A stretch of 62,792 nt of DNA, from contig JAGPFL010000002.1 in the NCBI GenBank assembly GCA_018056545.1, positions 1 through 62,792 on the forward strand. The letters are read 5' to 3'. A program made the position numbers and the translations under genes. Shown here piece after piece: positions 1-62,792 of the stretch. Under the pieces are notes generated by a model that saw only the letters and a program-made list of their open reading frames with translations, was not told the DNA's origin and ran no database searches. The stretch comes from Syntrophobacterales bacterium (lineage in GTDB: Bacteria > Desulfobacterota > Syntrophia > Syntrophales > UBA8958). How positions within the stretch are numbered: position 1 is the stretch's first letter; every line of letters begins with the position of its first letter.

Positions 1-578
1 CCCGGGGGCTTAAGTGGTGAATCAGGCGGGCGAAAAGTTCCTTACCGGTACCGCTCTCCCCCTGGATGAGGATGGTCGCCCGACTGGCGGCCACCCGGCC
101 GGCCATGTTGATCAGGGCTTCCATTTTGGGGCTCCGGTAAACGATGGAATCCGTGGTCACCCCCTTTTCCCGGAGTTCCTTTTTGAGGATCTCGTTTTCC
201 TTGATCAGGGTACGGCGCTCCGCCACCCGTTCCACCAACAGGAGCAATTCGTCGAACTCTATGGGTTTGGTGATGTAGTCTATGGCCCCGGCCTTCATGG
301 CATCCACGGCGGTTTCGATGGTGCCGTAGGCGGTGATGATCACCACGTCGATCTCCGGATTTATCTCCTTCACCGTCTGGAGGACCTGCATGCCGTCCAT
401 GCCGGGCATCTTGTAGTCCAGCAGCAGGAGATCGAATTGTCCGCTCCGGACCATGGCCACCCCCTTCTCGCCGTTCTCCGCCTCCTTCACGAGATGCCCC
501 TCCTGGATCAGAAAATCCCTGAGCATCTCCCGTTGCGATTGTCCGTCCTCCACGATGAGGATATTCAGCGCCTTCATA
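1..578 (-). CDS. sigma-54-dependent response regulator (NtrC-type enhancer-binding protein), 5' part only; continues past window start
   Basis: Not in the ORF track because there is no stop in the window. The reverse strand from the ATG at 576-578 reads MKALNILIVEDGQSQREMLRDFLIQEGH...DLLLLDYKMPGMDG (receiver domain). It continues ...ATILIQGESGTGKELFARLIHHLSP (AAA+ Walker A typical of sigma-54 activators). It starts 11 nt after the kinase stop. Confidence 0.85.
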
Positions 579-589
579 TATTTGCTCCC

Positions 590-2401
590 TCAGGAAGTCT
601 TGTTCCCCGGCTTTTCCGTGGGCAGGAGGATCTCGAAAGTCGTCCCCTCATCCTTCCGGCTCGTAACCCGGATTTCCCCACCGTGACCGCGGATGATCTC
701 ATGGGACAGGGGAAGTCCCAATCCCAGACCTTTTTCCTTGGTCGTGTACTCGGGGCTGAAGATGTGTTCCATTTCCTCCGCCGTCATCCCGCAGCCGGTG
801 TCCACAATGGAAATTTTGATCCAGCCCTTCTTTTCCGGACTCACCGACAGGGTCACCCGCCCCCCGCCGGAGATGGATTCCACGGCATTCTTGATGAAGT
901 TCAGGAGCGCCTGCTGGAGTTTGTCCATATCCATGGGAATCACCGGCGAAGGTTCGGACCAGCGCGTTTCCAGGACTATGCCCTTGGCGGCGGTCTCTTC
1001 CCGCAGGAGATTCACGATCTTCTGGAGGACGTCCGTCACGGGGTATTCCCGCAGATCGAGACGACGGCTCCGGGAAAAGGTGAGAAATTCTTCGATGATG
1101 CCGTTCAGGCGACGGATCTCGTCCCTGATCACCCCGGTGATGGTCTGGAATTCCCGCTCCTTGTGCGCATCGGCGGGAATGAAATCCCTTTTGAGGCGTT
1201 GGCTGGCCATGCTGATGGCATTGAGGGGGTTGCGGATCTCATGGGCGACCCCGGCAGCCAGTTGACCCAGCGCCGAGAGCCGCTCCGCCTTTTCGAGACG
1301 CCGCTCCATGGTGACGATGCCCTCCAGATGACGGTTCTGATTCATGTACAGGACCCACATGGACAGAAAGGCGATCAGCATGGTGAGCCCCATGAAAATG
1401 GCGATATTCTTCCCGTTTTCCGCCAGAATCCGCTCCATCTCCTCCCGCTCCAGACCCATCCGGGCGATGCCCGCCGTCTGGTTGTTCAGATGGACCGGCA
1501 CGGCGACATCGAGGAGGGCCCGATCCCGATAGACAACCTTTCTGCTGGCGATGGGCCGACTGCCGGCCAGTAGTTCGGGAATAGGCATCTCTCCGGCCTG
1601 CCACTTTTCCGGCAGATCACCGGCGCTGGCCAGAACCTTATCCCGGGTGTCGGTGATCATGAAATACGCCAACCCCTGACTGCGACCCCCTCCCAGTTCC
1701 TGCAGGGCCTTTTCCACCGAGACCTTCGTGCCCCAGAAACGCAAACCGTCGGGATCGAGGGCGATGATGACGGTGCCGCTCCCATCCTTGCGTCGCAAGG
1801 CGATAAACCCCGCCTTCTTCTCCTTGCCCAACTGGTTCAGGAGTTCCAGGGTAAGTTTGGGGGCGGGATTCCCCTCCACAAGACCCGCCGGCAAGGCGCG
1901 GCTCTGAAAGATGGGCTTCCCCTGGCGATTCAGGACGGCGATCAACCAGATGCCTTTCTCTTCGGCGTATTTGCGCAGATAGGAACCGCTCAGCCGCTCC
2001 TTCTTCCAGTGCAGATCCACCTCCTGCCCCAACTGCACCAGGGCGTTGATGAGGAGTTTCTGGGGCGAAAAGGCCTCCTGCTCTACGGGGACGAAAGGAC
2101 GTTTTTCTTCCCGCTGGGAAGCCTGGACCAGGTTGTTGAGGTTTTCCTGGGCCAAGCGCTGCACCACCTCCACAATCCCCTGGGCGCGGTTTTCCAGGAT
2201 GCCTACCAGGGTGTTGTCCAGACGCCGCAGATCCATAATCCCCATGATGAGGATGAGGAGGAGAAACACCACACAGACAATGGCCACGGCAATAGGTTGG
2301 AGAAAGGGCCTGCTTTCCTTTGCCTTCCGGTCCTGCCAGACGATTTTTTCCGACGGGGTCACTATTGTATCGTTCCGCTTGCTCTGAGGATTTTTTGGCA
2401 A
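590..2401 (-). CDS. membrane sensor histidine kinase (two TM segments, ~290-aa periplasmic domain, HisKA + HATPase_c)
   Basis: 603-aa ORF with H-box LAAGVAHEIRNPLNAI and ATPase motifs DTGCGM and GLGLGLPL. A hydrophobic segment IAVAIVCVVFLLLILIMGI and a second TM lie before the H-box. Start is uncertain (TTG 2401 or GTG 2362). Confidence 0.85.
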   Translation of the reverse strand: MPKNPQSKRNDTIVTPSEKIVWQDRKAKESRPFLQPIAVAIVCVVFLLLILIMGIMDLRRLDNTLVGILENRAQGIVEVVQRLAQENLNNLVQASQREEKRPFVPVEQEAFSPQKLLINALVQLGQEVDLHWKKERLSGSYLRKYAEEKGIWLIAVLNRQGKPIFQSRALPAGLVEGNPAPKLTLELLNQLGKEKKAGFIALRRKDGSGTVIIALDPDGLRFWGTKVSVEKALQELGGGRSQGLAYFMITDTRDKVLASAGDLPEKWQAGEMPIPELLAGSRPIASRKVVYRDRALLDVAVPVHLNNQTAGIARMGLEREEMERILAENGKNIAIFMGLTMLIAFLSMWVLYMNQNRHLEGIVTMERRLEKAERLSALGQLAAGVAHEIRNPLNAISMASQRLKRDFIPADAHKEREFQTITGVIRDEIRRLNGIIEEFLTFSRSRRLDLREYPVTDVLQKIVNLLREETAAKGIVLETRWSEPSPVIPMDMDKLQQALLNFIKNAVESISGGGRVTLSVSPEKKGWIKISIVDTGCGMTAEEMEHIFSPEYTTKEKGLGLGLPLSHEIIRGHGGEIRVTSRKDEGTTFEILLPTEKPGNKTS

Positions 2402-2603
2402 TGCTGTCGCATCATAGGCGATTCAAAGGGAAAGTCAATCACAAATCTCGTTTCGACATTTTTGTCGCCCTTGGAAGAAAATGGTCATGCAGCTTAAACC
2501 ATCATTATTATTCATAAATAATCGAATACCCGGTTTACCGGCGACAATCATTGCCGCCTTCCCATGGTGACCTCCCTTCCCCAGACTGAATATATTTCAA
2601 CAA

Positions 2604-2616
2604 TATCAATATATTA
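2604..2616 (+). promoter_or_regulatory. IHF-like binding site
   Basis: TATCAATATATTA fits WATCAANNNNTTR. It lies in an AT-rich stretch about 30 bp upstream of the -24 element at 2642. Confidence 0.35.
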
Positions 2617-2641
2617 CAAACGCAAAAACGGTGATGATTTT

Positions 2642-2657
2642 TGGCATAGGATATGCT
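2642..2657 (+). promoter_or_regulatory. sigma-54 (-24/-12) promoter
   Basis: TGGCATAGGATATGCT has GG at 2643-2644 and GC at 2655-2656 with the canonical spacing (consensus TGGCAC-N5-TTGCW). Confidence 0.55.
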
Positions 2658-2667
2658 TGTAAAGAGG

Positions 2668-2776
2668 GTAAGAAAACTAATTACTCGGTTGAACAAACGG
2701 GCATGATCAGCCGACAGTAAAAACCCATATTCCTCCTGGACGCGGGGAGACGACAAGTCTCCCCATTTTTTTTCTT
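2668..2776 (+). ncRNA. candidate sigma-54-dependent small RNA (~105 nt)
   Basis: The span runs from the predicted TSS (~12 nt after the -12 GC) to an intrinsic terminator. The only ORF is 5 codons. There is a 5' stem TCGGTTGA(2685-2692)/TCAGCCGA(2707-2714). This is followed by a single-stranded A/U-rich region with CCUCC at 2732-2736, then the terminator. Confidence 0.45.
2744..2776 (+). terminator. rho-independent terminator
   Basis: GGGGAGAC-GACAA-GTCTCCCC is followed by ATTTTTTTTCTTTTTT. Confidence 0.7.
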
Positions 2777-3027
2777 TTTTCCGGGACGGAGGGGGTGGCG
2801 GAAAATGCCTTGCACACTCCTCGCCGGTTGGCAACGGTAGCGAGTTCTTTGTCCAGCGGTTCCATGAATATTTCGTCAAGCTCTCGAATATTTTACCCTT
2901 CTTTGTTCCCGCCCGGGGGCTTCAAGGTGTTTGAAGTATAAGAAGTGGTGCTTTTGACGACATTGCCGTTTCCCTGATGACCTGCTATAAATACATAGAC
3001 TATCACCAACCTTCACAAGGAGGACAC

Positions 3028-3492
3028 ATGAAAACATTGAGGATTGTGTTTGCTGTCGTCACGGTTTGCCTGTTGGCGGCCTCCCCGGCCGTCGCCGGCG
3101 ATTTCGACTGGGTCCGCGATTTCAACCTGCAGGCCCAGGCGGATCCCTCCGGTTTTCGCGCGAAACTGGCCACACGCTTCCAGATCGGCGATGCCCGCAT
3201 CGATGCCGTCATCGGTAATGTAGCCAAACCGGCGGACGCCTATATGGTTCTGCGGCTGGGTGAGATGTCCCATCACCCTCCCGAGTACGTCCTGTCCAAG
3301 TATAAGGCGGAAAAGAAAAAGGGCTGGGGCGCTCTGGCCAAAAGCCTGGGCATCAAACCCGGGTCAGCGGAATTTCACGCCCTGAAACGGGGACAGGATC
3401 TCTATGGCCCCGGCGACGGCAAGGGCGGCGGCAAAGGCAAGGGAAAAGGCAAGGACAAGGGAGGCAAAGGCAAGGGAAAGAATCAGGATTAA
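3028..3492 (+). CDS. secreted hypothetical protein with Lys/Gly-repeat C-terminal tail
   Basis: AAGGAGG RBS lies 7 nt before the ATG at 3028. Signal peptide MKTLRIVFAVVTVCLLAASPAVAG. The C-terminus is GKGGGKGKGKGKDKGGKGKGK. The ORF-track start at 2977 is probably too far upstream. Confidence 0.6.
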   Translation: MKTLRIVFAVVTVCLLAASPAVAGDFDWVRDFNLQAQADPSGFRAKLATRFQIGDARIDAVIGNVAKPADAYMVLRLGEMSHHPPEYVLSKYKAEKKKGWGALAKSLGIKPGSAEFHALKRGQDLYGPGDGKGGGKGKGKGKDKGGKGKGKNQD

Positions 3493-3542
3493 ATCTCCGG
3501 GATCCCCATCTGTTTGCCAAGTCGAAGCGGAGATGAACATCA

Positions 3543-4898
3543 TCAGGGTTTTCCCGACATTTTTTCCCGCAGGCGGCGCCAGTACGCCAGGCGTTCGCCG
3601 ATGGTCTTTTCGTAGCCCCGGTCCGTAGGGACGTAAAAACGGGCATCTGCCGGCGCCAGTTTCTCGGGCAGATAATCCTGGGGCGCGTAGGCGTCCCGGT
3701 AATCGTGGGCGTAGCGGTAATCCCTTCCGTAGTCGAGCTCTTTCATCAACTTGGTCGGGGCGTTGCGGATATGGAGGGGCACGGGCAGGGTCCCCGTCCG
3801 GCGGATCGTTTCCTGCACCCGGCCGTGGGCGACATACAGGGCATTGCTCTTCGGGGCCGTGGCCAGATAGACCGCCGCCTGAACGAGGGCCAGTTCCCCT
3901 TCGGGTGCACCGAGAAAATGAAAGGCCTGCATGGCGTCCAGGGCCAGGGTCAGGGCCCGGGGATCCGCGTTGCCCACATCTTCGGAGGCGAAGCGGATCA
4001 TGCGCCGGGCGATGTAGAGCGGATCCTCCCCGGCCGCCAGCATCCGGGCCAGCCAGTAGATGGCGGCATCCGGATCGCTTCCCCGCAGGCTTTTATGGAA
4101 GGCGGAGATGAGATTGTAATGCTCCTCGCCCGCCTTGTCGTATCGCAACGCCTTTTTCTGCAAGGCCCGGGCGACCATTTCCCTGGTGAGGAGGCGTTGT
4201 CCCGCGTCGGCATCCGTCTCGATGTCCGGACCCGCCAGCAGGGATGCCGCGGCCTCCAGGTTGTTCAGGGCGGCCCGGGCGTCGCCGTCGGCGGACCAGA
4301 CAATCGCTTCCAGGGCCTCCGGCTCGATTTCCAGGCCCGCCGCCCCCAAACCACGCTCCTTATCCTGGAGGGCATGGCGGATCATGATCGCCAGTTCTTC
4401 CTCGGTGAAGGGCTTGAGGACCATGACCCGGGAGCGGGACAGGAGCGGGGCGATGACCTCGAAGGAGGGATTCTCCGTGGTGGCCCCGATGAGGGTGATG
4501 AGGCCGCTTTCCACATGGGGGAGAAAGGCGTCCTGCTGTGCCTTGTTGAAGCGATGGATCTCGTCCACGAAGAGGATGGTTTTCCTCCCCTGTTGATCCC
4601 GCCGGACGAGGGCCTCCTCGACAACGGCCCGGATCTCCTTCACCCCGGACAACACTGCGGAAAAACTCGTGAAATGAGAAAATGTCTCGTGGGCGATGAT
4701 CCGGGCCAGGGTCGTCTTACCCGATCCCGGCGGTCCCCAGAAGATCATGGAGAACAGCCGGTCCTCGGCGATGGCCCGGCGCAGGAGGCTGTCCTTGCCT
4801 AACAGATGCTTCTGTCCCACATATTCATCCAGGCGCCGGGGCCGCATCCGGTCCGCCAGGGGGCGGAAATCCCCTGCAACCATCTTTTTATCTCCCAT
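3543..4898 (-). CDS. rarA: replication-associated recombination protein A (AAA+ ATPase RarA/MgsA)
   Basis: 451 aa. Walker A is GPPGSGKTTLARII and Walker B is ILFVDEIHRFNK. The C-terminal part carries the MgsA-type motifs YDKAGEEHYNLISAFHKSLRGSDPDAA. Confidence 0.9.
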   Translation of the reverse strand: MGDKKMVAGDFRPLADRMRPRRLDEYVGQKHLLGKDSLLRRAIAEDRLFSMIFWGPPGSGKTTLARIIAHETFSHFTSFSAVLSGVKEIRAVVEEALVRRDQQGRKTILFVDEIHRFNKAQQDAFLPHVESGLITLIGATTENPSFEVIAPLLSRSRVMVLKPFTEEELAIMIRHALQDKERGLGAAGLEIEPEALEAIVWSADGDARAALNNLEAAASLLAGPDIETDADAGQRLLTREMVARALQKKALRYDKAGEEHYNLISAFHKSLRGSDPDAAIYWLARMLAAGEDPLYIARRMIRFASEDVGNADPRALTLALDAMQAFHFLGAPEGELALVQAAVYLATAPKSNALYVAHGRVQETIRRTGTLPVPLHIRNAPTKLMKELDYGRDYRYAHDYRDAYAPQDYLPEKLAPADARFYVPTDRGYEKTIGERLAYWRRLREKMSGKP

Positions 4899-5021
4899 CG
4901 TTCCCTGACCCGCAGGAGGTTCAACGTTCCCTTCTCTTCAAGGGGTTGGAAACAGTCAACCTCTTGGATACTTTCCCCCGGAAAGGAAAGAAATTTTGGT
5001 TAACCTCCAGATTTCAGTCCA

Positions 5022-5291
5022 TTATTTCCCTTTCACGGCTTTAGCCCGAGCGATCAGATCGAGGAGGCTGGTCAGTTTGTCCGGCGGGGTCCGGCGACAG
5101 AAAGCCTCCCAGTCCTCCGGCGACAGGACCTCCCGAAGAAAGTCCTCCACGGGAAAAAAAACTTCCCAGCAGAGGATCACCCGGGCACAGGGCAGATCCC
5201 CCCCCTCCCGTCGGCAGTAGGCAAAGGTGAGCTCATGCCCGAGCTTGGGACAGCGGATTTCCCTGTCGTCATAGCTTGTCATATCGCTCAT
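5022..5291 (-). CDS. small Cys-rich hypothetical protein
   Basis: Open frame MSDMTSYDDREIRCPKLGHELTFAYCRREGGDLPCARVILCWEVFF... I recognise no family. Start is chosen at the internal Met; the ORF track extends to 5369. Confidence 0.4.
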   Translation of the reverse strand: MSDMTSYDDREIRCPKLGHELTFAYCRREGGDLPCARVILCWEVFFPVEDFLREVLSPEDWEAFCRRTPPDKLTSLLDLIARAKAVKGK

Positions 5292-5393
5292 TTTGTATCC
5301 CTCTCCCCCCCCCCATCCGCATCCGTCACCTGCGACATTACCGCAAAATGTCACCGCTGTCTGCAACAAATTCGCCGGACGGCGGGAAACGAC

Positions 5394-5430
5394 AAAAAAA
5401 CAGGGGACAGATCAAAGCGTCTGCCCCCTG
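5394..5430 (-). terminator. rho-independent terminator downstream of trpB2
   Basis: The minus strand reads CAGGGGGCAGA-CGCTTTGA-TCTGTCCCCTG (11-bp stem with one G.U) followed by TTTTTTT. Confidence 0.7.
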
Positions 5431-5468
5431 CTCACTTAAAAAAAACGGGACGTGCCACCGGTTTTTCC

Positions 5469-6830
5469 CTACGGTTTCGGGAAGCCCTCGATAGCCCGGA
5501 GCGCCCGGGCGATTTCCTCGTCGGGCAGTTCATGGGGGATGAGTTTGCCCGACAGGTAGGCCTCGTAGGAGGCCAGATCCACCATCCCGTGACCGCTCCA
5601 GTTGAAGAGGATGACCTTCTCCTTCCCCTCCTCCTTGGCCCGCCGGGCCTCATCGACCACGGCGGCGATGACGTGATTGGTCTCCGGGGCGGGGATGAAC
5701 CCCTCGCTCCGGGCCCACATGACGCCGGCCTGGAAGGTGTCGAGCTGATGATAGGCCCGGGCCTCCACAAGATTTTCCTTCACCAGGTGGCTGACGATGG
5801 GGGCCATGCCGTGATAACGAAGGCCGCCGGCGTGGATCGGGGCGGGCACGTAGTCGTGTCCCAGGGTGTACATGGGCAGCAGCGGCGTCTTTTTCGCCAG
5901 ATCGCCGAAGTCGTAGGCGAAGGGACCCCGGGTCAGGGTGGGACAGGCGGTAGGTTCGGCGCCGACGATTTTGATGTCCCGACCGTGAATCTTGTCGCAG
6001 ACGAAGGGGGTGGAGATTCCGGCAAAATTGCTGCCGCCGCCGGCGCAGCCCATGACCACGTCGGGATAGAGGCCGAGCTTGGCGAACTGTTTCTGGGCCT
6101 CGAGACCCACGATGGTCTGGTGGAGAAGGACGTGGTTCAAGACGCTGCCCAGGGAATAGCGGGAACCGGGATGGGACACCGCATCTTCGATGGCCTCGCT
6201 GATGGCGATGCCCAGGCTTCCCGGAGAGTCGGGATGCTCCGCCAGGACGTTCCGGCCGGCCTCGGTGATGTTGCTGGGACTGGGGATACACTCCGCCCCC
6301 CAGACGCTCATCATCATCCGCCGGTAGGGTTTCTGCTCGTAACTGACCCGGACCATGAAGACCCGGCATTCCAGGCCGAACATCTGACAGGCCATGGACA
6401 GGGCGCTGCCCCACTGTCCCGCGCCGGTCTCCGTGGAGAGCCGCTTGATCCCGAAGGCCTTGTTGTAATAGGCTTGGGGAACGGCGGTGTTGGGCTTGTG
6501 GGAACCCGCCGGGCTTACGCCTTCGTTTTTGTAGAAGATCTTCACCGGGGCATCGAGAAGTTTCTCGAAATTGCGGGCCCGACAGAGGGGCGAAGGACGC
6601 CAGAGCAGGTATTTCTCCAGGACTTCTTCGGGAATGTCGATCCAGCGCTGGGTGGTGGCTTCCTGTTCGATGAGATTCATGGGGAAAATCGGCGCCAGGT
6701 CCTCGGGTTGGACGGGTTTTCCTGTGGCCGGGTGGAGAGGCGGACGCATGGGGGTAGGCAGGTCCGCCTGGATGTTGTACCACTGCCGGGGAATCTCCTG
6801 ATCTTCCAGCAATACCTTGATGGGTTCCAT
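5469..6830 (-). CDS. trpB: TrpB-like PLP-dependent enzyme (tryptophan synthase beta chain, TrpB2 type)
   Basis: 453 aa. It has the long N-terminal extension typical of TrpB2, the PLP-lysine context [14 protein letters not shown], and GGGSNFAG. Confidence 0.88.
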
Positions 6831-6896
6831 AGTATGTCTCCTTTACAAATTATTGTCCGTGCAAAACCCCGCCGCGTCTCCGACGATGCGAGGCAA

Positions 6897-6926
6897 ATAA
6901 AAAAGCCATGGGTCATTCCCATGGCT
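6897..6926 (-). terminator. attenuator terminator in the trpB2 leader
   Basis: The minus strand reads AGCCATGGG-AATGA-CCCATGGCT followed by TTTTTATTTG. It ends ~65 nt before the trpB2 ATG (6830). Confidence 0.7.
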
Positions 6927-6950
6927 TGCTTTTCCGTTTTCGTCATGGGA
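6916..6950 (-). promoter_or_regulatory. antiterminator alternative hairpin of the trp attenuator
   Basis: On the minus strand TTCCCATG (6943-6950) can pair with CATGGGAA (6916-6923). That second segment overlaps the 5' arm and loop of the terminator, so the two structures are mutually exclusive. An upstream GGGAAG-GAC-CTTCCC hairpin can sequester the TTCCC segment. Confidence 0.5.
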
Positions 6951-6984
6951 AGGTCCTTCCCTGCCCACGACCTATGTTGACGTC

Positions 6985-7044
6985 TCAGCGCGGGCAGACC
7001 ATGTAAGCCCGCCACCACCAGAATTTATTGATCGTTTTCTTCAT
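6985..7044 (-). CDS. tryptophan-rich leader peptide (MKKTINKFWWWRAYMVCPR)
   Basis: 19 codons plus TGA, with three consecutive TGG codons at 7012-7020. It lies directly upstream of the antiterminator/terminator pair and of trpB2. It is too short for the ORF track. Confidence 0.6.
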   Translation of the reverse strand: MKKTINKFWWWRAYMVCPR

Positions 7045-7277
7045 GCCGTCCATATGTTAGCTTGCCGATCCTCCGAAAATTGCCGCTTCGTCTATCATGA
7101 CCAAATTGAAAAAGTCAATGAAATTTTTCACGGTGCGTCACGGTCGGTTTCCCCATCGAGATACGGCCGCCGGCAGTTCTATCCTGCGGTCAGGGTCTCC
7201 ACTCGCCGCAGGTCATGATCGATGATATACAGCATCTCCCGAACGGGAAAGAATCGCCGCCGACTCCGTCGAACGTC

Positions 7278-8480
7278 CTAAACATCCCAGTTGGACATCA
7301 TCCCCTTATGCCGCCGGTACCAGAGATTGGGGATCAGGCGGTAGAAAAAACGGGAGACGGGACCGATGAACTCCTTGACCCGTTTGTCGAACTGACAGGC
7401 CTGGATGATCATTTCCTTGATGTCGTGCCGGGTTCCCCCCTCGTTGAAGATCCTGTAGGCGCAATGGAACAGGGGACTGTACATGTTTTTCTTTTCCAGA
7501 TAGCGATGGACGTTGCGGATCGTATTGGGTCCTTCCGGCGTGCCGTCGATCCGGGCCAGCACCTTCCGGTCCGTTTCGATGGGATTGCCGCTGTACATTT
7601 CATAGAAGTATTTGCCGTAGCGGTAATTCTTGCTGGCCATGGAGGACACGGTAACATACATGTCCCCCACCCCGGCCTGACTGTGAAAGGCCTGGAAGCT
7701 GCCCCCGAGGAGCATGGACAGAGAACGGATCTCGACGCCCGAGCGGGCGAATATCGTTCCGGGGATGGAATCCCCGAGCTCCAGGGAATCGGTCACCCCC
7801 TTGATGTTGGCCACGACGTTCTTCAGGGAGCCGCAGGCCTCCACCCCGACGATATCGAAGTTGTAATAGGAGGTCAACTCTCTGCGGTTGTGGCGGATCA
7901 GTTCCTCCCGGATGAGATTCGCCGGGCCCTTCTTCCCGGCCACGGTGACACACACGGGGTTTCCCAGGGCGATATCCACATCGAAAAAAGGGCCGCCGAT
8001 GCAGACGATTTCATATTTGTCCCGAAGACCGCTCAGGTTGTTGTGGATGAGTTGGGAGGGGGTGATGAGTTCCTTGGTGATCTCGTCGGAGGTCAATCCC
8101 TTGATAGGGGAAATCAGACAGGTGTCACCGGGCTTCCTTTCCATGAGAGGTTTGAGATAGTTCAGGAATTCCGGAAGTTTGTTCATGGTGAGACACAGGA
8201 CGATGATGTCGTTGTCGTCCACGACCCGTTCCAGGTTGTTGGTGGCATAAACCTTGGGGGCGAGGCGCGGGACGTTGTCCATACCCCCCAGACGTTTGGC
8301 CAGGTCCTCGGTCAGATGCTTGGGATTGAGATGTTCCCGGTTGATCGCCCGGCATACCTCGGCGTCGTGGTAGTAGATCGTCACCCGTTTGTTGTCCCGG
8401 CCGAACTTGTAGGCAAAGGACGTTCCCAGACGTCCCGGACCGATGATGGCGATTCTCGAGGTGTCGAATTCCCCTAACAT
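7278..8480 (-). CDS. NAD(P)H-dependent glycerol-3-phosphate dehydrogenase family protein (atypically long, 400 aa)
   Basis: N-terminal Rossmann motif IAIIGPGRLGTSFA, with GpsA-like central and C-terminal regions. An extra C-terminal ~50 aa is present. The exact function is uncertain. Confidence 0.65.
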   Translation of the reverse strand: MLGEFDTSRIAIIGPGRLGTSFAYKFGRDNKRVTIYYHDAEVCRAINREHLNPKHLTEDLAKRLGGMDNVPRLAPKVYATNNLERVVDDNDIIVLCLTMNKLPEFLNYLKPLMERKPGDTCLISPIKGLTSDEITKELITPSQLIHNNLSGLRDKYEIVCIGGPFFDVDIALGNPVCVTVAGKKGPANLIREELIRHNRRELTSYYNFDIVGVEACGSLKNVVANIKGVTDSLELGDSIPGTIFARSGVEIRSLSMLLGGSFQAFHSQAGVGDMYVTVSSMASKNYRYGKYFYEMYSGNPIETDRKVLARIDGTPEGPNTIRNVHRYLEKKNMYSPLFHCAYRIFNEGGTRHDIKEMIIQACQFDKRVKEFIGPVSRFFYRLIPNLWYRRHKGMMSNWDV

Positions 8481-8569
8481 TTTCTCTCCCCAACGGTGAA
8501 ACGGCGGCGATTATAGGGGAAAAACCGGACGCCGTCAAACAATATTCAGTATTATCAATAAAATTGCCT

Positions 8570-8598
8570 TTGACTTCTCGTGGGTTGCCATTTATATA
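8570..8598 (+). promoter_or_regulatory. sigma-70-like promoter for the acyl-CoA ligase gene
   Basis: TTGACT (8570-8575), 17-nt spacer, TATATA (8593-8598). It lies ~75 nt upstream of the ATG at 8672. Confidence 0.4.
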
Positions 8599-8671
8599 AC
8601 GATGTAAAGCCGGTAAACGAAAGTCTCACCTTCCCGGCAAATTCGTCCGCAGGAGAAAGGAGCGAGGAGCT

Positions 8672-10456
8672 ATGCCCGAGAAGCATCTGGCCCTGATGGT
8701 GGGCAAACTGGCAAAAAAATACGGGGGTCGGACCGCCCTGCGCTACCGTGAAAACGGTGTCTGGCAAGACATTTCCTGGCAGGAGGCGGACGCGCAGATC
8801 CGCGACGCCGCCAAGGGGCTCCTGGAGCTGGGTGTTCCCGAGGGAGGCATGGTGGGCATCTTCTCCCAGAACCGTCCGGAATGGACCCTCGCCGACTTCG
8901 CCATCCTGAGCATCCGCGGCGTCTCCGTCCCCGTCTATGCCACCAACACGGCAAAGCAGACCGAATATATCGTCAACGAAGCGGAGATTTCGGTGCTCTT
9001 CGTCGGCGGCGGCGAGCAGTACGCCAAGGCGGTGTCGTTGCTCGGCGTCTCCCCATATCTCAAGAAGATCGTCGTCTTCGACAAAACGATCCCCCTGGCC
9101 GGTAACGACCAGGCCATGTATTGGCAAGATCTCCTCGCCCTGGGACGCAAATCGACCCGGGAGCAGGAACTGGCGGCCCGGTTGAAACGGGCGGACATGA
9201 ACGATCTGGCCACCCTCATCTACACCTCCGGGACCACCGGGGAGCCCAAGGGCGTCATGCTCCACCACTCCAATTTCTATTTTTCCTTTCAGGCCCATGA
9301 AAAACGCCTCTCCGTAAGCGATCAGGACATCTCCATGTGTTTTCTGCCCTTGAGCCATGTCTTCGAGCGGGCCTGGACCTATTTCGCCCTGGGCAACGGC
9401 ATGGTGGTCAACTACTGCGACGATACGGGCAAGATCGTGGAATATCTCCAGGAGGTGAAGCCGACGATCATGTGCGCCGTGCCGCGCTTCTATGAAAAGA
9501 TCTACGGGGCGATCTTCGAAAAGCTCGAAAAGGCGCCGCCCTCCAAGAAACGACTCTTTATGTGGGCCGTGGAGCTGGGAGACCGGGTTTACCGCCGCGT
9601 CAAGGAAAAGCAGCCCCTACCCTGGGATCTTAGGCTCAAACACCGCATCGCCGAGAAGCTGGTGCTGCTCAAGCTCCGCGACATCGTCGGCGGCAGGATC
9701 CGGTTTTTCCCCTGCGCCGGCGCCCCCCTCTCCAAACACATCGAGGAATTCTTCCATGCCGTGGGCATCCCGATCAAATACGGCTACGGCCTCACGGAAA
9801 CCACGGCTACGGTCACCTGCCATGAGGAGTACCATTACCGGCCCGGCACGGTGGGCAAGCCGATCTACGGGGTGGATGTCAAAATCGCCCCCAACGGCGA
9901 GATCCTCGTCCGGGGGGAAACGGTCATGAAGGGCTACTACAAGAAACCGGAAGCGACCGCAGAGGTATTTGAAGATCACTGGTTCAAGACGGGGGACGTG
10001 GGCGTCCTGGAAGACGGCTACCTGACCATCACCGACCGGATCAAGGACCTGATGAAGACCTCCGGGGGCAAGTATATCGCCCCCCAGCTCATCGAAACCA
10101 CCATCGGCAAGGATCATTTCATCGAACAGATCTCCATCATCGGCGACGAGCGCAAATATGTCTCCGCCCTGATCGTTCCGGCCTTCGACGCCCTGGAGGA
10201 TTATGCGAAAAGCCGGAATATCCCCTACAACTCCCGGGAGGATCTCATCGGGCATCCCGAGATCGTCCAGTTCTATCAGGAGCGGATCGAACAGAATCAG
10301 CGGGAGCTGGCGGGATTCGAAAAAGTGAAGAAGTTCCGCCTCCTCGCCAAGGCCTTCACCCAGGAGGACGGCGAGATGACGCCGACGATGAAGCTCAAGC
10401 GCAAGGTCATAAACGAAAAGTACCGGGATATCATCGACGGTATGTATGGGGAATAG
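8672..10456 (+). CDS. long-chain fatty acid-CoA ligase (AMP-forming)
   Basis: 594 aa. AMP-binding motif YTSGTTGEPKGV, plus GYGLTET and the C-terminal TITDRIKDLMKTSGGKYIAPQ. Confidence 0.85.
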   Translation: MPEKHLALMVGKLAKKYGGRTALRYRENGVWQDISWQEADAQIRDAAKGLLELGVPEGGMVGIFSQNRPEWTLADFAILSIRGVSVPVYATNTAKQTEYIVNEAEISVLFVGGGEQYAKAVSLLGVSPYLKKIVVFDKTIPLAGNDQAMYWQDLLALGRKSTREQELAARLKRADMNDLATLIYTSGTTGEPKGVMLHHSNFYFSFQAHEKRLSVSDQDISMCFLPLSHVFERAWTYFALGNGMVVNYCDDTGKIVEYLQEVKPTIMCAVPRFYEKIYGAIFEKLEKAPPSKKRLFMWAVELGDRVYRRVKEKQPLPWDLRLKHRIAEKLVLLKLRDIVGGRIRFFPCAGAPLSKHIEEFFHAVGIPIKYGYGLTETTATVTCHEEYHYRPGTVGKPIYGVDVKIAPNGEILVRGETVMKGYYKKPEATAEVFEDHWFKTGDVGVLEDGYLTITDRIKDLMKTSGGKYIAPQLIETTIGKDHFIEQISIIGDERKYVSALIVPAFDALEDYAKSRNIPYNSREDLIGHPEIVQFYQERIEQNQRELAGFEKVKKFRLLAKAFTQEDGEMTPTMKLKRKVINEKYRDIIDGMYGE

Positions 10457-10523
10457 TTCGCCTCATAAAAGTCGAAGGAGGGGACGCATTCCCCCCTCCA
10501 CGTCCGAAGGACGGCGATATCGT

Positions 10524-11192
10524 TTATGAAATTACGGCCTCGCCGTCGCAAATCATGACGTTCTTTATTGCCCGGACGTAGATGGCCTTGGCCTTGTCTG
10601 CCAGCACCTCGAGACGGTCGATGTCGAAACCGGCTTTCCGAACGAGACTTTCCAGTTGTGGCGGAGAATAATTGTTCAAGCCCCCCGGCGGCGGCGGGCC
10701 GAACTTTTCCAGGTATCTCTTGCTGATTTCTATCTTTTCCAGGATATCAACACCGTAATCCGTGTAGGCCACGGCAATCAGCACCCCACCGTATTTCAGG
10801 ACACGGTAGGCCTCCCGCAGGGCCTGGAGCGGCCGGGAAACGGTATTGAGCAGGTTGGCCATCAAAACGGTGTCGAAGGTCGTGGGGGGGAAGGTGCGAC
10901 CCTCGCAATCCATCTGAAGGAACGAGATGCCGGAAAGGCCTTTCAGGCGTTCCCGGGCCGCCGCCAGCATCTCTCCGGAAAGATCGGTAGCCAAGATGCT
11001 CGGCGCCCGTCCGGCAAGGGCACGGGTGAAAAAACCCGTGCCGCAGCCGCACTCGAGGACGTGTCCCGGTTCCCTTTCCGCCGCCACCATCCGGAACAGG
11101 GCGCGACGGAGGGCCCTGCCCACGACATAATCCGTATCGTGGTCATAAGTGCGGGCAAAACGGCCCCAATAGGTATCTTCGTTTTCCGTCAT
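10524..11192 (-). CDS. class I SAM-dependent methyltransferase
   Basis: 222 aa. Motif I is VLECGCGTGFFT, with a downstream acidic residue (ATDLS). Confidence 0.8.
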   Translation of the reverse strand: MTENEDTYWGRFARTYDHDTDYVVGRALRRALFRMVAAEREPGHVLECGCGTGFFTRALAGRAPSILATDLSGEMLAAARERLKGLSGISFLQMDCEGRTFPPTTFDTVLMANLLNTVSRPLQALREAYRVLKYGGVLIAVAYTDYGVDILEKIEISKRYLEKFGPPPPGGLNNYSPPQLESLVRKAGFDIDRLEVLADKAKAIYVRAIKNVMICDGEAVIS

Positions 11193-11335
11193 TCATCATC
11201 CCTCACCCGTTCGTGATGCCGGATAATATCTTATCCACAAAAAAAGCGCTCATCGTCAACAGGAAAAACGCCTTCGCAAATAACGTTTGCCAGATCGGGG
11301 CGGGTGGAGTATAGAAGTCGGAAAAGGAGGGTGTC

Positions 11336-11989
11336 ATGCAGAGGCGAATATCCTTGCTCGGTTCAATTTTGCTGGTTCTTTTCTTTTTACCCGAACCCGC
11401 CCTTGCCCAGGAATTCAAGATCATCCCCCTGGTCAAGCCCCAGATGGACAGCGGCCGGCTGCTCATGCATGTCCTGAAGGATCGCAAATCCTCCCGGGAA
11501 TTCAGCAATCGCAAGCTGCCGATCCGGGTAATCTCCAACCTGCTGTGGAGTGCCGCCGGCATCAACCGGCCCGAGTCGGGGAAACGCACTGCGCCCTCGG
11601 CCAGAAACTGGCAGGAGATCGACATCTATGTGGCCACCGCCAAAGGACTTTATCTTTACGATCCCCGAAAACACCAGTTGCAGCCCGTGCTCGCCCAGGA
11701 CATCCGCGCCCTGACGGGTTCCCAGGCCTATGTCCGGGAGGCGCCTCTCAACTTGATCTACGTGGCGGATTACAACCGGATGGAAAACGCCTCCAGCGAG
11801 GTGAAGGATCTTTACTCGGCGGTGGATGCGGGCTTCATCGGCCAGAACGTATATCTTTACTGCGCCTCCGAAGGACTGGCCACCGTGGCCCGGGGAACGG
11901 TGGATCGGACGGCCCTCGCCCAGGCCATGAAACTCAAACCGGAGCAGCGGATCATTTTCGCCCAGTCGGTAGGCTACCCCAAGAAATGA
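11336..11989 (+). CDS. nitroreductase-family (SagB-type dehydrogenase-like) protein with signal peptide
   Basis: 217 aa. N-terminal signal peptide LLVLFFLPEPALAQE. Nitroreductase-like motifs include RKSSREF, LLWSAAGINR and VARGTVD. Confidence 0.65.
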   Translation: MQRRISLLGSILLVLFFLPEPALAQEFKIIPLVKPQMDSGRLLMHVLKDRKSSREFSNRKLPIRVISNLLWSAAGINRPESGKRTAPSARNWQEIDIYVATAKGLYLYDPRKHQLQPVLAQDIRALTGSQAYVREAPLNLIYVADYNRMENASSEVKDLYSAVDAGFIGQNVYLYCASEGLATVARGTVDRTALAQAMKLKPEQRIIFAQSVGYPKK

Positions 11990-12010
11990 TGAACTCGTAA
12001 AAAGTCATCG

Positions 12011-12144
12011 TTTGGACGACGAAGTAAAAAAGCTCCAGAGGCAAGGCGCGCAAATCCTGAGGAATGAGGCGTACTTGGACGTACGTCGCAGTGACGAAGG
12101 ATGAAGCGCAACGCCGCATATGGGCTTTTTACGATGTCGTCAAG
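12011..12144. repeat. REP/MITE-like palindromic intergenic element
   Basis: Imperfect terminal inverted repeats TTGGACGACGAAGTAAAAAAGC (12011-12032) and GCTTTTTACGATGTCGTCAAG (12124-12144). They flank ~90 nt containing the palindrome GACGTACGTC. No convincing ORF. Confidence 0.35.
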
Positions 12145-12236
12145 AAATAATCAACGCCCGGAGGGCGAACCGCCCACTCCCCGAATTGCAGGCCCGGCAG
12201 GAAACATCTGCCACATTGTGTTTGTGGGGGATCCCG

Positions 12237-12620
12237 ATGCCATATCCATTTCTCGCAGATACTGTGGTCATTATTCATCTGCTCTTCATCCTGTTCGTCA
12301 TTGCCGGCGGAGGACTGGTACTCTGGCGGCGGATCTGGGCCCGGCTTCACGTCCCGGCCGTCCTCTGGGGCGCCCTGGTGGAGCTCAACGGCTGGGTATG
12401 CCCCCTCACCCCCCTGGAGAACTGGTTGCGCCGCCGTGGCGGCAGCCCGGTCTATCACTCGGACTTCGTGGAAAGGTACGTCGTGGGTCTGATCTACCCC
12501 ACGCACATCACCCGTCGGGAACAGATAATGCTCGGGTTGGCGGTTCTCCTGATTAACGGCGGCGTCTATGGCTGGCTGATCATCCGAGGAAGGAGACTCG
12601 GAAAGAAAACGGTGGGTTGA
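12237..12620 (+). CDS. DUF2784-like small membrane protein
   Basis: 127 aa from the ATG at 12237. It has four hydrophobic segments and a conserved-looking NGWVCPLTPLENWLR motif. The ORF-track start at 12120 lies inside the repeat element. Confidence 0.55.
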   Translation: MPYPFLADTVVIIHLLFILFVIAGGGLVLWRRIWARLHVPAVLWGALVELNGWVCPLTPLENWLRRRGGSPVYHSDFVERYVVGLIYPTHITRREQIMLGLAVLLINGGVYGWLIIRGRRLGKKTVG

Positions 12621-12639
12621 GCAGGGGGAAAGACAAAAA

Positions 12640-12684
12640 GAAAAGGGAAAAGGAGTCTGTTTTTAGTGCCCCTTTTCCCTTTTC
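12640..12684. terminator. hairpin terminator between convergent genes
   Basis: GAAAAGGGAAAAGG (12640-12653) pairs with CCTTTTCCCTTTTC (12671-12684), a 14-bp stem. On the minus strand it is followed by TTTTTGTCTTT (downstream of atpE copy 1). Confidence 0.6.
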
Positions 12685-12711
12685 GATAATTACGGAATAT
12701 GCAGGTGTCGA

Positions 12712-13086
12712 TCAACCGCCAATGCCGGCAAACTTGAGCAGCGGATTGGCATACAGAATGACGAGGGAAACGACCAATGCGTAGATGGCTACGGATTCGG
12801 TCATGGCCATACCGACCATCATGGTAAGCATGATTTTACCCTGGGCTTCGGGATTTCTACCTACGGCATTGTTGGCCCCGCTGGTTGCCTGCCCGAGACC
12901 GAGTCCCGCACCGACCGCGCCGATACCCATGGCCAGTCCGGCCGCCAGCACGCTGCAACCCAGAATGATCGCCTTGGTGTAATCAACGGCCCCACCCGGC
13001 GCCGCCGCTTCGGCCGCCATCGCGAAAGGAGCAACCATCAACGCCAATACCAAGCCCAGAATGCCTCTTACCAAACCTTTTTTCAT
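12712..13086 (-). CDS. atpE: F0F1 ATP synthase subunit c (copy 1) with N-terminal signal-like extension
   Basis: 124 aa. It has the c-subunit hairpin ([11 protein letters not shown]...GRNPEAQG...[23 protein letters not shown]). This is preceded by [38 protein letters not shown]. Confidence 0.85.
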
Positions 13087-13335
13087 CTCTTTCCTCCTTT
13101 AATTTGATTTTTGATCTCCTAAATCCAAAACGAAAGGCAATTTGTCTCTCTGCGACGCTTCTCCCTCACCCCCTTCCGTGATCTTCCGGCAACCTCCGCC
13201 GCCAGTATAACATTAACGTGGCTCTCATATAAGAGCGGCGATGAGATGTCAAGAAATATTTGGCGATCTATGTATCAATTGTGTTATAGACGACCTCCGC
13301 ATGGCAAGCTGCGCAAATCCGCCGGGAAAGGATGT

Positions 13336-13800
13336 ATGTTTTCAGCCAGGGAAAGACAAGTCGCCCGCCTCCTCCAGGGGGACATCCCGCTGGTCAGCCG
13401 GCCGTTCCAGGAAATAGGCGCGGCCACAGGGCATACGGAACAGGAGATCCTGACCATGATCTCCTCCTTTCTGCAACGGGGCAAAATGCGCAAATTCGGC
13501 GCCGTCATACGCCATCAGCGGGTGGGATACACCCACAACGCCATGATCGCCTGGGCGGCACCGCCGGAACGGATCGCGGCGGCGGGTAAGATCCTGGCCG
13601 CCGGGAAGGAAGTGACGCACTGCTATGAGCGGACCCCTCCCTTCCTCGGGAGATACAACCTCTTCTCCATGGTCCACGGCAAAGGGGAAGATCTTGACTC
13701 CCTGATCGCCCGGCTGGCCGCCGAAACGGGAATAGAGGACTACCTGGTCCTGAAAAGCGAGGAGGAACTGAAAAAAAGTTCTATGGAGTACTTCACATGA
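13336..13800 (+). CDS. siroheme decarboxylase subunit (AhbA/AhbB; NirD/G/H/L family, Lrp/AsnC-like)
   Basis: 154 aa from the ATG at 13336, reading LLQGDIPLVSRPFQEIG...RKFGAVIRHQRVGYTHNAM...VTHCYER. It is translationally coupled (ATGA) to hemL. Confidence 0.7.
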   Translation: MFSARERQVARLLQGDIPLVSRPFQEIGAATGHTEQEILTMISSFLQRGKMRKFGAVIRHQRVGYTHNAMIAWAAPPERIAAAGKILAAGKEVTHCYERTPPFLGRYNLFSMVHGKGEDLDSLIARLAAETGIEDYLVLKSEEELKKSSMEYFT

Positions 13801-15080
13801 ACGAGCGATCGCAAGCATGGTTTGCCCGGGCGGAAAGAGCCATCCCCGGTGGGGTGAACAGCCCGGTCCGGGCCTTCCGGGCGGTGGGCGGCAACCCCCT
13901 GTTCATCGGTGCCGGCCGCGGCGCCCGGATCACCGATGTGGACGGCAGGGATTACATCGACTATGTCCTTTCCTGGGGGCCATTGATTCTCGGCCATGCA
14001 CACCCGGTCGTCCTGGAAGCCATCAGGGATCAGGCAGGAAAAGGGACCGGCTACGGGGCACCCACGCCCCTGGAGGTGGAGCTTGCCGAGTTGATCCTCG
14101 AGGGCTTTCCCGACATGGAGATGGTCCGGATGACGAGTTCGGGAACGGAGGCGGTGATGACGGCGCTCCGTTTGGCCCGGGCCTTCACCGGCCGGGACAG
14201 GATCATCAAGTTCACGGGGTGTTATCACGGGCACACCGATTCCATGCTCGTGAAGGCGGGCTCCGGGGTGGCCACCCTGGGCATTCCCGGCAGTCCCGGG
14301 GTGCCCGAAGGGCTGGCGGAACTCACCATGACCCTCCCGTACAACGATCCCGGCAGCGTGACCGCCGCCTTTGCCAAGCACGGCGCGGAAATCGCCGCCG
14401 TGATCGTGGAACCCGTGGCGGGCAACATGGGCGTCGTTCCTCCCCGGCCGGGATTTCTCCGACAGTTGCGGGAGCTGACTACCGCCGCGGGCAGCCTGCT
14501 GATTTTCGATGAGGTCATCACGGGCTTCCGCCTCGCCTGGGGAGGATATCAGGGAATGATCGGAATCGCCCCGGATCTGACCTGCCTAGGCAAGATCATC
14601 GGTGGCGGTCTCCCCGTGGGCGCCGTGGCGGGAAAGCGGGCCATTATGGAAAACCTCGCACCTTTGGGACCGGTTTACCAGGCCGGCACCCTCTCGGGAA
14701 ATCCCTTGGCCATGGCCGCCGGTCTGGCCACCCTGATGCTACTTCGGGAGAGCATGGGCGCCTACGAGGTGCTGGACAGAAATGCCTTCAGCCTCTGCGC
14801 GGAGATGAAAGAGCTTTTCGACCGGCGGGGGATCCCCACAACCATCAACCGGGTGGGCTCCATGTTCACCGTCTTCTTCACCCCCGGGCCCGTCCATGAC
14901 TGGATCACGGCCGGCAGCGCCGATACGGAGCTCTTCGGGCGTTTCTTCCAGGGGATGCTGCGGGAGGGGATCAATCCGCCTCCCTCGCAGTTCGAGGCCT
15001 GGTTCTTTTCCCTGGCCCACGGCCTCGAAGAAATGGAAAAGACCCTGGAGGCCTGCATCCGGACCCTGGAGACATGGTAA
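13797..15080 (+). CDS. hemL: glutamate-1-semialdehyde 2,1-aminomutase
   Basis: 427 aa with IPGGVNSPVRAF, SGTEA, LIFDEVITGFR and LGKIIGGG (PLP lysine). Confidence 0.92.
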   Translation: MNERSQAWFARAERAIPGGVNSPVRAFRAVGGNPLFIGAGRGARITDVDGRDYIDYVLSWGPLILGHAHPVVLEAIRDQAGKGTGYGAPTPLEVELAELILEGFPDMEMVRMTSSGTEAVMTALRLARAFTGRDRIIKFTGCYHGHTDSMLVKAGSGVATLGIPGSPGVPEGLAELTMTLPYNDPGSVTAAFAKHGAEIAAVIVEPVAGNMGVVPPRPGFLRQLRELTTAAGSLLIFDEVITGFRLAWGGYQGMIGIAPDLTCLGKIIGGGLPVGAVAGKRAIMENLAPLGPVYQAGTLSGNPLAMAAGLATLMLLRESMGAYEVLDRNAFSLCAEMKELFDRRGIPTTINRVGSMFTVFFTPGPVHDWITAGSADTELFGRFFQGMLREGINPPPSQFEAWFFSLAHGLEEMEKTLEACIRTLETW

Positions 15081-15109
15081 ACAACCCCTCAAACGACCAA
15101 AGGATAATT

Positions 15110-16435
15110 ATGGCCACCATCAGAAGACCCAAGCTCAAACACTTCATCGACCGAAAGGAGGGCATCGCCGTGGTGGGCCTGGGCTATGTGGGTCTGCCTT
15201 TGGCCGTGGGTCTGGCCCGGCATTTCTCCGTAACCGGCTTCGATGTTCAGGAGTCCCGGATTCGGGAGCTCAAGCAGGGCATCGACCGGACCATGGAGGT
15301 GAGCTTGGAACAGCTCAAGGCGGCGGGGGTCCGCTTCACGAGCGATGAGGCACTGCTGGCGTCATGCCGGTTGATCATCGTGGCCGTGCCCACCCCCATC
15401 GATGTTTCCCGGCGTCCCGATCTGGCCGCCCTGAAAAATGCCTCCGCCCTGGTGGGCAGGCATCTGGCCCGGGGCGCCTGCGTGGTCTATGAATCCACCG
15501 TCTATCCCGGTGTCACGGAGGAGGTCTGTCTGCCCATCCTGGAAGCGGAGTCGGGACTGCGCCTGGGACGGGATTTCTCCCTCGGCTATTCCCCGGAGCG
15601 GATCAATCCCGGCGACAAGGTCCACACCCTGGAGAACATCGTCAAGATCGTTTCCGGCTCCGACGGCGACACGGTGGAACTCCTGGCGGGAATCTACGGG
15701 AAGGTGGTCCGGGCGGGGATCTACCGTGCCTCGTCCATCCGGGTGGCGGAAGCGGCCAAGGTCATCGAAAACACCCAGCGGGACATCAACATCGCCCTTA
15801 TGAACGAGCTTTCCATCATCTTCCAGCTCCTGGGGATAGACACGGGCGAGGTGCTGGCGGCAGCGGAAACGAAATGGAATTTCCTCCCCTTCCGGCCCGG
15901 ACTGGTGGGCGGCCACTGCATCGGCGTGGACCCGTATTATCTGACCTTCAAGGCGGAAAGCCTCGGCTACCATCCGGAGATGATCCTGGCGGGCCGCCGG
16001 ATCAACGACGGCATGGGTAAATACATCGCCGCCCATACCGTCAAGATGCTCATCGCCGCCGACAAACCGGTGCGCAAGGCCCGGGTGGCGGTGCTGGGCC
16101 TGACCTTCAAGGAAAACATTCCCGATATCCGCAATACCAGGGTCGTGGACATCATCGAAGAACTGAGGGGATACGGAATCGAGGTTTTTACACATGATCC
16201 CCACGCCGACACCACGGAAGTCTTCTCCCACTATCGCCTGGAGCTGACCCCGCTGAAGGAGATAACGGATATGGACGCCGTGATCGTCGCCGTGGCCCAC
16301 GAGGAATACCGGCAGTTGGGTCTGGCGGACATCGCCGGCCGATGCCGGAACGGGAAGCCGGTGGTGGCGGACGTCAAAGGACTGTTTTCCGCCGCAGAGG
16401 CGGAGCGGTTGGACATCCGTTACTGGAGTCTTTGA
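15110..16435 (+). CDS. nucleotide-sugar dehydrogenase (UDP-glucose/GDP-mannose dehydrogenase family, TviB/WbpA-like)
   Basis: Rossmann motif IAVVGLGYVGLPLA and the catalytic GGHCIGVDPYY. The start could be 15074 (overlapping the hemL stop) or the ATG at 15110. Confidence 0.85.
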   Translation: MATIRRPKLKHFIDRKEGIAVVGLGYVGLPLAVGLARHFSVTGFDVQESRIRELKQGIDRTMEVSLEQLKAAGVRFTSDEALLASCRLIIVAVPTPIDVSRRPDLAALKNASALVGRHLARGACVVYESTVYPGVTEEVCLPILEAESGLRLGRDFSLGYSPERINPGDKVHTLENIVKIVSGSDGDTVELLAGIYGKVVRAGIYRASSIRVAEAAKVIENTQRDINIALMNELSIIFQLLGIDTGEVLAAAETKWNFLPFRPGLVGGHCIGVDPYYLTFKAESLGYHPEMILAGRRINDGMGKYIAAHTVKMLIAADKPVRKARVAVLGLTFKENIPDIRNTRVVDIIEELRGYGIEVFTHDPHADTTEVFSHYRLELTPLKEITDMDAVIVAVAHEEYRQLGLADIAGRCRNGKPVVADVKGLFSAAEAERLDIRYWSL

Positions 16436-16436
16436 A

Positions 16437-17453
16437 ATGGACAAGATACTCGTCACCGGCGCTGCGGGCTTCATCGGCTTCCATCTTTCCCGGCGGCTGC
16501 TGTCCGCCGGGCGGACGGTGATCGGCATCGACAACCTCAATGCCTATTACGAAGTTCGGCTGAAGGAAGACCGGCTGGGAATCCTGGCTAAGGAGAGGGG
16601 ATTCCGGTTCACCCGCCTCGACATCGCCGATCGTGGAGCCATGACGGACCTGTTCTTACGGGAAAAACCGCCGCTGGTAGTCCATTTGGCCGCCCAGGCC
16701 GGCGTGCGCTACTCCCTGACCAATCCCTACGCCTATCTCGACAGCAACCTTACCGGATTCCTGAACATCCTGGAATGCTGCCGCCACCACGGCGTCTCCC
16801 ATCTCGTCTTCGCCTCCTCCAGTTCCGTTTACGGCGGCAACACCAAGATGCCCTTCTCCGTTCACGACAACGTCGATCATCCCGTGAGTCTCTATGCCGC
16901 CACGAAAAAAGCCAACGAACTCATGGCCCATGCTTATGCGGTTCTCTACGGGATCCCCTGCACGGGACTCCGCTTTTTCACCGTTTACGGCCCCTGGGGA
17001 CGTCCCGACATGGCGCTGTTTCTTTTCACCCGGGCCATCCTGGCCGGCGAGCCCATCGACGTCTACAACGAGGGGAAAATGGAGCGGGACTTCACCTATA
17101 TCGACGACATCGTCGAAGGGATCATCCGGGTCACGGCGCGTCCCCCCACGCCCGATCCGGCTTGGAACGGCACCTGTCCCGATCCGGCGGGAAGTTTCGC
17201 CCCTTATAGAATCTACAATATCGGTAATTCGCAGCCCGTGGCCCTGCTGGACTTCATCGCCGCCCTGGAAAGACATCTGGGCCGAAAGGCGATCATGCGG
17301 CTCCTGCCCCTCCAGCCCGGGGACGTGCCGGCGACCTATGCCGATGTCGCGGACCTGGCGGCGGCGGTGGGTTTCCAGCCCGCCACCACCATCGAGGAGG
17401 GTATCGGGCGCTTCGTCGCCTGGTACAGGGAATACTATCTCCAGGAACGATAA
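16437..17453 (+). CDS. NAD-dependent sugar-nucleotide epimerase (UDP-glucuronate 4-epimerase / TviC-like)
   Basis: 338 aa with VTGAAGFIGFHL and the YAATKKANE (YxxxK) catalytic motif. Confidence 0.85.
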   Translation: MDKILVTGAAGFIGFHLSRRLLSAGRTVIGIDNLNAYYEVRLKEDRLGILAKERGFRFTRLDIADRGAMTDLFLREKPPLVVHLAAQAGVRYSLTNPYAYLDSNLTGFLNILECCRHHGVSHLVFASSSSVYGGNTKMPFSVHDNVDHPVSLYAATKKANELMAHAYAVLYGIPCTGLRFFTVYGPWGRPDMALFLFTRAILAGEPIDVYNEGKMERDFTYIDDIVEGIIRVTARPPTPDPAWNGTCPDPAGSFAPYRIYNIGNSQPVALLDFIAALERHLGRKAIMRLLPLQPGDVPATYADVADLAAAVGFQPATTIEEGIGRFVAWYREYYLQER

Positions 17454-17500
17454 ACCTGAAGTAATGATCATTCAGTAACAAAGGAGGCAATTTTATTTTC

Positions 17501-18529
17501 ATGAAAAAGGCATTCATCACCGGCATCACCGGTCAGGACGGATCCTACCTGGCCGAATTTCTCCTCGGCAAGGGATACGAGATCCACGGGCTGATCCGTC
17601 GGGCCAGCACCTTCAATACGGACCGTATCGATCATCTCTATCGGGATTTCCACGATCCGGACGCCCGGGTTTATCTCCATTACGGCGACCTCGCCGTCTC
17701 CGGACAACTGACGGACCTCCTCCACGACATCAAACCCGACGAGATCTACCACCTGGGCGCCCAGAGTCATGTCCGGGTGAGTTTCGACATGGCGGAATAC
17801 ACCGGCGACGTCACCGGTCTTGGCACCCTGCGGCTCCTGGAGGCCATACGCAAATCCGGAATCAAAGCCCGGTTCTATCAGGCCTCCTCCAGCGAGATGT
17901 TCGGCGCCGCCCCGCCGCCCCAGAGCGAGGCCACCCCTTTCCAGCCCCAGAGCCCCTATGCCGCCGCCAAGGTCTACGCCTATTACATCGTCAGGAACTA
18001 CCGGGAGGCCTACAGGATCTTCGCCGCCAACGGCATCCTCTTCAACCACGAATCGCCGCGACGGGGGGAAACCTTCGTCACCAGGAAGATCACCCGGGCC
18101 GCCACGCGGATCAAACTCGGCCTCCAGGACAAACTCTACCTCGGCAACCTGGAAGCCAAGCGGGACTGGGGGTTTGCCGGCGACTACGTGGAGGCCATGT
18201 GGCTCATGCTCCAGCAGGAACGACCGGACGACTATGTCATCGCCACCGGGGAAACACACTCGGTGCGGGAATTCGCCCGGCGGGTCTTTGCCAAACTCGA
18301 TCTGGACTATGAAAAATACGTGGCCGTCGACCGGCGCTATTTTCGGCCCACCGAGGTGGATGTCCTCCTGGGGGACGCCGCCAAGGCGCGGCGGCAGCTC
18401 GGCTGGCAGCCCCGGGTGACCTTCGAGGGCCTGATCGACATGATGATCGCCGCCGACATGGAAAGTGCGGAGAAGGAGAGAACCCTGTGCAACGCCGGTT
18501 ATACGACGGCCAACCATCACGCCCTTTGA
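17501..18529 (+). CDS. gmd: GDP-mannose 4,6-dehydratase
   Basis: 342 aa with [24 protein letters not shown] and YAAAKVYAY. Confidence 0.92.
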
Positions 18530-18551
18530 GGAGGGGGAAGGCGGAGCGACC

Positions 18552-19496
18552 ATGAAAAAAAAGCGGCTCACCATCACCGGCGGCAAGGGATTTCTCGGCA
18601 CCCACCTCGTCCGGGCCTTTCGAAACCGGGGTTACGAAAATATCACCATCGCCGATCTGCCCGATTACAACCTGATCGTCCCGGAAGACGTCCGGCGCCT
18701 GTACGACGAGACCAGACCCGACATCGTCATCCACCTGGCCGCCAAGGTGGGCGGGATCGGCTTCAATCGGGAAAACCCCGGGGCACTTTTTTACGAAAAC
18801 ATAATGATGGGGGTGCAGCTCATCCACGAGGGGTATCTCCGCCGGATCGACAAATTCGTGGCCCTGGGAACGATCTGCGCCTACCCGAAATTCACCCCCG
18901 TACCCTTCCGGGAAGATGACCTGTGGAACGGCTATCCCGAAGAAACCAATGCCCCTTACGGCCTGGCGAAAAAGATGATGCTCGTCCAATCCCAGGCCTA
19001 CCGCCGGCAATACGGTTTCAACTCCATCTTCCTGTTGCCCGTAAACCTTTACGGTCCGGGGGACAATTTCGACCCCCGCTCCTCCCATGTCATCCCCGCC
19101 CTGATCAAGAAATGCGTGGACGCCCGGCTCACGGGAGACAAGACCGTCACGGTCTGGGGATCGGGAAAGGCCACCCGGGAGTTTTTCTACGTGGAAGACG
19201 CCGCGGAGGCCATCGTCCTGGCCACGGAACGTTACAACAAATCCGAGCCGGTGAACATCGGGGCGGGCTTCGAGATCTCCATCCGCGAGCTGGTGAACCT
19301 CATCGTGGAGCTGACGGGCTACTCCGGAGACATCGTCTGGGATACCGACCAGCCCGACGGCCAGCCACGGCGGATGCTCGACACCTCCCGGGCCTGGCGC
19401 GAGCTCGGTTTCCGGGCGCGGACGGATTTTCGGGAGGGTTTGCGGCGGACCATCGCCTGGTATGAAACGGAGGGCGTCAAGAGAAAATATGCCTGA
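18552..19496 (+). CDS. fcl: GDP-L-fucose synthase (GDP-4-keto-6-deoxymannose 3,5-epimerase/4-reductase)
   Basis: Starts at [16 protein letters not shown]. It contains PYGLAKKM (YxxxK) and [10 protein letters not shown]. The ORF-track start at 18465 overlaps gmd. Confidence 0.9.
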
Positions 19497-19554
19497 CGGG
19501 AGCGTCATTTTTTATTGACTTCCCCAACCGTACGTGTTAATAGGCGCTGCGCCG

Positions 19555-19839
19555 ATGGATAAGGAAAGTAGAAAAGCATACGTTCAGATGGCCTACGCCA
19601 GCAGCATCGGCTTCGCCTTCGTCCTCCTTATCTTCGGGGGGCTGTTTGTCGGCAACTGGCTGGACAAGAAGATGGGCACTTCCTTCTTCTTCACCGTGCT
19701 GCTGTTCATTATGGGCGTGGTGGGCGGTTTCAGGAATCTTTACGTCCTGATCAGCAAGTCGTTTCAGGATGATAAAATAATTATCAAGAGCATCAAAAGT
19801 GAACCTCACCGGAAAAGACCCGTTCCAGCAAAGGCTTGA
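19555..19839 (+). CDS. AtpZ/AtpQ-like small membrane protein (ATPase_gene1 family)
   Basis: Two TM helices with the GNWLDKKMGTS motif typical of the small gene that precedes atpI. Start is uncertain. Confidence 0.5.
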   Translation: MDKESRKAYVQMAYASSIGFAFVLLIFGGLFVGNWLDKKMGTSFFFTVLLFIMGVVGGFRNLYVLISKSFQDDKIIIKSIKSEPHRKRPVPAKA

Positions 19840-20194
19840 AACAGTCAATTGGGTCGTCCTCGCCGTTTTCGTCGCCGCCAGTGCCTTCCTTTTTTCCCTT
19901 GACTTCACCCTGGGCGTCCTGCTGGGCGGTTTCATCAGTATCGTGAACTACCACTGGCTCTGCCGGGACGTGAAGAAGGTCTTCCAGCATCTCACCGACC
20001 GTGCCAAAAGCCGGATCATGTTCAAATATTATATCCGTTTCGGCGTCACCGCCGTCGTTCTGTTTTTCATCGTCTCCAGCCGAATCGTCGATGTGATCGG
20101 CCTGCTGATCGGTCTGTCCGTGGTTATCGTCAACATCGCGCTATCCGCTGTGATAACGCTCTCAAAAAAAAATTGCCTTGAGGAGGTCAATTAA
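19799..20194 (+). CDS. atpI: ATP synthase subunit I (AtpI-like)
   Basis: 131 aa with a GTG start and four hydrophobic segments. It lies immediately upstream of atpB. Confidence 0.6.
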   Translation: MNLTGKDPFQQRLETVNWVVLAVFVAASAFLFSLDFTLGVLLGGFISIVNYHWLCRDVKKVFQHLTDRAKSRIMFKYYIRFGVTAVVLFFIVSSRIVDVIGLLIGLSVVIVNIALSAVITLSKKNCLEEVN

Positions 20195-20197
20195 CAG

Positions 20198-20857
20198 ATG
20201 CACAGCTTGTCTTTCCTGCAATTAATATTACCCGGGGTTCCCACATATATCACCTACACATGGTTCGTCATGGCCCTGCTGGCCCTCTTTTCCTTTCTGG
20301 CCACCCGGAGTCTGTCCCTGACGCCGGGCGGTTTTCAGAACACCATGGAGGTTTTCGTCAGCGCCATAGACAAGCTCCTGATCGATACCATGGGACCCCA
20401 CGGCAAGCGTTTCTTCCCCCTGATCGCCACCCTGGGATTCTTCATTCTCACCTCCAACCTCATCGGCCTGATCCCGGGCCTGGAGTCGCCGACGGCCAAT
20501 CTCAACACCACCGTGGCCATGGCCCTGGTGGTCTTTTTCCTCACCCACATCGTGGGGGTCCAGATTCAGGGTCTCAAATATTTCAAACAGTTCCTCGGCC
20601 CCGTGTGGTGGTTGACCCCCCTGATGCTGCCCATCGAACTGGTCAGCCACATCTCCCGGCCCGTATCCCTGTCGATGCGTCTCTTCGGAAACATCGAGGG
20701 CGGCCATATCGTGCTGTTCGTCCTCTTTATCCTGGTACCGCTTCTGGTGCCGCTGCCCATCCTGGTCCTCAAGTTGCTCATCTCCTTCATCCAGACTCTG
20801 GTCTTCATGCTCCTGTCCATGATGTACATTGCCGGCGCCATGGAAGAACATCACTGA
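20198..20857 (+). CDS. atpB: F0F1 ATP synthase subunit a
   Basis: 219 aa. The essential Arg context is [13 protein letters not shown], plus the C-terminal [13 protein letters not shown]. Confidence 0.9.
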
Positions 20858-20884
20858 TCGCTCCCCGAAATTCATCGGAAAACA

Positions 20885-20917
20885 AAAGCGGGGCCCCGGT
20901 AGGGCCCCGCTTTTTTA
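20885..20917 (+). terminator. rho-independent terminator after atpB
   Basis: GCGGGGCC-CCGGTAG-GGCCCCGC followed by TTTTTT. No atpE follows atpB. Confidence 0.75.
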
Positions 20918-21037
20918 CGATCAAGCCGGTACCATATCCATACACATCCCTCTCCTAATTTTAATGACGATGACAACACAATCTGATAAAGAAAGTTATA
21001 TACATATCAATTAAGCTAAATCCAGAGGAGGAAGATC

Positions 21038-22126
21038 ATGGGCAGATTGTTACTGACAATTTTTCTGTGCCTGATTTATGTGCAGGCAAACGCGGATGTG
21101 ATCGTTACGGAGAAGCAGGGCGGCGTGGAGCAGAAGGTCCTCATCTCCGGCGACAAGGTCCAGGTCCGCAAGCGCATGGACGCCGCCACGGTCAACGCGG
21201 GCATGAGTGACCGGATCGCGGGGGTGAAGGAGATCACCGGCAGCAAGAGCATGTTCGACGCCTTCAAGGAGAGGTATGCCCGCTCCAAGGGAACCGATGT
21301 GGCAACCCTGGAGAAACAGCATCAACTCCAGGCCGAGGCGGCTTTTAATACGGAAATGAGAAACCTCAACCTCAAACGGGACCGCAACGGAAAGCTCGCC
21401 CCCGCCGATCAGGCCCGCTACGACGAATTGATGGCCAAAAAGAAGGAAAGGGAAACCTTGACCGCCGACGGGGAAACCGTTGCCGCCAAGAAGGGCCGCG
21501 AGCAGGCCCAAACCGCTTTGACCGGCATGGAGGCAAAGCAGGGGGAATTGGCCAAGGAGGCCGTTGACAAATCCCTCCAGATCGAGACCTACCGTTTCGA
21601 CCGGAACCGCTACTATGTCGTCAAGCCCGCCAAGGGAACCTACACGGAAACGACCATCACAGAAGAAAAGGAAAGACGCGGCAAGAAGGCCAGAAAATCG
21701 TCGGGGGCCGACGGCGCCACGGCGGAACTCAAGGCGACGGGAGAAAAGGAGACGGTGAACGGCCAGGAATGCGAAATCTACCTGGGAACCCTGACCATGC
21801 GCGGCCGGGCCTTGGCCGCCGACCGTCTCTGCATCTTCAAAACCAGCGGGGACGTGGCGGTCGAATACTGGCGCGCCCAGAACAGGCTGCTTCTGGAGAT
21901 CGGTCCCACTTCCCCCAACCCTCTTGACCGGCTTTTCGCCCTGGCCCCTGCCTACTACGGCGAGCTGGCCAAACTACCGGGGATCCCCCTGAAGCGCACG
22001 ATGAACATGACCCGCGGCAGCGGCGTGGCCGCCGGCAACTCCTTCGTTACAGAAACCGCCATCGTCTCCACGGACAAGATCGATCCCGCGGAGTTCGAGC
22101 TTCCCAAGGGTCTTAAAAAGGAATAG
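21038..22126 (+). CDS. secreted hypothetical protein
   Basis: 362 aa. GAGGAGG RBS and signal peptide MGRLLLTIFLCLIYVQANA. The middle is charged and coiled-coil-like. I recognise no family with confidence. Confidence 0.6.
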   Translation: MGRLLLTIFLCLIYVQANADVIVTEKQGGVEQKVLISGDKVQVRKRMDAATVNAGMSDRIAGVKEITGSKSMFDAFKERYARSKGTDVATLEKQHQLQAEAAFNTEMRNLNLKRDRNGKLAPADQARYDELMAKKKERETLTADGETVAAKKGREQAQTALTGMEAKQGELAKEAVDKSLQIETYRFDRNRYYVVKPAKGTYTETTITEEKERRGKKARKSSGADGATAELKATGEKETVNGQECEIYLGTLTMRGRALAADRLCIFKTSGDVAVEYWRAQNRLLLEIGPTSPNPLDRLFALAPAYYGELAKLPGIPLKRTMNMTRGSGVAAGNSFVTETAIVSTDKIDPAEFELPKGLKKE

Positions 22127-22146
22127 AATAGGGACGATATTGAGCG

Positions 22147-23538
22147 ATGATGAAAAGATTACTGCCGCTTCTGGCCGTTTGCTGCCTGGCCTCGTTCGCC
22201 TTCGGAGCTCCCGGGGATTACCGTCCCGACCGGACGGCGCCGTCCTTGACCCCACTGGATCGGCAAATTCTTGGGATGCCGTACTTCCTTAGCGCTCCGG
22301 GCATGGCCGGGAAACCGGCCGCCTCCGACGGCAGCGCGGCGGCCGACGCGGCCAGGGCCAATGCCGGGAGAACCGCCGCCCAGGCCCAGGCCGCCCGGAG
22401 GGAAATGGCCAGGGCGGAAAGTATCATGACCAGCAGAACCGCCGACGCCGCCCAAAGGAGCCAGGCACGAATAGCCTACGACAGCGCGAAGGCAAAAGCG
22501 GAAAGCGCCCGGCGCACCCAGGAGGAACAGCAACGGGAGGCATCCAAACAGGCCATGTATGAAGAGCAGGACGCCCAGCGCTGCCGGGATGCCCTGGGGG
22601 GCATCGAAAAGGAACTGGAGGCGCTCGGCCAAGCCAACCGCCGGGCCCGACAGTCCTTCGCCGCCGGGGAATACCCGGCGGCCATGACGGCCATCGAGGA
22701 GAGCAAGAAAGCCCGGGCCGCGGCCAACGGTCTGCACCGGCAGGCCTTGGGCTGCAAGGGATTGACCGGACAGAGACTGAAGCTGAAGAAAGTCGGCGAC
22801 CTCCTGCTGGAGGCCCAGGTATGGCGACATACCGCGGGGGAGGCCACGGCCGGGGATAAAATCCTCAACCTCTACCTCCAGTCCCTCACCGACCCGGAAC
22901 GCGGCGATGCCGCGGCCTTCATCTGGGACCTCTACGGGGAGAGCAAGCGTTTGCTCCGGGAACGCTTCCGCGGGAGATTCATCCTCACCCACAAACTCCG
23001 GCTGCCCGTCGCCGGGGTGGAAATCGGCAAGACCATCGGCGACCGGGAAATGGAACAGCTCGAATTTGATCTTTTTCAGGGCTTCAAGAGAGGATTGACG
23101 TTGCCGGCCCGGTTCGATTACGCCCAACGTTTCGCCGCAAGGGACGCGGCGGCAGGGAACGAATCCTTCTACAAGGATGCCCTGGAACGCCTGGAACATC
23201 CCACCCGGGCAACCCGCGCCAGTTCCGTCTTCACCGATGACCAACTCTTTTACTATGTAGTCTGCTATTACGACTTTACCGGCCGGGAAAAGGAGATCCC
23301 GAACATCTACCGCGCTTATGAAAACTTCGTGGATGCCCAAAAGGAGCCAACGATGTACCGCACCCAGGCGGATTACCGAGAGACTAAATCCCGCCTCGAC
23401 GGAATCATGGCGTCAAAAAACCTCATCCTACCGGTCGCTACACCTCTCCAATGGGGGATAGACAAGGAAAAGGCCAAGAAGCTGGAAGAAAAAAAGCGGC
23501 TTGAAGCGCTGAAGAAGCAACCGGGCATGCAGTTCTAA
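22147..23538 (+). CDS. secreted hypothetical protein (Ala/Arg/Gln-rich coiled-coil N-terminal half)
   Basis: 463 aa with signal peptide MMKRLLPLLAVCCLASFAFG. No motif recognised. Confidence 0.6.
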   Translation: MMKRLLPLLAVCCLASFAFGAPGDYRPDRTAPSLTPLDRQILGMPYFLSAPGMAGKPAASDGSAAADAARANAGRTAAQAQAARREMARAESIMTSRTADAAQRSQARIAYDSAKAKAESARRTQEEQQREASKQAMYEEQDAQRCRDALGGIEKELEALGQANRRARQSFAAGEYPAAMTAIEESKKARAAANGLHRQALGCKGLTGQRLKLKKVGDLLLEAQVWRHTAGEATAGDKILNLYLQSLTDPERGDAAAFIWDLYGESKRLLRERFRGRFILTHKLRLPVAGVEIGKTIGDREMEQLEFDLFQGFKRGLTLPARFDYAQRFAARDAAAGNESFYKDALERLEHPTRATRASSVFTDDQLFYYVVCYYDFTGREKEIPNIYRAYENFVDAQKEPTMYRTQADYRETKSRLDGIMASKNLILPVATPLQWGIDKEKAKKLEEKKRLEALKKQPGMQF

Positions 23539-23549
23539 TACGGTTATGT

Positions 23550-23819
23550 TTATTTTCCCAGCGCCCCGCATTTCAACAGGGTCTCGGTGACATTGCACAT
23601 CTGATCGAGCACCTGAGGGAGACCCTTGCCGCCGGTGTAGGCCCGCCGCTTTTCACCGACGGCAAGCGGGTCGATTCTGCCGGTACTGAACTCATCCAGG
23701 ATCGTTTTGATTCCCCGGAAATGTTCTTCCGTCTGTTTAATCCTTTGCAACTCGATTCCCGGGGCAGCCTTGGCATTTTGCAGAAACGGAATGGTCTTCT
23801 TATCCAGATTCCTCACCAT
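23550..23819 (-). CDS. hypothetical protein (89 aa)
   Basis: Open frame in an AT-richer stretch. It overlaps the upstream gene stop by 20 nt. No motif recognised. Confidence 0.35.
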   Translation of the reverse strand: MVRNLDKKTIPFLQNAKAAPGIELQRIKQTEEHFRGIKTILDEFSTGRIDPLAVGEKRRAYTGGKGLPQVLDQMCNVTETLLKCGALGK

Positions 23820-24360
23820 TTTTCGGATTCCGCAGGTCGTTTAATACCTTGACATCCCGGAATCTTTCGGAGTGCATGCTGGTAGTGAATTCCTGAAAAG
23901 TTTTTTCGCAGCTTTGGTATCGTTTCCGTTCCGTCCAGGCAGCACCGAAATCTTCGCTGACCGTATAGAGAAGTCCCCGTACTTTGAGGATCTCCACAGG
24001 TAAGGGATTTAATATATTGAGGTATTTTATGGTCTGCGGTGTCGGAAAATCGGCCATTACCGCCCATTTATGTTCAAAGTTTTTCGTTTCTTCCGGGTTC
24101 ATGTCGCCTTGGACAAGGGTCATGGCTTCCCGTGCGGCACCGACGACGCGTTGATATTTGTCCCGTGTCAGTTTAGAGATATCGAGGGGATTTTGCAGTT
24201 CCAGGGGGATCACTCTGTGGGCGGCGATAGCCGGAGAGTTTGAGGGGCCGGAACGAACGAATCCACAGACGAGGAGCAGAACCGATAAGCAACCGGAATT
24301 CTCTTCATGACCTTTTCTCCCCCTTGTTGCACGGATACGGTCAAGACCGGGAAATGTCAC
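23800..24360 (-). CDS. hypothetical exported protein; start uncertain
   Basis: The long frame has the signal-like LSVLLLVCGFV. The ORF-track start (GTG 24405) sits in a terminator loop. GTG 24360 is in frame. The RBS-preceded ATG at 24308 is in another frame. Confidence 0.4.
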   Translation of the reverse strand: MTFPGLDRIRATRGRKGHEENSGCLSVLLLVCGFVRSGPSNSPAIAAHRVIPLELQNPLDISKLTRDKYQRVVGAAREAMTLVQGDMNPEETKNFEHKWAVMADFPTPQTIKYLNILNPLPVEILKVRGLLYTVSEDFGAAWTERKRYQSCEKTFQEFTTSMHSERFRDVKVLNDLRNPKNGEESG

Positions 24361-24390
24361 GGCAGCGGGAAGCCCCGGAATCCATCGGAG

Positions 24391-24426
24391 AAAAAAGCGG
24401 GGCACTGCCGGGCAACCCGCTTTTTT
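24391..24426. terminator. bidirectional hairpin terminator
   Basis: AAAAAAGCGGGG-CACTGCCGGGCAA-CCCGCTTTTTT has A/T runs on both sides. Confidence 0.6.
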
Positions 24427-24570
24427 GTGATCATGCCGGGCACCATTGTGAACAGCCTATCTCCCGACATCTCCGTCCTGGACCTTGCCCATCTCCCGCA
24501 TCTTCACCTTACGAGCGTCAGCCTGGAGGACAGCGGCGAAGGCAGACCTCGCTTTCCGGGGTCCGGTTCC

Positions 24571-24815
24571 TTACTTCTTTACCTCCTCGTCGAAGGTATG
24601 CCGGGATACTTCCTTGATCTCCGAATTCCGAATGGTGAAGATGGCGCCGGTGCGGGCATCCTTGAAGGATACGCCCCCGGCTTTGGTTTTTCATAATCCC
24701 TCGTATAATATTCGATTTTTGATGTCGGATCGGTGAAATTGTAGTAGGACGCACCCCCGGCAACCATCATCATGATGAGGCATGCCACTAAAACGGGCAA
24801 CCATCTCGACTTCAT
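24571..24815 (-). pseudogene. small membrane-anchored protein gene with apparent 1-nt frameshift at a G5 run
   Basis: AAGGGGAG RBS plus the ATG at 24815 give MKSRWLPVLVACLIMMMVAGG...EKPKPG. After the G5 run (plus-strand C5 at 24674-24678) the frame with high third-position GC switches. It then reads GGVSFKDARTGAIFTIRNSEIKEVSRHTFDEEVKK, with a stop at 24571. Confidence 0.45.
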
Positions 24816-25121
24816 AAACACTCCCCTTCACACGATTATTTTTCTATCTCGTTCAGAATCTCACCGTCAAGGCCACAAACGGGCCCCCAATGCCGGGCAT
24901 TCAGGCAATAATTGTTCATACCTTTTCCGTCGCCCTCCTATCCTGTTCCGGTTAGATAATTGCGCCGCCCGCCCAGTCTCCGGAAAGATGGACCTAGGGG
25001 GACTATGAAGATAAAGGTTCTTGCTTGTGAAGGGGAAATAACCCTCGCGACAGTCATGCCCCCTTCGCAGACGACCTTTCCCCCACCAACACGCTTTACA
25101 GGCAACCCCGGCAGCGCTCTC

Positions 25122-25149
25122 TTGACAACCTCCATTTGGTGACTATATT
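25122..25149 (+). promoter_or_regulatory. strong sigma-70-like promoter upstream of the Hsp20 trio
   Basis: TTGACA (25122-25127), 16-nt spacer, TATATT (25144-25149). It leaves a ~135-nt leader before the ATG at 25288. Confidence 0.45.
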
Positions 25150-25287
25150 ATGGCCGAAAACGATAATAAGTCTTGGAATATCAAATGGTTGTGTTTTCCC
25201 ATCCCTCGGAGGGAAAAGAAGCCAGGTATGGAGCTGAAGAGATAAGGATAACAATAAATATATAATGTCATGAAAGGAGGTATGGTT

Positions 25288-25731
25288 ATGTTTGGAACAG
25301 GAGCATGGAGGTTCGGAAGACTGCTGGATCCGTACGCGGAATTGTCTCGCTTGCGGAACGAAATGAACCGTTTATTTTCCGGTACCGCGTCGGCATTCGT
25401 CCAGACCTATCCGGCCGTTAATATCTGGGTTGGCGACCAGGAGATAACCATTACGGCGGAGTTGCCCGGGATAGATCCGGAAAAGATTGACATATCGGTA
25501 TTGGGCGACAATCTTACCCTGGCGGGCAGCCGGGAGGTCGAAAACCTTCAGGAAGACGAAACCTATCATCGTCAGGAAAGAAACGGCAGCCGTTTTTCCC
25601 GGACCCTGCAACTGCCTTTCCGCATCGATGCCTCGAAGATCGAGGCACGTTACGAAAAGGGCGTTCTGAAAATCAACGCCCCCCGGGCAGAGGAAGACAA
25701 ACCGAGGAAAATAGCCATCAAAGCGGCATAG
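25288..25731 (+). CDS. Hsp20/alpha-crystallin small heat-shock protein (1 of 3)
   Basis: Alpha-crystallin domain with AELPGIDPEKIDISV and the C-terminal KIAIKAA. AAAGGAGG RBS. The second in-frame ATG is chosen. Confidence 0.85.
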   Translation: MFGTGAWRFGRLLDPYAELSRLRNEMNRLFSGTASAFVQTYPAVNIWVGDQEITITAELPGIDPEKIDISVLGDNLTLAGSREVENLQEDETYHRQERNGSRFSRTLQLPFRIDASKIEARYEKGVLKINAPRAEEDKPRKIAIKAA

Positions 25732-25751
25732 GGAAAGGAGGTCGATTATTC

Positions 25752-26159
25752 ATGGAGAAAGCGCAGACCGATTTGCAGAAACAGCAGGCACAAACACCTT
25801 TGGAATCCGAGCGGACCAGGAACCGCAAGGTCTATGTTCCCAAGGTGGACATTTATGAAACCAAGGACGCCATGGTCCTCATCGCCGACATGCCGGGGGT
25901 TGACGAACAGTCGGTGGATATCACCCTGGAAAAAAACATCCTGACGATCACCGGCAACGTAGAATCCGAGACCTATGCCGATAAAACCCTGGCTTACGCT
26001 GAATACGATACGGGAGACTATCAGCGTGCTTTCACCATCTCGGACGAAGTGGATCAGGATCGAATAGCGGCGACAGTTAAAAACGGGGTGCTGCGCCTGA
26101 AACTGCCCAAGGCGGAAAAGGCCAAGGCAAAGAAGATCGCCATCAAGGCGGGCAAGTAG
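25752..26159 (+). CDS. Hsp20/alpha-crystallin small heat-shock protein (2 of 3)
   Basis: 135 aa with ADMPGVDEQSVDITL, GVLRLKLPK and KIAIKAG. Confidence 0.88.
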   Translation: MEKAQTDLQKQQAQTPLESERTRNRKVYVPKVDIYETKDAMVLIADMPGVDEQSVDITLEKNILTITGNVESETYADKTLAYAEYDTGDYQRAFTISDEVDQDRIAATVKNGVLRLKLPKAEKAKAKKIAIKAGK

Positions 26160-26192
26160 CACCGATAAATTCCAAGAAAGGAGGAACAGCTT

Positions 26193-26699
26193 ATGTTTGG
26201 AAGAAGTTTATTGCCTTCCCTATGGCGACAGACGGATGTTTCTCCGACGCGCGGAGAAGAGCATCCCCTGTCCGTGATTCAAAGGGATATGAACCGTCTG
26301 TTTGACGATTTTTTCCGGGATATGGGAACAGGACTGTGGAGTGGTCCGGGAGAAAGGCTGAACCGGTTCGTCCCTTCGCTGGATGTCATTGAGAATGATA
26401 AGGAATTCACCATCAAGGCGGAACTTCCCGGCATGGATGAGAAGGACGTGGAGGTTCTGCTGACGGAAAGCAATCTCACCCTCAAAGGTGAAAAGAAAGA
26501 GGAAAAGGAAGACAAGGGTAAGGACTACTATCATCTGGAAAGGTCCTATGGATCGTTTCAGAGGGTGATTCCTCTCCCTGAGGGTCTTGAAACCAAGAAG
26601 GCGGAAGCCGTGTTCGAAAAGGGCGTGTTGCGCATCACCCTTCCCAAGACGGAGACGGCCAAGGCCAAAGCCAAAAAAATCGAGATCAAATCACGTTGA
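26193..26699 (+). CDS. Hsp20/alpha-crystallin small heat-shock protein (3 of 3)
   Basis: 168 aa with AELPGMDEKDVEVLL, GVLRITLPK and KIEIKS. Confidence 0.88.
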   Translation: MFGRSLLPSLWRQTDVSPTRGEEHPLSVIQRDMNRLFDDFFRDMGTGLWSGPGERLNRFVPSLDVIENDKEFTIKAELPGMDEKDVEVLLTESNLTLKGEKKEEKEDKGKDYYHLERSYGSFQRVIPLPEGLETKKAEAVFEKGVLRITLPKTETAKAKAKKIEIKSR

Positions 26700-26969
26700 T
26701 TCCCACCCCCTCGCCTCTCCCCGGCCAAGAAATATCGACGGACCGGGGAGGGGCGACCTCCCTGACAATCTTTATCACATTGACATCCCGCCGGCGCCGC
26801 GATTATAACCACCAAGAACGTTTCGCCTCGGTGTAGGCATCTTTCCGGGACAGGACAACAGGTTCATCACGGAGAAGAAGGTTAATCACCACAGCCGGGT
26901 AAAGAAAAAGATAAAAAACCATTCTGATACTTGGCGACATCGCAATATGAAACGGAGGGGAGATAAGGC

Positions 26970-27872
26970 ATGAAAACGGGTGGGAAAATAAAAAAGGTTC
27001 ACGTTGTCTTTTTACTGGTTGCCGCGGCTTTTTTCTTCCTCTCCACAGCCGCGGCGGCAGGGTCCTCACCAAGGCACACCGCCGCGAGAACCGGCAAGCC
27101 GGTGCTGGTCATGATCCACGGCATGTTCGTCGGGCCCTGGTGCTGGGACGCATACCGCGGGTATTTTGAAAAACAGGGATACCGGGTCATTACTCCCACC
27201 CTCAGGCACCATGATCTTCCTTTGAGCGCCCCGCCGCCGGCGGAACTCATGAAAACCGGCATCGCCGATTACGTCGCCGACGTGGAAAAAGAAATCCTCG
27301 CCACGAATGATAAGCCCATCGTTATCGGTCACTCCATGGGGGGGCTCATCGCCCAGTTGCTGGCCGCCAAGGGTCTCGCCCGGGCGGCGGTCCTCATCGC
27401 CCCAGCGGTTCCCCGGGGAATCAGCCCTCTTTCCTGGACGGGGATCAAGAGCGCCTGGATGAACCGGCAGCGCCTCGGCCATTGGCGGGAGCCGCTGCGA
27501 CCGACTTTCGCAGGCGCCGCCTATTCCTCCCTCCATCTCCTGGCACCGGAGGAACGGGAAAGGGTATTCGGTCGTTTCACCTATGAATCCCCCCGGGCGG
27601 CCGGGGAGATAAGCTTCTGGTTTTTCGACCGGCAGCGCAGCACCGCCGTGGACGGCGACCGGATAACCTGTCCGGTCCTCACCATCGCCGCCGCCGAGGA
27701 CCGCCTCGTCCCACCGTCAATCGTCAGGAAAATCCACGACAAATACCGGCATGTTTCCACCTACCGGGAATTCAACAACCACGCTCATTTCATCATCGCC
27801 GAACCGGGATGGGAAAAAGTGGCAAGGGAGATCGAGATCTGGCTCCGGGAAAAGACCGGGGACGGACAATGA
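26970..27872 (+). CDS. alpha/beta hydrolase with signal peptide
   Basis: 300 aa with the nucleophile elbow GHSMGG and an N-terminal hydrophobic signal. Confidence 0.75.
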   Translation: MKTGGKIKKVHVVFLLVAAAFFFLSTAAAAGSSPRHTAARTGKPVLVMIHGMFVGPWCWDAYRGYFEKQGYRVITPTLRHHDLPLSAPPPAELMKTGIADYVADVEKEILATNDKPIVIGHSMGGLIAQLLAAKGLARAAVLIAPAVPRGISPLSWTGIKSAWMNRQRLGHWREPLRPTFAGAAYSSLHLLAPEERERVFGRFTYESPRAAGEISFWFFDRQRSTAVDGDRITCPVLTIAAAEDRLVPPSIVRKIHDKYRHVSTYREFNNHAHFIIAEPGWEKVAREIEIWLREKTGDGQ

Positions 27873-27945
27873 CCTGACCCGCAAAGTCGGGGTGAAAAAA
27901 CGGAAGCAATGATGATTCGGCGCAATCAACGGCGCGGATAGCCTC

Positions 27946-29382
27946 TCAAGAAGCGGCCGGGACGTCCCCCGACAGGGCCCGGTGGATGGCCTGGGCGGCC
28001 TTGCGGCCCGCCCCCATGGCCAGGATGACCGTGGCGGAACCGGTGACGATGTCCCCCCCGGCATAGACGCCGGATCGGGTCGTTTCCCCCGACTCGCCCT
28101 TGACGACGATATAGCCCCGACGATTTGTCTCCAGCCCCGGGGTCGTGGCGGGGACAATGGGGTTGGCCATGGTCCCCACGGCAACCACGACGGTGTCCAC
28201 CGCGATGACGAATTCCGATCCGGGAACGGGTACGGGACTGCGGCGACCCGAGGCGTCCGGTTCCCCCAACTCCATGCGGAGGCACTTGACGCCTTGCACC
28301 CAGCCGTTCTCGCCCAGATACTCCACGGGATTGGTCAGCAAATGGAACTGCACCCCCTCTTCCTTGGCGTGATGGACCTCCTCTTTCCGGGCGGGCATCT
28401 CCACCTCGCTGCGCCGGTAGATGATATAGGCGTTGTCCGCCCCGAGGCGCAGGGCGGTGCGGACCGAGTCCATGGCCACATTGCCCCCGCCGATCACGGC
28501 CACGTTCTTGCCCCGGACGATGGGGGTGTCGTATTCGGGAAACCGGTAGGCCTTCATGAGGTTCGAGCGGGTCAGGTATTCATTGGCCGAGTAGATGCCG
28601 CTCAGGTTTTCGCCGGGAATGTTCATGAACACCGGCGCCCCGGCTCCGACCGCGATATAGACGGCGTCGAAACCCGCCGCAAAAAGCTCGTCCACGGTGT
28701 GCAGACGACCGATGACGGCGTTGACGACGATCTTGACGCCCAGTTTGCGCAGATAGTCCACCTCGGCCTCCACGATCGCCTTGGGGAGACGGAATTCGGG
28801 AATTCCGTAAACCAGGACGCCTCCGGCCTTGTGGAGGGCCTCGAAAACCGTGATATCGTAACCGAGTTTGACGAGATCCCCGGCGATGGTCAATCCCGAC
28901 GGGCCGGCGCCCACCACGGCAATCTTTTTCCCCTTCGGCGGCGCCACCTCCGGAACGGTCACGGCGCCCCGTTCCCGTTCGTAATCGGCGGCGAATCTCT
29001 CCAGACGGCCGATGGCCACGGGTTCCCCCTTCTTGCCCAGGATGCAGGTCTTCTCGCACTGGTCCTCCTGGGGGCAGACCCGACCGCAGACGGCGGGGAG
29101 GCTGTTGGTCTCCTTCAGGGTCCGGGCGGCACCCAGGAAATCGCCCGCGGCGATCTGCTTTATGAATTCGGGGATCTTCACATCCACCGGGCATCCCGCC
29201 ACACAGCCCGGCTTCTTGCACTGGATACACCGCGCCGCCTCCCGCATGGCCGTTTCCGGCGCATAACCGAGCGGCACCTCGTCGAAATTCCTGATCCGCT
29301 CCCCGGGATCCTGCTCCGGCATGACCTGACGGGGAATTTTCTCCTTTTTGGGTTTCTCGATCGTTTCTTCCATCTTCCTCAC
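27946..29382 (-). CDS. nfnB: NfnB / SudA-type NADPH-dependent glutamate synthase small-subunit-like oxidoreductase
   Basis: 478 aa. It has N-terminal 2x[4Fe-4S] Cys motifs and two dinucleotide folds (VVGAGPSGLT, VIGGGNVAMD). It sits next to an NfnA/SudB-like gene. Confidence 0.8.
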   Translation of the reverse strand: MRKMEETIEKPKKEKIPRQVMPEQDPGERIRNFDEVPLGYAPETAMREAARCIQCKKPGCVAGCPVDVKIPEFIKQIAAGDFLGAARTLKETNSLPAVCGRVCPQEDQCEKTCILGKKGEPVAIGRLERFAADYERERGAVTVPEVAPPKGKKIAVVGAGPSGLTIAGDLVKLGYDITVFEALHKAGGVLVYGIPEFRLPKAIVEAEVDYLRKLGVKIVVNAVIGRLHTVDELFAAGFDAVYIAVGAGAPVFMNIPGENLSGIYSANEYLTRSNLMKAYRFPEYDTPIVRGKNVAVIGGGNVAMDSVRTALRLGADNAYIIYRRSEVEMPARKEEVHHAKEEGVQFHLLTNPVEYLGENGWVQGVKCLRMELGEPDASGRRSPVPVPGSEFVIAVDTVVVAVGTMANPIVPATTPGLETNRRGYIVVKGESGETTRSGVYAGGDIVTGSATVILAMGAGRKAAQAIHRALSGDVPAAS

Positions 29383-29549
29383 TGTGTCCCTGTTGCTTTA
29401 TCGCTCCGTTCCGGGAAGGCAGCCCTCAAAGGAGCGAAGTAACCTCACCTTTCCAGAAGATCCTCTCTGACGGCAAAAATGGGCGTCAACGGTTTTTTCC
29501 CGAATATGTAACGCCCGAAAACGACGTGGCCGTTCCCCGAAAGCTCCGC

Positions 29550-30386
29550 CTAATTTCCCTGCCATCCGCACCGGTGCCGTTCGTAGGACTCCCCCTCCTG
29601 GGCACAGTACATCCGCAGGCGGCTGGTCAACAAGTCAAAATCCACCTCATGGCCGTCGAACTCCGGCCCGTCCACACAGGTGAATTTTGTCTTCCCCCCC
29701 ACGGCGACCCGGCAGGCGCCGCACATCCCCGTGGCATCCACCATGATGGCGTTCAGGCTGACGATGGTCTTGATCCCATACGGGCGGGTGAGATTGGCGA
29801 TCACCTTCATCATGGGCACGGGTCCGATGGCGAAGACCCGGTCGATCTTCTCCCCGGCATCGATAATACCCTGAAGGACGTTGCTGACAAACCCGTGGAC
29901 GCCATAGCTGCCGTCATCGGTGGCCACGATCAATTCGTGACTTGCCGCCCGCATTTCTGCTTCGAGAATAATCAGGGACCTGGTTCGGGCGCCGATAATG
30001 GAGGTTACCCGGTTGCCCGCCTCCTTGAGGGCTTTGGTGATGGGATAGATGACCCCCACACCCACACCGCCGCCGATACAGACCACATGGCCGTAGTTTT
30101 CGATCTCCGTGGGATTGCCCAGGGGTCCCTGAACATCCTGTATCTCATCCCCCACGGCAAGTTCGGACATGAGGGCCGTGGTCTTGCCCACGATCTGGTA
30201 GATGATCGTCACGGTTCCCTTTTCCCCGTCGGAATCCACGATGGTCAAGGGTATCCGCTCCCCCCGCTCGTTCACCTTGAGAACGAGAAACTGGCCCGCC
30301 CGGCGTTTCCGGGCGATCTCCGGCGCCTCCAGATCCATGCGGACCACACTGTCCGACAACTGCTCTTTATAAACGATCCTGCTCAA
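29550..30386 (-). CDS. nfnA: NfnA / SudB-type ferredoxin-NADP reductase-like subunit (FAD, [2Fe-2S])
   Basis: 278 aa with a PyrK-like fold. The C-terminus is GMCGACRV...FTCVDGPEFDGHEVDF. Confidence 0.8.
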   Translation of the reverse strand: MSRIVYKEQLSDSVVRMDLEAPEIARKRRAGQFLVLKVNERGERIPLTIVDSDGEKGTVTIIYQIVGKTTALMSELAVGDEIQDVQGPLGNPTEIENYGHVVCIGGGVGVGVIYPITKALKEAGNRVTSIIGARTRSLIILEAEMRAASHELIVATDDGSYGVHGFVSNVLQGIIDAGEKIDRVFAIGPVPMMKVIANLTRPYGIKTIVSLNAIMVDATGMCGACRVAVGGKTKFTCVDGPEFDGHEVDFDLLTSRLRMYCAQEGESYERHRCGWQGN

Positions 30387-30479
30387 GAATTTTCTCCTTT
30401 TTTGTGCTCAGATACGCAGAAGGAGCCGGCAAGGCTCCTTCTGATCGACCATGGAATATGCGGAAAAGCTAAGGAAAAA

Positions 30480-31319
30480 TCAAAAATCCCTTGTCAATTT
30501 ATCAAGTTCCGCGAAAGTGAAGACGGGGCCGTCCTTGCAGACGTATTTGCTTCCCACGTTGCACCGCCCGCACTTGCCGATACCACACTTCATCCGCATC
30601 TCCAGGGAGGTGATGATGTTTTCCTTGGAGAAACCGAGTTCAAAGAACACCGGGAGGGTGAAGCGGATCATGATGGGCGGACCGCAGATGACCGTCACGG
30701 CGTTTTCCGGGCTGGGGCCGACCTCCTTGCAGACCGTGGGCACGAAACCCTCCCGGCCCTTCCAGTTGGCGTCACCCTTGTCCACCGTCACGTTCAGATC
30801 GATATCGTCCCGTTTACTCCAGGCCTCCAGCTCGTCCTTGTAGATGAGGAGCCCGGGGTTGCGGGCGCCGTAAACCACCGTAATCTTTCCGAAACGCTTT
30901 CGGTTGTCGCCGAAGGTCATGTAATTGATCAGGGAGCGCAGGGTCGTAAAGGCAAAACCGCCGCCGACGATGACGACATTCTTTCCCTCGAGATATTCTA
31001 TGGGCCAGGAATTTCCCAGGGGGCCCCGGAGACCCATCCGCGTCCCCACCTCCATCTCGTGTAGGGCCGAGGTGACGACGCCGGCCTTCTGGACCGTGAA
31101 TTCCACATAGCCCGGCTGGGTCGGCGAAGAAGCGATGCCGATGGGTGATTCTCCCTTGCCGAAAAGGGACAATTCGGCGAACTGGCCGGGGATGTACTTG
31201 AATTTCTCCTCGTCTTCCTTGTTCACGAAGGCCAGACGGAAGGTCTTGATATCCTTCGTATCCACCTCGGTGACGATCTTTATGACCTCGACAGGATAGG
31301 GTATGTAAGGGTTTTGCAT
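30480..31319 (-). CDS. FAD/NAD(P)-binding iron-sulfur oxidoreductase (FlxA / AsrB / HydG-like)
   Basis: 279 aa with a ferredoxin-reductase-type fold. The C-terminal cluster motif is CGIGKCGRCNVG...VCKDGPVF. Confidence 0.75.
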   Translation of the reverse strand: MQNPYIPYPVEVIKIVTEVDTKDIKTFRLAFVNKEDEEKFKYIPGQFAELSLFGKGESPIGIASSPTQPGYVEFTVQKAGVVTSALHEMEVGTRMGLRGPLGNSWPIEYLEGKNVVIVGGGFAFTTLRSLINYMTFGDNRKRFGKITVVYGARNPGLLIYKDELEAWSKRDDIDLNVTVDKGDANWKGREGFVPTVCKEVGPSPENAVTVICGPPIMIRFTLPVFFELGFSKENIITSLEMRMKCGIGKCGRCNVGSKYVCKDGPVFTFAELDKLTRDF

Positions 31320-31334
31320 GACTTTCTCCCAGCT

Positions 31335-32357
31335 CTATAGTTTCGATATATCGGTGACGATCTTCCGGATGTCGATATTTACGGGGCAGTACATGACACA
31401 GCGGCCGCAGCCCACGCAGGCAATGGCGTTGAAATTCTCCGGGTAGTAACTGAATTTGTGCATCGCCCGCTGGCGCCACCGCTCCTTCTGGGTGGGGCGG
31501 GGATTGTGACCCGACGTCTCCTTGGTGAACATGGGAAACATGCAGGAATCCCAGTTCCGCAGACGCCGGCCGTCGCTCCGCATCATCTCGTCGGAGATGT
31601 CGAAGCAATGACAGGTGGGACACAGGAAGGTGCAGGTCCCGCAGGCGAGACAGCGCTGATGGACGGTGTTCCAGAAGGGGCTGTTGAAGTTGGCGTCCAT
31701 GATCGGTTTGACTTCCCGGCCGGGGATGTGGGATTTGATCTCCGCCGCCGCCTGAGCGGCGATGGCTTCCTTCTTCGCCTCGGCGGCGGCATCGGCCTTG
31801 TCCCCGCCGAAATGACCCAGGAGTTTCTCCCCCTTGGGGGTGATGAATTCCGCCAGATAATGGTCGCCCAGATCGGTGAGCAGGACATCCGCCCCGTCGG
31901 CGGCCACGGGATGACCGTCCACGGAGGTGCAGAAGCACGTGGCGTAGGGGGGGTGAACGCAGGCCAGGGCGACGATCGTGGTCTTTTCCCGCTTGTCGAT
32001 GTAATAGGGATCCCGGTACTTCTCCTGATCGAAGAGCATATCCAGCAGGACATAGCTTCGGGCGTCACAGGGCCGCACCCCGAAAAGGACGGCTTTCTCC
32101 GCTTCTTTCTGGCCGGCGGTGAATTCCACACCTTTAGGCGTCCGGGTATAGCGCAGCATGACCTCGCTACGGGGGAAGAAGAAGTTCTTGGGGGCGTTTT
32201 TGCTGTTGGCATAATTCAGGAACGCCTCCTCTCCTTTCTCCAGCGCCTTGAAGAGGACATTGTCTTCCACCTTCACCGGGGCAAAAACTGTTGCCTCTTG
32301 AGCGATCTTCCCGATGATCCCTGTCAGAGCGTCTTTTTTGATCAACCGTTTTTCCAT
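31335..32357 (-). CDS. 4Fe-4S dicluster protein (FlxB / AsrA / HydB-like)
   Basis: Starts at MEKRLIKK (ATG 32357, AAGGA RBS). Cys motifs are CLACGTCTFLCPTCHC and CVGCGRCVMYCP. Confidence 0.75.
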   Translation of the reverse strand: MEKRLIKKDALTGIIGKIAQEATVFAPVKVEDNVLFKALEKGEEAFLNYANSKNAPKNFFFPRSEVMLRYTRTPKGVEFTAGQKEAEKAVLFGVRPCDARSYVLLDMLFDQEKYRDPYYIDKREKTTIVALACVHPPYATCFCTSVDGHPVAADGADVLLTDLGDHYLAEFITPKGEKLLGHFGGDKADAAAEAKKEAIAAQAAAEIKSHIPGREVKPIMDANFNSPFWNTVHQRCLACGTCTFLCPTCHCFDISDEMMRSDGRRLRNWDSCMFPMFTKETSGHNPRPTQKERWRQRAMHKFSYYPENFNAIACVGCGRCVMYCPVNIDIRKIVTDISKL

Positions 32358-32395
32358 ATCGTCCTTCAGTATGAGAAATTGTGGATATATTATTC

Positions 32396-33250
32396 TTAAA
32401 GGAGCCCGAGGCTGCTGACCAGCGGTACGGGGTCCACATTGTGCAGCTTGAACCACCCGGCGGTCCCCGGCAGACCCAGGGACAGCGAAACGAGTTCCGT
32501 GAAGTAGAAGACCGGCAACCGCAGATTCTCGCTGGCCCGGGCATCGAGATTCGCCATGCAGACCGGACAGGCAGTGACGACGCAGTTGGCCCCGGCCTCC
32601 CGGGCCATGGTCATGAGCTTGTCCACCAGTTTCCCGACGATATCCGTCCGGCTGATGGTGAGGCTGCCGCCGCAGCAGTCCGTTTTGTAAGACCAGTTCT
32701 TCACGTCCGCCCCCAGGGTGGCGAGGATCTCGTCCAACATGTAGGGATTTTCGTAATTCTCGAAGTTGCAGACCTCGGGGGGCCGGACCAGGAGGCAGCC
32801 GTAATAGGACACGGGACGTAACCCGGTGAGTTTCTTGATCACCTTGTCCTTCAGGGCGTCCAGACCGATGTCGTGGTAGAGGATATCGATGGGGTTCTTG
32901 ACGCTCAGTCCCGGGACGTACTTCTGTCCCACAATACCCTCCACCTCCGTCTTGAGGCCCTGATCATGATCGAGATGGTGCTGTGCCGACTTGAAACGGT
33001 TGAAGCAGGCGGCGCAGGGCACCATCATCTCCTTGAGGTCCCCCTTGCCGGCAATCATGAGATTCCGGGCGGGAAGGGCCACGGAGAGCTTGAAGTTCGT
33101 GGCATGTCCCGAGGTGGCGCCGCAGCAGGACCAATCGTCGATTTCTTTCAGCTCGATCCCCAGGGCGCGACTCATGGCCTTGACGGACTGATCGTATTCT
33201 TTCGCCGTCCCGTGTAGGGAACATCCCGGATAATATGAAACTTTCAACAC
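32396..33250 (-). CDS. hdrB: heterodisulfide reductase subunit B-like (two CCG domains)
   Basis: 284 aa with CCG motifs WSCCGA...PCAACF and TDCCGG...ACPVCM. Confidence 0.85.
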   Translation of the reverse strand: MLKVSYYPGCSLHGTAKEYDQSVKAMSRALGIELKEIDDWSCCGATSGHATNFKLSVALPARNLMIAGKGDLKEMMVPCAACFNRFKSAQHHLDHDQGLKTEVEGIVGQKYVPGLSVKNPIDILYHDIGLDALKDKVIKKLTGLRPVSYYGCLLVRPPEVCNFENYENPYMLDEILATLGADVKNWSYKTDCCGGSLTISRTDIVGKLVDKLMTMAREAGANCVVTACPVCMANLDARASENLRLPVFYFTELVSLSLGLPGTAGWFKLHNVDPVPLVSSLGLL

Positions 33251-33276
33251 TTGCCTCCTTGCTGTCGCTTACCGCG

Positions 33277-33885
33277 TCACGCGTTTTTCGTTTTGTCGAA
33301 TATCTTCCGGACCGCATCGAGATCCCGGGTCTTGGGGGAGACCAGAGACAATTTGCCCTTCATGAACATGGAAATGCCCAGGCCCATATCGGAGAAGAGG
33401 TCCCCGGATTTGAGCTTGTAGTCCACCATCATGAACGGCTCGTTGATCCGGCCCCGGGATTTGATGCTGGCCAGGAACGCCTCGTGGAAGGAGAGGACGT
33501 TCTTTTCCCTGGCCCCGATGCCGGCGGCGATGGCCATTTCCCTAAGGGCATCCATCATGCGGGCGATATCCACCTCGTTGGGGCAGCGGGTGATGCAGGT
33601 TTCACAGGATGCGCAGAGCCAGATGGTGGAACTTCCCAGGACCTCGTTTTTCATCCCCATCTGGATCATCCTGATGACCTTGTTGGGGTTGTGTTCCATG
33701 GCGAAGGCCAGGGGGCACCCGGCGGTGCACTTCCGGCAGTGATAGCAACGCTGCAGGGGCACGCCGTTGATCTTTTCGTTTACTTCTTCCAGAAAGGTCT
33801 TCATGTTGACTCCATTCGCCGTTCGGTCATCCTCGGTTAAGGGCAGACAGCCGTAGGATTTGACCAGGACCTTGTTGCCGGTCAT
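33277..33885 (-). CDS. hdrC: heterodisulfide reductase subunit C-like
   Basis: 202 aa with CYHCRKCTAGCP and CASCETCITRCP. The ATG is 3 nt after the upstream stop. Confidence 0.85.
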   Translation of the reverse strand: MTGNKVLVKSYGCLPLTEDDRTANGVNMKTFLEEVNEKINGVPLQRCYHCRKCTAGCPLAFAMEHNPNKVIRMIQMGMKNEVLGSSTIWLCASCETCITRCPNEVDIARMMDALREMAIAAGIGAREKNVLSFHEAFLASIKSRGRINEPFMMVDYKLKSGDLFSDMGLGISMFMKGKLSLVSPKTRDLDAVRKIFDKTKNA

Positions 33886-33888
33886 AAT

Positions 33889-34899
33889 TTAGGGGTTATA
33901 GATAAAATCTTCCTTGTCGTGCTCCTTGAAGGTGGAAAGGGGCGGCGGATCGTCGAGGGACGAGCCCGCCCGGTTGCCGAAGAAGTCGAAGGCGTCCTTG
34001 TCGAGCTTCTTGAGGAATTTCCTCAGATCCACCCCCATGGGACAGACGGACACACAGGAACCGCAGTCCACGCAACGCCCCACCATGTGGTACAGCCGCA
34101 TGAACTGGAACACCTGGGTATCCGTGGCATCCTCGCCGAGACCCACCCACTGGGGCTGGGTCTGCTCGACGAAACAGATCTTACAGTAACAGGAGGGACA
34201 GGCCTGGCGGCAGGCGTAACAGCGGATGCACTTGGACATCTCCTTGGTGAAATATGCCCAGCGCTCCTCCGGCGGCAGTTTCTCGAAGGCCTCCACCGCG
34301 GCGTATTCCTCCGCCGCCCCCGCCATGGCCGAGGCCGGCTCGCCGACCATGACATCGTTGAGGACGGGATTGTTGAACTTGCAGGTCCGGCAATTGTCCG
34401 CCAGGACGTCCGCCAGGAGGACTTCCTTCTTTCCCCCCGCCGTCTGGACGACCAGTTTGTCTCCCGTCAGGGATCCCTCCCGGATGTCCGCACCGTCCAG
34501 AACCGCCGCCAGGGCCTTGCGATCCACATAACCGGTGCAGGGCACGCCGATGATCACCACCTCTTCCCGCCCGTACTGCCGCTCCTGAAGATGGAGCACC
34601 AGGGAACGGGTGGTGCAGCCTCGGGCCACGACACCCACCACCTTTTTCTTCCGGTCCTCCGGTTTGACCCGTTTCTGGGCTTCCCGGTGCTGGGAGATCA
34701 GGTCATGGACGTACTTGGCCAGATTCTGGGTACAAAAGGCGTTCCAGACGAGCTTGTCCGCGTCCTCCGGATTCGTGATGAAACAGGGCGTCGCCGTCAG
34801 GGGCAGGGTGCCCGCCTCGTAACCCACCAAGGCATCCACCCTCTTTTCCTCCAGGAGCCGTTTTGCCTCTTCCCTTAGCTTTTTCTCGATGTTTTCCAC
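33889..34899 (-). CDS. iron-sulfur protein (FlxC / FrhB-like N-domain plus 2x[4Fe-4S])
   Basis: CIRCYACRQACPSCYC and CVDCGSCVSVCPMG. The GTG at 34899 has a GAGGA RBS. The ORF-track GTG at 34962 is the alternative start. Confidence 0.7.
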   Translation of the reverse strand: MENIEKKLREEAKRLLEEKRVDALVGYEAGTLPLTATPCFITNPEDADKLVWNAFCTQNLAKYVHDLISQHREAQKRVKPEDRKKKVVGVVARGCTTRSLVLHLQERQYGREEVVIIGVPCTGYVDRKALAAVLDGADIREGSLTGDKLVVQTAGGKKEVLLADVLADNCRTCKFNNPVLNDVMVGEPASAMAGAAEEYAAVEAFEKLPPEERWAYFTKEMSKCIRCYACRQACPSCYCKICFVEQTQPQWVGLGEDATDTQVFQFMRLYHMVGRCVDCGSCVSVCPMGVDLRKFLKKLDKDAFDFFGNRAGSSLDDPPPLSTFKEHDKEDFIYNP

Positions 34900-34983
34900 T
34901 TTATCTGAATCCTCGAATTTGTATTTTCTATGGCATGGCCGACGCCGGGCCGGCCGCCGCACCCGGCATCCCCAAAACGGTCT

Positions 34984-35421
34984 TTACAGGGTCTTCACCA
35001 GCTTCGTCGCCGGACCGAGGGCCTGGACCTTGGCGGTCACGCCCTTGATGACATTGGCGAAACGTTCTCCCTCCGAGGCGGAAATCCAGGTAAAGATCGC
35101 CCGGTCACCTTCCACTCCGATGTAGTCCAGGAAACTTTTCAACGTCGCAAACTTGCGGCGCGCCACCATATTTCCTGAAATGTAGTGGCATTCACCGGGG
35201 TGTCAACCGGAAACCAGCACGCCGTCGGCTCCCGTCTGCAGCGCCTTCACGACGTAAAAGGGGTTGATCCTTCCCGTGCAGGGAACGCGCACGATGCGCA
35301 CGTTCGGCGGATACTGAATCCTGCTGATGCCGGCCAGATCGGCGCCGGCGTAAGTACACCAGTTGCAGACGATGGCGACGATCTTGGGCACCCATTCCTT
35401 GTTTGCTACACTTTCACCCAT
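34984..35421 (-). CDS. mvhD: MvhD/FlxD-type methyl-viologen-reducing hydrogenase delta subunit, selenocysteine-containing (TGA at 35203-35205 read as Sec)
   Basis: Two track ORFs (35203..35421 and 34984..35169) share one frame. Read-through gives [19 protein letters not shown]...[28 protein letters not shown]..., a full-length MvhD. A SECIS-like hairpin lies 13 nt after the TGA. Confidence 0.75.
35162..35189 (-). other. SECIS-like stem-loop
   Basis: The minus strand reads GCCACUACAUUU-CAGG-AAAUAUGGUGGC. That is 12 stacked positions with one C.A mismatch and one G.U. It starts 13 nt downstream of the UGA. Confidence 0.55.
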
Positions 35422-35527
35422 ATATTCTCCTTCCCGTGGCTATGCGGCTTTATCGGCCGTTGACCTTAGTTAGCAACCCACGCCACCGCGGCGGCACTTT
35501 ATCAAAGAGTAAATTCGGAAAATTTAC

Positions 35528-38500
35528 TCAGAAGATATTGTATATCTGCTCCAGCTCTTCTTCGTTGGTGAAACCGTTGAGATCCACGGCGTTCATCCGG
35601 CACGAGGCCGTGCACACCCCGCAGCCCTTGCACAGGACGGTGTTCACCTCCGCACAGGCCTCCACGACGTTCACCGAAATGGCGCCGAAGGGACAGTTCT
35701 GTTCACAGAGGCCGCAGGCGGCGCAACGCTCCTTGTTCACATAGGCCGTCTTCCCCTCCGCCTCGATGAAATCTTTGGTAAGGATGGTGCAGGCCCGGGA
35801 TACCGCGGCGTTGGCCTGGACAATGGCGTCCTCGCTGAGCTTCGGGGCATGGGCCATGCCGCACATGAAGACGCCGTCGGTGGCGAAATCCACAGGACGG
35901 AGCTTCACATGGGCCTCCAGGAAGAAGCCGTCCTGGTTCGTGGGCACCTTGAGCATCTTGCCGATTTCCTCGTTTTCCGGATTGGGCACGGTGCCTACGC
36001 TCAAGGCGAGCAACTCCGTCTTGAACTCCACCGGGGCGTTCATGATGGGATCGAAGACCCGGAGGGAAAGTTGGTCGCCCTGCTGGATCACCTCCGGTTT
36101 CCGGTCTTCGTCATAGCGGATGAACCGGACGTTCAGCTCCCGGGCCTTTTTGTAGTAGTCCTCCTTCAGGCCGAAGGTGCGGATGTCGCGGTAGAGGATG
36201 GTGACCTCCCGGGTCGGATCCAGCTCCTTGAGCTTCAGGGCGTTCTTCATGGCCTCGGAACAGCAGTAACGGCTGCAGTAAGGCCGCTCCGGAATCCGGG
36301 AACCCACACACTGGATCATGGTCACGCTGCGGGCCTTGAGGGCCTTGTCTTCCTTCTCGGCGATGAGCTTTTCCAGCTCCCGCTGGGTGACGACCTGGGG
36401 GGACTGACCGTAGAGATACTCCTTGGTTTCCAGCTCATAACCCCCGGTGGCCACGATGACCACCCCGTGCTCGAACTGTTCTTCCCCGTCCCTCGTCGTG
36501 ATGGTGGTCTTGTAGTTGCCGATGAAACCTTCGATCTTCTTGATGATCGCCCCGGTGTAGGCATGGATGAGCTTGCTGGCCTGAACCCTGTCCAGGAGGG
36601 ACTTCAGGTGCCGGCGGGTGTCCAGCCCCTCCAGGGTGTAGTAGAGCTTCCGGTAATTGCCGCCCAGGACCGGTTCCTTCTCTACGATATAGGACTCGTA
36701 GCCCTGATCGGCCAGGGAGAGGGCCGCGGTGATGCCGGCGAGACCGCCGCCGATGATGAGAGTGGCGTGATTAACCGTCAACTGCCCCGGTTTCAGGGGC
36801 TTGAGGAACTGTGCCTTGGCGACGGCCATCCGCACCAGATCCTTGGCCTTTTCCGTGGCCTCCTGGGGCTCGTGCATGTGCACCCAGGAGTTCTGATCGC
36901 GGATGTTGGCCATCTCGAAGAGATAGCGGTTGAGCCCCGCCTTCTCACAGTTCTCCTGGAAGAGCCCTTCGTGGGTCCGGGGGGAACAGGAGGCCACGAC
37001 CACCCGGGTCAGGTTCTGTTCCTTGATCACCTCGCCCATCTTCACCGCCGTATCCTGGGAGCAGGTAAAGAGATTGTCCGTGGCGAAGACGACGTTGGGC
37101 AGGGTCTTGCAGTATTCCACCACCTCGGGGACATTGACGACGCCGCCGATGTTGATGCCGCAATGGCATACGAAGACGCCCGTCCGGGGACCGAGGCCCC
37201 GGAGATCGGATTCCAGAGGCAGTTCTTCCTCCGTGATCATCGTCCCCCGCCGGGATGCCAGGATCCCCGCCGCGCAGGCCGCGGCGCCGCTGGCTTCCAT
37301 GACCGTCTCGGGGATGTCCTTGGGACCGCCGAAGGCGCCGCAGACGAAGACGCCGCTCCGGGACGTCTCCACGGGATTCTCCAAGGCGGTCTTGCAGAAG
37401 CCGTGCTCCTCGAGCTCGATCCCCAGGGCCTTCGCCAGCGCCGCCGCCTCCGGGGGCGGGCAGAGACCCACGGAGAGGACCACCATGTCGAATTCCTCCT
37501 CGATGAGGCTGCCGTCCTCCTGGACGTATTTCAGCAGCAGGTTCTTGGACTGCTGAAGTTCCTTGATCGTCGAGGGCATGGAGCGGATATAGCGGATCCC
37601 GTATTCGTCCTTCGCCCGGTTGACGAAGCGGTCGAAATCCTTGCCGTGGGCCCGGATATCCATGAAGAAGATCGTGGGTTCGAGCTCCTTGGCGTGTTCC
37701 TTGCCGATGATGGCCTCCTTGGTGGCATACATGCAGCAGACGGAGGAGCACCAACTGTTGCCGCAGGAGGTGTCGCGGGAACCGACACACTGGATGAAGG
37801 CGATTTTCTTCGGCTCCCGGCCGTCGGAGATGCGCTGGACATGGCCGAAATAGGGCCCCGAGGCGGAAAGGATCCGCTCGAACTGGATGCTGGTGACCAC
37901 GTTCTGGTAAATCCCGAAGCCGTATTCGCCCCGGAGCCGGGCGTCGAAAACCTCGAAACCCGGTGCGGCGATGACGGCGCCGACTTCGATGGTCTCCTCT
38001 TCGAAGGTGTCGTCATGGTTGATCGCCCCGGCGATACAGGCCTCGACGCACTGATAACATTCCGAACAGATCCCGCAGGCAAGACAGCGCTTGGCCTCCG
38101 CCACGGCCTCTTCCTCGGTGAAGCCGATGCCCACCTCCCGGAAGTTCGTTCTCCGGTCTTCCGGTTTCATGTGGGGGTATTTCCTTCGCGGGACCTTCGC
38201 GACCTTGGAGACGTCGGCCTTGTCGGCCAAATTCTTGGTCCAGTCCTTCGCCCGGCCCGCCGCCACGTCCTCGCCCCGGAGATACCGGTCGATGGAGACC
38301 GCCGCCTCCTTACCGGCATAGACGGCCTTCACCACCGTCGCGGGACCGGTGACCACGTCGCCGCCGGCAAAGACACCCGGGGTGGTCGTGGCGAAGGTCA
38401 CCGGATCGACGTCGAAATTCTTCCACTTGTTGATGGCGATGCCGCTCTCTTTGGGGACGAAATCGAGATCCGCCTCTTGGCCGATGGCGGGGATCAGGGC

Positions 38501-39964
38501 GTCACAGGGGACGATGAACTCCGAACCCTTGATCTCCACGGGACGGCGTCGGCCGCTGGCATCGGGCTCTCCCAGTTCCATACGGGTACATTCCACCCCC
38601 GTGACCTTACCGTTTTCCCCGACCACCCGTTTGGGGGCCACAAGGAATTCCATCTTGATACCCTCTTCCAGGGCCTCTTCGATCTCTTCGGGGGAGGCGG
38701 GCATCTCCGCCCGGGACCGGCGGTAGAGGATGAAGACGTCCTTGGAGCCGGTGCGGATGGCCGTCCGGACGGCGTCCATGGCGACGTTCCCGCCGCCGAC
38801 CACGGCGACCTTGTCTCCCAGGAAGACCTTTTCGCCCAGGTTGACCCGCTTCAAATAATCCACGCCGTGGATGACCCCCTGCATATCCTCGCCGGGGATG
38901 TTGAGTTTGCTGCTATTGACGGTACCGCAGCCGATGAACACCGCGTCGAAGTCGCTCTGGAGCTTCGCGAAGGGGATGTCCTTGCCCACGGCGGTGTTGA
39001 GATGGATCTTTACCCCCAGATCCTCGATGACCTTGATCTCCGCCTTCAGGACATCTTTGGGAAGGCGGTATTCGGGGATGCCCACGGCGAGCCAGCCGCC
39101 CGCCACGGGGAGGGATTCGAAGACCTCTACGTCGTAGCCCTCGGCGGCCAGATAATAGGCGCAGGTGAGGCCCGCGGGACCGGCGCCCACCACGGCCACC
39201 TTCTTGCCCTTGCTCTCCTTCTTCTCGGGAAGGTAGCGGGTTTCGTCTTTCAGATCCAGATCGGCGACGAAACGCTTCAAGTGCATGATGTCGATGGGCT
39301 CTTCCACCTTGCCCCGCATACACGCCGTCTCGCAGGGGTGGTTGCACACCCGGCCGCAGACGATGGGGAAGGGATTGTCCTTTTTGATGAGCTTCAAGGC
39401 CTCTTTGTATTTCCCGGCGGCGATCAGGGCCACGTAGCCCTGGACGCTGATGTGGGTGGGACAGGCCGCCTTGCAGGGGGAGGTGCCGACCTTGTCGATG
39501 GCATAACCGCTGGGAATCGCCTGGGGAAACTTGCGATAAGTCGCCTGGCGCTCGGAAAGATTCTCGTTGAAATCGGAAGGGACGTTGATGGGGCAGACCT
39601 TGGCGCAGTCGCCGCAGCCCGTGCACTTGTTCAGGTCGATGAACCGGGGGGCCCTGGTCATCTTTACCTTGAATTTTCCCGCCTCCCCTTCCACGGCGTT
39701 GACCGTGCGCCGGGTGAGGATCTCCACATTGGGATGCCGGCCTACCTCCACCAGTTTCGGGGAAAGGATGCAGGCGGAACAATCGTTGGTGGGAAAGGTC
39801 TTGTCGAGCTGGGCCATGACGCCGCCGATACTGATGTCCTTTTCCACCAGATAGACCTTCAGGCCGGAGTTGGCCAGATCCAGGGAAGCCTGAATTCCGG
39901 CGATGCCGGAACCGACCACCATAACTGCACCGATTTTTTCATTGTCATTGATCACGTGAGACAC
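35528..39964 (-). CDS. HdrL-type giant HdrA-like flavoprotein (HdrA module split by a GltD/NfnB-like NAD(P)H module, then a second HdrA module and C-terminal ferredoxin domain)
   Basis: 1478 aa. Three dinucleotide-binding starts are present (VVGSGIAGIQ, VVGAGPAGLT, IIGGGLAGIT). Two HdrA signature regions are present (IQCVGSRDTSCGNSWCSSVCC and IQCVGSRIPERPYCSRYCC). There are multiple 4Fe-4S motifs. Confidence 0.85.
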   Translation of the reverse strand: MSHVINDNEKIGAVMVVGSGIAGIQASLDLANSGLKVYLVEKDISIGGVMAQLDKTFPTNDCSACILSPKLVEVGRHPNVEILTRRTVNAVEGEAGKFKVKMTRAPRFIDLNKCTGCGDCAKVCPINVPSDFNENLSERQATYRKFPQAIPSGYAIDKVGTSPCKAACPTHISVQGYVALIAAGKYKEALKLIKKDNPFPIVCGRVCNHPCETACMRGKVEEPIDIMHLKRFVADLDLKDETRYLPEKKESKGKKVAVVGAGPAGLTCAYYLAAEGYDVEVFESLPVAGGWLAVGIPEYRLPKDVLKAEIKVIEDLGVKIHLNTAVGKDIPFAKLQSDFDAVFIGCGTVNSSKLNIPGEDMQGVIHGVDYLKRVNLGEKVFLGDKVAVVGGGNVAMDAVRTAIRTGSKDVFILYRRSRAEMPASPEEIEEALEEGIKMEFLVAPKRVVGENGKVTGVECTRMELGEPDASGRRRPVEIKGSEFIVPCDALIPAIGQEADLDFVPKESGIAINKWKNFDVDPVTFATTTPGVFAGGDVVTGPATVVKAVYAGKEAAVSIDRYLRGEDVAAGRAKDWTKNLADKADVSKVAKVPRRKYPHMKPEDRRTNFREVGIGFTEEEAVAEAKRCLACGICSECYQCVEACIAGAINHDDTFEEETIEVGAVIAAPGFEVFDARLRGEYGFGIYQNVVTSIQFERILSASGPYFGHVQRISDGREPKKIAFIQCVGSRDTSCGNSWCSSVCCMYATKEAIIGKEHAKELEPTIFFMDIRAHGKDFDRFVNRAKDEYGIRYIRSMPSTIKELQQSKNLLLKYVQEDGSLIEEEFDMVVLSVGLCPPPEAAALAKALGIELEEHGFCKTALENPVETSRSGVFVCGAFGGPKDIPETVMEASGAAACAAGILASRRGTMITEEELPLESDLRGLGPRTGVFVCHCGINIGGVVNVPEVVEYCKTLPNVVFATDNLFTCSQDTAVKMGEVIKEQNLTRVVVASCSPRTHEGLFQENCEKAGLNRYLFEMANIRDQNSWVHMHEPQEATEKAKDLVRMAVAKAQFLKPLKPGQLTVNHATLIIGGGLAGITAALSLADQGYESYIVEKEPVLGGNYRKLYYTLEGLDTRRHLKSLLDRVQASKLIHAYTGAIIKKIEGFIGNYKTTITTRDGEEQFEHGVVIVATGGYELETKEYLYGQSPQVVTQRELEKLIAEKEDKALKARSVTMIQCVGSRIPERPYCSRYCCSEAMKNALKLKELDPTREVTILYRDIRTFGLKEDYYKKARELNVRFIRYDEDRKPEVIQQGDQLSLRVFDPIMNAPVEFKTELLALSVGTVPNPENEEIGKMLKVPTNQDGFFLEAHVKLRPVDFATDGVFMCGMAHAPKLSEDAIVQANAAVSRACTILTKDFIEAEGKTAYVNKERCAACGLCEQNCPFGAISVNVVEACAEVNTVLCKGCGVCTASCRMNAVDLNGFTNEEELEQIYNIF

Positions 39965-40147
39965 CTCAAAAGATGGGTATATGCGGGTTTATATGCAAAA
40001 GCAGTCTTCAACGACGACCTTTTTCCCTATGCTGTTGACGGTTTATAACCGACGGAGCCGCTATCACGATTTGCCGAGCCTGTCAAGGGTAAAAGTAACC
40101 CTTTTCATTTTCCCCGGTTATGCGAACCTCCCGAAACGTTTATCGGT

Positions 40148-40762
40148 TCAGTTCCCCGACCGCTCCTCCTGCTCGCGGCCGCCGGCCAGCCCGGCAATAA
40201 TCTCCCAGAGCGGCTCCCGCCCCTGTCGGGTACGGGCGGAAAACAGCAGAGGCAGTTGCCGGCCCGCCAGGCCGGCCTGCATACCCACCAGGCGGCGGCG
40301 CTCCGCCGCCTGGTGCTTAGAAAGTTTGTCCGCCTTCGTCAGGACAAGCTGCCACGTGATACCCCTCTCCGTAAGCCACTGAAGAAAATCCAGGTCTTCA
40401 TCCCGGAGATCCCGACGGATGTCCGCAATCAGCAGTACGAGGACCAGATTCTTTCTCCCCGCCAGGTAGGATTCCACCATGGGACCCCAACTTTGTCTCA
40501 TCCGCTCCGGGACCCGGGCGAAACCGTATCCCGGCAGATCGACGAAGCAGAACTGCTCGTTGACGACAAAGAAATTCATCGCCTGGGTCCTCCCCGGGGT
40601 ACGGCTGGTCTTGGCCAGATTACCGCGGTTGACCAAGGTGTTGATCAGGCTCGATTTCCCCACATTGGAACGGCCGGCAAAGGCGATTTCCGGCCATTGC
40701 GGCGGCGGATAATGAGTGGCGAGGAGGGCGGTTTTCAGATACCGCGCGGAATTGATCTTCAT
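40148..40762 (-). CDS. engB: ribosome biogenesis GTP-binding protein YsxC/EngB
   Basis: 204 aa with G1 GRSNVGKSS, G3 DLPGYG and G4 TKADK. Confidence 0.9.
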   Translation of the reverse strand: MKINSARYLKTALLATHYPPPQWPEIAFAGRSNVGKSSLINTLVNRGNLAKTSRTPGRTQAMNFFVVNEQFCFVDLPGYGFARVPERMRQSWGPMVESYLAGRKNLVLVLLIADIRRDLRDEDLDFLQWLTERGITWQLVLTKADKLSKHQAAERRRLVGMQAGLAGRQLPLLFSARTRQGREPLWEIIAGLAGGREQEERSGN

Positions 40763-40772
40763 GAAGAAAAAT

Positions 40773-42146
40773 TCAATCCCGCTCGATGGTAATGCCGTAC
40801 TTCTCCAACTTCCGCTCGAAGGTGGGACGGGAAATGCCGAGGATGTCGCATATCTCCCCTTTGGTCTTATGGCTGTTTTCCTTGATGATCCTGCGGATAT
40901 ACTGTTCCTCCACCGCCTCCAGAGTCAGGGGACGGCCGGCATCCGCCGTTTCTTCCTGGCCCTTGTTCACCGCCGTCAAGGCCTCTTCGGAAAGATCGGG
41001 GAAATCGCTCCGGGTGAGCACCTGGCTTTTGGCGACCACCACCGCCCGGGTAAGGAGGTTTTCCAACTCCCGCACATTGCCGGGCCAGCGGTAGTTCATG
41101 AAGACCTCCATCATTTCATCGGATACCCCGATGACCTTTTTATGTAGCTCCCGGTTGATCTTGGTCAACAGATAGTCCACCAGCACCGGCAGATCTTCCC
41201 GCCGCTCCCGGAGAGGGGGGATGCGGATGGAAACGATGTTCAGGCGATAATACAGATCATCCCGGAATTTACCCTCCTTGACCATGCCTTTGAGGTCCTT
41301 GTTGGTGGCGGCGATGATCCGGGCGTTGACCTTGATGGAATCCTTGCCGCCCACCCGTTCGAAGTCCATCTCCTGGAGGACCCGGAGCAATTTCGCCTGG
41401 AGATTCAAAGACATTTCACTGATCTCGTCCAGGAACACCGTGCCGTAGCGGGCCAGCTCGAACTTTCCCAGTTTGCGGGTGATGGCGCCGGTGAAGGATC
41501 CCTTTTCATGACCGAAGAGCTCCGATTCCAGGAGGGTTTCCACAATCGCCGAACAGTTGACGGCGATATAGGGTTCCTCGGGCGAGGTATTGTTGTGGAT
41601 GACCTTGGCGATGAGTTCCTTCCCCGTACCGCTCTCCCCCTGGATGAGAACGGTGGTCCGGCTTTGGGAGACGACGCCGATGGTCTTGAAGATCTCCTTC
41701 ATTTCCTTGGTGTTGCCGATGATATCGCCGACCTTGAAACTCCGGGAAGGCTCGTTGAGGAGACCGCTGATCTTTTTCTCCATCTCTAGGGTTTTCAAGG
41801 CTTTCCGGATGGCCATGTCCAGCTCTTCCACATTGATCGGCTTGTGGATGTAATCGAAGGCGCCCCCCTTCATGGCCTTGATGGTGGAATCCATGTCATG
41901 ATAAGCGGTGATCATGATCACCTTCACGTTTTCGTCCTCGTCCCGGAGATCCTCCAGGACGGTGAAGCCGTCGATGTCGGGAAGGCGGATATCGAGGATG
42001 ACCACATCCGGGGCATGCTTCACAAAGGCATTGAGACCATCCGTTCCCGTAGCGGCGGTATACACCGTATATCCTTCCTCGGTCAGATAGAGATCGAGGC
42101 TCTCCGCAATGGAACTGTCGTCGTCAATCACCAGAATTTTTGCCAT
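40773..42146 (-). CDS. sigma-54-dependent response regulator (NtrC/Fis family)
   Basis: Starts at MAKILVIDDD (ATG 42146). It has a receiver domain and an AAA+ domain with GESGTGKE and GAFTGA. The C-terminal HTH is EICDILGISRPTFERKL. The ORF-track start is too far upstream. Confidence 0.9.
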   Translation of the reverse strand: MAKILVIDDDSSIAESLDLYLTEEGYTVYTAATGTDGLNAFVKHAPDVVILDIRLPDIDGFTVLEDLRDEDENVKVIMITAYHDMDSTIKAMKGGAFDYIHKPINVEELDMAIRKALKTLEMEKKISGLLNEPSRSFKVGDIIGNTKEMKEIFKTIGVVSQSRTTVLIQGESGTGKELIAKVIHNNTSPEEPYIAVNCSAIVETLLESELFGHEKGSFTGAITRKLGKFELARYGTVFLDEISEMSLNLQAKLLRVLQEMDFERVGGKDSIKVNARIIAATNKDLKGMVKEGKFRDDLYYRLNIVSIRIPPLRERREDLPVLVDYLLTKINRELHKKVIGVSDEMMEVFMNYRWPGNVRELENLLTRAVVVAKSQVLTRSDFPDLSEEALTAVNKGQEETADAGRPLTLEAVEEQYIRRIIKENSHKTKGEICDILGISRPTFERKLEKYGITIERD

Positions 42147-42169
42147 GGAGCGCTCCTGATCGTTTCGTC

Positions 42170-44203
42170 CTATTCCTGGAGGGGGAGGGTGATGAGTATT
42201 TTCGTTCCCTCTCCCTTTTTGCTTTCGATCTCGATGTTGCCCCGGTGCAGGTCGATGATCTTCTTGACCTGGGTCATACCCAATCCCGTTCCGTAGCGCT
42301 TTTGCGTAAAAAAGGGATTGAACATGTGGGATATGGTTTCCGCGTCCATCCCGCACCCGTTGTCGACGATCTCCACGACCACGGCATGAGGATCGGCGCC
42401 CAGATCCCGGGCCGAGACATGCAGCCGGCCTCCTTCGCCCATGGCATCGATGGCGTTCCGGAAGATGTTCTGAAAGGCCTGCTCCAGCATAACGCCGTCA
42501 ATAACCGGATGGGGCAGTTCCTCTTCCACCTCGACGACGACGGCGATTTTCTTGTCGGTCACCGCCTTTTCCATCATTTCCAGGGCGTTTTCTATGGTGC
42601 GGCGAAGATCTGTTGGAACCCGTTTCGGTTCTCCCGGCTTGGCATAGATCAGCACGTCGTTCACCAGTTCTTCCAGATGTTCCACCTCCCGCTGGGCGAT
42701 CTTGAAACGTTTCAGATCGTTGCCCGTGGGTTGCAGCCGTTTTTCCAGGATCTGCAGGCTCATTTTGATGGAGGAAAGGGGATTGCGCACCTCATGGGCG
42801 ATACCGGCGGACAGTTGTCCGATGGCCGCCAGCTTCTGGCTTTCATAGTACTTCTTCTCCAGTTCCTTGAACTCGGTGATCTCCCGACGGACCATGACAT
42901 AGCGGTCCTTCTCTCCCTTGAGGGGACAGGGGGTGATGAGATTGAACTGGCGGCTGCCGTCGGCGGCAATCACCTCCATCTCGAAGGGCTTGAAATTCCC
43001 CTTCTTTATCTCTTCCCATTTTTCCAGCAGGAATTCTTTACGGTCGGGCACGTACTCGGTAAAATGCTTGCCCTTGATCTGCGAGGGTTTCATCCCGTCA
43101 CTGCTTCGGTCCCGACTGACGTAGGTGATGATCCCGTCGCTGTTGAGCTCGAAGAGGGTGTCCGGAGAACTTTCCAGGATCGTCTGAATGTAATTGTAGA
43201 GCCCTTCCAATTCCTGGCGGAGCCGGATGTTTTCCTTCAGCTCGTTCTCCAGATTCTCGGCGTATTCCTTCAGATGGTGGGACATTTCCTGTTCCCGGGT
43301 GATGTCCTGCAGGGTCTCCACGGCGGCGATAACCTCTCCCTGGTCGTCGTGGATGGGGGCCGCCAGAAAATACAGATAACGCCCCTTCCCGCCGATATTG
43401 GGATAGAAATCCCAGGCCTCATAGGCGCCCTCGATGATCGGCGATTTCTGCACGTTCTTCTTTCCGTAATACTTCTCCAGACTCTCTATGTCTTTATCGA
43501 CGATGAGATCGGCGATTACCGGACGTTTTTCCGCATAAAAGGGGACGTACTGACGGTCCGTGCCGATGAAATACTTGCCTTCGTAACCGCTCAACTCGGT
43601 GAAGGCCCGGTTCCAGAACATGATCTTGTGATCCCGACCGATGACGAACATGGGAATGGGAGATCCCTCGATGATACCTTCGATGGTTTTCCGCAGCTTG
43701 ATGTTCTTCTCGAGCTCATCACGCATGTTGGCGGCGTATTCCTTCAGACTGAGCTCCATCTCCCTTTCCCGGGTGATGTCCTGAAGGGTTTCGATGGCGG
43801 CGATAATCTCGCCGTTCTCGTCGTAGATGGGTGCCGCCAGAAAATAGAGGTGCCGGTTCTGTCCACCCAGGTCGATGTAAAAATCCCGGGCCTCATAAGC
43901 GCCTGCCACCTTTCTGGATTTTCTGATACGCTTGGTGCCGTAGAACTTTTCCAGACCGCCGATGTCCTGGTCGATGATCAGATCGGCAATCAACGGCCTT
44001 CTCGTGCCATAGAAGGGCATGTAGTGCTTGTCCGTACCGATCATTTCGCCGGCGGCGAAACCGGTGAGTTCCTCGCAGGCCCGGTTCCAGAAGATAACTT
44101 TGTGCTCCTTGTCGATGACAAAGGTGGGGATGGGGGATCCTTCTATGATGCCGACGATGACCTTCCGCTCGCGCAGGAGTTGCTCCTCGGCGGCTTTATT
44201 CAT
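42170..44203 (-). CDS. cytoplasmic multi-PAS sensor histidine kinase
   Basis: Starts at MNKAAEEQ (ATG 44203). No TM segment. Two tandem 158-aa PAS-containing repeats plus a third PAS. H-box is LSAGIAHEVRNPLSSI. HATPase motifs are DNGCGM and GTGLGM. Confidence 0.88.
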   Translation of the reverse strand: MNKAAEEQLLRERKVIVGIIEGSPIPTFVIDKEHKVIFWNRACEELTGFAAGEMIGTDKHYMPFYGTRRPLIADLIIDQDIGGLEKFYGTKRIRKSRKVAGAYEARDFYIDLGGQNRHLYFLAAPIYDENGEIIAAIETLQDITREREMELSLKEYAANMRDELEKNIKLRKTIEGIIEGSPIPMFVIGRDHKIMFWNRAFTELSGYEGKYFIGTDRQYVPFYAEKRPVIADLIVDKDIESLEKYYGKKNVQKSPIIEGAYEAWDFYPNIGGKGRYLYFLAAPIHDDQGEVIAAVETLQDITREQEMSHHLKEYAENLENELKENIRLRQELEGLYNYIQTILESSPDTLFELNSDGIITYVSRDRSSDGMKPSQIKGKHFTEYVPDRKEFLLEKWEEIKKGNFKPFEMEVIAADGSRQFNLITPCPLKGEKDRYVMVRREITEFKELEKKYYESQKLAAIGQLSAGIAHEVRNPLSSIKMSLQILEKRLQPTGNDLKRFKIAQREVEHLEELVNDVLIYAKPGEPKRVPTDLRRTIENALEMMEKAVTDKKIAVVVEVEEELPHPVIDGVMLEQAFQNIFRNAIDAMGEGGRLHVSARDLGADPHAVVVEIVDNGCGMDAETISHMFNPFFTQKRYGTGLGMTQVKKIIDLHRGNIEIESKKGEGTKILITLPLQE

Positions 44204-44378
44204 GTTCCGCTTCCTTCTTTTTCTTGTCCTTGTGCTCCTTGACCGCCATGAGGACATAAACCCCCACCGCGGCGCTGAGGGAGATGATAAGATTGACCAG
44301 ACCGCTTTCGATGCCGATGACCCGCTGACATATCAGCCAGACCACCAAATATGTCACGGCCGTTAAGATTTCTTGCAT
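44196..44378 (-). CDS. small two-TM membrane protein, translationally coupled to the PAS kinase
   Basis: 60 aa reading MQEILTAVTYLVVWLICQRVIG...LIISLSAAVGVYVLMAV plus a Lys-rich tail. AGAGG RBS. Its stop overlaps the kinase ATG (ATGAATAA). Confidence 0.5.
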   Translation of the reverse strand: MQEILTAVTYLVVWLICQRVIGIESGLVNLIISLSAAVGVYVLMAVKEHKDKKKKEAEHE

Positions 44379-44519
44379 TATTAAACCTCTTGACGATATT
44401 ATGCTATAGATGGATCAGGCGATGTTTTGTTGATACTACTTGCCTCCGTCCAAAATTTCAATGAAAAATTATGACGGGATGGTCAATCTCCGGAGGCATG
44501 GGCTATCCCGGATTAGACG

Positions 44520-44552
44520 TTTCATTCAATTTCCGGGACCGATTGAATGAAA
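44520..44552. promoter_or_regulatory. perfect 11-bp inverted repeat, candidate enhancer (UAS) for the sigma-54 activator
   Basis: TTTCATTCAAT-N11-ATTGAATGAAA. It is centred ~125 bp upstream of the -24 element at 44660. A related half-site GTTCAAT follows at 44554-44560. Confidence 0.5.
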
Positions 44553-44607
44553 TGTTCAATGCCCCGGGGCGGAAAAATCGGTTGCCCTTGACGGCGCACA
44601 AAAAATT

Positions 44608-44620
44608 TGTCAAATATTTG
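44608..44620 (+). promoter_or_regulatory. IHF-like site
   Basis: TGTCAAATATTTG has one mismatch to WATCAANNNNTTR. It lies between the palindrome and the -24/-12 element. Confidence 0.3.
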
Positions 44621-44659
44621 TAACTCATTAAGCGGCATGGCGACGGGACTTGACGTCAA

Positions 44660-44675
44660 TGGCATATCTGTTGCA
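44660..44675 (+). promoter_or_regulatory. sigma-54 (-24/-12) promoter
   Basis: TGGCATATCTGTTGCA is a near-perfect match to TGGCAC-N5-TTGCA. It lies ~100 nt upstream of the ATG at 44774. Confidence 0.65.
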
Positions 44676-44773
44676 GTTCCCGGCGCAGTTCAAAACATTT
44701 TTACTTCCCGTGATACATATTCTGTGTTATGGGAGGAAAAATTATAAGCCAAGATACGAAAGGAGAAGAAAAG

Positions 44774-45151
44774 ATGTTAGGGAAATTTGGAAAGAAGTTG
44801 TTAACTCTCATGACGGCAACAGCGGCGGTACTTATGTCCTCCCCGGTCGTTTTTGCTGCGGAAGCTCTCCCCGCTGCCGGCGATTCGTACGTTAAGGTGA
44901 TTTATGCGGTAGGCGCCATGGTCGCCGCCGGATTCGCCATCGGCCTTGGCGCCATCGGCGCCGGCGCCGGTATCGGCAATGCCGCCAATGGGGCCTGTCA
45001 GGCCGTCGGAAGAAACCCCGGGGTTCAGGGTAAGATCATGACCGTGATGCTGGTCGGTATGGCCATGGCGGAATCCGTTTGTATTTATGCCCTGGTTGTG
45101 GCGCTCGTTCTTCTCTATGCCAACCCCTACGTAAAGTACTTTTTGGGTTAA
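44774..45151 (+). CDS. ATP synthase subunit c paralog (copy 2) with N-terminal signal-like extension
   Basis: 125 aa from the ATG at 44774 (AAAGGAGAAG RBS). It reads MLGKFGKKLLTLMTATAAVLMSSPVVFA-AEA, then the c-subunit hairpin GAIGAGAGIGN...GRNPGVQG...MAMAESVCIYALVVALVLLYANP. Confidence 0.8.
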   Translation: MLGKFGKKLLTLMTATAAVLMSSPVVFAAEALPAAGDSYVKVIYAVGAMVAAGFAIGLGAIGAGAGIGNAANGACQAVGRNPGVQGKIMTVMLVGMAMAESVCIYALVVALVLLYANPYVKYFLG

Positions 45152-45202
45152 TCCGACCGATGATATTAACTTCAAAATGAACTACAGTTAGGGGGAAAAA
45201 GA

Positions 45203-46516
45203 ATGTCAGAGAAGAAACAAGATAAGCAGTTTTTCACTGTCGCAAGGGTATTCTTCCTGCTTATCGTAATCCCCTTATCACTGATGGCGATCCTTATCGC
45301 CAATGGGATTTTCAAATTAGGGGTTACAGTTAAAGAACGGGCTGTGACCGTTCTAGACCAGAAATCTCAGGAAGAAATCAAGATTCGTGCCATGAACATT
45401 GCGGATGAAGTGACAAACTTCCTTACGGAACGTAAGAAGGATGTCCTCATCGCCACGATCATCCCGGCCACGGAATCTGCATACAAACAGTTCGTCAACG
45501 ACAATCGCCGCAACATCTGGGTCAAGGATGGCGACAAGCTGAAACAGGTTTCCGTCCCCATTTATACCGAGATGACGCTCATCGACAAAAACGGCCAGGA
45601 GGTCATCAAGATCACCAACGGAGAAATAGCCGCCAAATCGAGGCTCATCAACGTAAGCGTGCCGGCGAACACCATGTACAAGTCGGAAACCTATTTCGCC
45701 TCGGCAAAGGCCTTGAACAAGGGCGATGTCCATGTTTCCCATGTTACGGGCTGGTATGTGAACCGGTCCGAATTTGAAAAGGGAAAGCGTTTCAACGGCG
45801 TTATCCGCTTTGCCACCCCGTTGTACGGTCGGGAAGGCCTGCAAGGTGTCGTGCAGCTGGCGCTTGACTACCGTCATCTCGCCGCCTACACGGACCATGT
45901 GATTCCCACCCAGTCCAACCCGGTGTTCGAAGCGGACGCCTCTACGGGGAATTACGCCTATATGGTGGATAATCGGGGGATTATGATTTCCCATCCCAAC
46001 GATTATCATATCGGCGGGCTTTATCCCGACGGCAATCCGGTGCCGCCCCTTACCGAGCAGACCTCGGCGGCGCTTACGAAAAAGGGGGAAGAGGTACTGA
46101 ACCTGAACCTCATGGGCTTCATCGATCCCAACCTGCCCCTCATTGCCAAGGACGCGGCTACCGGAAAATCGGGCATCAAGACGTATAAGTTCGGGGGCCA
46201 CACGAAATTCGTGGCTTACGCCCCCATCAAGTTCTTCTCCCATGACTATCCGTCGCCGGCTGGGTTCGGTTGGATCGGCATGGGTGTGGATGTGGAAAAA
46301 TTCAATGAAATAGCCACCAAGGCAACCCAGAACATTCAGAAGGAAGCGAAAGCCTGGTCCACCACCATCATCCTGATCCTGGTGATCTCCATCGTGCTGC
46401 TCTTTGCGATCGCCGGGCTGCTGTCCCGAGGCATCACAAGGTCCATCGAGGCCGAGGTGCCGCCCGATGCCCAGGGTGAGGGTCCTTTCTACGATGACGA
46501 AGAAGAGGACAAATAA
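45203..46516 (+). CDS. double-Cache-like periplasmic sensor domain membrane protein without output domain
   Basis: 437 aa. It has an N-terminal TM, a ~340-aa extracytoplasmic region resembling dCache sensor domains, and a second TM. Only ~35 cytoplasmic residues follow, ending in an acidic tail DDEEEDK. Confidence 0.65.
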   Translation: MSEKKQDKQFFTVARVFFLLIVIPLSLMAILIANGIFKLGVTVKERAVTVLDQKSQEEIKIRAMNIADEVTNFLTERKKDVLIATIIPATESAYKQFVNDNRRNIWVKDGDKLKQVSVPIYTEMTLIDKNGQEVIKITNGEIAAKSRLINVSVPANTMYKSETYFASAKALNKGDVHVSHVTGWYVNRSEFEKGKRFNGVIRFATPLYGREGLQGVVQLALDYRHLAAYTDHVIPTQSNPVFEADASTGNYAYMVDNRGIMISHPNDYHIGGLYPDGNPVPPLTEQTSAALTKKGEEVLNLNLMGFIDPNLPLIAKDAATGKSGIKTYKFGGHTKFVAYAPIKFFSHDYPSPAGFGWIGMGVDVEKFNEIATKATQNIQKEAKAWSTTIILILVISIVLLFAIAGLLSRGITRSIEAEVPPDAQGEGPFYDDEEEDK

Positions 46517-46530
46517 TCAACACTGACCGA

Positions 46531-46561
46531 AAAAGGCCGGATTTGATCCGGCCTTTTTTTT
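46531..46561 (+). terminator. rho-independent terminator
   Basis: AAAAGGCCGGA-TTTGA-TCCGGCC followed by TTTTTTTT. Confidence 0.8.
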
Positions 46562-46673
46562 CCCTTCCACCGGGACGAAAATCTTTCCAATTGACTTCAT
46601 TTTTCATTATTGATAAAGGCACCCGTGTCTTTCTTAATGCTTCATTGAACATCTACCTATCAGGAGGAACCCC

Positions 46674-49082
46674 ATGAACGATAATAGGTTGGTCATCTGG
46701 TTCGACGAACTGCAATTGCGAGACATTCCCCAGGTGGGGGGGAAGAACGCCTCGCTGGGAGAAATGCGCCGGGAGTTGATTCCCAAGGGGGTGAACATCC
46801 CCGACGGATATGCGGTAACCGCCCACGCCTATCGTTACCTGCTGAAATCGGCCGGTATCGTCGAACAGATCAAGGCGGTGTTGTCCGATCTGGATACCCA
46901 CAATATCGAAAACCTCAAAATCCGGGGGCAGAAAATTCGGGAATTGATCTACAACGCCCCCTTCCCCGCCGACCTCACCGAGGCTATAATCGCCGCTTAC
47001 AGGAAACTCTGTGAAGAATATGGAGAAAACACCGATGTCGCGGTGAGGAGTTCCGCCACGGCGGAGGATCTTCCCGACGCCAGTTTTGCCGGCCAGCAGG
47101 AGACATACCTCAACATCACCGGCGAGAAGGCTTTGATCGAGGCCTGCAAACGTTGCTTCGCCTCGCTTTTCACCGACCGGGCCATTTCCTATCGCGTGGA
47201 CAAAGGCTTCGACCATCTGTCCATCGCTCTGTCCATCGGCGTCCAGAAGATGGTCCGTTCCGATCTCGCCGCCTCGGGTGTCATCTTCTCCATCGACACG
47301 GAATCGGGCTTCAAGGAAGCGGTCCTCATCACCGGGGCCTACGGTCTGGGTGAGACGGTGGTTCAAGGCACGGTGAATCCCGATGAATTCTATGTCTTCA
47401 AGCCGACCCTCAAACAGGGATACCGACCCATCGTTCAGAAGAAGCTGGGCACCAAGGAAAAAAAGATGGTTTACGCCGAGCATCAGGGCGGAGAAGCCAC
47501 GGAAACGGTATCCGTCCCCGTTGAGCAACGGCGCAGGTTCTGTCTTACCGATGACGAGATCCTGCAGTTGGCCCGGTGGACCACTATCATCGAAGACCAC
47601 TATTCCCAACAGGCCGGTTATTTCAAACCCATGGACATCGAATGGGGCAAAGACGGGCGCACGGGGGAACTCTTCATCCTTCAGGCCCGACCGGAAACGG
47701 TCCAGTCCCAGAAAGACGCCAGCGTCCTGGAAAGCTACGTGCTGATGGAACAAAAGAAGCCGCTCGTCACAGGTACGGCGGTAGGTTCCAAGATCGGCGC
47801 CGGTCCGGCCCATATCATCGAGTCGGTGGATGAGATCTCGACCTTCAAGAAGGGGGAGGTTCTGGTCACGGACATGACGGACCCGGACTGGGAACCGGTT
47901 ATGAAAATTGCCGCCGCCATCGTCACCAACAAGGGCGGCCGGACCTGCCATGCCGCCATTGTCAGCCGTGAGCTCGGCGTTCCCTGCATCGTAGGCACGG
48001 AAAACGGCACTACCGCTCTCCAGGGAGTGAAAGAGGCAACGGTGTCCTGCGCCGAAGGAGAAATCGGGAACGTCTATGAAGGCATTTTGAAATTCGACGT
48101 CCAACGGGTGGACGCCAAGAACCTGGAACGGCCCAAGACGCAGATCATGATGAACGTGGGGAATCCTGAAAACGCCTTCAATCTCGCGGCCATTCCCAAT
48201 GACGGCGTCGGTTTGGCCAGGCTGGAATTCATTATCAACCAGTTCATCAGCATCCATCCTATGGCCCTGATCCAGTTCGACAAGGTGACGGATCCGGCCA
48301 TCCGGGAAAAGATCGAAGCCCTCACCCATGGCTACGACAACCGGGCCGATTTCTTCGTGGACAAACTGGCCCAGGGGGTGGCCAAGATTGCCGCCGCCTT
48401 CTACCCCCATGACGTCATCGTCCGCATGAGCGATTTCAAGAGCAACGAATACAAGAACCTCATCGGCGGTCAGTATTTCGAGATGGATGAAGAAAACCCC
48501 ATGATCGGCTTCCGGGGCGCCTCCCGTTACTATGACGAACGGTACCGAGATGCCTTCGCCCTGGAGTGCGAGGCCATGAAAAAGGTGCGCAACGAGATGG
48601 GCCTGGTCAACGCCAAACTGATGATCCCCTTCTGCCGCACCGTGGAAGAGGGAAAGAAGGTCGTCGATCTCATGGCGGAAAAGGGACTGGTGCGCGGGGA
48701 AAACAATCTGGAAATCTATATGATGGTCGAAATCCCCAGCAATGTCATCCTCATCGAGGAATTCGGAAAGATATTCGACGGCTTCTCCATCGGCTCCAAC
48801 GACCTGACCCAACTCACCTTGGGCCTGGACCGCGACTCTTTCCTCATCTCTCATATCTTCGACGAGCGCAACCAGGCCGTCATGGATCTCATCCGAATCG
48901 CCATCACCAAGGCCAACAAGATGGGAAAGAAAATCGGTATCTGTGGCCAGGCCCCCAGCGATTACCCCGAATTCGCCCGGTTCCTCGTGGAATGCGGGAT
49001 CAGCAGTATCTCCCTGAACTCCGATACGGTGATCAAGACCACCATCGACATCAAGGAGACGGAAAAGGCACTGGGGAAATAG
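46674..49082 (+). CDS. ppsA: phosphoenolpyruvate synthase (pyruvate, water dikinase)
   Basis: 802 aa with the N-terminal ATP-grasp GGKNASLGEM. The phosphohistidine motif is TNKGGRTCHAAIVSRELGVPC. A C-terminal PEP-utilising TIM barrel is present. Confidence 0.93.
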   Translation: MNDNRLVIWFDELQLRDIPQVGGKNASLGEMRRELIPKGVNIPDGYAVTAHAYRYLLKSAGIVEQIKAVLSDLDTHNIENLKIRGQKIRELIYNAPFPADLTEAIIAAYRKLCEEYGENTDVAVRSSATAEDLPDASFAGQQETYLNITGEKALIEACKRCFASLFTDRAISYRVDKGFDHLSIALSIGVQKMVRSDLAASGVIFSIDTESGFKEAVLITGAYGLGETVVQGTVNPDEFYVFKPTLKQGYRPIVQKKLGTKEKKMVYAEHQGGEATETVSVPVEQRRRFCLTDDEILQLARWTTIIEDHYSQQAGYFKPMDIEWGKDGRTGELFILQARPETVQSQKDASVLESYVLMEQKKPLVTGTAVGSKIGAGPAHIIESVDEISTFKKGEVLVTDMTDPDWEPVMKIAAAIVTNKGGRTCHAAIVSRELGVPCIVGTENGTTALQGVKEATVSCAEGEIGNVYEGILKFDVQRVDAKNLERPKTQIMMNVGNPENAFNLAAIPNDGVGLARLEFIINQFISIHPMALIQFDKVTDPAIREKIEALTHGYDNRADFFVDKLAQGVAKIAAAFYPHDVIVRMSDFKSNEYKNLIGGQYFEMDEENPMIGFRGASRYYDERYRDAFALECEAMKKVRNEMGLVNAKLMIPFCRTVEEGKKVVDLMAEKGLVRGENNLEIYMMVEIPSNVILIEEFGKIFDGFSIGSNDLTQLTLGLDRDSFLISHIFDERNQAVMDLIRIAITKANKMGKKIGICGQAPSDYPEFARFLVECGISSISLNSDTVIKTTIDIKETEKALGK

Positions 49083-49214
49083 GGATACAATCACCGGCAG
49101 GGAAGCCTTTGGGGCTTGTATTCCCTCCTGCAAACTCCTCTTCGGAGGTGCGTGAGTTGCGGCAGCAAAAATAGTTTTTAGCCACGGCAGCGTTGCCGCA
49201 AGCGGAAGCAATAT

Positions 49215-49260
49215 AAATAAAGAAGGGGGCGGTGTTGATCCACCGCCCCCTTCTTTATTT
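49215..49260. terminator. bidirectional terminator between ppsA and rnpB
   Basis: Perfect 20-bp stem AAATAAAGAAGGGGGCGGTG-TTGATC-CACCGCCCCCTTCTTTATTT. Confidence 0.8.
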
Positions 49261-49261
49261 C

Positions 49262-49662
49262 AGGGATGTCCGAGGAGGTCGTAAGCCGAGTTCTGTTCCG
49301 GCCCAGGGTCGCCCCGGGACCGGCGATGATCATTCCTCTGGGACGGCGGTTGCCCGCCGCCTCAAGCAACCTACCCGAGAACATCGGACGGGCCGTCCTC
49401 GATCGTTCTCCTATTCGGTCTTGCTCCGGATGGGGTTTACCGTGCCTCCCCTGTCACCAGAGGAGCGGTGAGCTCTTACCTCGCCTTTTCACCCTTACCC
49501 GCCCGGAGTCATGCTCCGTGAAGCGGGCGGTATATTTTCTGTGGCACTTTCCTTAGGGTCGCCCCCAGTCGCCGTTAGCGACCATCCTGCCCTGCGGAGC
49601 TCGGACTTTCCTCCCGCCCGGATGTGCCGGACGGGCGATCATCTGACCTTCTCAGACATCGT
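49262..49662 (-). ncRNA. rnpB: RNase P RNA, bacterial type A
   Basis: The minus strand contains the universally conserved blocks GGAGGAAAGTCCGAGCTCC, GGTAAGGGTGAAAAGG, GGTAAGAGCTCACC and GGCACGGTAAACCCCATCCGGAGCAAG. It also contains GGGTAGGTTGCTTGAGG and ACAGAACTCGGCTTAC. P1 pairs GATGTCTGAGAAGGTC with GACCTCCTCGGACATC. Ends are approximate. Confidence 0.92.
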
Positions 49663-49671
49663 CTTTTGTCT

Positions 49672-50388
49672 TTAGCCGCTTTGGTCGTACCAGTAAATTA
49701 TCCGGCGGCAATTGGGGCACATAATCAGTTCCTCCGTCTCCTCCAGCAATTCGTTATAGAGCTGGGGGGGAATGTTCATGTGGCAGCCGTCGCAGGTTTC
49801 CCGCCAGGCGGAAACCACCGCCAGACCCTGGTTAACGTTTCTTATTATATCATATTTTTTCAGGATTTCCTTCGGGATCTGCCCCCGAAGCTCCTCACAC
49901 CGTCGTTGTCGGTCACGGAACTGGGATTCTATGGAGCCGAGCTTTTTTTCTATTTCCGCCCGTTCGCCCGCATACCTTTTTTCCATCGCGGCAAACTCAC
50001 GATCCTTTTCCGCCAGGGCGGCCTTCATACCGTCGATCTCCTCAAGGATGGAGATGATCTTGTCCTCCACGACGCCGTTTTTTTGTTCCAGCGTTTCGAT
50101 CTCCTTCAAGACCGCCTGATATTCCTTATTGGATTTCACCTCATGAACCCGGTCTCGGGTCTTGCGGAGTTGCTCGACCCCCTTTTTCAAGGCGTCTTCC
50201 AGCTCCCGGTGCTGTTTGTACTTCGCCTCCAACCGGCTCTTCTCCTCCTCCATGCCGGCCTTGCAGACGCCAAAGGACTCGTCGAGCTTTGCCAACTGCA
50301 CCGGCAACTCCCTTTTGCTGAGGAGAATCTTTTGCATTTCCGTATCCGTCTTCTGGAGTTCGATGAGATGAACCAGATTGATGTTCAA
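49672..50388 (-). CDS. coiled-coil zinc-ribbon protein (COG1579-like)
   Basis: 238 aa with a long coiled coil. The C-terminal zinc ribbon is CDGCHMNIP...CPNCRRI. Confidence 0.75.
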   Translation of the reverse strand: MNINLVHLIELQKTDTEMQKILLSKRELPVQLAKLDESFGVCKAGMEEEKSRLEAKYKQHRELEDALKKGVEQLRKTRDRVHEVKSNKEYQAVLKEIETLEQKNGVVEDKIISILEEIDGMKAALAEKDREFAAMEKRYAGERAEIEKKLGSIESQFRDRQRRCEELRGQIPKEILKKYDIIRNVNQGLAVVSAWRETCDGCHMNIPPQLYNELLEETEELIMCPNCRRIIYWYDQSG

Positions 50389-50532
50389 TTATCTTCCCCT
50401 TTCTTATCCCACACAAGACAAAAAAAAGTGCACCTGGAACAAGGTGCACTTTCCTGGCAGGAAGTCCTTCTTTCCTGTCATCTCTGTTTGATCATTTCCC
50501 GTCAATAGGCGATATCTTCTATCCATATATAA

Positions 50533-50608
50533 TGGTGGGCCCACCTGGGTTCGAACCAGGGACCTACCGGTTATGAGCCGGTGGCTCTGCCAATTGAGCT
50601 ATGGGCCC
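50533..50608 (-). tRNA. tRNA-Met (anticodon CAT), elongator type; an Ile2 (lysidine) identity cannot be excluded
   Basis: 76-nt cloverleaf GGGCCCA-TA-GCTC-AATTGGCA-GAGC-C-ACCGG-CTCATAA-CCGGT-AGGTC-CCTGG-TTCGAAC-CCAGG-TGGGCCC-A-CCA. The G1-C72 pair argues against an initiator. Confidence 0.9.
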
Positions 50609-50756
50609 CCACATATCTCCTTCCGCAATGAACGATCCAGATATACTCAAACCGGCAAGATGTCAATAGCTTCTTTGGGCCTCCATACTTCCTGCCCCTA
50701 CGGAGCGGACAATTTGCCTATCCCGGCCGTGGGCAACCGACATCAAGCCCCTCCCC

Positions 50757-52505
50757 CTACGTCGGCCGGACAAGCTTCCGGCGGGACGGGTTCCGGAGTT
50801 TGCGAACGCCGTTGTTCTCCCCGTGCCGGGTCATCTCGAGCGACAGGTTCATCGGCGTTTCTTTGAGTTCCTCCGTGGAAACATCCACCCGCTCGCTGAT
50901 CCCGAAGCGCATCCGCAACACCTTCTCTTCCCGGGGTGTCAGCGTCGCCAGGATCTTCCGCGTTTGTTCGGCGAGATCCATGCTGATGGTCGCCTCGGAA
51001 GGAGACATGATCTTCTTGTCTTCAATAAAATCGCCCAGATGTGAATCTTCCTCTTCACCGATAGGCGTTTCCAGAGAAATCGGTTCTTTGGCTATTTTCA
51101 GGACCTTGCGCACCTTTTCCAGGGGGAATTCCATCTTGGCGGCAATCTCCTCGGGAGCGGGTTCACGACCCAGTTCCTGGACGAGGTATCGGGACGTGCG
51201 GATCAGCTTGTTGATCGTTTCGATCATATGCACCGGGATGCGGATCGTGCGGGCCTGATCGGCGATGGCCCGGGTAATGGCCTGGCGGATCCACCAGGTG
51301 GCATAGGTGGAAAATTTATAGCCCCGCTGATACTCGAACTTGTCCACAGCCTTCATCAAGCCGATATTGCCCTCCTGGATCAAATCGAGGAACTGCAGGC
51401 CCCGGTTGGTGTATTTCTTGGCGATACTCACCACTAACCGGAGGTTGGCCTCCACAAGGGTTTTCTTGGCCATTTCCGCCTTCGCCTCTCCCTCTTCGAT
51501 GGTGGCCACCACCTTTTTCAATTCCGTCACCGACAACCCCGTCTCCTGGACTACCTTCTTTTTTCTGCGGTTCGCCTCCTTGATGATCACCTCGGCTTCC
51601 TTGAGTTTATCCAGCGATACCCCCAGTTCCTTGGCGGTTTGCAGTTGGGTCTTTCGATCCGCCCGGAGGCGGCTCCAGGCCTTTTCCAGTTGGGTGAGAG
51701 ACAGGCGGGTGCTCTCCTTGCAGCGTCGGATATCCTCTTCCGCCTTTTCCACCTCGGCGATAAACTGTTTGAGGATGGAAACCATACGGTCAATCTGCCG
51801 CTTGCTGAAACGCACCTTGCGACAATCCCGGATGATGGCCTTGGCGTTCTTTTCCAGGGCCTTTTCGTGCACGAGCCGCTGTTCCGCAGAAATACTCCTG
51901 TCCTTCATCATTTCCCGGATCCGGTCGTTTTTCCGGCTCAGGGAGGTAATTCTATCGATGAGGCGCAGGACCCGGTCACGATGAAGGTCCTCCTCGACGA
52001 AACCATCTTCATCCTCGAGGTTGTCCACGACATTCTTGATCCGCAGCTCGCCGCTGCGGAGCTTCCTGCCGATTTCTACGACCTCCTTGACACAGACATC
52101 GACGCTGAAGACGGAGTCCATCGTGTCCCGGATACCTTCTTCGATCTTTTTGGCAATCTCCACTTCTCCCTCCCGACTCAGGAGGGCCACCATTCCCATC
52201 TCCCGGAGGTACATCTTCACGGGATCGCCGGTTTTACCCACTACGGGCATCAGGCCGAGGAGGTCTTCGTCCTTGCTTCCGGCCAGTTCGTCCGCCGCTT
52301 TCTTTACGACCAGCTTCTCACCTTTGTCCGTATCGATGATATCGATGTTCTTCTCCCCGAAAAGCATGATGATATCGTCGATCTGATCGGAAGAAATGAT
52401 GTCCGACGGCAGAAGGTCGTTGACGTCGTCATAGGTCAAAAAACCCTTTTCCTCCCCCAGGGACATCAATTTCTTAAATTCCTCGGACTGGATGTCTTTT
52501 CCCAT
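50757..52505 (-). CDS. rpoD: RNA polymerase primary-type sigma factor RpoD with divergent region 4.2
   Basis: Starts at [10 protein letters not shown] (ATG 52505, GGAGGG RBS). Regions 1.2-4.1 are canonical ([39 protein letters not shown]..., TIRIPVHM). It lies downstream of dnaG. The last ~30 aa deviate from the invariant [13 protein letters not shown]. Confidence 0.88.
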
Positions 52506-52518
52506 AAAGCCCTCCAAC

Positions 52519-54306
52519 TTATCCTTTCAATAGTGCGGCATTCTCCTCCGCCAGCAGCTTCGCCTTATCCGCCAGCAGACGCTGGCACAGCTCCAGATCC
52601 ATCGCCTGTTGGGCCCGCACCAGCATCGTATTCAAAGACCGCCTTTTTTCCTTGAACCACTTGCGTTTGATCTGCCGGATCATATCGCGGCATATCCTTT
52701 CCACCGTCTCGCCGTCCCAGGAGACCGACTCGATAATCCGGCTCAGGACGTCCTCGCGGGGGACCCCGTCGCCGAGGACGGAGAGCAAATCATCCACATC
52801 AATCATGCCCCGGCGCTGATAATATGCCGCCGCCGCCGCCCCCAGGTTTTTCAATTCTTCGTTCTGAAAGTAACGCAGGACGTCACTGGCGTTCATCTCC
52901 GCAATCTGCCCGGGATGATCGAGAATCAGGGAAATGAACTTCATCTCCAGCTCCGGGACGGAACGGTTGCTCGGCGGCTTCTGCCTGTCCCCGTTCTTTA
53001 CCGCCGTTTTCCGCCCTCTGCCCTTAACAATCTCCGCCTTGAGGACCTCCTCATCGACGCCGATCCGCTCCGCAACCCGTTTGATGAAGAGGTTACGCTC
53101 CGCATCGTTGTCCATTTTGACCAGGAAAGACATGGCTTCCCGAAGGGCATCCCGACCATCCTCAAAAATCGCCGCGCTGCCCACCAGGTTATCCAGATAA
53201 TACTCCACCGCCGGCGGCGCCTCTGCCATCAACCTGAGGAATTCCTCCCTACCCGCCCGGCGGACAAAATCATCGGGATCGGTACCCTCGGGTAGCATCA
53301 CCGCCCGCATATGGAGATTGCCCGCGATGAAAAGGGGCAGGCTGCGGGCCAGCGCCTTCCTACCCGCCGCGTCCCCGTCGAAGACCACGGCGGCTTCCTG
53401 GGTGTATCTGCGGAGCAGCTCGATATGATCGCGGGTGAGGGCTGTTCCCATAGTGGCCACTACATTGCCGATCCCGGCGTTCCAGAGCGCCAATAGATCG
53501 AAATAACCCTCCACCAGGACTGCATATCCGTATTTTCGGATCTCCTCCCGGGCCTTGCTTAGGCCATAGAGGTTACGGCCCTTGCTGAAGAGCGCCGACT
53601 CGGGAGAGTTCAGATACTTGGGGGTTTCCTCTCCCAGCGTCCGGCCGCCAAACCCGATTATCTGTCCCCCCGGATCCTCAATGGGGAAGATGAGACGGCC
53701 CCGGAAGCGGTCATAAAGATCCCCCCGACCGCTTTTGCTCAAGAGTCCCGCCTCCTCGGCCAGGGAGAGGGGTATCTTTCTCCGCTCCAGGAAATCCTTG
53801 AGGTGCCTCCAACCCGGGAGGGCGTACCCGAGACGGAATTCCTTCACCGCCGCGGCGCCGATTCCCCGCTGCTCCAGGTATTGCCGAGCGACGCTGCCCT
53901 CCGGACCCTGCAAGCGCTCTGCGTAGAAACCCGTCGCCATTATGTGCAGCTGGAGCATTCGTTCCCGGAGGGAAAGTCGGTCCCGATCCTGGGCGGTCAA
54001 GGGTTTGACAGGGAGGGTTACCCCTGTCCTCTTGGCCAGTTGCCTTACCGCTTCGGGAAAGGAAAGGCCGTCGTGCTTCATGACGAAGGTGATGGCGTTT
54101 CCCCCCTCGCCACATCCGAAGCAGTAAAAGATCTGCTTTTCCGGATTCACCGTAAAGGAGGGCGTTTTCTCCTGATGGAAAGGACAGAGGCCGATGAAGC
54201 TCCGACCCGCCTGTTTCAGATTCACGTAACCCGCCACCAGATCCACGATATTGATCCGTCTTTTGATTTCGTCGATCTTGTCTTCGGGAATCGAACCTTT
54301 TGTCAT
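52519..54306 (-). CDS. dnaG: DNA primase
   Basis: 595 aa with the zinc finger [13 protein letters not shown]...YCFGCGEGG and TOPRIM motif EGYFDLL. Confidence 0.92.
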
Positions 54307-54314
54307 CGACGGCG

Positions 54315-54761
54315 TTAACCTGTCAGCCTCGCCTTGACCTTTTCACTGACCATCTTACCGTCGGCTCTGCCGCTGATCACGGGCATGAGGGCCTTCATGA
54401 CCTTGCCCATGTCCTTCGGTCCCGCCGCCCCCGTTTCCGCTACGGCCTTTTCAATGACCGCCGTCAGCTCCTCCTCGGAAAACGGCTGTGGCATGAACTC
54501 CTGTATTATCTTGAGCTCCGCCGTCTCCTTCTCCACCAGGTCCATCCGGTTGCCCTTCTCGAACTGTTCGATAGAATCCCGACGCTGCTTCACCATGCCC
54601 GCGAGCACCTGGAGGAACTCAGCCTCGGCAAGTTCCCGTTTCAGGTCTATCTCCCGGTTGTGGACACCGTTCTTGATCAATCTAAGGGCCGACAAACGGA
54701 TCTTGTCTTTCGACTTGGCCGCCTTGATCAATTCCTCTTCCAGTTTCTTTTTCAGTTCCAT
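54315..54761 (-). CDS. GatB/YqeY domain-containing protein
   Basis: 148 aa from MELKKKLEEELIKA. It lies upstream of dnaG, as in many bacteria. Confidence 0.8.
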   Translation of the reverse strand: MELKKKLEEELIKAAKSKDKIRLSALRLIKNGVHNREIDLKRELAEAEFLQVLAGMVKQRRDSIEQFEKGNRMDLVEKETAELKIIQEFMPQPFSEEELTAVIEKAVAETGAAGPKDMGKVMKALMPVISGRADGKMVSEKVKARLTG

Positions 54762-54844
54762 GTCTTTCCATCCTCTGCCATAGCCTTGAACCCTGTGTTT
54801 TAACTTACTCACCCTTTGTCCGTTGTCAACGAGGGGTGCGTTTT

Positions 54845-55189
54845 TTATCCCAATCCGTCCGCCAGCTTTCTCCCCCCTAGGAGATGCATGTGGAGGTGGA
54901 AGACAACCTGCCCGCCCTCTTCGTTACAGTTGATCACGGTGCGGAAGCCCCGCCGGTCGACGCCCTTCTTTTTTGCCACCTCCTGGGCCGCCCTCATCAG
55001 GGCGCCGGACAATGCCATGTCCTCACCGGCGAGATCGAGGAGAGTGGGAAAATGTCTTTTGGGAACCACGACCACATGCACCGGTGCCATGGGGTGGATG
55101 TCGTCGAAGGCCAGAACCTCTTCATCCTCATAGACCTTTTGGCATGGTATGTCACCCTTGACAATCTTACAGAAGATACAATCGTCCAT
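54845..55189 (-). CDS. histidine triad (HIT) family nucleotide hydrolase
   Basis: 114 aa with CIFCKI and the HIT motif HLHMHLLGG. Confidence 0.88.
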   Translation of the reverse strand: MDDCIFCKIVKGDIPCQKVYEDEEVLAFDDIHPMAPVHVVVVPKRHFPTLLDLAGEDMALSGALMRAAQEVAKKKGVDRRGFRTVINCNEEGGQVVFHLHMHLLGGRKLADGLG

Positions 55190-55226
55190 AATCCATTCCT
55201 CCTATCTGCGATATTTCCGGCGGCGG

Positions 55227-55961
55227 TCATTCCCGCGGCATTTTTGCCCTGTGAACCGCCGCCGCCAGAGACAGGGCACCCGTATAAAGGGCCCGCCCCG
55301 CTATCACACCGATGACTCCCGCGTCTTCTATTTCCAGCACCCTTTCGATGTCCGCCAGGCCGCTCACCCCTCCGGAGGCGATGACGGGGATGTTTGTCGC
55401 CTCGGCAAGTGATCTGGTGGCCTGGATATTTATGCCGGTCGCCATTCCATCCCGTTTGATGTCCGTATAAATCACCGCCGCAAGCCCGCAGTCTGCAAAG
55501 GAGCGGGTCAGTTCCACCGCCGTCTGTGCCGTCGTTTCCGTCCATCCCTGGACGGAAACCATGCCGTCGCGGGCATCGATGCCCAGAATGATCTGATCGG
55601 CGAAATCCCGGCAGGCTTCCCGGACCAGACCGGGGTTTCTGAGGGCGGCGGTGCCCAGAATGACCCAGCGAAGGCCAAGGCGCAGATAATCGGCCACCGT
55701 ATCCAGATCCCTAATACCTCCGCCCAGTTCCACGGGAATGGAGACGGCGTGGACGATATCCCGAACGGCTTCCCGGTTTCGCGGCGATCCGGCCAGGGAG
55801 CCGTCGAGATCGACAACGTGGATCCGCTCGGCACCCTGCTCCTGCCAACGGCGGGCCACCTCGGCGGGATGGTCACTGTATACGGTTTCGCGCCGAAAGT
55901 CCCCCTGGGCCAGGCGCACACACCTTCCATCCTTGAGATCGATTGCCGGAATAACGATCAT
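55227..55961 (-). CDS. hisA: ProFAR isomerase (1-(5-phosphoribosyl)-5-[(5-phosphoribosylamino)methylideneamino]imidazole-4-carboxamide isomerase)
   Basis: Starts at [22 protein letters not shown], with later motifs VVDLDG and ASGGVS. Confidence 0.88.
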
Positions 55962-56119
55962 CTCATCTTTCCATCGAAAAAAAATTTCGGAATTCCGCTG
56001 GGAAATTCCGATCATAACTGCCGTGGGGAATGAACACGGGCATCCTTTGTTTCAATCTTTCCCGGAATCATGGCCGCCGGTGAGGCATCAGGCTTACCCC
56101 CCGGCTGCGTCGGCCCCGG

Positions 56120-56845
56120 TCACTCACCGGTCGCCGTTTTCTTTGTTTCCTTATCCAACCCGGGAAATCCTTTGAGGACATCCGTCATGCCCTGCCCCGC
56201 CAGTTCCTTCGCCGTCAGCCAGCGTCCCCGGTCCTTTACGAAGTAAGAGGCACCCAAGACATTTTCCATGAGCGACTTCTGGGTCTTGTCGAAAATCCCC
56301 TTCCAGACCATGTTCCCATCTTGAACGCGGTAGAGTTGGAGTTCAAAGAAAATCGAAGCCGGTTTCTCCACGGAATAATCGTACCCCCGCCGTTCCCGCC
56401 AGCGGTACAGATACCCCACGACGATACCGTCGGCGTCAAGCTCCCGTCCCGACGCCTTCAGGGCCTCGATCATGGTGACCTTGAGCGAACCGGTGCTCAC
56501 CCCGTCGTAAATACCCCCCACCCGGTCCGGGGAGACAAGATCGAACTGGGGGCGTCCGGCCATCCCCGCCAGGAAAAGATCCTGGAGATAACGTTCGGGA
56601 CTTGTCGCTTCGTTGTCCGTCTTGAGAATCGTTGCGGGCAGAGAACTGTGGACCCCGTATGTCGCCACCACCTCCGGAGAAACCCGCTGAAAGGGCATGA
56701 CGGCAATACGGCGAAAAACCACCTCCCGGTCTTTCAACAGGGAGGTGGATACCCCGCTGGCGCTCTGACAACCAGTAGTGACAGCTATCAGGAAGAGCAG
56801 CCACCCCATTGGAAAAGTCCACTTTATTCCCTTGTTCACGATCAT
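56120..56845 (-). CDS. lipoprotein of unknown function
   Basis: Lipobox LIAVTTGC. 241 aa. It sits between hisB and hisA. Confidence 0.6.
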   Translation of the reverse strand: MIVNKGIKWTFPMGWLLFLIAVTTGCQSASGVSTSLLKDREVVFRRIAVMPFQRVSPEVVATYGVHSSLPATILKTDNEATSPERYLQDLFLAGMAGRPQFDLVSPDRVGGIYDGVSTGSLKVTMIEALKASGRELDADGIVVGYLYRWRERRGYDYSVEKPASIFFELQLYRVQDGNMVWKGIFDKTQKSLMENVLGASYFVKDRGRWLTAKELAGQGMTDVLKGFPGLDKETKKTATGE

Positions 56846-56865
56846 ATTTGTAGTCTTTGATTTTG

Positions 56866-57450
56866 TCAGAGCATCCCTTTTGTGGACATGACGCCCCGGA
56901 TACGGTCGTCATGCTGCACGGCCCGGCGCAACGCCAAGGCAAAGGACTTGAAAACGGCCTCGGCTATATGATGATTGTTCTTACCATAGAGGACATTGAC
57001 GTGCAAGGTGATTCCACCGTGATCGGAGAGGGCCTTGAAAAACTCCCGGAGCAGCGAGGCATCGAATTCCCCGATGCGGGCCTCTCCCAGCTCCGCGTGA
57101 TAGATGAGGTAGGGTCGTCCCGACAGATCGATAACGACACTGCACAGGCTTTCATCCATGGGTGCCAGCGCCGCTCCGTAACGGGCTATCCCCTCCTTGC
57201 CCCCTAGGGCTTTCTTTATGGCCATCCCCAGGCAGATGCCCAGATCCTCGACCAAATGATGATCGTCCACTTCCCGGTCTCCCTTCCCGGCGATTTTGAG
57301 ATCGAAAAGACCGTGACGGGCGAAAAGATTGAGCATGTGATCCATGAAAGGCACCGAGGTGGTGATTTCCCCCCGGCCGGAACCGTCGAGCTCGATTTCC
57401 AGATCGATGGACGTCTCGCCGGTTTTCCTTTTGACCTTGCCCTTACGCAT
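56866..57450 (-). CDS. hisB: imidazoleglycerol-phosphate dehydratase
   Basis: Starts at [23 protein letters not shown], with [11 protein letters not shown] and [11 protein letters not shown]. Confidence 0.9.
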
Positions 57451-57479
57451 AGTCACCCCCACCAAGCTTATGGAAAGAT

Positions 57480-58352
57480 TCAGATAACCTTGTTCAGGGC
57501 ATATTCGATGATGCCCTCCGCACCCGCGTCCTTCAGAAGGGGAATCAGATCCCTGACGATGGAACTGTCGACGATGGTTTCCACGGCATACCATTCCTCG
57601 GAGTAAAGTCCCGAGATGGTCGGCGCCTTGAGCGAGGGGAGCAGTAAGATGACCCGCCCGAGGTTTTCCTTGGCCACGTTGAGCTTCAGTCCTACCTTGC
57701 CCATCGCCTGCAGGGAACCGGTGAGCAGGGTCTTGATCTGATCGATCTTCTGCCTTTTCCAGGGATCTTCCCAGGCGCTGCGGTTGGCGATCAGCTGGGT
57801 GTTCGTCTTCATTAACTCATGAATTATCTTGAGTTTATTGGCACGGATCGTCGAGCCGGTTTCCGTGACTTCCACAATGGCGTCCACCAGACCTTCCACG
57901 ACTTTGGCTTCCGTTGCCCCCCAGGAAAACTCCACCTGCACGCGTATGCCCTTCTCACGAAAATAATTTCTCGTGAAATTTACAAGTTCCGTGGAAATGC
58001 GTTTTCCCTCCATATCGGTTATGGATTTTATATCCGAGTCCTGGCGCACCACCAGAACCCAGCGGGACTGCCGTGCCGATGCCTTGGAGTAAACCAGATC
58101 CGCCACCGTGACCACGTCCGATTCATTCTCGACGATCCAATCACGCCCGGTCAGCCCCAGATCGAGGATGCCCTCTTCCACGTAACGGGACATTTCCTGG
58201 GCACGTACGAGGAGGCAGTTCAGTTCCTCATCGTCGATGTCGGGGAAATAATTCCTGCTGTCATAAGTGATGCGCCAGCCCGCCCTTTTAAACAGGTCAA
58301 CCGTGCTGGCTTCCAGGCTGCCCTTGGGTATTCCCAATTTTAATGATTTCAT
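57480..58352 (-). CDS. hisG: ATP phosphoribosyltransferase (long form)
   Basis: 290 aa with [11 protein letters not shown]. The C-terminal regulatory domain is present. Confidence 0.88.
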
Positions 58353-58723
58353 CGATAGACATCCTCGGGGTTGAATATCCGCTCGCCAATCACCTCGATT
58401 CCTTCCGGGCCGACCTTACGGTAGAAACAGGAGCGGTAGCCGGTGTGACAGGCGGCGCCTCCCCGTTGTCTGACCTTGAGGACCACGGCATCCAGGTCGC
58501 AATCTATTCTTATCTCCTTGACCTCCTGGAAGTTTCCCGAAGTTTCCCCCTTTACCCAGAGGGACTGGCGCGACCGGCTCCAGAAGGTCGCCTTACCCGT
58601 TTCCAGCGTCCTTTCCCAGGCGGTCCGATTCATGTAGGCAAGCATGAGCACCTCGCCCGTTTCCTCATCCTGCACGACCGCCGGCACCAACCCGCCGGCG
58701 CGATCAAAATCAAGTGTCACCAT
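58349..58723 (-). CDS. hisI: phosphoribosyl-AMP cyclohydrolase
   Basis: Starts at [19 protein letters not shown], with [17 protein letters not shown] and DCDLDAV...[10 protein letters not shown]. Confidence 0.88.
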
Positions 58724-58973
58724 GGTTGTTATCCTTGCTGCCCGGGTTTCAGTTACCCGGCTTCCTTTCGTGAATCGGCGGCGCATGGTAAAGGAATATC
58801 TTTATTTTATCAAGCCTTTTTTTTGTCCGGTAAGATTTTGGCCTTGCCATTTATCATTTTTTTTGATAGTTCTCAGGTTCCTTTTGAGGCATGAAATGAT
58901 TCTTTAGGCTCCGGCGTTGCTTTGCTGTCCTGTTAATCGCAGGAACCGCCGTTTTATCCGGGAGGAGGAATAA

Positions 58974-59285
58974 ATGCCCCTACTTGTGGGAGGCGCCATT
59001 GCCGTTGTGCTGGGACTCATAGGCTTGGTTTACTGGCGGAACGACTTTGCCATTATCATCAAGGGGGCCCTGCCGATCTTGATGCTTCTGGGGGGAGGTC
59101 TGGCCATGTACGTGGGTTATGACGACATCCAGGAGAAGCTTCGCGAGGAAAGGAAAAGACAGGACGACAAGTTGGAGAAGGCCCAGGAGGAGATCGAACA
59201 GATAAGGGCCAAGGCGGAGCTGTATCGAGAGGAGCTGGAAAGATTGAAAGCGGAGAGCTTGAAATCAAAGGAAAATAATTCTTGA
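58974..59285 (+). CDS. small membrane protein with C-terminal coiled coil
   Basis: 103 aa. GGAGGAGG RBS, two TM helices, then a charged heptad-like tail. Confidence 0.5.
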   Translation: MPLLVGGAIAVVLGLIGLVYWRNDFAIIIKGALPILMLLGGGLAMYVGYDDIQEKLREERKRQDDKLEKAQEEIEQIRAKAELYREELERLKAESLKSKENNS

Positions 59286-59536
59286 CAAGGGATGGCAAAT
59301 CCCATATTCAAAGTGCAACCCATCCGTGGATCATTCGTATATGGATGAAATGACTTCGATTTTTTATACCGATTTCGCCCGCGCCTACATCTATATGTAT
59401 TGACGCCTGCCCACCGTCGCCTCGACGGTAAGGCAGGCTGCCTCCAAATCTCAATTTCCAAAACCAAAACTCAGAAACGTCAAAGGATATAATCAATAAT
59501 AATGTTCCTTATTCTCAAAAAGAAAGGAAGACGGTC

Positions 59537-60550
59537 ATGAAAAAGAACTTACTCACGGTATTGCTGACAATGGTGCTCTTTTGGACGGTCGGGGCGGCGC
59601 ATGCCGCTACCACTCTCACCTACAGCATCTTTTTCCCACCCAGCCACGGGCAAGCCAAAGCCGGTGAGGCCTGGGCCAAGGAAATAGAAAAAAGGACGAA
59701 CGGCCAGGTGAAAATAACGATTCTGGCCGGCGGTTCTCTTACCCCGGCGGATCAGGTCTATGACGGCGTCGTCAAAGGCATCTCCGATCTGGGCATGTCC
59801 TGTTTCGCCTATACCCGGGGCCGTTTTCCCGTCATGGAAGTCCTCGATCTCCCCATCGGCTATCCCAATGGTCGCGTCGCCACGGCCGTGGCCAACGATT
59901 ACTTTCGAAAATTCAATCCCCGGGAACTCAGCGGCGTCAAGGTGCTCTACCTCCATGCCCACGGACCGGGACTGTTGCATACGACCCGCCCCGTAGCCAC
60001 CCTGGAACAACTCAAGGGAATGAAGATCCGCTCCACGGGTCTGAGCGCCAAGGTGGTCTCCTCCCTGGGGGCCTTGCCGGTGGCTATGCCCCAGGGATCC
60101 ACCTATGAGTCGCTGCAGAAGGGAGTCGTGGACGGAACCTTCGGACCCATCGAGGTTCTCAAGGGATGGAAGCAAGCGGAGGTTGTGAAGTCCACTACGG
60201 ACTGTCCGGAGATCGGCTATACCACCGCCATGTTCGTCGTCATGAATCTCAAGAAGTGGAATGCCCTGCCCAAGAACATCCAAAAGGTTTTCGAGGAGGT
60301 GAGCAGCCAGTGGATCGACGTCCACGGCAAGGCTTGGGACGATCTGGATCTGGAAGGCCGGAAATATACCCTGAGTCTGGGGAACAAGATCATTCCTTTA
60401 ACCAAACAGGAGGGAGTGCGCTGGAAGAAGGCCGTCCGTCCCATCATCGATGAGTATGTCAAGACGGCAACGGCAAAAGGGCTGCCGGGACAGAAATCCG
60501 TAAGCGAAACGGAAAAAATGATCAAGAAATACGCCAAGATCTACAAGTAA
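59537..60550 (+). CDS. TRAP transporter substrate-binding protein (DctP family)
   Basis: 337 aa with a signal peptide ending AAHA. It is followed by small and large TRAP permease genes. Confidence 0.85.
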   Translation: MKKNLLTVLLTMVLFWTVGAAHAATTLTYSIFFPPSHGQAKAGEAWAKEIEKRTNGQVKITILAGGSLTPADQVYDGVVKGISDLGMSCFAYTRGRFPVMEVLDLPIGYPNGRVATAVANDYFRKFNPRELSGVKVLYLHAHGPGLLHTTRPVATLEQLKGMKIRSTGLSAKVVSSLGALPVAMPQGSTYESLQKGVVDGTFGPIEVLKGWKQAEVVKSTTDCPEIGYTTAMFVVMNLKKWNALPKNIQKVFEEVSSQWIDVHGKAWDDLDLEGRKYTLSLGNKIIPLTKQEGVRWKKAVRPIIDEYVKTATAKGLPGQKSVSETEKMIKKYAKIYK

Positions 60551-60555
60551 GACCT

Positions 60556-61041
60556 GTGCAGAGAATCGAACGTTTCCTGAACGGGGCCAGCGGACAGGCA
60601 AGCAGCTTCCTCGCCGGCGGCGCCGTGATCCTGATGATGCTGCTTACCTGCGCCGATGTGGCGATGCGGCTGTTTGACCGGCCCATTCCGGGAACCTATG
60701 AGATCATCGGGTTCCTCGGAACACTGGCGGCCGCCTTCGCCCTGGCGGCCACCTCGGTGGAAAAGGGCCATATTGCCGTGGACCTCTTGGCAAATATGCT
60801 CCCCCCACGGCTGCAGATCCTCCTGGATGCCGTCAGCGCCCTGCTGGGCATCCTTCTTTTCGCCGCCATCGCCTGGCAGAGCGCCCTGTACGCCCTGGAC
60901 CTGAGAGGAAGCGGCGAGGTTTCCCCCACCCTCGGTATGCCCATATATCCCTTTGCCGCCGGCATCGCCGCCGGTTGTGCGCTTCTCTGCTTGGTCCTCG
61001 CCGCCGAACTTGTCCGTTGCCTCCGGAGGGTCATTTCATGA
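60556..61041 (+). CDS. TRAP transporter small permease (DctQ family)
   Basis: 161 aa with four TM helices and a GTG start. Its stop overlaps the next ATG (ATGA). Confidence 0.8.
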   Translation: MQRIERFLNGASGQASSFLAGGAVILMMLLTCADVAMRLFDRPIPGTYEIIGFLGTLAAAFALAATSVEKGHIAVDLLANMLPPRLQILLDAVSALLGILLFAAIAWQSALYALDLRGSGEVSPTLGMPIYPFAAGIAAGCALLCLVLAAELVRCLRRVIS

Positions 61042-62339
61042 CCCCTGTCATGGCAGGAATATCCGGCTTCGTCATCCTCATTGCCTTGATGTTCATGCGC
61101 ATTCCTGTGGCCTTCGTAATGGGACTCGTGGGATTCCTGGGGTTCGGCTATCTCGTATCCTGGCCAGCGTCCCTGAATCTCCTGGCGCGGGATTTCTTCT
61201 CCGTCCTCAGTTCCTACAACCTGACCGTGATCCCCCTGTTCATTCTCATGGGCCAGGTAGCCCACTATTCGGGAATCAGCGGTCGTCTGTTCAATGCCGC
61301 CCACAAGTTCATCGGACATCTGCCCGGCGGCATGGCCATCGCCACCATCGGCGCCTGCGCCTTTTTCGCCGCCATCTGCGGCTCCACCACCGCCACTTCG
61401 GCAACCATGGCCACGGTGGCCCTGCCCCAAATGAAGAAATACAACTATGACCCGGCACTAGCCACAGGCGTCGTAGCGGCTGGGGGTACGCTCGGGATTC
61501 TCATCCCCCCCAGCACCATCTTCATAATCTATGGAATCATGACGGAACAATCCGTGGGGAAGCTGTTCGTCGCCGGCGTTCTTCCCGGCATCCTTCTCGC
61601 CCTGCTTTTCACCGTGGTCATTCTGGTCTGGAACCGTTTGCAGCCCGGTCTATGCACCCTGGCACCCAGGGCTTCCTGGCGGGAAAGATTTGCTTCCCTG
61701 ACCGGGGTCATCGAAACAATCGCCCTTTTCCTGCTTGTCATGGGCGGTCTCTTCCTCGGTTTCTTCACCCCCACGGAAGCCGCCGGCATCGGCGCCCTGG
61801 GCACTTACGTCATCGCCCTGATCGGCCGCAATCTCACCTGGCGGTCCTTCGTGCGGTCCCTAAGGGAAACCGTGCGTATTTCCTGCATGATCATGACCAT
61901 CGTGGCCGGGGCCACCGTCTTCGGTCACTTCCTGGCCGTGACGACCATCCCTACGGAGGTCGGATCCTGGGTGGCCGGACTGGCCGTCCCGCCGGTGGTG
62001 ATCATGGCCCTGATCATCTTATCCTACCTATTTCTGGGTTGCCTTATGGATTCCCTGGCGATGATCATGCTGACCATCCCCGTCTTCTACCCCGTCATCA
62101 TCACCCTGGGCTATGATCCCATCTGGTTTGGCGTCATCATCGTCATGGTGGGCGGTATGGGGGTCATCACCCCACCGGTGGGCATAAACGTCTATGTGGT
62201 GGGGGGGATAGCCCGGGATGTTCCGCTCCACGTCATCTTCAAAGGGGCTTCATACCTTATGCTCGCCATGTTGATCCTCACCGCGCTACTCATCTCCTTT
62301 CCTGAAATTGCCCTCTATCTCCCCGGGCTGATGAGCTGA
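61038..62339 (+). CDS. TRAP transporter large permease (DctM family)
   Basis: 433 aa from MTPVMAGISGF. It is highly hydrophobic and polytopic. Confidence 0.88.
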   Translation: MTPVMAGISGFVILIALMFMRIPVAFVMGLVGFLGFGYLVSWPASLNLLARDFFSVLSSYNLTVIPLFILMGQVAHYSGISGRLFNAAHKFIGHLPGGMAIATIGACAFFAAICGSTTATSATMATVALPQMKKYNYDPALATGVVAAGGTLGILIPPSTIFIIYGIMTEQSVGKLFVAGVLPGILLALLFTVVILVWNRLQPGLCTLAPRASWRERFASLTGVIETIALFLLVMGGLFLGFFTPTEAAGIGALGTYVIALIGRNLTWRSFVRSLRETVRISCMIMTIVAGATVFGHFLAVTTIPTEVGSWVAGLAVPPVVIMALIILSYLFLGCLMDSLAMIMLTIPVFYPVIITLGYDPIWFGVIIVMVGGMGVITPPVGINVYVVGGIARDVPLHVIFKGASYLMLAMLILTALLISFPEIALYLPGLMS

Positions 62340-62627
62340 AAGCAGATAGCGCTCCATCCGGCCGATCCCATCATGACGACACCGTAAAAAAGTCATTATG
62401 CGGCATAAGGGCCTCCCATTTCATAACACGACGCGTCACACATAAGCATTTCTTATTATTATCGATTTATATGCCATACCTATGGGAGCTATTTGCTCCG
62501 TCACCTCCCTGATTACCATTCACCAGAGCATCGGTTTTTCTTTTTTGACTTTCATAAGTGACAAATATAAATAAAGATGCATACATTAGAGAAAATTTGC
62601 AAAAATACGGAGAGGAAGGAAAAGAAA

Positions 62628-62792
62628 ATGAAGAATTCTTTATGCTCAAGAAAGTCTCTGTCGTATCTTGGTATCTTGGTGGCCTTGGTCGTAACCGTGC
62701 CCATGACCGCCAGTGCCAGGGAGATAACCCCCATCGTATCCACCGACTGGTTGCAGGCCAATCTCAACAATGCGCGCCTGGTGGTACTGGAC
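62628..62792 (+). CDS. exported rhodanese-like sulfurtransferase, 5' part only (runs off window end)
   Basis: GGAAGGA RBS and the ATG at 62628. The signal peptide ends MTASA. VSTDWLQANLNNARLVVLD then resembles the start of rhodanese domains. It is not in the ORF track. Confidence 0.5.
   Translation, partial: MKNSLCSRKSLSYLGILVALVVTVPMTASAREITPIVSTDWLQANLNNARLVVLD

Follow-up and report, generated by a model that had tools for sequence, protein, structure and literature searches.

The segment between the sensor kinase gene and the next plus-strand gene, near the start of the 62,792-nucleotide stretch analyzed here (the window), raises the question of whether the sequence that runs from a putative sigma-54 promoter to a terminator is a gene in its own right, and if so, what controls it and how its product acts. 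The first-pass annotation had proposed a stand-alone, sigma-54-dependent non-coding unit tied to the two-component operon, and this proposal gains support from 64 homologs, covarying stems, enhancer sites at fixed distances and the lack of a conserved ORF. [quoted passage not shown] The fuller statement, in which 2668 to about 2776 would form a stand-alone trans-acting sRNA gene of about 105 nt with the circuit and the action proposed below, is also probable, though held with less certainty. The features are collected in Table 1.

Table 1. Features of the sRNA locus and its surroundings, in window coordinates.
Feature	Position	Strand	Remarks
NtrC-type sigma-54 response regulator, 5' part (N-terminal 192 residues, REC + AAA+)	1..577	-	cut by the window edge
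Sensor histidine kinase (HisKA + HATPase_c, weak sCache_3_2)	590..2362	-	annotated start 2362; alternative TTG 2401
Sigma-70-type promoter of the kinase-regulator operon, TTGACT-N16-TATGAT	2411..2438	-	10/12 consensus matches
Distal upstream activator site, inverted repeat CGACATTTTTGTCG	2454..2467	.	about -210 from the predicted start
Proximal upstream activator site CGACAATCATTGCCG	2542..2556	.	about -122 from the predicted start
IHF-type site TATCAATATATTA (consensus WATCAANNNNTTR)	2604..2616	+	predicted from consensus match
Sigma-54 -24/-12 promoter TGGCATAGGATATGCT	2642..2657	+	predicted from pattern
Predicted small RNA	2668..2776	+	start placed from the -12 element; 3' end placed within the U-tract
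Stem-loop 1, UUAC-UCGGUUGA ... UCAGCCGA-CA-GUAA	2681..2720	+	predicted fold and covarying pairs
GGGCAUG in and beside the apical loop of stem-loop 1	2699..2705	+	UG pairs with upstream CA
Single-stranded CU-rich element UUCCUCCUGG, with anti-Shine-Dalgarno CCUCC at 2732-2736	2730..2739	+	predicted unpaired
Intrinsic terminator, GGGGAGAC-GACAA-GTCTCCCC	2744..2780	+	stem-loop 2744-2764, A, T8 2766-2773, C, T6 2775-2780
Exported protein, 154 aa, unknown family	3028..3492	+	clade-specific insertion between sRNA and rarA, outside the unit
rarA/mgsA homolog	3543..4898	-	convergent; conserved downstream neighbor of the sRNA

The region upstream of the predicted transcript contains both elements that had been claimed for it. 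The IHF-like site at 2604-2616 is an exact fit of TATCAATATATTA to WATCAANNNNTTR, and the -24/-12 element at 2642-2657 is present as TGGCATAGGATATGCT, with GG and GC at canonical spacing, one helical turn apart, as in sigma-54 promoters of the TGGCAC-N5-TTGCW type. The pattern TGGCAYN6TGCW matches twice in the 62.8-kb window, against 0.37 matches expected. Downstream, the roughly 105 nt described earlier as having no meaningful ORF indeed contain none of at least 8 codons with any start codon (2668-2773). The strong intrinsic terminator placed at 2744-2780 is the sole terminator-like site in 2300-3200, and consists of an 8-bp stem with 6 GC pairs and a 5-nt loop, giving the G+C-rich hairpin followed by a U-tract that defines intrinsic terminators.

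The predicted RNA (2668-2776) folds with -34.6 kcal/mol (z = -4.16), a stability reached by none of 200 shuffles, and 2668-2774 scores 83.7 bits with the covariance model. From 5' to 3', it is composed of an A-rich leader, stem-loop 1, an A-rich spacer, an exposed CCUCCUG, and the terminator with its U-tail. The 5' stem-loop previously assigned to 2685-2714 appears in the predicted fold as a hairpin at 2681-2720, with the GGGCA loop unpaired at a probability of about 0.9, and the CCUCC previously described as unpaired (2732-2736) falls in a region that the fold leaves largely single-stranded.

Conservation in related genomes, on which the first-pass annotation had staked its proposal, is extensive: 64 distinct homologs are present in Syntrophales genomes and metagenomes, all with the same layout and with base-pair covariation in the 5' hairpin and the terminator. 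Fifteen of the 64 come from searches anchored on the kinase, in which the RNA sequence was not used. The unit lies upstream of the kinase ortholog (51-81% identity) on genome contigs in nine of nine cases, and likewise in five of the six other loci reached through the kinase. A pattern scan of metagenomic DNA, demanding the promoter and the GGGCATG...CCGA motif, returned 78 matches, 76 of them true. The invariance of these matches at the promoter and at GGGCATG...CCGA is circular because the pattern required both, and only the 15 kinase-anchored sequences count there. In this set the promoter, which was not part of the search, is found as TGGCAY-N6-TGC in 14 of 15; the promoter of locus L004 has TGA at -12 instead of TGC. 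From promoter to terminator, the unit as a whole is kept beside the orthologous kinase in related genomes. Kinase relatives at 47% identity or less gave no covariance-model match, and no second copies or distant homologs of the sRNA were found in the window or the other loci.

GGGCA is the most conserved motif of the RNA, occurring in all 64 homologs, including 14 of 14 that were found without using GGGCA in the search. This apical loop, the most invariant element, was not mentioned in the first-pass annotation. CCUCCUG occurs in 11 of 14 kinase-anchored homologs, one large clade has CUCUUCUCUCCU in place of CCUCC, and L004 has no CU-rich element. Fold predictions leave both the GGGCA loop and the CU-rich element unpaired across clades. 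Other clades carry an extra GAAGG/CCUUC hairpin at the A-rich spacer, for which no covariation was found. The CCUCCU of the RNA is also found at the 3' end of 16S rRNA, and in some members it takes the form of a literal hairpin-plus-CACCUCCUUUUU 3' tail.

The RNAalifold consensus on the MAFFT alignment was poor because terminator loops of different length were misaligned, and it was replaced by a count over a named structure and by covariance-model realignment. In this count, 84.3% of cells are paired versus 77.1% in shuffles, with a covariation score of 0.275 versus 0.168 (none of 500 shuffles reaches 0.275; slid partners give at most 0.148). Compensatory change is seen in 14 of 25 pairs. In stem-loop 1, the covarying pairs are GC/AU (28:17), AU/GC (35:19) and CG/UG/UA (30:27:5), the same pairs emerge from the structure-blind MAFFT alignment, and half of the family shares a conserved A-C mismatch. 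The terminator hairpins were tabulated directly because they were still imperfectly aligned in the covariance-model realignment. Of the 59 first-set homologs, 58 carry a terminator stem of 6 bp or more, perfectly paired and with 5 or more GC pairs, and a T-run follows it within 14 nt; the 59 use 27 different arm pairs. No conserved sense-strand ORF was found across the homologs, and only 5 of 59 have an antisense strand that stays open over the unit.

The control region upstream of the promoter is characterized by two inverted repeats at fixed distances from it, CGACA-N4-TGTCG at the distal site and CGACA-N4/5-TGCCG at the proximal site. The distal repeat CGACATTTTTGTCG is the sole perfect match within the window; in 51 of 55 loci its counterpart lies about 191 nt (180-213) 5' of the start of TGGCA, and under the strict pattern the proximal site lies about 103 nt (93-125) 5' of the same point in 36 of 55. 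The loose search pattern, with the two sites taken together, has a background rate of 0.026 per 330 nt. The two predicted repeats would thereby occupy the zone about 100-200 bp upstream in which activator sites of sigma-54 promoters are expected. Between the enhancer sites and the promoter, the strict IHF consensus is found in 22 of 58 loci, mostly 30-31 nt 5' of TGGCA (background 0.0026 per 95 nt), with near-matches at the equivalent position in many others; in the window, the site at 2604-2616 has this location, as is typical of sigma-54 systems.

The adjacent regulator, 455 aa at full length on the 100%-identical contig L105, is of the NtrC type and its gene encodes a sigma-54 interaction domain. 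Both inverted repeats are likely binding sites of this regulator. From linkage only, we infer that it is also the activator of the sRNA promoter; one species keeps the sRNA and the enhancer sites with no adjacent kinase. Just beyond the distal enhancer site, TTGACW-N16-18-TAnnnT is found in 46 of 54 related loci. Since the kinase-regulator operon thus has a sigma-70-type promoter of its own, the sRNA would be the regulated output, and it is most likely the regulatory output of the adjacent sensor operon in Syntrophus/Smithella-type bacteria.

The kinase and regulator genes are located divergently upstream of the sRNA in nearly every locus with enough flanking sequence. On the other side of the unit, rarA follows in convergent orientation as the next gene in about 38 of 58 loci, its end lying -5 to +50 nt from the terminator. 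In this arrangement, which most of the genomes share, the promoter has only the sRNA to transcribe, and the unit is therefore not a leader. The earlier claim that the terminator is not merely a leader attenuator is borne out by these loci more strongly than by the evidence first offered for it. The sigma-70-like promoter then assigned to the downstream gene (TTGCCG-N16-TATAAA, 2964-2991) did not hold up as well, being a weak match missed by a consensus scan; it is not needed for the sRNA conclusion. A 5' leader or attenuator, with the sigma-54 promoter serving the downstream protein gene (3028-3492) and a conditional terminator, could still be imagined from the window clade, in which the exported-protein gene lies on the same strand about 250 nt past the terminator, and from locus L015, in which a protein gene lies about 330 nt beyond a sigma-54 promoter at the equivalent place. 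However, this gene is confined to the closest clade, its S. aciditrophicus homolog sits elsewhere, after an OmpA-like gene, and a convergent rarA at 50 nt or less from the terminator in about 38 of 58 loci leaves nothing to attenuate. The terminator is strong, with its 8-bp G+C-rich stem and T8, and there is no conserved anti-terminator alternative, the CUCCU-GGGAG pairing given by RNAalifold stemming from base composition. We regard a leader as very improbable. The proximity of rarA itself suggests an action in cis, in which convergent transcription, or a short antisense overlap with the rarA 3' end at the shared hairpin, would affect how rarA transcripts terminate or how stable they are. In many loci the stop codon of rarA touches or overlaps the sRNA terminator (gap -5 to +50 nt), and L165 has such an overlap. 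Such an action is hard to reconcile with the window clade and several others, in which rarA is 650-2700 nt away and the RNA is unchanged, or with the one sRNA-bearing species (L086, L146) in which rarA was not detected within 1-3 kb. The overlap never extends beyond the terminator, and conservation falls on the loop of the 5' hairpin and on the CU-rich element rather than on the 3' end, so that we give a cis effect on rarA very little credence. Finally, the AUG inside the invariant GGGCAUG could begin a very small peptide, for instance MISRQ, and ORFs of 4, 5, 9 and 11 codons start there in several members. This AUG has no Shine-Dalgarno sequence at a usable distance, neither the length nor the sequence of the ORF is conserved, L004 has AGG in its place, the window RNA has no ORF of at least 8 codons, and the codons that follow form the covarying 3' arm of stem-loop 1. 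A coding function is thus extremely improbable.

For the stand-alone sRNA gene, the following circuit is proposed. The kinase would phosphorylate the divergently encoded NtrC-type regulator, which would then bind the repeats at about -210 and -122 relative to the start. With IHF bending the DNA at 2604-2616, the regulator would open the sigma-54 closed complex at the -24/-12 promoter, and the transcript would end at the intrinsic terminator. The sRNA most likely acts post-transcriptionally in trans on unlinked targets; its CCUCCUG element would occlude Shine-Dalgarno sequences (CAGGAGG), and its invariant loop would add specificity through a second mRNA contact or protein binding. Anti-Shine-Dalgarno base pairing may be the main mode of action, a suggestion whose chances we judge to be slightly below even. 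An anti-Shine-Dalgarno motif alone has low specificity. The RNA has accessible conserved motifs; as regards binding to an RNA chaperone, it shows just the terminator U-tail and A-rich stretches.

A search of the window and all flanking loci for targets complementary to the loop or the CU-rich element gave only matches at chance level or inside ORFs. The complement of the stem-loop 1 loop has about 40 window matches with two mismatches or fewer. One at the apparent start of ORF 5235-6980 was discarded, since the ORF merely mirrors, on the antisense strand, a TrpB-like gene (5469-6830), and another, at 45035, falls inside an ATP-synthase-c-like ORF. The complement of each member's CU-rich element is found in its own locus almost only on the sRNA antisense strand, the few remaining matches being off start codons and not common between loci.

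GlmY is known to sequester RapZ. By the same principle, the RNA described here might be a protein-binding decoy or sponge, with the GGGCA loop recognized by a protein and the CU-rich stretch incidental. GGGCA is the sole motif present in all 64 members and lies in an exposed loop, the CU-rich element varies from clade to clade and is missing from L004, the window and flanking loci yielded no mRNA target, and GlmY, the best-studied sRNA controlled by sigma-54 and a two-component system, works by protein sequestration (PMC4152352). Against this stand the retention of a single-stranded CCUCCUG in 11 of 14 unbiased members, the lack of repeated GGA-type motifs as in the CsrB/RsmZ sponges, and the lack of a candidate partner protein linked to the locus; loop conservation is just as characteristic of kissing-loop seeds. 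We consider a decoy unlikely, and retain the trans-acting sRNA as the preferred reading.

The nature of the sensor system offers a further view of the function. The best NCBIfam matches are AtoS (226 bits, cutoff 646) and ZraS (208.9, cutoff 479) for the kinase, and AtoC (493.5 bits, cutoff 714) and ZraR (453, cutoff 760) for the regulator, all below cutoff. The two proteins are relatives of ZraS/ZraR and AtoS/AtoC, not equivalogs. This Zra-like character had not been mentioned in the first-pass annotation. Distant relatives of the sensor system have the same repeats at both sites and a sigma-54 promoter, driving a periplasmic protein of the Metal_resist/LTXXQ (ZraP/CpxP/Spy) family; the sigma-54-driven, divergent LTXXQ/Metal_resist gene is found in L010-L014 and L017, and in L165, a Syntrophus, a Metal_resist (ZraP-like) gene is the first gene of the kinase operon. 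No LTXXQ/Metal_resist protein is encoded in the window. As predicted from these arrangements, one conserved enhancer-promoter module serves a ZraP/CpxP-like protein in some Desulfobacterota and the sRNA in others, which is a clear exchange of output. The sRNA family is probably linked to a Zra-like system and to a ZraPSR-type circuit for periplasmic or envelope stress.

More tentatively, and with the greater chance of being wrong, the Zra-type system of Syntrophus/Smithella may have switched its single sigma-54 output from a ZraP-like chaperone to the sRNA, with CCUCCU damping the translation of envelope or secreted proteins by competition for Shine-Dalgarno sequences and the GGGCA loop giving specificity. 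If so, the RNA arm would be the main effector of a Zra-like response, which to our knowledge has not previously been described. Two other candidate connections were rejected. The downstream 154-aa protein, considered as a degenerate ZraP, shows no similarity to it, has no Pfam/NCBIfam match, and has a homolog elsewhere in S. aciditrophicus. A link to the envelope through the GT51 transglycosylase gene after the regulator fails in that this gene is conserved in no other locus.

Database searches place the family outside named RNAs. A permissive Rfam 15 scan of 2400-3100 (E up to 10) gave only four chance-level unrelated matches, nothing relevant appeared at E up to 1 on eight other members of the family, and the whole window at gathering thresholds contains only RNase P RNA and one tRNA. 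No earlier description of a sigma-54 sRNA from Syntrophus turned up in a search of the literature. Judged from sequence, the sRNA family is real and unnamed, and belongs to the kind already known from GlmY, Qrr1 and Pxr. No Rfam family matches, and a curated model would therefore improve the annotation of many metagenome-assembled genomes. Syntrophales such as Syntrophus and Smithella are key degraders of fatty acids and alkanes in methanogenic digesters and sediments, and we know of no characterized regulatory RNA from this order. The family thus adds a new regulator in a poorly known group, with a defined circuit (kinase, NtrC-type regulator, two enhancer sites, IHF site, sigma-54 promoter and sRNA) that lends itself to reconstruction in a heterologous host. 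Elements of this kind are familiar from GlmY, Qrr and Pxr and the organisms are hard to grow; an established theme is extended here rather than a new one opened.

The analogies first drawn with glmY/glrKR and pxr/pxrRK fit the literature (PMC3045617, PMC5684412). In Enterobacteriaceae, glmY adjoins the GlrK/GlrR (QseE/QseF) genes, and its sigma-54 promoter needs GlrR at conserved upstream sites, with IHF between (PMC3045617); the GlmY/GlrKR system is tied to cell-envelope homeostasis (PMC6075780). The sRNA gene described here likewise lies beside an operon for a kinase and an NtrC-type regulator, with a predicted sigma-54 promoter, upstream sites and an IHF site. It shares no sequence or structure homology with glmY, and both the covariance models and the GlrR sites place it outside the GlmY/GlmZ family: the GlrR sites are TGTC-N10-GACA (PMC4987338) in three copies (PMC3045617), whereas CGACA-N4-TGTCG and CGACA-N4/5-TGCCG are found here. 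The glmY gene is co-directional with the kinase gene and upstream of it (PMC8745638), whereas the sRNA here is divergent. GlmY is a protein decoy without a CU-rich anti-Shine-Dalgarno element, which the present sRNA has, and it is accompanied by GlmZ, a type of paralog that was not found here.

Pxr of Myxococcus is an sRNA of three stem-loops with a predicted sigma-54 promoter and enhancer region, beside a conserved NtrC-like regulator and kinase pair that controls its synthesis (PMC5684412). Both RNAs come from the former 'deltaproteobacteria'. However, they have no detectable homology and the present sRNA does not belong to the Pxr family; pxr lies downstream of pxrR whereas the sRNA is divergent from the kinase gene, and the fruiting-body role of Pxr has no counterpart in syntrophs.

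In gene arrangement, qrr1/luxO of Vibrionaceae is by analogy even closer than glmY/glrKR and pxr/pxrRK. The qrr1 gene encodes an sRNA of about 100 nt opposite and immediately upstream of luxO, and the intergenic region that the two genes share contains the sites for the activator and for sigma-54 (PMC8043402). Qrr1 is a base-pairing regulator, and the resemblance is only in this divergent arrangement: there is no homology and no membership in the Qrr family, LuxO acts in a phosphorelay rather than a kinase-regulator operon, and here the kinase gene, not the regulator gene, adjoins the sRNA. Many vibrios have four or five qrr genes, whereas the sRNA is in single copy per sampled locus.

In E. 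coli and Salmonella, zraP is divergent from zraSR and depends on sigma-54 and ZraR (PMC4987338). The kinase operon here has a sigma-70-type promoter, whereas that of zraSR is sigma-54 type and ZraR-dependent. As in ZraPSR, a regulated sigma-54 promoter is predicted to be divergent from the kinase-regulator operon, with the difference that the regulated product would be an RNA rather than ZraP.

A stand-alone sRNA gene dependent on sigma-54 and a two-component system very probably occupies window positions 2668 to ~2776 on the plus strand. The IHF-type site, the -24/-12 promoter, the ORF-less stretch and the terminator that the first-pass annotation had placed here are all borne out by inspection of the sequence, and the flanking kinase and NtrC-type regulator by domain matches. 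From ~2668 to the terminator, no ORF of at least 8 codons is present with any start codon, and the terminator hairpin is the only terminator-like site in 2300-3200. The predicted fold of 2668-2776 (-34.6 kcal/mol, z = -4.16; 0/200 shuffles equally stable) contains a 5' hairpin at 2681-2720 and leaves CCUCC (2732-2736) largely unpaired, in agreement with the structure proposed earlier. The pattern TGGCAYN6TGCW has two matches across the window, against 0.37 expected. The other match, at 44660-44675 (TGGCATATCTGTTGCA; there is no third), precedes an ATP-synthase-c-like ORF (44729-45151) by ~55 nt and may be another sigma-54 promoter.

Features of the sRNA unit and its surroundings (window coordinates unless a locus is named)
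Feature	Position	Strand	Remark
Sensor kinase, HisKA/HATPase_c	590-2362	-	domain matches
NtrC-type regulator gene	adjoins kinase		start only in window; REC and sigma-54 AAA+ domains
Sigma-70-type promoter of kinase operon	2438 to 2411	-	TTGACW-N16-18-TAnnnT
Distal inverted repeat	2454-2467		CGACA-N4-TGTCG; only perfect copy in window
Proximal inverted repeat	2542-2556		CGACA-N4/5-TGCCG; positional conservation across loci
IHF-type site	2604-2616	+	TATCAATATATTA; fits IHF consensus WATCAANNNNTTR
Sigma-54 -24/-12 promoter	2642-2657	+	TGGCATAGGATATGCT; GG and GC at canonical sigma-54 spacing
Intrinsic terminator hairpin	2744-2764	+	GGGGAGAC-GACAA-GTCTCCCC, then A, T8, C, T6
RNase P class A RNA, bacterial	49267-49654	-	Rfam, 316 bits
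tRNA	50536-50608	-	Rfam, gathering threshold
141-aa Metal_resist (ZraP-like) gene	L165 779-1204	+	overlaps kinase start by 4 nt

With kinase orthologues sampled at one genome per species, each of those at 51-81% identity (loci L001, L002, L020, L003, L006, L004, L009, L005 and L007) has a detectable homologue of window 2637-2780, encoded immediately ahead of the kinase gene and on the other strand. When metagenome contigs are scanned with a DNA pattern made up of the promoter, a gap and then GGGCATGRTYRRCCGA, 78 loci match, 76 of them true homologues with complete architecture. Because this pattern imposes the promoter and the loop motif on its matches, six further loci were taken via kinase proteins alone. 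The RNA is found in five of them (covariance-model scores 43-102 bits), all carrying TGGCAY-N6-TGC, the distal repeat and CCUCCUG in sequences outside the scan pattern; the sixth, L163, is without it. Beside kinases at 47% identity or below, the sRNA has no match. The search of relatives proposed in the first-pass annotation thereby yields 64 sequences with conservation of sequence and structure, 63 of them distinct in the covariance-model-guided alignment (A4), at one copy per locus; the window, too, has just the one. Scans of the window and of other members against Rfam 15 find no family that matches the RNA in any of its forms; at gathering thresholds, the window's Rfam matches are RNase P class A, one tRNA and nothing else.

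The family begins with an A-rich leader of ~15-25 nt, followed by stem-loop 1, whose arms are UCGGUUGA/UCAGCCGA or UCGACUAA/UUAGCCGA. Its apical loop holds GGGCA in 64/64 members, including the 14/14 found without GGGCA in the search. Then come an A-rich spacer, a second hairpin (GAAGG...CCUUC) in two of three clades, missing from the window's, and a single-stranded CU-rich element, whose sequence is YCCUCCUG in 11 of the 14 unbiased (kinase-anchored) members; the largest clade has it as CUCUUCUCUCCU, and L004 lacks it. A terminator hairpin and a U-tract form the 3' end. In L006, L096/L108, L131 and L116, CAUCCUCCUUUUU, CACCUCCUUUUU or CUCUCCUUUUU takes the place of a plain U-tract after the hairpin. 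These tails hold an anti-Shine-Dalgarno sequence, and the hairpin with CACCUCCUUUUU or CAUCCUCCUUUUU resembles the 16S rRNA 3' end.

In the model-guided 64-sequence alignment, where the terminator is imperfectly aligned, paired cells amount to 84.3% (77.1% in shuffles), the covariation score is 0.275 (0.168 in shuffles, 0/500 reaching 0.275; slid partners ≤0.148), and compensatory changes occur at 14/25 pairs. At one pair of stem-loop 1, 35 sequences have AU and 19 have GC, with one exception. The structure-blind MAFFT alignment also gives a GC/AU exchange at one stem-loop 1 pair (26:15) and CG/UG/UA at another. The terminator comprises 27 different arm pairs, with perfectly paired arms in 58/59, and the second hairpin shows no covariation. 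Midway along stem-loop 1, A4 columns 21/54 (window G2687-C2711) form a non-standard pair in 29/63 members; inspected sequences of that clade have an A-C mismatch, conserved in half of the family, and at the neighbouring pair the same clade has C-G in place of U-G. No conserved ORF exists on either strand of the homologues.

Upstream, the distal repeat starts ~191 nt (180-213) 5' of the TGGCA start in 51/55 loci, and the proximal repeat ~103 nt (93-125) in 36/55, against an inverted-repeat background rate of 0.026 per 330 nt. Between repeats and promoter, a strict IHF-consensus match is present in 22/58 loci, with near-matches elsewhere (background 0.0026 per 95 nt). In L002, L102 and L110, both repeats are ~20 nt more distant from the promoter on its upstream side (210-213 and 122-125 nt), and helical phase is kept despite the insertion; L002 also has a ~50-nt perfect palindrome (CCATTACTTATGGTGGG...CCCACCATAAGTAATGG) directly before the promoter. 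On the kinase strand, just past the distal repeat, the sigma-70-type pattern occurs in 46/54 loci. The kinase-regulator operon would thus run on an ordinary promoter, with the sigma-54 promoter as its regulated output. Linkage and fixed enhancer geometry point to the adjacent regulator as the probable activator. In five loci of one species (L086, L092, L120, L142, L146), the sRNA, both repeats and the promoter are kept and the adjacent kinase is absent, with a 41-codon ORF and a GYD-domain gene upstream in its place; there, either the activator acts from elsewhere or the linkage was recently broken.

The unit could also be read as the leader of a downstream gene, since in the window a 154-aa exported-protein gene (3028-3492, plus strand) follows it. 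This gene is inserted downstream of the sRNA only in the window's close relatives. In ~38/58 loci, the sRNA is followed next by a rarA/mgsA homologue in convergent orientation, which ends at -5 to +50 nt relative to the terminator. These two observations make the leader reading very unlikely and bear out the earlier view that a mere leader attenuator was unlikely; the predicted sigma-54 promoter therefore serves the RNA alone. The 154-aa protein, which carries a tail rich in Gly and Lys, is one of a large family (3619 matches, E up to 1e-3) without a Pfam or NCBIfam model, and its homologue in S. aciditrophicus SB stands behind an OmpA-like lipoprotein gene, far from any such kinase. Conserved architecture, stem covariation, fixed enhancer sites and the lack of a conserved ORF all support the sRNA interpretation: sequence and comparison show a structured unit that is conserved, does not code for protein, has its own terminator and stands behind a canonical enhancer-dependent promoter.

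In the proposed mechanism, the neighbouring regulator and IHF would switch on the promoter, and the sRNA would act in trans. CCUCCUG would pair with CAGGAGG-type Shine-Dalgarno sequences, leading to translational repression, and the invariant GGGCA loop may be a second specificity determinant or a protein-binding site. That anti-Shine-Dalgarno pairing is the main mode of action stands slightly below an even chance. Complements of the loop and the CU-rich element give no target in the window and ~1.3 Mb of flanking loci, the matches being chance-level, within ORFs or on the sRNA's own antisense strand; since the search was confined to these regions, the empty result does not count against trans action.

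Kinase relatives place the organism in Syntrophales; window G+C is 57.5%. The full-length regulator (455 aa) is found on a 100%-identical contig, L105. Past the window's left edge in this same strain, the regulator gene is followed by one for a 622-aa protein whose C-terminal domain is a GT51 peptidoglycan transglycosylase (L105 3009-4877, minus strand); this gene is absent at that position in 18 other loci. Elsewhere in the window, the 581-aa plus-strand ORF 5235-6980 is rejected as an antisense shadow: its apparent tblastn conservation stems from a real minus-strand gene for a TrpB-like PLP enzyme (5469-6830; NCBIfam PRK12391, 737 bits).

The best profile scores are AtoS/ZraS for the kinase and AtoC/ZraR for the regulator, both under equivalog cutoffs. 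Distant kinase relatives (30-38% identity, full length) in Desulfobacterales and Syntrophobacterales retain both repeats as well as a sigma-54 promoter that points away from the kinase gene; in these relatives the promoter drives a protein that has a signal peptide and Metal_resist and LTXXQ domains (ZraP/CpxP/Spy family). From these scores and genes, the sensor module is classed as Zra-like. The kinase operon of Syntrophus sp. SKADARSKE-3 (L165) begins with a Metal_resist gene behind a near-perfect TTGACA-N17-TATGAT promoter; here too the sRNA is divergent, and it overlaps the rarA 3' end. At L008 and L015 (kinases at 47% identity), the repeats and sigma-54 promoter are kept, and the RNA that follows is unrelated, ORF-less and CU-rich. 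L008 has, upstream of the kinase at 4001, UUUUCUCCUCCUUU and then a GGGGAGGUC hairpin without a U-tract; L015 (2400-2620, minus strand) has UUCCCUCCUG and AUCUCCUG in hairpin loops, with a FabK-like gene ~330 nt downstream. Recurrence of CU-rich motifs in both units hints that this element is the functional part.

Zinc and envelope stress are the signals to which ZraR of E. coli and Salmonella responds by driving the divergent sigma-54 promoters of zraP and zraSR (PMC4987338). In the Syntrophus/Smithella lineage, the regulated product is a predicted RNA. The closest known systems by kind are GlmY with GlrK/GlrR and IHF (PMC3045617), Qrr1, divergent from luxO (PMC8043402), and Pxr with pxrR/pxrK (PMC5684412). 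Judged from sequence comparison, the sRNA lies outside all three families, because it matches no GlmY, Qrr or Pxr model, its regulator sites differ from those of GlmY, and its gene order is unlike that of glmY and pxr; from Qrr1/luxO it is set apart by the model result. In conclusion, the RNA makes up a new family, although its kind is known, and it is attached to a Zra-like sensor.

Follow-up and report, generated by a model that had tools for sequence, protein, structure and literature searches.

An HdrL-containing Flx-Hdr gene cluster in a Syntrophales bacterium, read as a predicted seven-gene operon with neighboring nfnAB

Results

We examined a cluster of redox genes in which hdrL-flxD(mvhD)-flxC-hdrC-hdrB-flxB-flxA probably constitutes a single operon that is driven by a conserved sigma-70 promoter and encodes a soluble flavin/iron-sulfur complex of the Flx-Hdr type, with nfnAB as a neighbor linked to it through shared pools rather than as a subunit. 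We hold this reading with reasonable, though by no means full, confidence. A division into 7 + 2 genes describes the cluster better than a nine-gene unit does.

The window (the whole stretch of DNA that was analyzed, 62,792 nt) is from contig JAGPFL010000002.1 of Syntrophobacterales bacterium assembly GCA_018056545.1, a member of the Syntrophales from anaerobic sludge. Rfam detected one tRNA in this ~63-kb window. The nine minus-strand redox ORFs named in the original prediction were all present between 27946 and 39964, in the order HdrL, Sec-MvhD/FlxD, FlxC-like, HdrC, HdrB, FlxB-like, FlxA-like, NfnA and NfnB. The predicted gaps of 3-167 nt agree with the longest-ORF coordinates; with gene-caller starts from 98%-identical contigs, they become 15-176 nt. 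Pfam and NCBIfam domain assignments, together with motif matches, bore out the predicted gene identities, as summarized below.

35528..39964, minus strand: hdrL, longest ORF 1478 aa; fused HdrA pair with an NfnB-like insert
34984..35421, minus strand: mvhD/flxD, 145-aa predicted selenoprotein; full-length match to PF02662 (174 bits)
33889..34899, minus strand: flxC-like iron-sulfur protein, 336 aa; FrhB_FdhB_C at 24.1 bits (cut-off 23.3), two CxxCxxCxxxCP motifs
33277..33804, minus strand: hdrC, 175 aa; two CxxCxxCxxxCP motifs
32396..33250, minus strand: hdrB, 284 aa; PF02754 matched twice, two complete CCG motifs
31335..32357, minus strand: flxB-like (AsrA/HydB-like) iron-sulfur protein, 340 aa; Fer4_22 at 120 bits
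30480..31319, minus strand: flxA-like (AsrB/HydG/PyrK-like) FAD/NAD(P)-binding 2Fe-2S protein, 279 aa; FAD_binding_6 (PF00970), NAD_binding_1 (PF00175), DHODB_Fe-S_bind (PF10418)
29550..30386, minus strand: nfnA, 278 aa, TTG start; NF004862 at 414 bits (cut-off 220)
27946..29373, minus strand: nfnB, 475 aa with the ATG at 29373 as start; TIGR01316 at 594 bits (cut-off 472)

The likely start of hdrL is a GTG at 39955, giving a protein of 1475 aa. HdrA-type Pfam and NCBIfam matches fell in four stretches of HdrL, and residues 160-660 matched a GltD/NfnB module (NF009410, 584 bits; cut-off 516). With solved HdrA (5ODC) as the reference, HdrL residues 16-158 and 633-849 matched HdrA residues 148-290 and 293-510, respectively, residues 926-1102 matched the HdrA N-domain, and residues 1321-1477 matched its C-terminal ferredoxin domain. 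Residues 161-640 are NfnB-like (match to 4YLF_B, E 2e-110), and this insert is 45% identical over 418 aa to the NfnB encoded in the window. Both architectural claims of the original prediction were thereby upheld: the IQCVGSR...C...CC signature of HdrA occurs twice (residues 724-744 and 1217-1235), and the GltD/NfnB-like module is inserted in the first HdrA module. Module 1 has no N-terminal domain and retains the NDCSAC cysteines, which are equivalent to Cys197, along with its inserted ferredoxin domain. In module 2 the N-terminal cluster domain remains, as does the C-terminal ferredoxin domain, but neither a Cys197 equivalent nor an inserted ferredoxin domain is present. Judged from its sequence, HdrL is two fused HdrA modules with complementary domain losses, and it may act as a single-chain pseudo-heterodimer in place of the HdrA homodimer. 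The NfnB-like NADPH/FAD module splits module 1's inserted ferredoxin domain; equipped with an FAD site of its own, a YRRS site of the NADPH type and Fe-S motifs, it would supply HdrL with a built-in pyridine-nucleotide port. The cluster cysteines, FAD motifs and YRRS were all invariant in 12 HdrL sequences (77-100% identity). HdrL scored below the cut-offs of the NCBIfam equivalogs for methanogen-type HdrA (NF040770, 972 bits vs 1100; NF041778, 695 vs 1400), and contained no in-frame TGA.

The mvhD gene starts 106 nt downstream of hdrL. In keeping with the predicted selenoprotein electron connector, its in-frame TGA (35205-35203, residue 73) aligned with a Cys codon in 80 mvhD homologs, while another 23 have TGA there as well. 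A SECIS-like hairpin at ~35189-35162 starts 13 nt past the UGA, and its apical loop lies ~26-29 nt downstream; when compared with shuffles, the 76-nt fold did not stand out (z = -1.2). For the flxC-like gene, we adopted the start from gene calls in 98% relatives. The predicted CCG-domain HdrBC pair was likewise recovered, HdrB having two matches to the regular expression C-x(28-40)-CC-x(30-40)-CxxC (residues 10-82 and 152-231) and HdrC two 4Fe-4S motifs. Both scored under the NCBIfam cut-offs of the methanogen enzymes (HdrC: TIGR03290, 73 bits; cut-off 160). The FlxB-like protein matched ShyB/HydB/AsrA models, all under their cut-offs, and the NCBIfam matches of the FlxA-like protein were of the AsrB/HydG type.

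The nfnA and nfnB genes are adjacent, and both products exceed their NCBIfam cut-offs. NfnA contains the 2Fe-2S motif of one Asp and three Cys (residues 217-237), and NfnB the YRRS NADPH motif; on these sequence features, nfnAB encodes a bona fide NfnAB transhydrogenase. Pyridine-nucleotide sites are thus present, by domains and motifs, in the HdrL insert, the FlxA-like protein and NfnAB, as originally proposed. In contrast to known NfnAB, the nfnA-nfnB spacer is unusually long (176 nt, vs 8-47 nt in relatives L005, L008 and L009); it is spanned by RNA contigs.

We next considered transcription of the cluster, for which three further elements are relevant:

40058..40086, minus strand: predicted sigma-70 promoter of the hdrL operon; -35 TTGACA (40086-40081), 14 nt, extended -10 TGaTAGCGG (40066-40058)
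35507..35529, minus strand: perfect 9-bp hairpin GAGTAAATT/AATTTACTC overlapping the hdrL stop codon; predicted energy -7.2 kcal/mol
30418..30442, minus strand: GC-rich hairpin GAAGGAGCC-ttgcc-GGCTCCTTC between flxA and nfnA; predicted energy -12.7 kcal/mol

The -35 box and TGnTA were invariant upstream of hdrL in an alignment of eight Syntrophales lineages, and no sigma-54 consensus site was found there. The RNA evidence consists of unstranded assembled metatranscriptome contigs from mixed strains, for which depth reflects expression poorly and which may include carried-over DNA. Contig depth was present in the bin 39609-40075, and was approximately zero from 40076 on as well as in the genes flanking the cluster. 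Contigs spanned the hdrL/mvhD, mvhD/flxC, flxC/hdrC, hdrC/hdrB, hdrB/flxB and flxB/flxA junctions, and by contig depth this seven-gene operon is highly transcribed. Contig continuity thus extended across every junction from hdrL to flxA, but flxA/nfnA was bridged by one contig only, 86% identical to the window, and contig depth over nfnAB was several-fold below that over hdrL-flxA. The flxA-nfnA spacers of L001, L005, L008 and L009 also contain a hairpin, which in the last three is followed by a T-run, like an intrinsic terminator; that of the window is without a T-run. Contig depth falls downstream of the window's hairpin, which is likely an attenuator or 3'-end stabilizer. Taken together, these findings indicate that hdrL to flxA behaves as a single transcription unit with its own conserved promoter. 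The lower expression of nfnAB could reflect read-through of the hairpin after flxA and/or a start of its own.

The hairpin at the hdrL stop codon exists as predicted; the window contains 11 distinct perfect hairpins of ≥9 bp, this one included. Its suggested role as a processing or stability element fared less well: 98% relatives preserve it, with G.U pairs resulting from two A>G changes, but it is absent from relatives at 76-80% identity, and one RNA-derived strain variant is without 61 nt containing it. We regard the case for such a role as weak.

Gene order was compared across relatives. The seven genes occur in identical order in L001-L004, L005, L007, L008, L009 and L011, and the interleaved flxC-hdrC-hdrB-flxB-flxA order was maintained across 76-100% HdrL identity. 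The expected conservation of gene order thus held for the seven genes; for nfnAB, it held in the four Syntrophales lineages in which the pair adjoins the seven-gene set, but not in Smithella. In Smithella sp. SCADC (L011), the seven genes are present at 67-86% identity per protein and nfnAB is absent from the position after flxA. The gene past nfnB varies among close relatives, HlyIII being present or absent.

Full-length HdrL relatives were found in at least 65 genomes from many phyla, and mvhD follows hdrL in nearly all of the 65 HdrL loci. Among ~58 distant full-length HdrL loci, 7-8 had flxCBA without hdrB, ~16 had hdrCB and ~25 had neither; the distant HdrL-MvhD pairs that have no Flx or HdrBC genes nearby suggest that HdrL need not act with these partners. 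An nfn gene lay within 10 kb of HdrL in 3/58 distant loci (L013, where it is immediately upstream of HdrL, L021 and L060), compared with ~0.2-0.4 expected under assumed copy number and genome size (Poisson P ~0.001-0.008). Since nfnAB recurs near distant HdrL above chance, it may plausibly be linked in function to the operon by way of common NADPH, NADH and ferredoxin pools.

Discussion

Three other readings of the locus were weighed. A super-assembly of all nine products, in which NfnAB would dock on HdrL-Flx-HdrBC (a PyrK-like subunit might, for instance, bind the NfnB-like insert) and couple NADH, NADPH, ferredoxin and a disulfide, draws on the co-orientation of the genes, the adjacency kept in four Syntrophales lineages, the Nfn genes near distant HdrL, the single RNA contig running from flxA into nfnA, and the homology of FlxA to NfnA and of the HdrL insert to NfnB. 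We nevertheless consider it very unlikely: Smithella has the seven genes without nfnAB, a hairpin and T-run separate flxA from nfnA in three lineages, contig depth over nfnAB is several-fold lower, and NfnAB is a self-sufficient heterodimer in solved structures 4YLF and 5JCA. For these reasons, together with the separate promoter-led unit of seven genes, the nine-gene unit or assembly that included Nfn in the original prediction was not sustained. Several of the same observations, namely the missing nfnAB of Smithella, the terminator-like hairpin and wide spacer between the units, and their unequal expression levels, could be taken to mean that nfnAB lies beside the operon by chance or through lineage-specific rearrangement, and is functionally unlinked to it. 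This, too, appears highly improbable, since the adjacency survives in four lineages at 76-80% HdrL identity, while the gene past nfnB varies among close relatives, and nfn lies near distant HdrL more often than expected. Chance juxtaposition of Nfn with Flx-Hdr, which had been named beforehand as an outcome that would refute the predicted grouping, is thus at odds with both the Syntrophales lineages and the distant loci.

The remaining reading, in which HdrL-MvhD is an autonomous NADPH-dependent module and Flx and HdrBC are one or two separate enzymes merely co-transcribed with it in Syntrophales, strikes us as unlikely, although mvhD nearly always follows hdrL in the ~58 distant loci while the other partners vary. 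The interleaved gene order maintained at 76-100% HdrL identity argues against it, HdrL alone is without an evident acceptor site except ferredoxin, and MvhD is established as the electron connector that joins HdrA to a donor module such as Mvh, Fdh or Flx (PMC2702500). We therefore retain the seven-gene operon with pool-linked nfnAB as our working interpretation.

The locus resembles FlxABCD-HdrABC of Desulfovibrio vulgaris Hildenborough (Ramos et al. 2015, as cited in PMC5947623 and PMC10553843), as originally proposed, in rearranged form; we judged this likeness (to DVU2399-2405) by domains, motifs and gene order. As far as the citing accounts describe that system, it shares a PyrK/AsrB-like FlxA, Fe-S FlxB and FlxC, an MvhD-like FlxD, a CCG HdrB and HdrC as well as solubility, and its proposed function is to couple the oxidation of NADH with ferredoxin and DsrC reduction (PMC10553843), a bifurcation from NADH to ferredoxin and a disulfide like that proposed here. 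It differs in having a separate single-module hdrA, in place of which the window encodes the 1478-aa HdrL with its extra NfnB-like NADPH module, and in its order (flxABCD-hdrABC vs hdrL-flxD-flxC-hdrC-hdrB-flxB-flxA). In the window, moreover, FlxD is a predicted selenoprotein and the host belongs to a syntroph lineage, so that DsrC is only a candidate acceptor here.

The name HdrL used in the original prediction proved correct by the definition of Strittmatter 2009, an HdrA/glutamate-synthase fusion followed by mvhD, as in HdrL1-3 of Desulfobacterium autotrophicum HRM2 (PMC2702500). The loci share the large fusion of this type, an NAD(P)H-binding site, the adjacent mvhD and the presence of selenoproteins; the neighbors are dsrABC or fdh there and flx and hdrBC here, and HdrL1 and HdrL3 are themselves selenoproteins, whereas the HdrL described here has no in-frame TGA. 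The 2009 claim that HdrL is unique to D. autotrophicum (PMC2702500) is superseded by its occurrence in at least 65 genomes. A single locus of Syntrophobacter fumaroxidans, Sfum_0819-0824, likewise encodes HdrL, MvhD, an FdhB/FrhB-like Fe-S protein and HdrBC; these abundant proteins, detected only under sulfate-reducing conditions, were proposed to form a confurcating complex, but a separate hdrA is also present there and flxA/flxB are unreported (PMC5947623). The Hdr/Flox clusters of syntrophs including Smithella, called an uncharacterized syntroph-associated redox complex (PMC5606693, PMC7382037, PMC5017805), are probably the same seven-gene set, although in Smithella flxA is followed not by nfnAB but by a second Hdr/Flx-like gene set; HdrL architecture goes unmentioned in passages of these papers on Hdr/Flox. 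In ANME, fused HdrA3/4 with complementary N-terminal domain and Cys197 were read as a single-chain heterodimer, and HdrA9-11 carry a ~500-aa NfnB-like insertion by which the inserted ferredoxin domain is split (Chadwick et al. 2022, PMC9012536). Fusion and insertion occur there in separate paralogs, but are combined in HdrL; the module order of HdrL is also reversed, with the Cys197-equivalent module first, and its predicted partners are Flx proteins rather than Fdh or Mvh (PMC9012536). We found no biochemical or structural data on any HdrL-containing complex in the literature.

HdrL, the Hdr/Flox clusters of syntrophs, and fused or NfnB-inserted HdrA proteins have thus been described previously, and the locus is an uncharacterized example of a type of system already known. 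If the seven products form one complex, NAD(P)H electrons may enter through FlxA-FlxB-FlxC-MvhD and/or the HdrL insert and be bifurcated at an HdrA-type FAD, with one branch reducing ferredoxin and the other passing via HdrC to HdrB and its two CCG clusters to reduce some disulfide. NfnAB would be coupled to the operon by the shared NADPH, NADH and ferredoxin pools, and not as a subunit. The direction of the reaction may be the opposite one in a syntroph, giving confurcation.

Gene content of the cluster

The original prediction placed nine redox genes on the minus strand between positions 27946 and 39964, and all nine ORFs were present. We assigned families by Pfam and NCBIfam profile scans and checked motifs by regular expressions. 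An Rfam search of the cluster returned zero known RNA families.

Products of the nine genes, in the order hdrL to nfnB
HdrL, minus strand, 1478 aa: HdrA-type matches in four stretches; GltD/NfnB-type module at residues 160-660 (NF009410, 584 bits, cut-off 516)
MvhD/FlpD, minus strand, 145 aa: PF02662, 174 bits after reading through an in-frame TGA
FlxC-like, minus strand, 336 aa: FrhB_FdhB_C domain (weak) and two ferredoxin motifs
HdrC, minus strand: two ferredoxin motifs
HdrB, minus strand: two CCG domains, both CCG motifs verified by regular expression
FlxB-like, minus strand: AsrA/HydB-like Fe-S protein
FlxA-like, minus strand: AsrB/HydG/PyrK-like FAD/NAD(P)/2Fe-2S protein
NfnA, minus strand: NF004862, 414 bits (cut-off 220); 2Fe-2S motif of Asp plus three Cys (regular expression)
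NfnB, minus strand: TIGR01316, 594 bits (cut-off 472); YRRS (regular expression)

The closest HdrL proteins, at 98% identity, came from MAGs labelled Syntrophales. No identical entry was on record for the exact HdrL protein of the window (P0001, 1475 aa), and P0005 and P0002 were used as its stand-ins. Outside the cluster, the window is of housekeeping character: it carries sugar-nucleotide genes, HSP20, rpoD, dnaG, his genes, a TRAP transporter and RNase P RNA. Some of these surroundings were recorded separately:

25270-25731 and 26193-26699, plus strand: tandem HSP20-family genes, a short way downstream of the cluster
49267-49654, minus strand: bacterial RNase P RNA class A (316 bits), between the PPDK gene and rpoD/dnaG
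50536-50608, minus strand: tRNA gene, in the same interval

Anatomy of HdrL

The name and definition of HdrL given in the original prediction agree with the published ones (PMC2702500), and the doubled IQCVGSR...CC motif that it reported was recovered by regular expression, as were three GxGxxG FAD motifs. We mapped the protein against the solved HdrA 5ODC.

Correspondence between HdrL and HdrA (5ODC)
HdrL 16-158, HdrA 148-290: start of the thioredoxin-reductase-like FAD domain and first half of the inserted ferredoxin domain
HdrL 633-849, HdrA 293-510
HdrL 926-1102, HdrA 4-180: N-terminal cluster domain and start of the second FAD domain
HdrL 1321-1477, HdrA 491-649: end of the FAD domain and C-terminal ferredoxin domain

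Module 1 retains the NDCSAC cysteines (equivalent to Cys197) and lacks the N-terminal domain; module 2 possesses an N-terminal domain, with CHCG at residue 933, and lacks both the Cys197-equivalent cysteines and the inserted ferredoxin domain. The two HdrA modules complement one another. Chadwick et al. (PMC9012536) took the same complementary pattern in ANME archaea as a single-chain HdrA heterodimer, and described for ANME-1 HdrA9-11 an NfnB-like insert of ~500 aa within the inserted ferredoxin domain. HdrL unites fused modules with the NfnB-like insert.

Chains of NfnB and its relatives align with HdrL residues 161-640 (4YLF_B, E 2e-110), the StnC-type ones over 162-640. With the NfnB whose gene lies 6 kb downstream, the insert shares 45% identity over 418 aa, and YRRS was found in both. 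In that pairwise comparison (E 2e-8), the N-terminal 44 residues of NfnB (8-51, as far as the first CxxC) aligned behind the NfnB-like core of HdrL, at HdrL ~586-629 (within window 37985-39520, minus strand), not ahead of it. The insert is therefore permuted or extended relative to stand-alone NfnB, and the alignment suggests an origin that is either permuted or of the StnC/PRK12771 type.

A candidate selenocysteine in MvhD

The in-frame TGA of mvhD (35205-35203, minus strand) sits in the motif VSG-U-HPGECHY. Among the mvhD genes of the fetched loci, 80 have Cys and 23 have TGA at the aligned position, the classic Sec/Cys interchange. A hairpin begins 13 nt past the UGA, a spacing compatible with a bacterial SECIS, and the whole 76-nt fold was not distinct from shuffled sequence. 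A different, small hairpin (CGGCCGATAAAGCCG; CGGCyGATAAAGCCG) lies at ~35440-35460 (minus strand), ~25 nt 5' of the mvhD start and directly ahead of the ribosome-binding site, GGAAGGAG. The Smithella loci L006, L007 and L011 share this hairpin, though the remaining spacer differs.

Conservation of gene order and of nfnAB adjacency

We scanned species-representative genomes and mapped the nine window proteins onto each of the 80 loci obtained. All nine genes occur in identical order in the four 98% relatives (L001-L004) and in three Syntrophales-type MAGs (L005, L008 and L009) whose HdrL is 76-80% identical. Two Smithella genomes (L007 and L011) possess the seven genes from hdrL to flxA, with nfnAB absent at that position. 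Directly after the operon, both Smithella loci (L007 10728-15386; L011 19692-24421) carry a second Hdr/Flx-like set consisting of an HdrC-like protein, an HdrA-like protein, an MvhD with Cys and a FlxC-like protein.

At ~50% identity, full-length HdrL was found in Desulfobacterota, Acidobacteriota, Chloroflexota, Bacillota, Planctomycetota and other phyla. In these distant loci mvhD nearly always comes next, and the other partners vary: flxCBA without hdrB in 7-8, hdrCB in ~16 and neither in ~25. Among the loci mapped, the interleaved order flxC-hdrC-hdrB-flxB-flxA was confined to the Syntrophales group. Three distant HdrL loci also have nfn genes within their fetched flanks, namely L013 (immediately upstream), L021 and L060, versus ~0.2-0.4 expected by a rough Poisson estimate over 0.8 Mb of flank, in which one or two nfn copies and a 4-Mb genome were assumed. 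Adjacency of nfnAB to hdrL is recurrent but non-universal.

The end of the cluster differs among close relatives. In contigs with 98%-identical HdrL, an HlyIII-family gene (208-212 aa; L001 22099-22725) lies between nfnB and a convergent alpha/beta-hydrolase gene, a position at which the window has a mere 73-nt gap (27873-27945); this is strain-level gene gain or loss. The nfnA-nfnB spacer (29374-29549) measures 176 nt in the window, ~135 nt in L001 and 8-47 nt in L005, L008 and L009, and RNA contigs cover it.

Promoter and transcription

Upstream of hdrL in eight Syntrophales lineages we found an invariant cTTGACA + 14 nt + TGnTA, and the corresponding window element (40086-40058) is a predicted sigma-70 promoter of the extended -10 type. 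Just upstream of hdrL, the same strand encodes a PAS histidine kinase, a sigma-54-dependent response regulator and a GTPase. We considered sigma-54 control of hdrL and rejected it: between the GTPase gene and hdrL there was no match to TGGCAC-N5-TTGC with up to 2 mismatches, and the conserved sigma-70 promoter lies there instead. The best sigma-54-like site of the window maps elsewhere, 55-100 nt 5' of a lone atpE-like gene:

40773-42356, minus strand: sigma-54 response regulator, divergent from the atpE-like/dCache pair
42170-44257, minus strand: PAS histidine kinase, likewise divergent from the pair
44660-44674, plus strand: TGGCATATCTGTTGC, 1 mismatch
44729-45151, plus strand: ATP-synthase c-subunit-like (atpE-like) gene (PF00137)
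45203-46516, plus strand: dCache-domain protein

This pair, and not hdrL, may be the target of the two-component system.

Transcription was assessed with contigs assembled from sludge-community RNA-seq runs and placed on the region; the runs containing the sequence were labelled activated sludge, sludge or wastewater metagenomes. Contig depth was roughly 5-70 from hdrL to flxA and 0-4 over nfnAB (up to ~13 at a looser threshold), and contigs were essentially absent over the flanking GTPase/regulator genes and the hydrolase gene.

Junctions spanned by RNA contigs
35357-35572: hdrL/mvhD
34532-35149: mvhD/flxC
33794-33945: flxC/hdrC
32753-33481: hdrC/hdrB
32343-32618: hdrB/flxB
31195-32075: flxB/flxA
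29376-29697: nfnA/nfnB

Between flxA and nfnA, no contig covered 30340-30567 at >=93% identity; at an 80% threshold, one related-strain contig (86% identical, depth 11.6) crosses from flxA into nfnA. In our interpretation, the seven genes hdrL-flxA make up one operon, and read-through from it into nfnAB is attenuated; this reading is provisional because the RNA contigs are unstranded, assembled and drawn from mixed strains.

Exact hairpin counting and comparison with relatives revealed a GC-rich hairpin after flxA, in the flxA-nfnA spacer (30418-30442, -12.7 kcal/mol). This spacer contains a hairpin in 4/4 nfnAB-bearing lineages; a T-run follows it in L005, L008 and L009, as in an intrinsic terminator, and none does in the window and L001. 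An automatic terminator scan of the region found nothing exceeding shuffle expectation.

The hairpin that the original prediction located at the hdrL stop does exist (-7.2 kcal/mol); its proposed role as a processing element did not hold as a conserved feature, the hairpin being retained in the closest relatives alone. The 98% relatives, like an RNA contig of their variant, differ at 3/5 loop bases and carry A>G changes at two stem positions, which give G.U pairs on the sense RNA. Selection on an RNA stem would leave such a pattern, but the changes number only two. The hdrL-mvhD spacers of the 76-80% relatives (27-45 nt, and 234 nt in L009) lack the hairpin, and one strain variant lacks 61 nt around it. 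If functional, it would be at most a lineage-specific stability element.

Discussion

Domains, motifs, synteny, promoter conservation and transcript continuity were observed, and the rest we infer from the protein families involved. NfnB bears the bifurcating FAD of Nfn and its NADPH site. In the enzyme solved by Wagner et al. in 2017 (PDB 5ODC), HdrB reportedly reduces disulfides at two non-cubane clusters held by CCG motifs. MvhD connects donor modules to HdrA (PMC2702500). For FlxABCD-HdrABC, NADH oxidation with reduction of ferredoxin and DsrC, bifurcating at the HdrA flavin, has been proposed (as cited in PMC5947623 and PMC10553843). The seven products most likely form a soluble seven-subunit complex, which NAD(P)H would enter via FlxA and/or the HdrL insert and whose partners would be ferredoxin and a thiol/disulfide; neighbouring NfnAB would balance NADH, NADPH and ferredoxin. 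The complex may run in the confurcating direction in syntrophs.

The three flavin sites of HdrL, two with an HdrA-type and one with an NfnB-type FAD, belong to types known for bifurcation elsewhere. A more elaborate arrangement, which we consider improbable, is that a PyrK-like subunit (FlxA or NfnA) docks on the NfnB-like insert and rebuilds an internal Nfn unit, such that the Syntrophales complex, possibly with NfnAB, acts as a serial or double-bifurcating machine, one particle coupling NADH, NADPH, ferredoxin and thiol/disulfide. Such a machine would explain the repeated presence of nfnAB beside hdrL. The simpler arrangement, a seven-subunit complex with NfnAB as its neighbour, is the one we favor.

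HdrL has been in the literature since 2009 (PMC2702500). Also published are the HdrABC/HdrL cluster of S. fumaroxidans (PMC5947623), Hdr/Flox clusters of Smithella and other syntrophs (PMC5606693, PMC7382037, PMC5017805) and fused and NfnB-inserted HdrA architectures (PMC9012536). Our literature search for a biochemical or structural study of HdrL or an HdrL-Flx complex found none. Our analysis adds the anatomy of the Syntrophales HdrL, an interleaved gene order specific to Syntrophales, a conserved promoter, evidence from transcripts and an nfnAB adjacency that recurs without being universal.

Flox/Flx-Hdr complexes are repeatedly listed as uncharacterised, syntroph-associated redox complexes. 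Their supposed role is to supply or consume reduced ferredoxin where methanogenic degradation of fatty acids, aromatics and alkanes runs at its thermodynamic limit. The abundant Syntrophales version is built on HdrL, a predicted pseudo-dimer that contains an NADPH module of its own; provisionally, it is one seven-gene transcription unit in sludge metatranscriptomes, with NfnAB beside it in several lineages. Together, these features define a concrete target, with boundaries for constructs, that purification, cryo-EM and assays can use. Our results sharpen an existing question and open no new one; they suggest that NADPH, besides NADH, takes part in the Flox/Flx-Hdr redox node.

Follow-up and report, generated by a model that had tools for sequence, protein, structure and literature searches.

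On the minus strand of the window (the whole 62,792-nucleotide stretch of DNA analysed here), the list of open reading frames contains two short pieces, 35203..35421 (72 aa) and 34984..35169 (61 aa), that lie in the same frame and are separated only by a TGA at 35203-35205 and the 11 sense codons that precede the ATG of the second piece. Does this locus carry two small genes, one broken gene, or a single gene whose in-frame UGA is read as selenocysteine (Sec)? The original prediction favoured the last of these, and the two pieces, the TGA and the spacing are present as it described them. The features that the question turns on are the following.

34984..35421, minus strand: mvhD/flxD-type gene, 145 codons plus a TAA stop, with one internal UGA; matches PF02662
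35203..35205, minus strand: UGA in frame at codon 73, proposed to specify selenocysteine within the motif G-U-H-P-G-E-C-H-Y
35427..35432, minus strand: Shine-Dalgarno sequence AAGGAG, 5 nt before the ATG of mvhD (35419-35421), as read from the sequence

One-frame translation of 34984-35421 met the TGA as its sole internal stop and ended at the TAA. With Cys put at the TGA, the translation matched the PF02662 (FlpD/MvhD) profile from position 1 to 123 of 123 at 173.8 bits (E = 1.7e-51; the curated cut-off is 22.3 bits), which bears out the expected single 145-aa MvhD/FlxD protein. The protein aligned without gaps to 5odc_D, 7bkb_F and 9sw2_D of solved Mvh/Fdh-Hdr complexes (E = 1e-43 to 1e-48), and its five conserved Cys positions are C19, C22, C48, U73 and C78 (CxxC ... 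C ... G-C-H-x-G-x-C-H-Y). Against the NCBIfam model NF045873 for VhuD it scored 132.7 bits, under the cut-off of 215. The product is predicted to be the [2Fe-2S] adaptor of HdrA-type complexes. The two pieces are one mvhD gene, and we believe that its UGA at codon 73 is decoded as Sec by way of SelB and the downstream hairpin (probability roughly 0.85). The strong evidence is comparative: many genomes have TGA at this very codon, and where it occurs the hairpin tends to accompany it.

TGA and cysteine codons at position 73 in relatives

Scanning one genome per species yielded 80 loci with relatives, which together hold 86 MvhD copies. The codon aligned to the window's TGA was TGA in 19 of these copies, TGC in 44 and TGT in 23. 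Cys is thus encoded at this position in 67 of the 86; it also occupied the aligned column in 120 of the 120 best database matches and corresponds to Cys67 in solved MvhD structures, so the earlier claim that the TGA replaces a conserved Cys held. Across the five Cys positions, 63 copies showed the pattern CCCCC and 16 showed CCC*C. TGA was confined to the codon-73 column, and the other four conserved Cys were never TGA in the same set of copies.

The TGA forms were carried by Syntrophales/Smithella, Cloacimonadota/Delongbacteria and Bacillota. Ten Syntrophales/Smithella-type metagenome-assembled genomes (MAGs) had the TGA in genes for proteins 79–91% identical to the window's, the Cloacimonadota/Delongbacteria forms came as two mvhD paralogues per locus, and the Bacillota form was found in one MAG. 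The Cloacimonadota and Bacillota TGA forms are independently evolved. UGA and Cys codons alternate at this position in many lineages, with at least seven switches between Cys and Sec by Fitch parsimony on a neighbour-joining tree, a rough count because the tree was built on short sequences.

The frame continues under selection past the TGA. In comparisons of the ten Syntrophales-type relatives with the window, pN/pS of the part 3' of the TGA was 0.12–0.26 at pS 0.25–0.72, similar to that of the N-terminal part (0.07–0.18), which points to purifying selection on the mvhD frame beyond the TGA. The C-terminal part was 73–74 codons long in nine of the ten relatives; the tenth (L018) ended at a contig edge. 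Close relatives are therefore not truly truncated at this codon, as they would be if the gene had genuinely split or stopped here: all ten have the TGA at the same place, with a selected frame of the same length beyond it.

The exact 72-aa N-terminal fragment was present on 38 public contigs. Eight independently assembled metagenome contigs all had the TGA and an identical downstream 70 nt, hairpin included. On all eight, gene callers gave separate 72-aa and 60/61-aa ORFs, both matching PF02662, and so split the gene as had been anticipated. Databases label related pieces of 72 aa 'hydrogenase iron-sulfur subunit, partial'. Sec-type mvhD is thus systematically mis-annotated in public databases, with the result that metabolic reconstructions of Smithella/Syntrophales would count the Hdr/Flx-type bifurcating module as lacking a part and would overlook a need for selenium. 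These syntrophs are key degraders of alkanes and fatty acids in methanogenic systems.

The two ORFs reported by gene callers, together with an AGGA 5 nt before the internal ATG at 35167-35169, are what one would see if the gene were broken, whether as a nonsense pseudogene, through an assembly error or by a true split into proteins of 72 and 61 residues. The internal ATG, however, is replaced by Leu (CTG or TTA) in most relatives and so is not a conserved start, and a split would lose the 11 intervening codons, which hold an invariant Cys and His. The occurrence of the same TGA in the eight independent assemblies and the ten related MAGs, combined with purifying selection on the part 3' of it, rules out a sequencing error, a pseudogene or a true split, and we regard a broken gene of any kind as extremely improbable. 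Genome-wide reassignment of UGA was also ruled out, since TGA serves as the normal stop of 19 of the 39 family-supported genes in the window.

When the window was scanned mechanically, many other TGA-interrupted candidates came up, as expected at 57.5% G+C. Those in the operon genes beside mvhD were checked, and none was in the frame of a family-supported gene.

The stem-loop that follows the UGA

The original prediction had placed a stem with a CAGG loop at 35162-35189, 13 nt after the TGA and at the distance typical of bacterial SECIS elements. This hairpin is present, is kept in all 12 TGA forms of the clade, and forms part of a slightly longer element.

35157..35196, minus strand: SECIS-like stem-loop of 40 nt that starts 6 nt after the UGA (from folding and the alignment consensus)
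35162-35189, minus strand: core stem GCCACUA/UGGUGGC within the stem-loop, beginning 13 nt after the TGA

The stem at 35162-35189 consists of 7 bp, a 1x1 mismatch and 4 bp closed by the CAGG loop. In the full 40-nt element, GGUG pairs with CGCC to make the lower helix; above it come a bulge of 2 nt, a helix of 8 bp, the 1x1 mismatch and a weak ministem of four A-U pairs, topped by the same loop, which begins 25 nt past the UGA. Folded alone, it was modestly unusual in stability (z = –2.64, with 4 of 200 shuffles as stable), and the hairpin in its 76-nt context was not remarkable (z = –1.21, 26 of 200 shuffles as stable).

The comparison of TGA and Cys forms within the clade was more telling than the folding energy. 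Among 12 TGA forms, 92% of the cells of the hairpin pairs were paired, compared to 62% among 34 Cys forms belonging to that clade, and the 7-bp core stem was intact in 12 of the 12 TGA forms compared to 3 of the 34 Cys forms (L002, L004 and L048, which keep the hairpin; the stem is lost in the other 31), counts that are not independent because the TGA forms are closely related. Cys forms that encode the same peptide, ISGNLVAR (L005, L006, L009 and L012), folded at just –3.4 to –7.7 kcal/mol. The peptide C-H-Y...[L/M]-V-A by itself forces most of the core stem. There were no compensatory pairs in the hairpin, where variation was limited to U-G becoming U-A. One fully synonymous site matters in the stem, the third base of a Val codon, which pairs with the leading C of the His codon CAC; the Val codon was GTG in 12 of 12 TGA forms and in 3 of the 7 Val-bearing Cys forms (p = 0.009, subject to the same relatedness of the TGA forms).

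Published bSECIS models describe an apical loop of 3–9 nt, an upper stem of 4–16 bp, a UGA-to-loop distance of 16–37 nt and a minimum free energy of –7.5 kcal/mol or lower (PMC13188914). The window element has a 4-nt loop (8 nt by the consensus fold), a stem of 8 + 4 bp, a UGA-to-apical-loop spacing of 23–25 nt and a folding energy of –15.0 kcal/mol, all within these ranges. The model also requires a G at loop position 1 or 2, most often with G or U after it (PMC13188914), and here the window departs from it: the loop CAGG (consensus fold UUCAGGAA) has no G at positions 1–2, and an invariant GG stands at positions 3–4 (5–6 in the consensus fold). The loop G is present in several orthologues (CGGG). 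In the TGA forms of Cloacimonadota (UGUCA, AGGUU) and Bacillota (UGU), the hairpins are different ones but stand equally far from the UGA, and their loops follow the canonical N-G-[G/U]-N-N pattern. According to the review that sets out the model, a subset of bSECIS elements fails it (PMC13188914). In searches with covariance models, no Rfam SECIS family was found in the whole window at gathering thresholds or in a permissive scan of 35080-35260, where the lone match at E ≤ 10 was a spurious miRNA model on the opposite strand.

A hairpin that has neither covariation support nor the canonical loop G is also what one would expect if termination at this codon were simply leaky, with the UGA-C acting as a weak stop that is occasionally read by a near-cognate tRNA (Trp, Cys or Arg) independently of any SECIS. 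The cell would then make mostly the 72-residue fragment, with a little full-length protein that contains no Sec. All TGA forms have a C directly behind the UGA, and such a context is leaky. This C, however, is dictated by the invariant His codon, and Trp or Arg at an essential cluster-site residue would destroy the site. A product that is mostly truncated could not sustain purifying selection downstream of the TGA, and leakiness leaves unexplained both the limitation of TGA to one Cys column and the specific retention of the hairpin with TGA. We consider leaky termination very unlikely.

Machinery for decoding the UGA

For Sec to be inserted, the mRNA stem-loop 6 nt past the UGA would recruit SelB, which would bring Sec-tRNA(Sec) to the codon. 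No selA, selB, selD or tRNA-Sec was found within the 62.8-kb window (ARAGORN, Rfam, and Pfam/NCBIfam on ~55 ORFs), in which the only RNA genes detected were a tRNA-Met and RNase P RNA, and the Sec competence of this genome is therefore assumed from relatives. A Smithella composite genome has selA, selB, selC and selD (PMC5389517), and a Sec-type tRNA lies near the mvhD of one relative (L009, described below); both speak for Sec competence in the lineage. We infer that this genome carries selABCD and that decoding depends on SelB and a SECIS.

The same relatives raise the possibility that the UGA specifies Cys instead, always or when selenium is scarce, through a selC* tRNA(Cys) with a UCA anticodon that works with SelB or a paralogue of it and the same hairpin. 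The gene would then encode functionally a Cys-type MvhD, or a dual Sec/Cys protein. Such tRNAs, with U73 and a GCA or UCA anticodon, are known from delta-proteobacteria including the Smithella composite genome, and a second selB lies downstream of selC* in Syntrophobacterales and Desulfobacterales (PMC5389517). Among the loci that we retrieved, L009 had a Sec-type tRNA 3.4 kb downstream of mvhD (ARAGORN tRNA-SeC; RF01852 at 58.4 bits, gathering score 47), with the anticodon UCA and, after the acceptor stem, U rather than G. This U discriminator is the signature given for selC* tRNA(Cys). The frequent interchange of TGA with TGC or TGT further indicates that Cys is functionally acceptable at codon 73.

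Several observations nevertheless weigh against Cys as the regular outcome. The tRNA comes not from this genome but from L009, whose MvhD is of the Cys type and whose gene context differs. Mukai et al. reported that all selC*-bearing genomes also carry the complete selA/B/C/D set (PMC5389517), which leaves Sec insertion as the default. Neither cysS* nor selB* was present in any fetched locus. It is also hard to explain why a costly recoding signal would be maintained for Cys alone, when TGC or TGT would do. We think that decoding as Cys is quite improbable. A more specific version, in which codon 73 is switchable in this Syntrophales lineage, taking Sec when selenium is available and otherwise Cys by means of a selC* tRNA (UCA, U73) and the same hairpin, also seems very unlikely to us. 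If it were true, one gene would yield either a selenolate- or a thiolate-ligated [2Fe-2S] adaptor for the bifurcating HdrL complex.

Position of the residue, its partner and known Sec-type relatives

We compared the site with solved structures. In the gap-free alignment to 9sw2_D (chain number equals window number minus 6), C22 corresponds to Cys16, U73 to Cys67, H74 to His68 and E77 to Asp71. In the MvhD of M. marburgensis, Cys16 is an 'additional' conserved Cys that is not a ligand, and His68 and Asp71 lie at the interface with the Cys202/Cys205 pair of HdrA (PMC13580544). Of the five invariant Cys, Cys16 is the extra one, which leaves Cys67 among the [2Fe-2S] ligands; U73 is thus most probably one of the four cluster ligands, an assignment made by elimination and not from coordinates. 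By the same alignment, U73 adjoins the His/acidic pair opposite the two Cys of HdrA, on the predicted path to the bifurcating FAD. We infer a chemical role for the residue at this site, where a selenolate ligand at position 73 would tune the potential of the cluster or the rate of electron transfer. The literature treats the electron path between the MvhD cluster and the bifurcating flavin as an unsettled matter (PMC13580544, PMC13518236), and natural Sec/Cys pairs at ~90% identity offer matched variants for studies of this transfer.

The genes around mvhD, all on the minus strand, are as follows.

35528..39964, minus strand: HdrL-type fusion, 1478 aa (Pyr_redox_2, Fer4_20, FAD_oxidored, Fer4; HdrA2 at 971.7 bits; PRK12771 at 583.8 bits)
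33889-34962, minus strand: FrhB/FdhB-like FeS protein (this and the following lines from domain scans)
33277-33885, minus strand: HdrC-like
32396-33250, minus strand: HdrB-like, CCG domain
31335-32456, minus strand: AsrA/HydB-like
30480-31319, minus strand: AsrB/HydG-like FAD/NAD protein
29550-30386, minus strand: DHOD-B-type FeS protein
27946-29382, minus strand: GltD/NfnB-like

The HdrL-type gene, whose ORF is uninterrupted, ends 106 nt upstream of mvhD, and the same-strand genes downstream of mvhD span 27946..34962. The fusion is made up of a GltD-like NAD(P)H/FAD/FeS module, two HdrA-like thioredoxin-reductase modules and ferredoxin domains, and is the expected partner of MvhD. MvhD would feed electrons to the flavin of an HdrA-type bifurcating enzyme, which here would be this 1478-aa NAD(P)H-linked HdrA fusion encoded immediately upstream.

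That members of this family can be selenoproteins, as the original prediction stated, is reported for archaeal VhuD (PMC4989117) and for MvhD1, 2, 3 and 5 of Desulfobacterium autotrophicum HRM2, which are encoded beside hdrA/hdrL (PMC2702500). The hdrL-mvhD arrangement was first described in the latter organism (PMC2702500), and both the domains and the ORF map of the window show the same module, a fusion of GltD-like NAD(P)H and HdrA parts followed by mvhD. As in the window, the D. autotrophicum system is bacterial and has mvhD directly downstream of HdrL, an HdrA/glutamate-synthase-like protein with an NADH-binding site (PMC2702500). The two differ in that HdrL1 and HdrL3 of D. autotrophicum are themselves selenoproteins whereas the window HdrL is not interrupted, in the downstream genes, and in lineage (Desulfobacterales compared to Syntrophales-like). 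The position of Sec in the D. autotrophicum MvhDs is not given in the text or supplements of PMC2702500.

VhuD, subunit D of the F420-non-reducing hydrogenase of Methanococcales and Methanopyrus, found also in Lokiarchaeota, resembles the window protein in belonging to the PF02662 family, in being encoded downstream of hdrA and in being a selenoprotein. It has two Sec, ~50 codons apart (PMC4989117), whereas the window MvhD has one and keeps Cys in the CxxC. VhuD relies on an archaeal SECIS in the 3' UTR and on the PSTK/SepSecS machinery, in contrast to the element within the coding region right after the UGA, and its partner is HdrABC with a [NiFeSe] hydrogenase rather than an HdrL-type NAD(P)H-linked fusion. 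The motif given for the family is CxxU, with up to two Sec (PMC13188914). Since the further Sec of VhuD lies ~50 codons past CxxU, and since from C22 only position 73 (C22 + 51) fits, the window site is probably equivalent to the later Sec site of archaeal VhuD.

Geobacter metallireducens BamF is likewise an MvhD-like [2Fe-2S] adaptor beside an HdrA-like bifurcating subunit, bacterial and with one Sec. It is the adaptor of class II benzoyl-CoA reductase, and its Sec19 is described as a 'cysteine near the cluster' (bioRxiv 10.64898/2026.04.10.717634). Sec19 occupies the CxxU site (Cys16 in M. marburgensis, C22 in the window), whereas the Sec of the window is at the equivalent of Cys67; the window site is therefore not the CxxU site of BamF or of the family motif. 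BamF also exceeds the window protein in length by >100 residues and has an additional Rossmann domain as well as a winged helix, whereas the latter, at 145 aa, has CNWC with Cys and no C-terminal extension of ~100 residues. No AOR/BamB-type gene was found among the window genes scanned. The Cys-type MvhD/FlxD of Smithella and other Syntrophales are also close, being up to 90% identical in amino acids and of the same length, and differ in having TGC or TGT in place of the TGA.

The Sec-type mvhD of the window is genuine and unannotated, and the selenoprotein family to which it belongs is already known. It is slightly unusual in three respects: a single Sec at a probable cluster-ligand position rather than in CxxU, a SECIS-like hairpin that is off the consensus loop, and a codon that has switched repeatedly between Sec and Cys in relatives sharing as much as ~90% identity with the window protein. 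Its value lies in annotation and in the implied selenium dependence of syntrophs, and it would hold no surprise for a selenoprotein specialist.

The gene order of the window is common to a Sec-type locus (L001) and to L081-L088. No sigma-54 promoter was found upstream of hdrL at one mismatch or fewer; a sigma-54 activator gene adjoins the hdrL region.

Hairpins following the in-frame TGA of mvhD and its relatives

Directly after the SECIS-like element that follows the in-frame TGA of mvhD, the window carries a second, smaller hairpin within the codons for R-K-F-A:

35147-35156, minus strand: small second hairpin, GCA-AGUU-UGC

This hairpin was retained in 11 to 12 of the 12 TGA forms, whereas the Cys forms were more variable. 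Its loop has a G at position 2, and the distance from the loop to the UGA, 49 nt, is beyond the usual range. The core stem of the SECIS-like element itself was still intact in three Cys-type mvhD genes of other genomes, which have TGC or TGT at the codon concerned (L002:1472, L004:6217 and L048:138). These three genes may have changed from Sec to Cys recently; alternatively, the stem may in part be a by-product of the peptide sequence.

Four loci from Cloacimonadota/Delongbacteria (L064, L066, L067 and L070) each encode two MvhD paralogues, for example L064:1501 and L064:6196, and the codon that is TGA in the window is TGA in both copies as well. In every copy, this codon is followed by a hairpin of 6 bp, AUUACC/GGUAAU, which carries a canonical SECIS loop, either UGUCA or AGGUU, 22 nt past the UGA.

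A Sec-type tRNA near a Cys-type mvhD

At L009, a relative locus with a Cys-type mvhD, a Sec-type tRNA lies 3.4 kb downstream of that gene:

L009:9849-9943, plus strand: Sec-type tRNA, anticodon TCA (ARAGORN tRNA-SeC; Rfam RF01852, 58.4 bits)

The discriminator of this tRNA is U, not G, which matches the description of the selC* tRNA(Cys) opal suppressors of delta-proteobacteria. The adjoining genes encode a TusA-DsrE fusion, a YeeE-like sulphur/selenium transporter, a thioredoxin-like protein and DUF5714.

Surroundings of the hdrL operon and RNA genes of the window

Directly upstream of the hdrL operon, on the same strand, the window encodes the following proteins:

40148-44257, minus strand: small GTPase (MMR_HSR1), sigma-54-dependent response regulator and multi-PAS histidine kinase

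A search ahead of hdrL that allowed at most one mismatch gave no -24/-12 promoter motif; there is a TTGACA ~120 nt before the start of hdrL. A sigma-54-like motif was found 55 nt upstream of the gene for ATP synthase subunit c (44729-45151):

44660-44674, plus strand: sigma-54-like -24/-12 motif TGGCATATCTGTTGC, one mismatch

Across the window, the count of such matches was no higher than expected by chance. The window appears to be an entire contig: among contigs with the 61-aa fragment, the longest measures 62,792 bp, as the window does. Two RNA genes were also located, and they confirm that the DNA is bacterial:

49267-49654, minus strand: bacterial class A RNase P RNA (316 bits)
50533-50608, minus strand: tRNA-Met

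Unusual forms of HdrL and MvhD genes

Metagenome contig L082 (1-2894) differs from the window and the other contigs in its HdrL gene: there it was called as two ORFs of 731 and 570 aa with a 4-nt overlap, whereas elsewhere one gene encodes the whole protein of ~1475 aa. A frameshift or an assembly error could account for the two-ORF form, as could a genuine split of the gene. The second mvhD copy of L068, a Bacillota MAG, encodes a long MvhD paralogue (~1400-2300) with a Cys codon at 1886. Its open frame as printed spans 300 codons, with ~150 residues C-terminal to the MvhD domain, a length that recalls the extended adaptor of the BamF type.

Follow-up and report, generated by a model that had tools for sequence, protein, structure and literature searches.

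A subunit c paralog of ATP synthase with a conserved predicted sigma-54 promoter is paired with a stand-alone Cache protein across the Syntrophales

We analyzed a stretch of 62.8 kb (referred to here as the window) from a Syntrophus-like member of the Syntrophales. On its plus strand, a gene for a subunit c of F-type ATP synthase, designated c2, is followed by a gene for a membrane protein with a double-Cache (dCache) domain, and divergent from this pair are genes for a small protein with two transmembrane (TM) helices, a PAS histidine kinase and an NtrC-type response regulator (Table 1). A preliminary description of this DNA had placed these genes and proposed a near-consensus -24/-12 element, a perfect 11-bp inverted repeat, a three-PAS kinase lacking TM helices, a stop codon of the small protein that overlaps the kinase start, and a strong terminator after the Cache gene. 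Every gene was recovered at its proposed position, each of these features held up under the analyses given below, and the overall account of gene content, promoter and palindrome was borne out at a level far from chance.

Table 1. Genes and sequence features of the window discussed in the text.
Feature	Position	Strand	Details
c1, other subunit c isoform, 124 aa	12712..13086	-	PF00137 61.9 bits
atpZ (19534-19839), atpI (19799-20194), atpB (20198-20857)	19534..20857	+	Pfam ATPase_gene1, ATP-synt_I, ATP-synt_A
NtrC-type sigma-54 enhancer-binding response regulator, 457 aa	40773..42146	-	REC, AAA+ (GSFTGA), HTH_8
Soluble histidine kinase, 677 aa	42170..44203	-	Pfam: three PAS stretches, HisKA, HATPase_c; no TM helix
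60-aa two-TM protein	44196..44378	-	MQEILTAVTYLVVWLIC..IESGL..LISL, charged C-terminal tail
Sigma-70-like promoter of the small-protein/kinase/regulator operon	44433..44461	-	TTGAAA-17-TAGTAT; consensus scan, 9/12 positions; pattern match only
Putative upstream activator site	44520..44560	.	TTTCATTCAAT-N11-ATTGAATGAAA; inverted repeat 44520-44552 plus third half-site GTTCAAT 44554-44560
IHF-like site of the preliminary description	44608..44620	+	GTCAA-N4-TTG; one mismatch; region AT-rich (62%)
Predicted sigma-54 promoter	44660..44675	+	TGGCAT-N5-TTGCA; GG 44661-62, GC 44673-74
Conserved 5'-UTR block	44698..44736	+	TTTCCyCTTT ... TTTrTGyTAT GG; pyrimidine tract; alignment of 72 loci
c2, second F-type ATP synthase subunit c isoform, 125 aa	44774..45151	+	PF00137, TIGR01260
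Stand-alone two-TM double-Cache protein, 437 aa	45203..46516	+	dCache fold; no output domain
Intrinsic terminator of the c2-Cache unit	46529..46561	+	14-bp stem, U8 tail

By profile and motifs, c2 is a regular F-type subunit c. The protein scores 62.6 bits against PF00137 (cut-off 24) and passes TIGR01260 with 46.5 bits (cut-off 43.95), and it retains the GxGxGxG glycine motif, the R-N-P loop, the ion-binding Glu (in AESVCIY) and the YANP end. The hairpin hallmarks, GLGAIGAGAGIG ... GRNP ... MAESVCIY, are conserved in all orthologs, which were found at every locus with identities of 54-98%. The gene had been described as a paralog, and the window does hold a true second c gene, c1, with the residues GLGQ...MTESVAIY and 58% identity to c2. 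A signal peptide is predicted for both proteins, that of c2 being of the cleavable Sec type with the predicted cut between ...VVFA and AE. The Gly motif, which sets ring size, is identical in c1 and c2. No functional difference in stoichiometry or ion specificity is readable from the sequence. The two proteins do differ in the loop that follows RNP, which has no acidic residue in c2 (RNPGVQ) as opposed to c1 (RNPEAQ), and in a conserved Cys of c2 (GAC) that is absent from c1. A loop without the acidic residue could mean that binding of c2 to F1 is altered or absent. Published criteria for a Na+-binding subunit c call for Gln or Glu in helix 1 together with ESTxxY in helix 2 (PMC2881411). Neither isoform has this combination, as c2 pairs Asn with ESVCIY and c1 pairs Gln with ESVAIY, both without the Thr; the helix-1 position that is Asn in c2 is Thr, Ser or Gln in its orthologs. 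Assignment of c2 as an N-ATPase subunit c was also rejected, with a score of 61.4 bits against TIGR03322 (cut-off 130.85) and with the Cache protein and a two-component system as neighbors.

The other Fo and F1 genes of the organism are scattered, and those in the window bear on how the two isoforms are used. The c1 gene is monocistronic, has a TTGACA-type (sigma-70-like) promoter-like sequence upstream and is located on the same side of the chromosome as atpB. The product of atpB in the atpZIB cluster, which encodes the Fo a subunit, passes TIGR01131, and the cluster is not followed by a c gene. The same c-less arrangement is present in loci L096 and L097, the latter with a c1 ortholog at the same relative position, although the occurrence of c1 was confirmed in only a few genomes. 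The published annotation of Ca. Smithella cisternae has a single atpB, a pair of b genes, one F1 set and exactly two c genes, which are dispersed (PMC5606693). We conclude that c1 and c2 are most likely two c isoforms for the organism's single F1Fo, into which c2 would be incorporated.

The product of the gene downstream of c2 carries one TM helix at either end and, at its C terminus, an acidic tail of 30 aa (FYDDEEEDK), the aromatic-acidic character of which is conserved. It scores 27 bits against dCache_1 (PF02743; cut-off 45), while P0241, an ortholog 64% identical to it, passes with 55 bits. The AF2 model (mean pLDDT 65, core 70-89) predicts a double PAS-like fold that is built on a long N-terminal helix and lies between the two TM helices, and in a Foldseek search of the PDB with this model the top 50 matches were all dCache sensor domains (probability 1.0, target TM-score mostly 0.45-0.69); a search by sequence turned up no structurally solved relative. 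No output domain was found in the window protein. Its homologs number 774, with Syntrophales orthologs 68-99% identical among the matches listed, and most of its relatives occur as the sensor part at the N terminus of kinases and HAMP proteins. One relative, P0242, is 54% identical to the Cache protein and is fused to a kinase with the same unusual PAS type as the window kinase, the PAS of P0242 being 41-47% identical to the PAS domains of the latter. Downstream of the Cache gene, the terminator folds with -25 kcal/mol (z = -3.7), and none of 200 shuffled sequences was as stable.

The divergent operon begins with the 60-aa two-TM protein, which is strongly conserved (53/54 loci) and has no match in Pfam or NCBIfam. 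Its reading frame overlaps the kinase by 8 nt and stops within the kinase start (ATGAATAA). The window kinase has no hydrophobic segment before its first PAS, in line with its Pfam domains and with the earlier view of it as a soluble protein. Most orthologous kinases of other lineages have an N-terminal TM-dCache-TM or two TM helices. By these comparisons, the missing membrane input pointed out in the preliminary description is specific to this lineage. The regulator consists of a receiver (Response_reg 106 bits), an AAA+ domain with a GAFTGA-type loop (Sigma54_activat 226 bits) and a C-terminal Fis-type HTH, which at 20.8 bits falls slightly below the 22-bit gathering cut-off of HTH_8. Its orthologs are 74-92% identical (53/54 loci). 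A GTG start at 42356 was rejected in favor of MAKILVIDD at 42146. An identity as AtoS/AtoC, the acetoacetate system, was rejected too: the kinase reaches 261.5 bits against the AtoS equivalog (cut-off 646) and the best NCBIfam match of the regulator, AtoC-like, 479.4 bits (cut-off 714). Since both proteins fall below every NCBIfam equivalog cut-off, they represent a distinct two-component system.

The region upstream of c2 has the layout of an enhancer-dependent promoter. The element TGGCATATCTGTTGCA (44660-44675) is the sole match to TGGCAY-N5-TTGCW in the window, where shuffled sequences lead to an expectation of 0.08, and its GG and GC doublets are exactly 10 bp apart, as in the sigma-54 form TGGCAC-N5-TTGCW. 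All loci have such an element, typically 107-134 nt and in a few loci up to 159 nt upstream of the c2 start, in the form TGGCAY-N5-(T/A/G)TGCA with variable spacer bases. When 1.47 Mb of related loci were scanned with the -24/-12 pattern, 73 of the 76 matches were the site upstream of c2. No sigma-70-like promoter was found upstream of c2 on the plus strand of the window. These data suggest that c2 transcription would depend on sigma-54 in vivo and would start near 44685. Further upstream, the inverted repeat at 44520-44552 matches at 11/11 positions, is unique in the window and had no counterpart in 100 shuffles. It is kept, with a variable spacer, ~140 nt upstream of -24 in the Syntrophus clade, with variants elsewhere. 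Of 73 upstream regions, 40 contain its half-site GTTCAAT, compared to an expected 3.2, and enrichment of the half-site 7-mers is 10- to 17-fold, with peaks 110 and 130 nt upstream of -24, i.e. ~20 bp apart. We infer that the regulator binds this repeat. An IHF-like site had also been proposed, and while the sequence is present here with one mismatch, no more than 1-2 of the 73 loci match the IHF consensus, as expected by chance. Between promoter and c2, the conserved 5'-UTR block has no match in Rfam, and no consensus RNA structure was supported for it; the ribosome-binding site of c2 is strong and conserved.

Conservation of the c2-Cache pair in other genomes had been set beforehand as the main refutation test, and the pair was found throughout. 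Counting one genome per species, c2 lies 38-79 nt upstream of a two-TM dCache gene in 72 of 72 testable Syntrophales loci, and the divergent operon for the small TM protein, PAS kinase and NtrC-type regulator is present in 53 of 54. By sequence comparison, then, the five genes form a module that is order-wide in the Syntrophales. The tightest link in the data is that between c and Cache and not that between Cache and kinase, as the pair persists at loci that have no kinase operon beside it, namely L001, L026 and the distant L089. In L089 the Cache protein is just 40% identical, and the pair adjoins an Rnf operon, without a sigma-54 promoter and with a sigma-70-like promoter upstream of the c gene. 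The earlier statement that this is not a described module stands, in that no module of a c-subunit paralog, Cache protein and two-component system appears in the literature searched or in public annotation.

Parts of the module resemble known systems. The Na+ F1Fo ATP synthase of Acetobacterium woodii is encoded with atpE1, atpE2 and atpE3 and has a hybrid rotor. Like the organism here, A. woodii is a strict anaerobe near the thermodynamic limit with multiple c isoforms encoded for a single F-type enzyme; however, its c genes lie inside the atp operon, one encodes a duplicated c of V-type-like form, and the composition of the ring is fixed. Here, two c genes for ordinary two-TM hairpins are scattered away from atpB, and one comes with a predicted sigma-54 promoter, a two-component system and a Cache partner of its own. 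Mammals also have several subunit c genes, ATP5G1-3 (P1-P3), which are differently regulated, with ATP synthase abundance controlled through the supply of c. In that case the mature proteins are identical and the targeting peptides differ, whereas mature c1 and c2 are 58% identical and differ in the F1-facing loop. The subunit c of Aquifex aeolicus reportedly has an N-terminal signal peptide, and the same holds for c1 and c2, both of which open with a signal peptide of the Sec type whose end resembles an AxA site. Being common to the two, this feature is not what sets c2 apart. Within this organism group, F-type c subunits also come from the N-ATPase (atpDCQRBEFAG), a second, laterally transferred F-type ATPase present in S. 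aciditrophicus (Dibrova et al. 2010, PMC2881411). In contrast to its c subunit, c2 is encoded outside such an operon and lacks the typical helix-1 Glu. The regulatory genes resemble NtrBC, AtoSC and ZraSR in the HisKA/HATPase_c kinase, in the REC, AAA+ (GAFTGA-type loop) and HTH_8 regulator, in the inverted repeat ~110-140 bp upstream of a -24/-12 promoter and in the divergent arrangement, but the target here is a bioenergetic rotor subunit with an orphan sensor. Finally, accessory membrane proteins are known to modulate histidine kinases via membrane contacts, as with YycH/YycI and WalK, MgrB or SafA and PhoQ, and MzrA and EnvZ. These are small or sensor-like membrane proteins encoded beside, or regulated by, a two-component system, and by analogy the 60-aa protein and the Cache protein may have a similar role. 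There is no sequence relationship, and the kinase of the window lineage, which has no TM segment, would need recruitment to the membrane, unlike the kinases of those systems.

We consider it somewhat probable that a co-sensor and an alternative c isoform of the H+ type, used in the single F1Fo, are both induced by the two-component system. In this model, a sigma-70-type promoter would give a minus-strand transcript for the small TM protein, the kinase and the regulator. The phosphorylated regulator would bind TTTCrTTCAAT-N11-ATTGAAyGAAA (44520-44552) and activate the sigma-54 promoter at 44660-44675, yielding a transcript of c2 and the Cache gene that would end at the terminator. Induced c2 would be exported by means of its signal peptide and would then enter the c-ring, alone or mixed with c1, altering the rotor chiefly at the F1-facing loop. 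The Cache protein would be a periplasmic ligand sensor co-induced with c2, and it would most likely signal back to the kinase via membrane contacts with the small TM protein or with the kinase itself. This last step had been anticipated in the preliminary description, where in one of two readings the Cache protein, the small TM protein or both provide the kinase with its input. Such a link is suggested by the P0242 fusion; however, the kinases of most relatives carry their own sensor and the pair persists without the kinase operon.

The same observations lead to another reading of the Cache protein, in which it has no input to the kinase and is a dedicated partner of the c2 ring, acting as an assembly factor or as a ligand-controlled accessory subunit with its TM helices in contact with or within the ring, and the two-component system only sets the amounts of both proteins. 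We regard this as fairly unlikely. The c-Cache link, at 72/72 loci, is the tightest of all, and because the pair is kept without an adjacent kinase operon (L001, L026, and the 40%-identical lineage beside Rnf genes, where the sigma-54 promoter is also lacking), Cache may serve c2 instead of the kinase. Further, the protein offers only a conserved aromatic-acidic tail where an output domain would be, and with a dCache sensor already in most orthologous kinases a second sensor is not obviously needed. Nevertheless, its fold is that of an ordinary dCache sensor, its closest non-orthologous relatives are all sensor modules of signaling proteins, one of them fused to this kinase's PAS type, and in L089 a 220-nt gap separates c from Cache. 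Nor are we aware of any bacterium in which a sensor-domain protein serves as a subunit of Fo.

Two other readings concern c2 itself. It could be the main housekeeping c, highly expressed from the sigma-54 promoter, with c1 as the accessory copy. That c2 orthologs are present in every Syntrophales locus examined while c1 was confirmed in few, that atpB has no neighboring c gene and that c2 has a strong, conserved ribosome-binding site would all agree with this, but a sigma-54 promoter gives no transcription unless an enhancer-binding protein has been activated, and the dedicated kinase/regulator pair adjoining c2 argues for conditional expression. Given as well the canonical RNPEAQ loop, TTGACA-type promoter-like sequence and atpB-side location of c1, we find a housekeeping role for c2 very unlikely. 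It is highly improbable, in our estimation, that c2 functions outside the ATP synthase, for example as a proteolipid ring or channel with a role in sensing or transport alongside Cache. The loop region of subunit c contacts F1 in known enzymes, and it is from this loop that c2 has lost the acidic residue; the Cys that c1 lacks and the constant pairing with a non-ATPase protein would also fit. Against this, none of the hallmarks of a functional F-type c is missing from c2, which also scores above the NCBIfam equivalog cut-off and is 58% identical to c1, and to our knowledge no role of subunit c outside the ATP synthase has a precedent in bacteria.

Induction of an alternative c isoform, the reading we prefer, suggests that energy-starved Syntrophus-type bacteria adjust the rotor of their ATP synthase on demand. 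A further-reaching version, which we think quite unlikely, is that Syntrophales switch rotor isoforms on command through a dedicated sensor system, in which the orphan dCache protein would detect a cue from outside the cell and c2 would replace or dilute c1. If true, such switching would change ring stoichiometry or F1 coupling and so act as a "gear shift" under regulation, by which the enzyme moves between making ATP and using ATP to pump ions for reverse electron transport. In its boldest form, the Cache protein would itself bind the c2 ring as a ligand-controlled accessory subunit.

The preliminary description had placed an ATP synthase subunit c paralog (c2) directly before a stand-alone dCache membrane protein (Cache), with a small membrane protein, a PAS histidine kinase and an NtrC-type activator encoded divergently. 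We rechecked the ORFs and domain matches, and the gene models were borne out at their coordinates, as was the strong terminator claimed after Cache (see table). The N-terminus of c2 reads as a Sec-type signal peptide, 51 bases separate its gene from that of Cache, and the cytoplasmic tail of Cache, 30 residues with FYDDEEEDK at its end, carries no output domain. On the minus strand, the activator gene comes after the kinase gene; its true start is at 42146, and the GTG with which the longest ORF begins farther upstream is not the start. The next gene encodes an EngB/YsxC-type GTPase; since it keeps the same position in most relatives, co-transcription with the two-component genes is possible.

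Features of the c2-Cache module and of its surroundings in the window
Feature	Position	Strand	Description
Weaker second sigma-54-like motif, TGGCATAGGATATGCT	2642-2657	+	a 171-aa ORF follows about 320 nt downstream
171-aa ORF	2977-3492		no Pfam family; downstream of the weaker sigma-54-like motif
c1, other subunit c isoform	12712-13086	-	124 aa; signal peptide; monocistronic
atpZ-atpI-atpB	19534-20857	+	no c gene after atpB
Two genes right after atpB	21038-23538	+	362 and 463 aa; signal-peptide-like starts
Three tandem Hsp20/alpha-crystallin genes	25270-26699	+	153, 135 and 168 aa
Oxidoreductase cluster	27946-39964	-	large; flavin/iron-sulfur type
EngB/YsxC-type GTPase gene	40148-40762	-	10 nt past the regulator gene
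Kinase	42170-44203	-	677 aa; three PAS stretches; no hydrophobic segment
Small two-TM ORF	44196-44378	-	60 aa; 8-nt overlap with the kinase start
11/11 inverted repeat	44520-44552	n/a	unique within the window
Sigma-54 promoter, TGGCATATCTGTTGCA	44660-44675	+	sole sigma-54 consensus match in the window; 0.08 expected
Conserved block in the c2 5′ UTR	44698-44736	+	TTTCCyCTTT, then TTTrTGyTAT GG
c2	44774-45151	+	125 aa; PF00137, 62.6 bits; TIGR01260 above cut-off
Cache	45203-46516	+	437 aa; one TM helix per end; weak dCache_1 match
Terminator of the c2-Cache unit	46529-46561	+	14-bp stem, then U8; -25 kcal/mol, z = -3.7

The module is conserved across the order. Scanning one genome per species gave 80 loci, titled Syntrophus, Smithella, Syntrophales or unclassified deltaproteobacterial MAGs, the exception being one short contig binned as Draconibacterium. 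A c2-type c gene stands 38-79 nt before the Cache gene in every locus with enough upstream sequence (72/72), and the kinase, regulator and small protein are encoded divergently upstream in 53 of 54, so that both the pair and the proposed divergent operon are found well beyond this contig. The small protein is itself strongly conserved (MQEILTAVTYLVVWLIC..IESGL..LISL), and the PEP synthase downstream is retained in only 20/60 loci. Cache has hundreds of close homologs, all in Syntrophales, and these are annotated publicly as merely hypothetical or "cache domain-containing". Two loci, L001 and L026, have the c2-Cache pair without the kinase operon; 4 kb upstream of the pair, L026 holds a V/A-type ATPase operon (54-3977) that contains B, D, a 588-aa protein without a family and a 151-aa c/K subunit.

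The divergent kinase is more variable than had been described. A three-PAS kinase lacking TM helices is correct for the window, but this form is that of the window's clade and one other, whereas the orthologous kinase of most Syntrophales has its own TM-dCache-TM sensor (~290 periplasmic residues, dCache_1 28 bits) and that of some lineages has two TM helices only. Upstream of all three N-terminal forms (L002 5774-8878, L007 6605-8875 and the kinase of the window), the 60-aa TM protein is constant. The stand-alone Cache was considered as a split-off copy of the orthologous kinases' sensor and rejected, as the two have no detectable similarity (E = 0.23).

The near-consensus -24/-12 element claimed upstream of c2 is present and its position is conserved in every locus, typically 107-134 nt, and up to 159 nt in a few, before the c2 start codon. 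In Syntrophus-like genomes the sequence is TGGCAY-N5-TTGCA, in Smithella-like ones TGGCAY-N5-(A/G)TGCA, with freely variable spacer bases, and 73 of the 76 hits that this pattern has across 1.47 Mb of scanned loci fall at the c2 upstream site. In a consensus scan, the plus strand ahead of c2 had no sigma-70-like promoter, and the minus strand had one for the small-protein operon. The perfect inverted repeat that had been noted farther upstream recurs in relatives, its 11-nt spacer not conserved, at a distance of about 140 nt before the -24 element, and its half-site 7-mers occur in 32-40 of 73 upstream regions (2-3 expected), where they peak twice, at 110 and at 130 nt from the promoter. The IHF-like site did not hold up: between the activator site and the promoter its consensus appears in 1-2/73 loci, which is chance level, ruling it out as a conserved element of the module. 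Taken together, the conserved sigma-54 promoter at fixed distance, the dyad site at enhancer distance, the adjacent NtrC-type activator with its kinase and the lack of any alternative promoter detected make the regulatory reading a strong prediction from sequence, and the adjacent two-component system very likely drives c2-Cache from this promoter.

The leader of c2 has a conserved block of its own, found in the same place in 72 loci, in which the pyrimidine tract is roughly complementary to the conserved ribosome-binding site of c2, GAAAGGAGA. Despite the conserved sequence, an RNA element in this 5′ UTR had neither an Rfam match nor an RNAalifold structure and was rejected, and slid controls did at least as well as a hand-drawn 13-bp hairpin.

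That c2 is a paralog was confirmed by c1, the second c gene in the window, to which it is 58% identical. A TTGACA-type promoter-like sequence precedes c1 near 13262 and a hairpin-plus-T-run lies just downstream; its ortholog in contig L097 occupies the same relative position, and one lineage has a c1-like gene convergent to the Cache gene. In this organism, the Fo genes are spread over more than 30 kb, with a secreted protein of no known family, not c, encoded after atpB, and the c-less atpZIB cluster recurs in two other Syntrophales contigs (L096, L097). The 362- and 463-aa proteins encoded after atpB match no Pfam family and have a high content of Ala, Lys, Glu and Arg. Two c isoforms for one enzyme also agree with the published annotation of Ca. 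Smithella cisternae (PMC5606693 Table S9), where the F1 genes share one operon with two b genes, atpB is present once, and the dispersed "subunit C" genes number exactly two, one on the contig that carries atpB. The oxidoreductase cluster of the window, which adjoins the c2-Cache module in many relatives and atpZIB in L096 and L097, encodes a 1478-aa HdrA-like fusion, split FlpD/MvhD-like pieces, HdrC- and HdrB-like (CCG) proteins, two DHODB-type FAD/NAD subunits and an NfnB/GltD-like subunit.

Both isoforms lack the Thr of the ESTxxY Na+ motif, which fits the Syntrophus F-ATPase, stated to be H+-specific (PMC2881411), and an assignment of c2 as an N-ATPase-type or Na+-type c is ruled out by profile score and motif. 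c1 and c2 share an identical Gly motif; a difference in the ring-size motif was thus discarded, and their sequences give no sign of differing ring size. Consistent differences are found in the F1-facing loop (RNPGVQ in c2 vs RNPEAQ in c1), in a conserved Cys ahead of the loop in c2, and at the ion site (AES in c2 vs TES in c1). Because c2 keeps all hallmarks of a working c subunit, and because the single a/b/F1 set appears to have only c1 and c2 in the genome, we think it probable that c2 is part of the F1Fo ring.

For Cache, an AF2 model of moderate quality (mean pLDDT 65, core 70-89) matched only dCache sensor domains of kinases and chemoreceptors in a structure search, and a sequence search found no relative of solved structure. 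A profile-free exhaustive search returned 445 cluster representatives; short fragments aside, nearly all of the relatives inspected form the sensor part, at the N-terminus, of longer signalling proteins whose outputs are of HAMP, GAF, kinase or hybrid-kinase type. The closest fused relative, P0242, shares 54% identity with Cache across the entire module, both TM helices included. Directly after this module it has a PAS domain with 41-47% identity to the window kinase's two N-terminal PAS domains, and then GAF and a kinase. Its gene lies inside an Mrp/Mnh-type cation/proton antiporter cluster (L092 8424-21531) that also holds two universal stress proteins and extra response regulators. Another relative, P0243, is stand-alone like Cache, 40% identical and with the same acidic tail, and comes after a c1-like c gene with a sigma-70-like promoter and before an Rnf operon. 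A metagenome scan found this 40%-identity c-Cache lineage at 2 loci only; in L089 (1235-8253), of a metagenomic lineage, a complete Rnf operon and NfnAB-like genes directly follow a c1-like c gene and a 40%-identical stand-alone Cache. In each of the three contexts examined (subunit c, Rnf and Mrp), Cache relatives thus have an ion-motive machine for a neighbor.

The role of Cache is the least certain part of our interpretation. We rank slightly higher the proposal that it serves as an input or feedback sensor for the kinase, which is favored by its sensor fold and by the fusion homolog P0242. Ranked slightly lower, Cache would be a direct partner of the c2 ring, a reading favored by a c-Cache pairing that is invariant even where the kinase is missing. 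The signal sensed and the physiological effect of a c1-to-c2 swap cannot be derived from sequence.

Taken singly, the components are all of familiar types: the c subunit is F-type, the sensor is a dCache protein, the two-component system is NtrC-type and the promoter is a sigma-54 one. Their combination, an order-wide second c isoform under predicted enhancer-dependent control with a co-transcribed, output-less dCache protein, is absent from the literature searched and from public annotation, consistent with the preliminary description of an undescribed module. We found nothing on sigma-54 control of subunit c in that literature, and c2 would be the first ATP synthase structural gene known to us under enhancer-dependent (sigma-54) control. 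The nearest precedents, the multi-c rotor of A. woodii, the mammalian ATP5G1-3 genes and the N-ATPase, differ in gene organization and regulation and have no sensor partner.

The energy quanta that sustain syntrophic bacteria are the smallest known, and it has long been asked how, as conditions change, these organisms adjust the direction in which their ATP synthase runs and its ion/ATP ratio. A second rotor isoform found order-wide, with its own putative sensor-kinase-activator circuit and, invariably, an orphan periplasmic sensor, is a concrete handle on this adaptation: the products of two defined genes could be counted in purified c-rings, the promoter and binding site are open to testing, and the sensor domain is amenable to ligand screening. 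For the bioenergetics of syntrophy the module holds real interest, as it opens rotor adaptation to experimental test.
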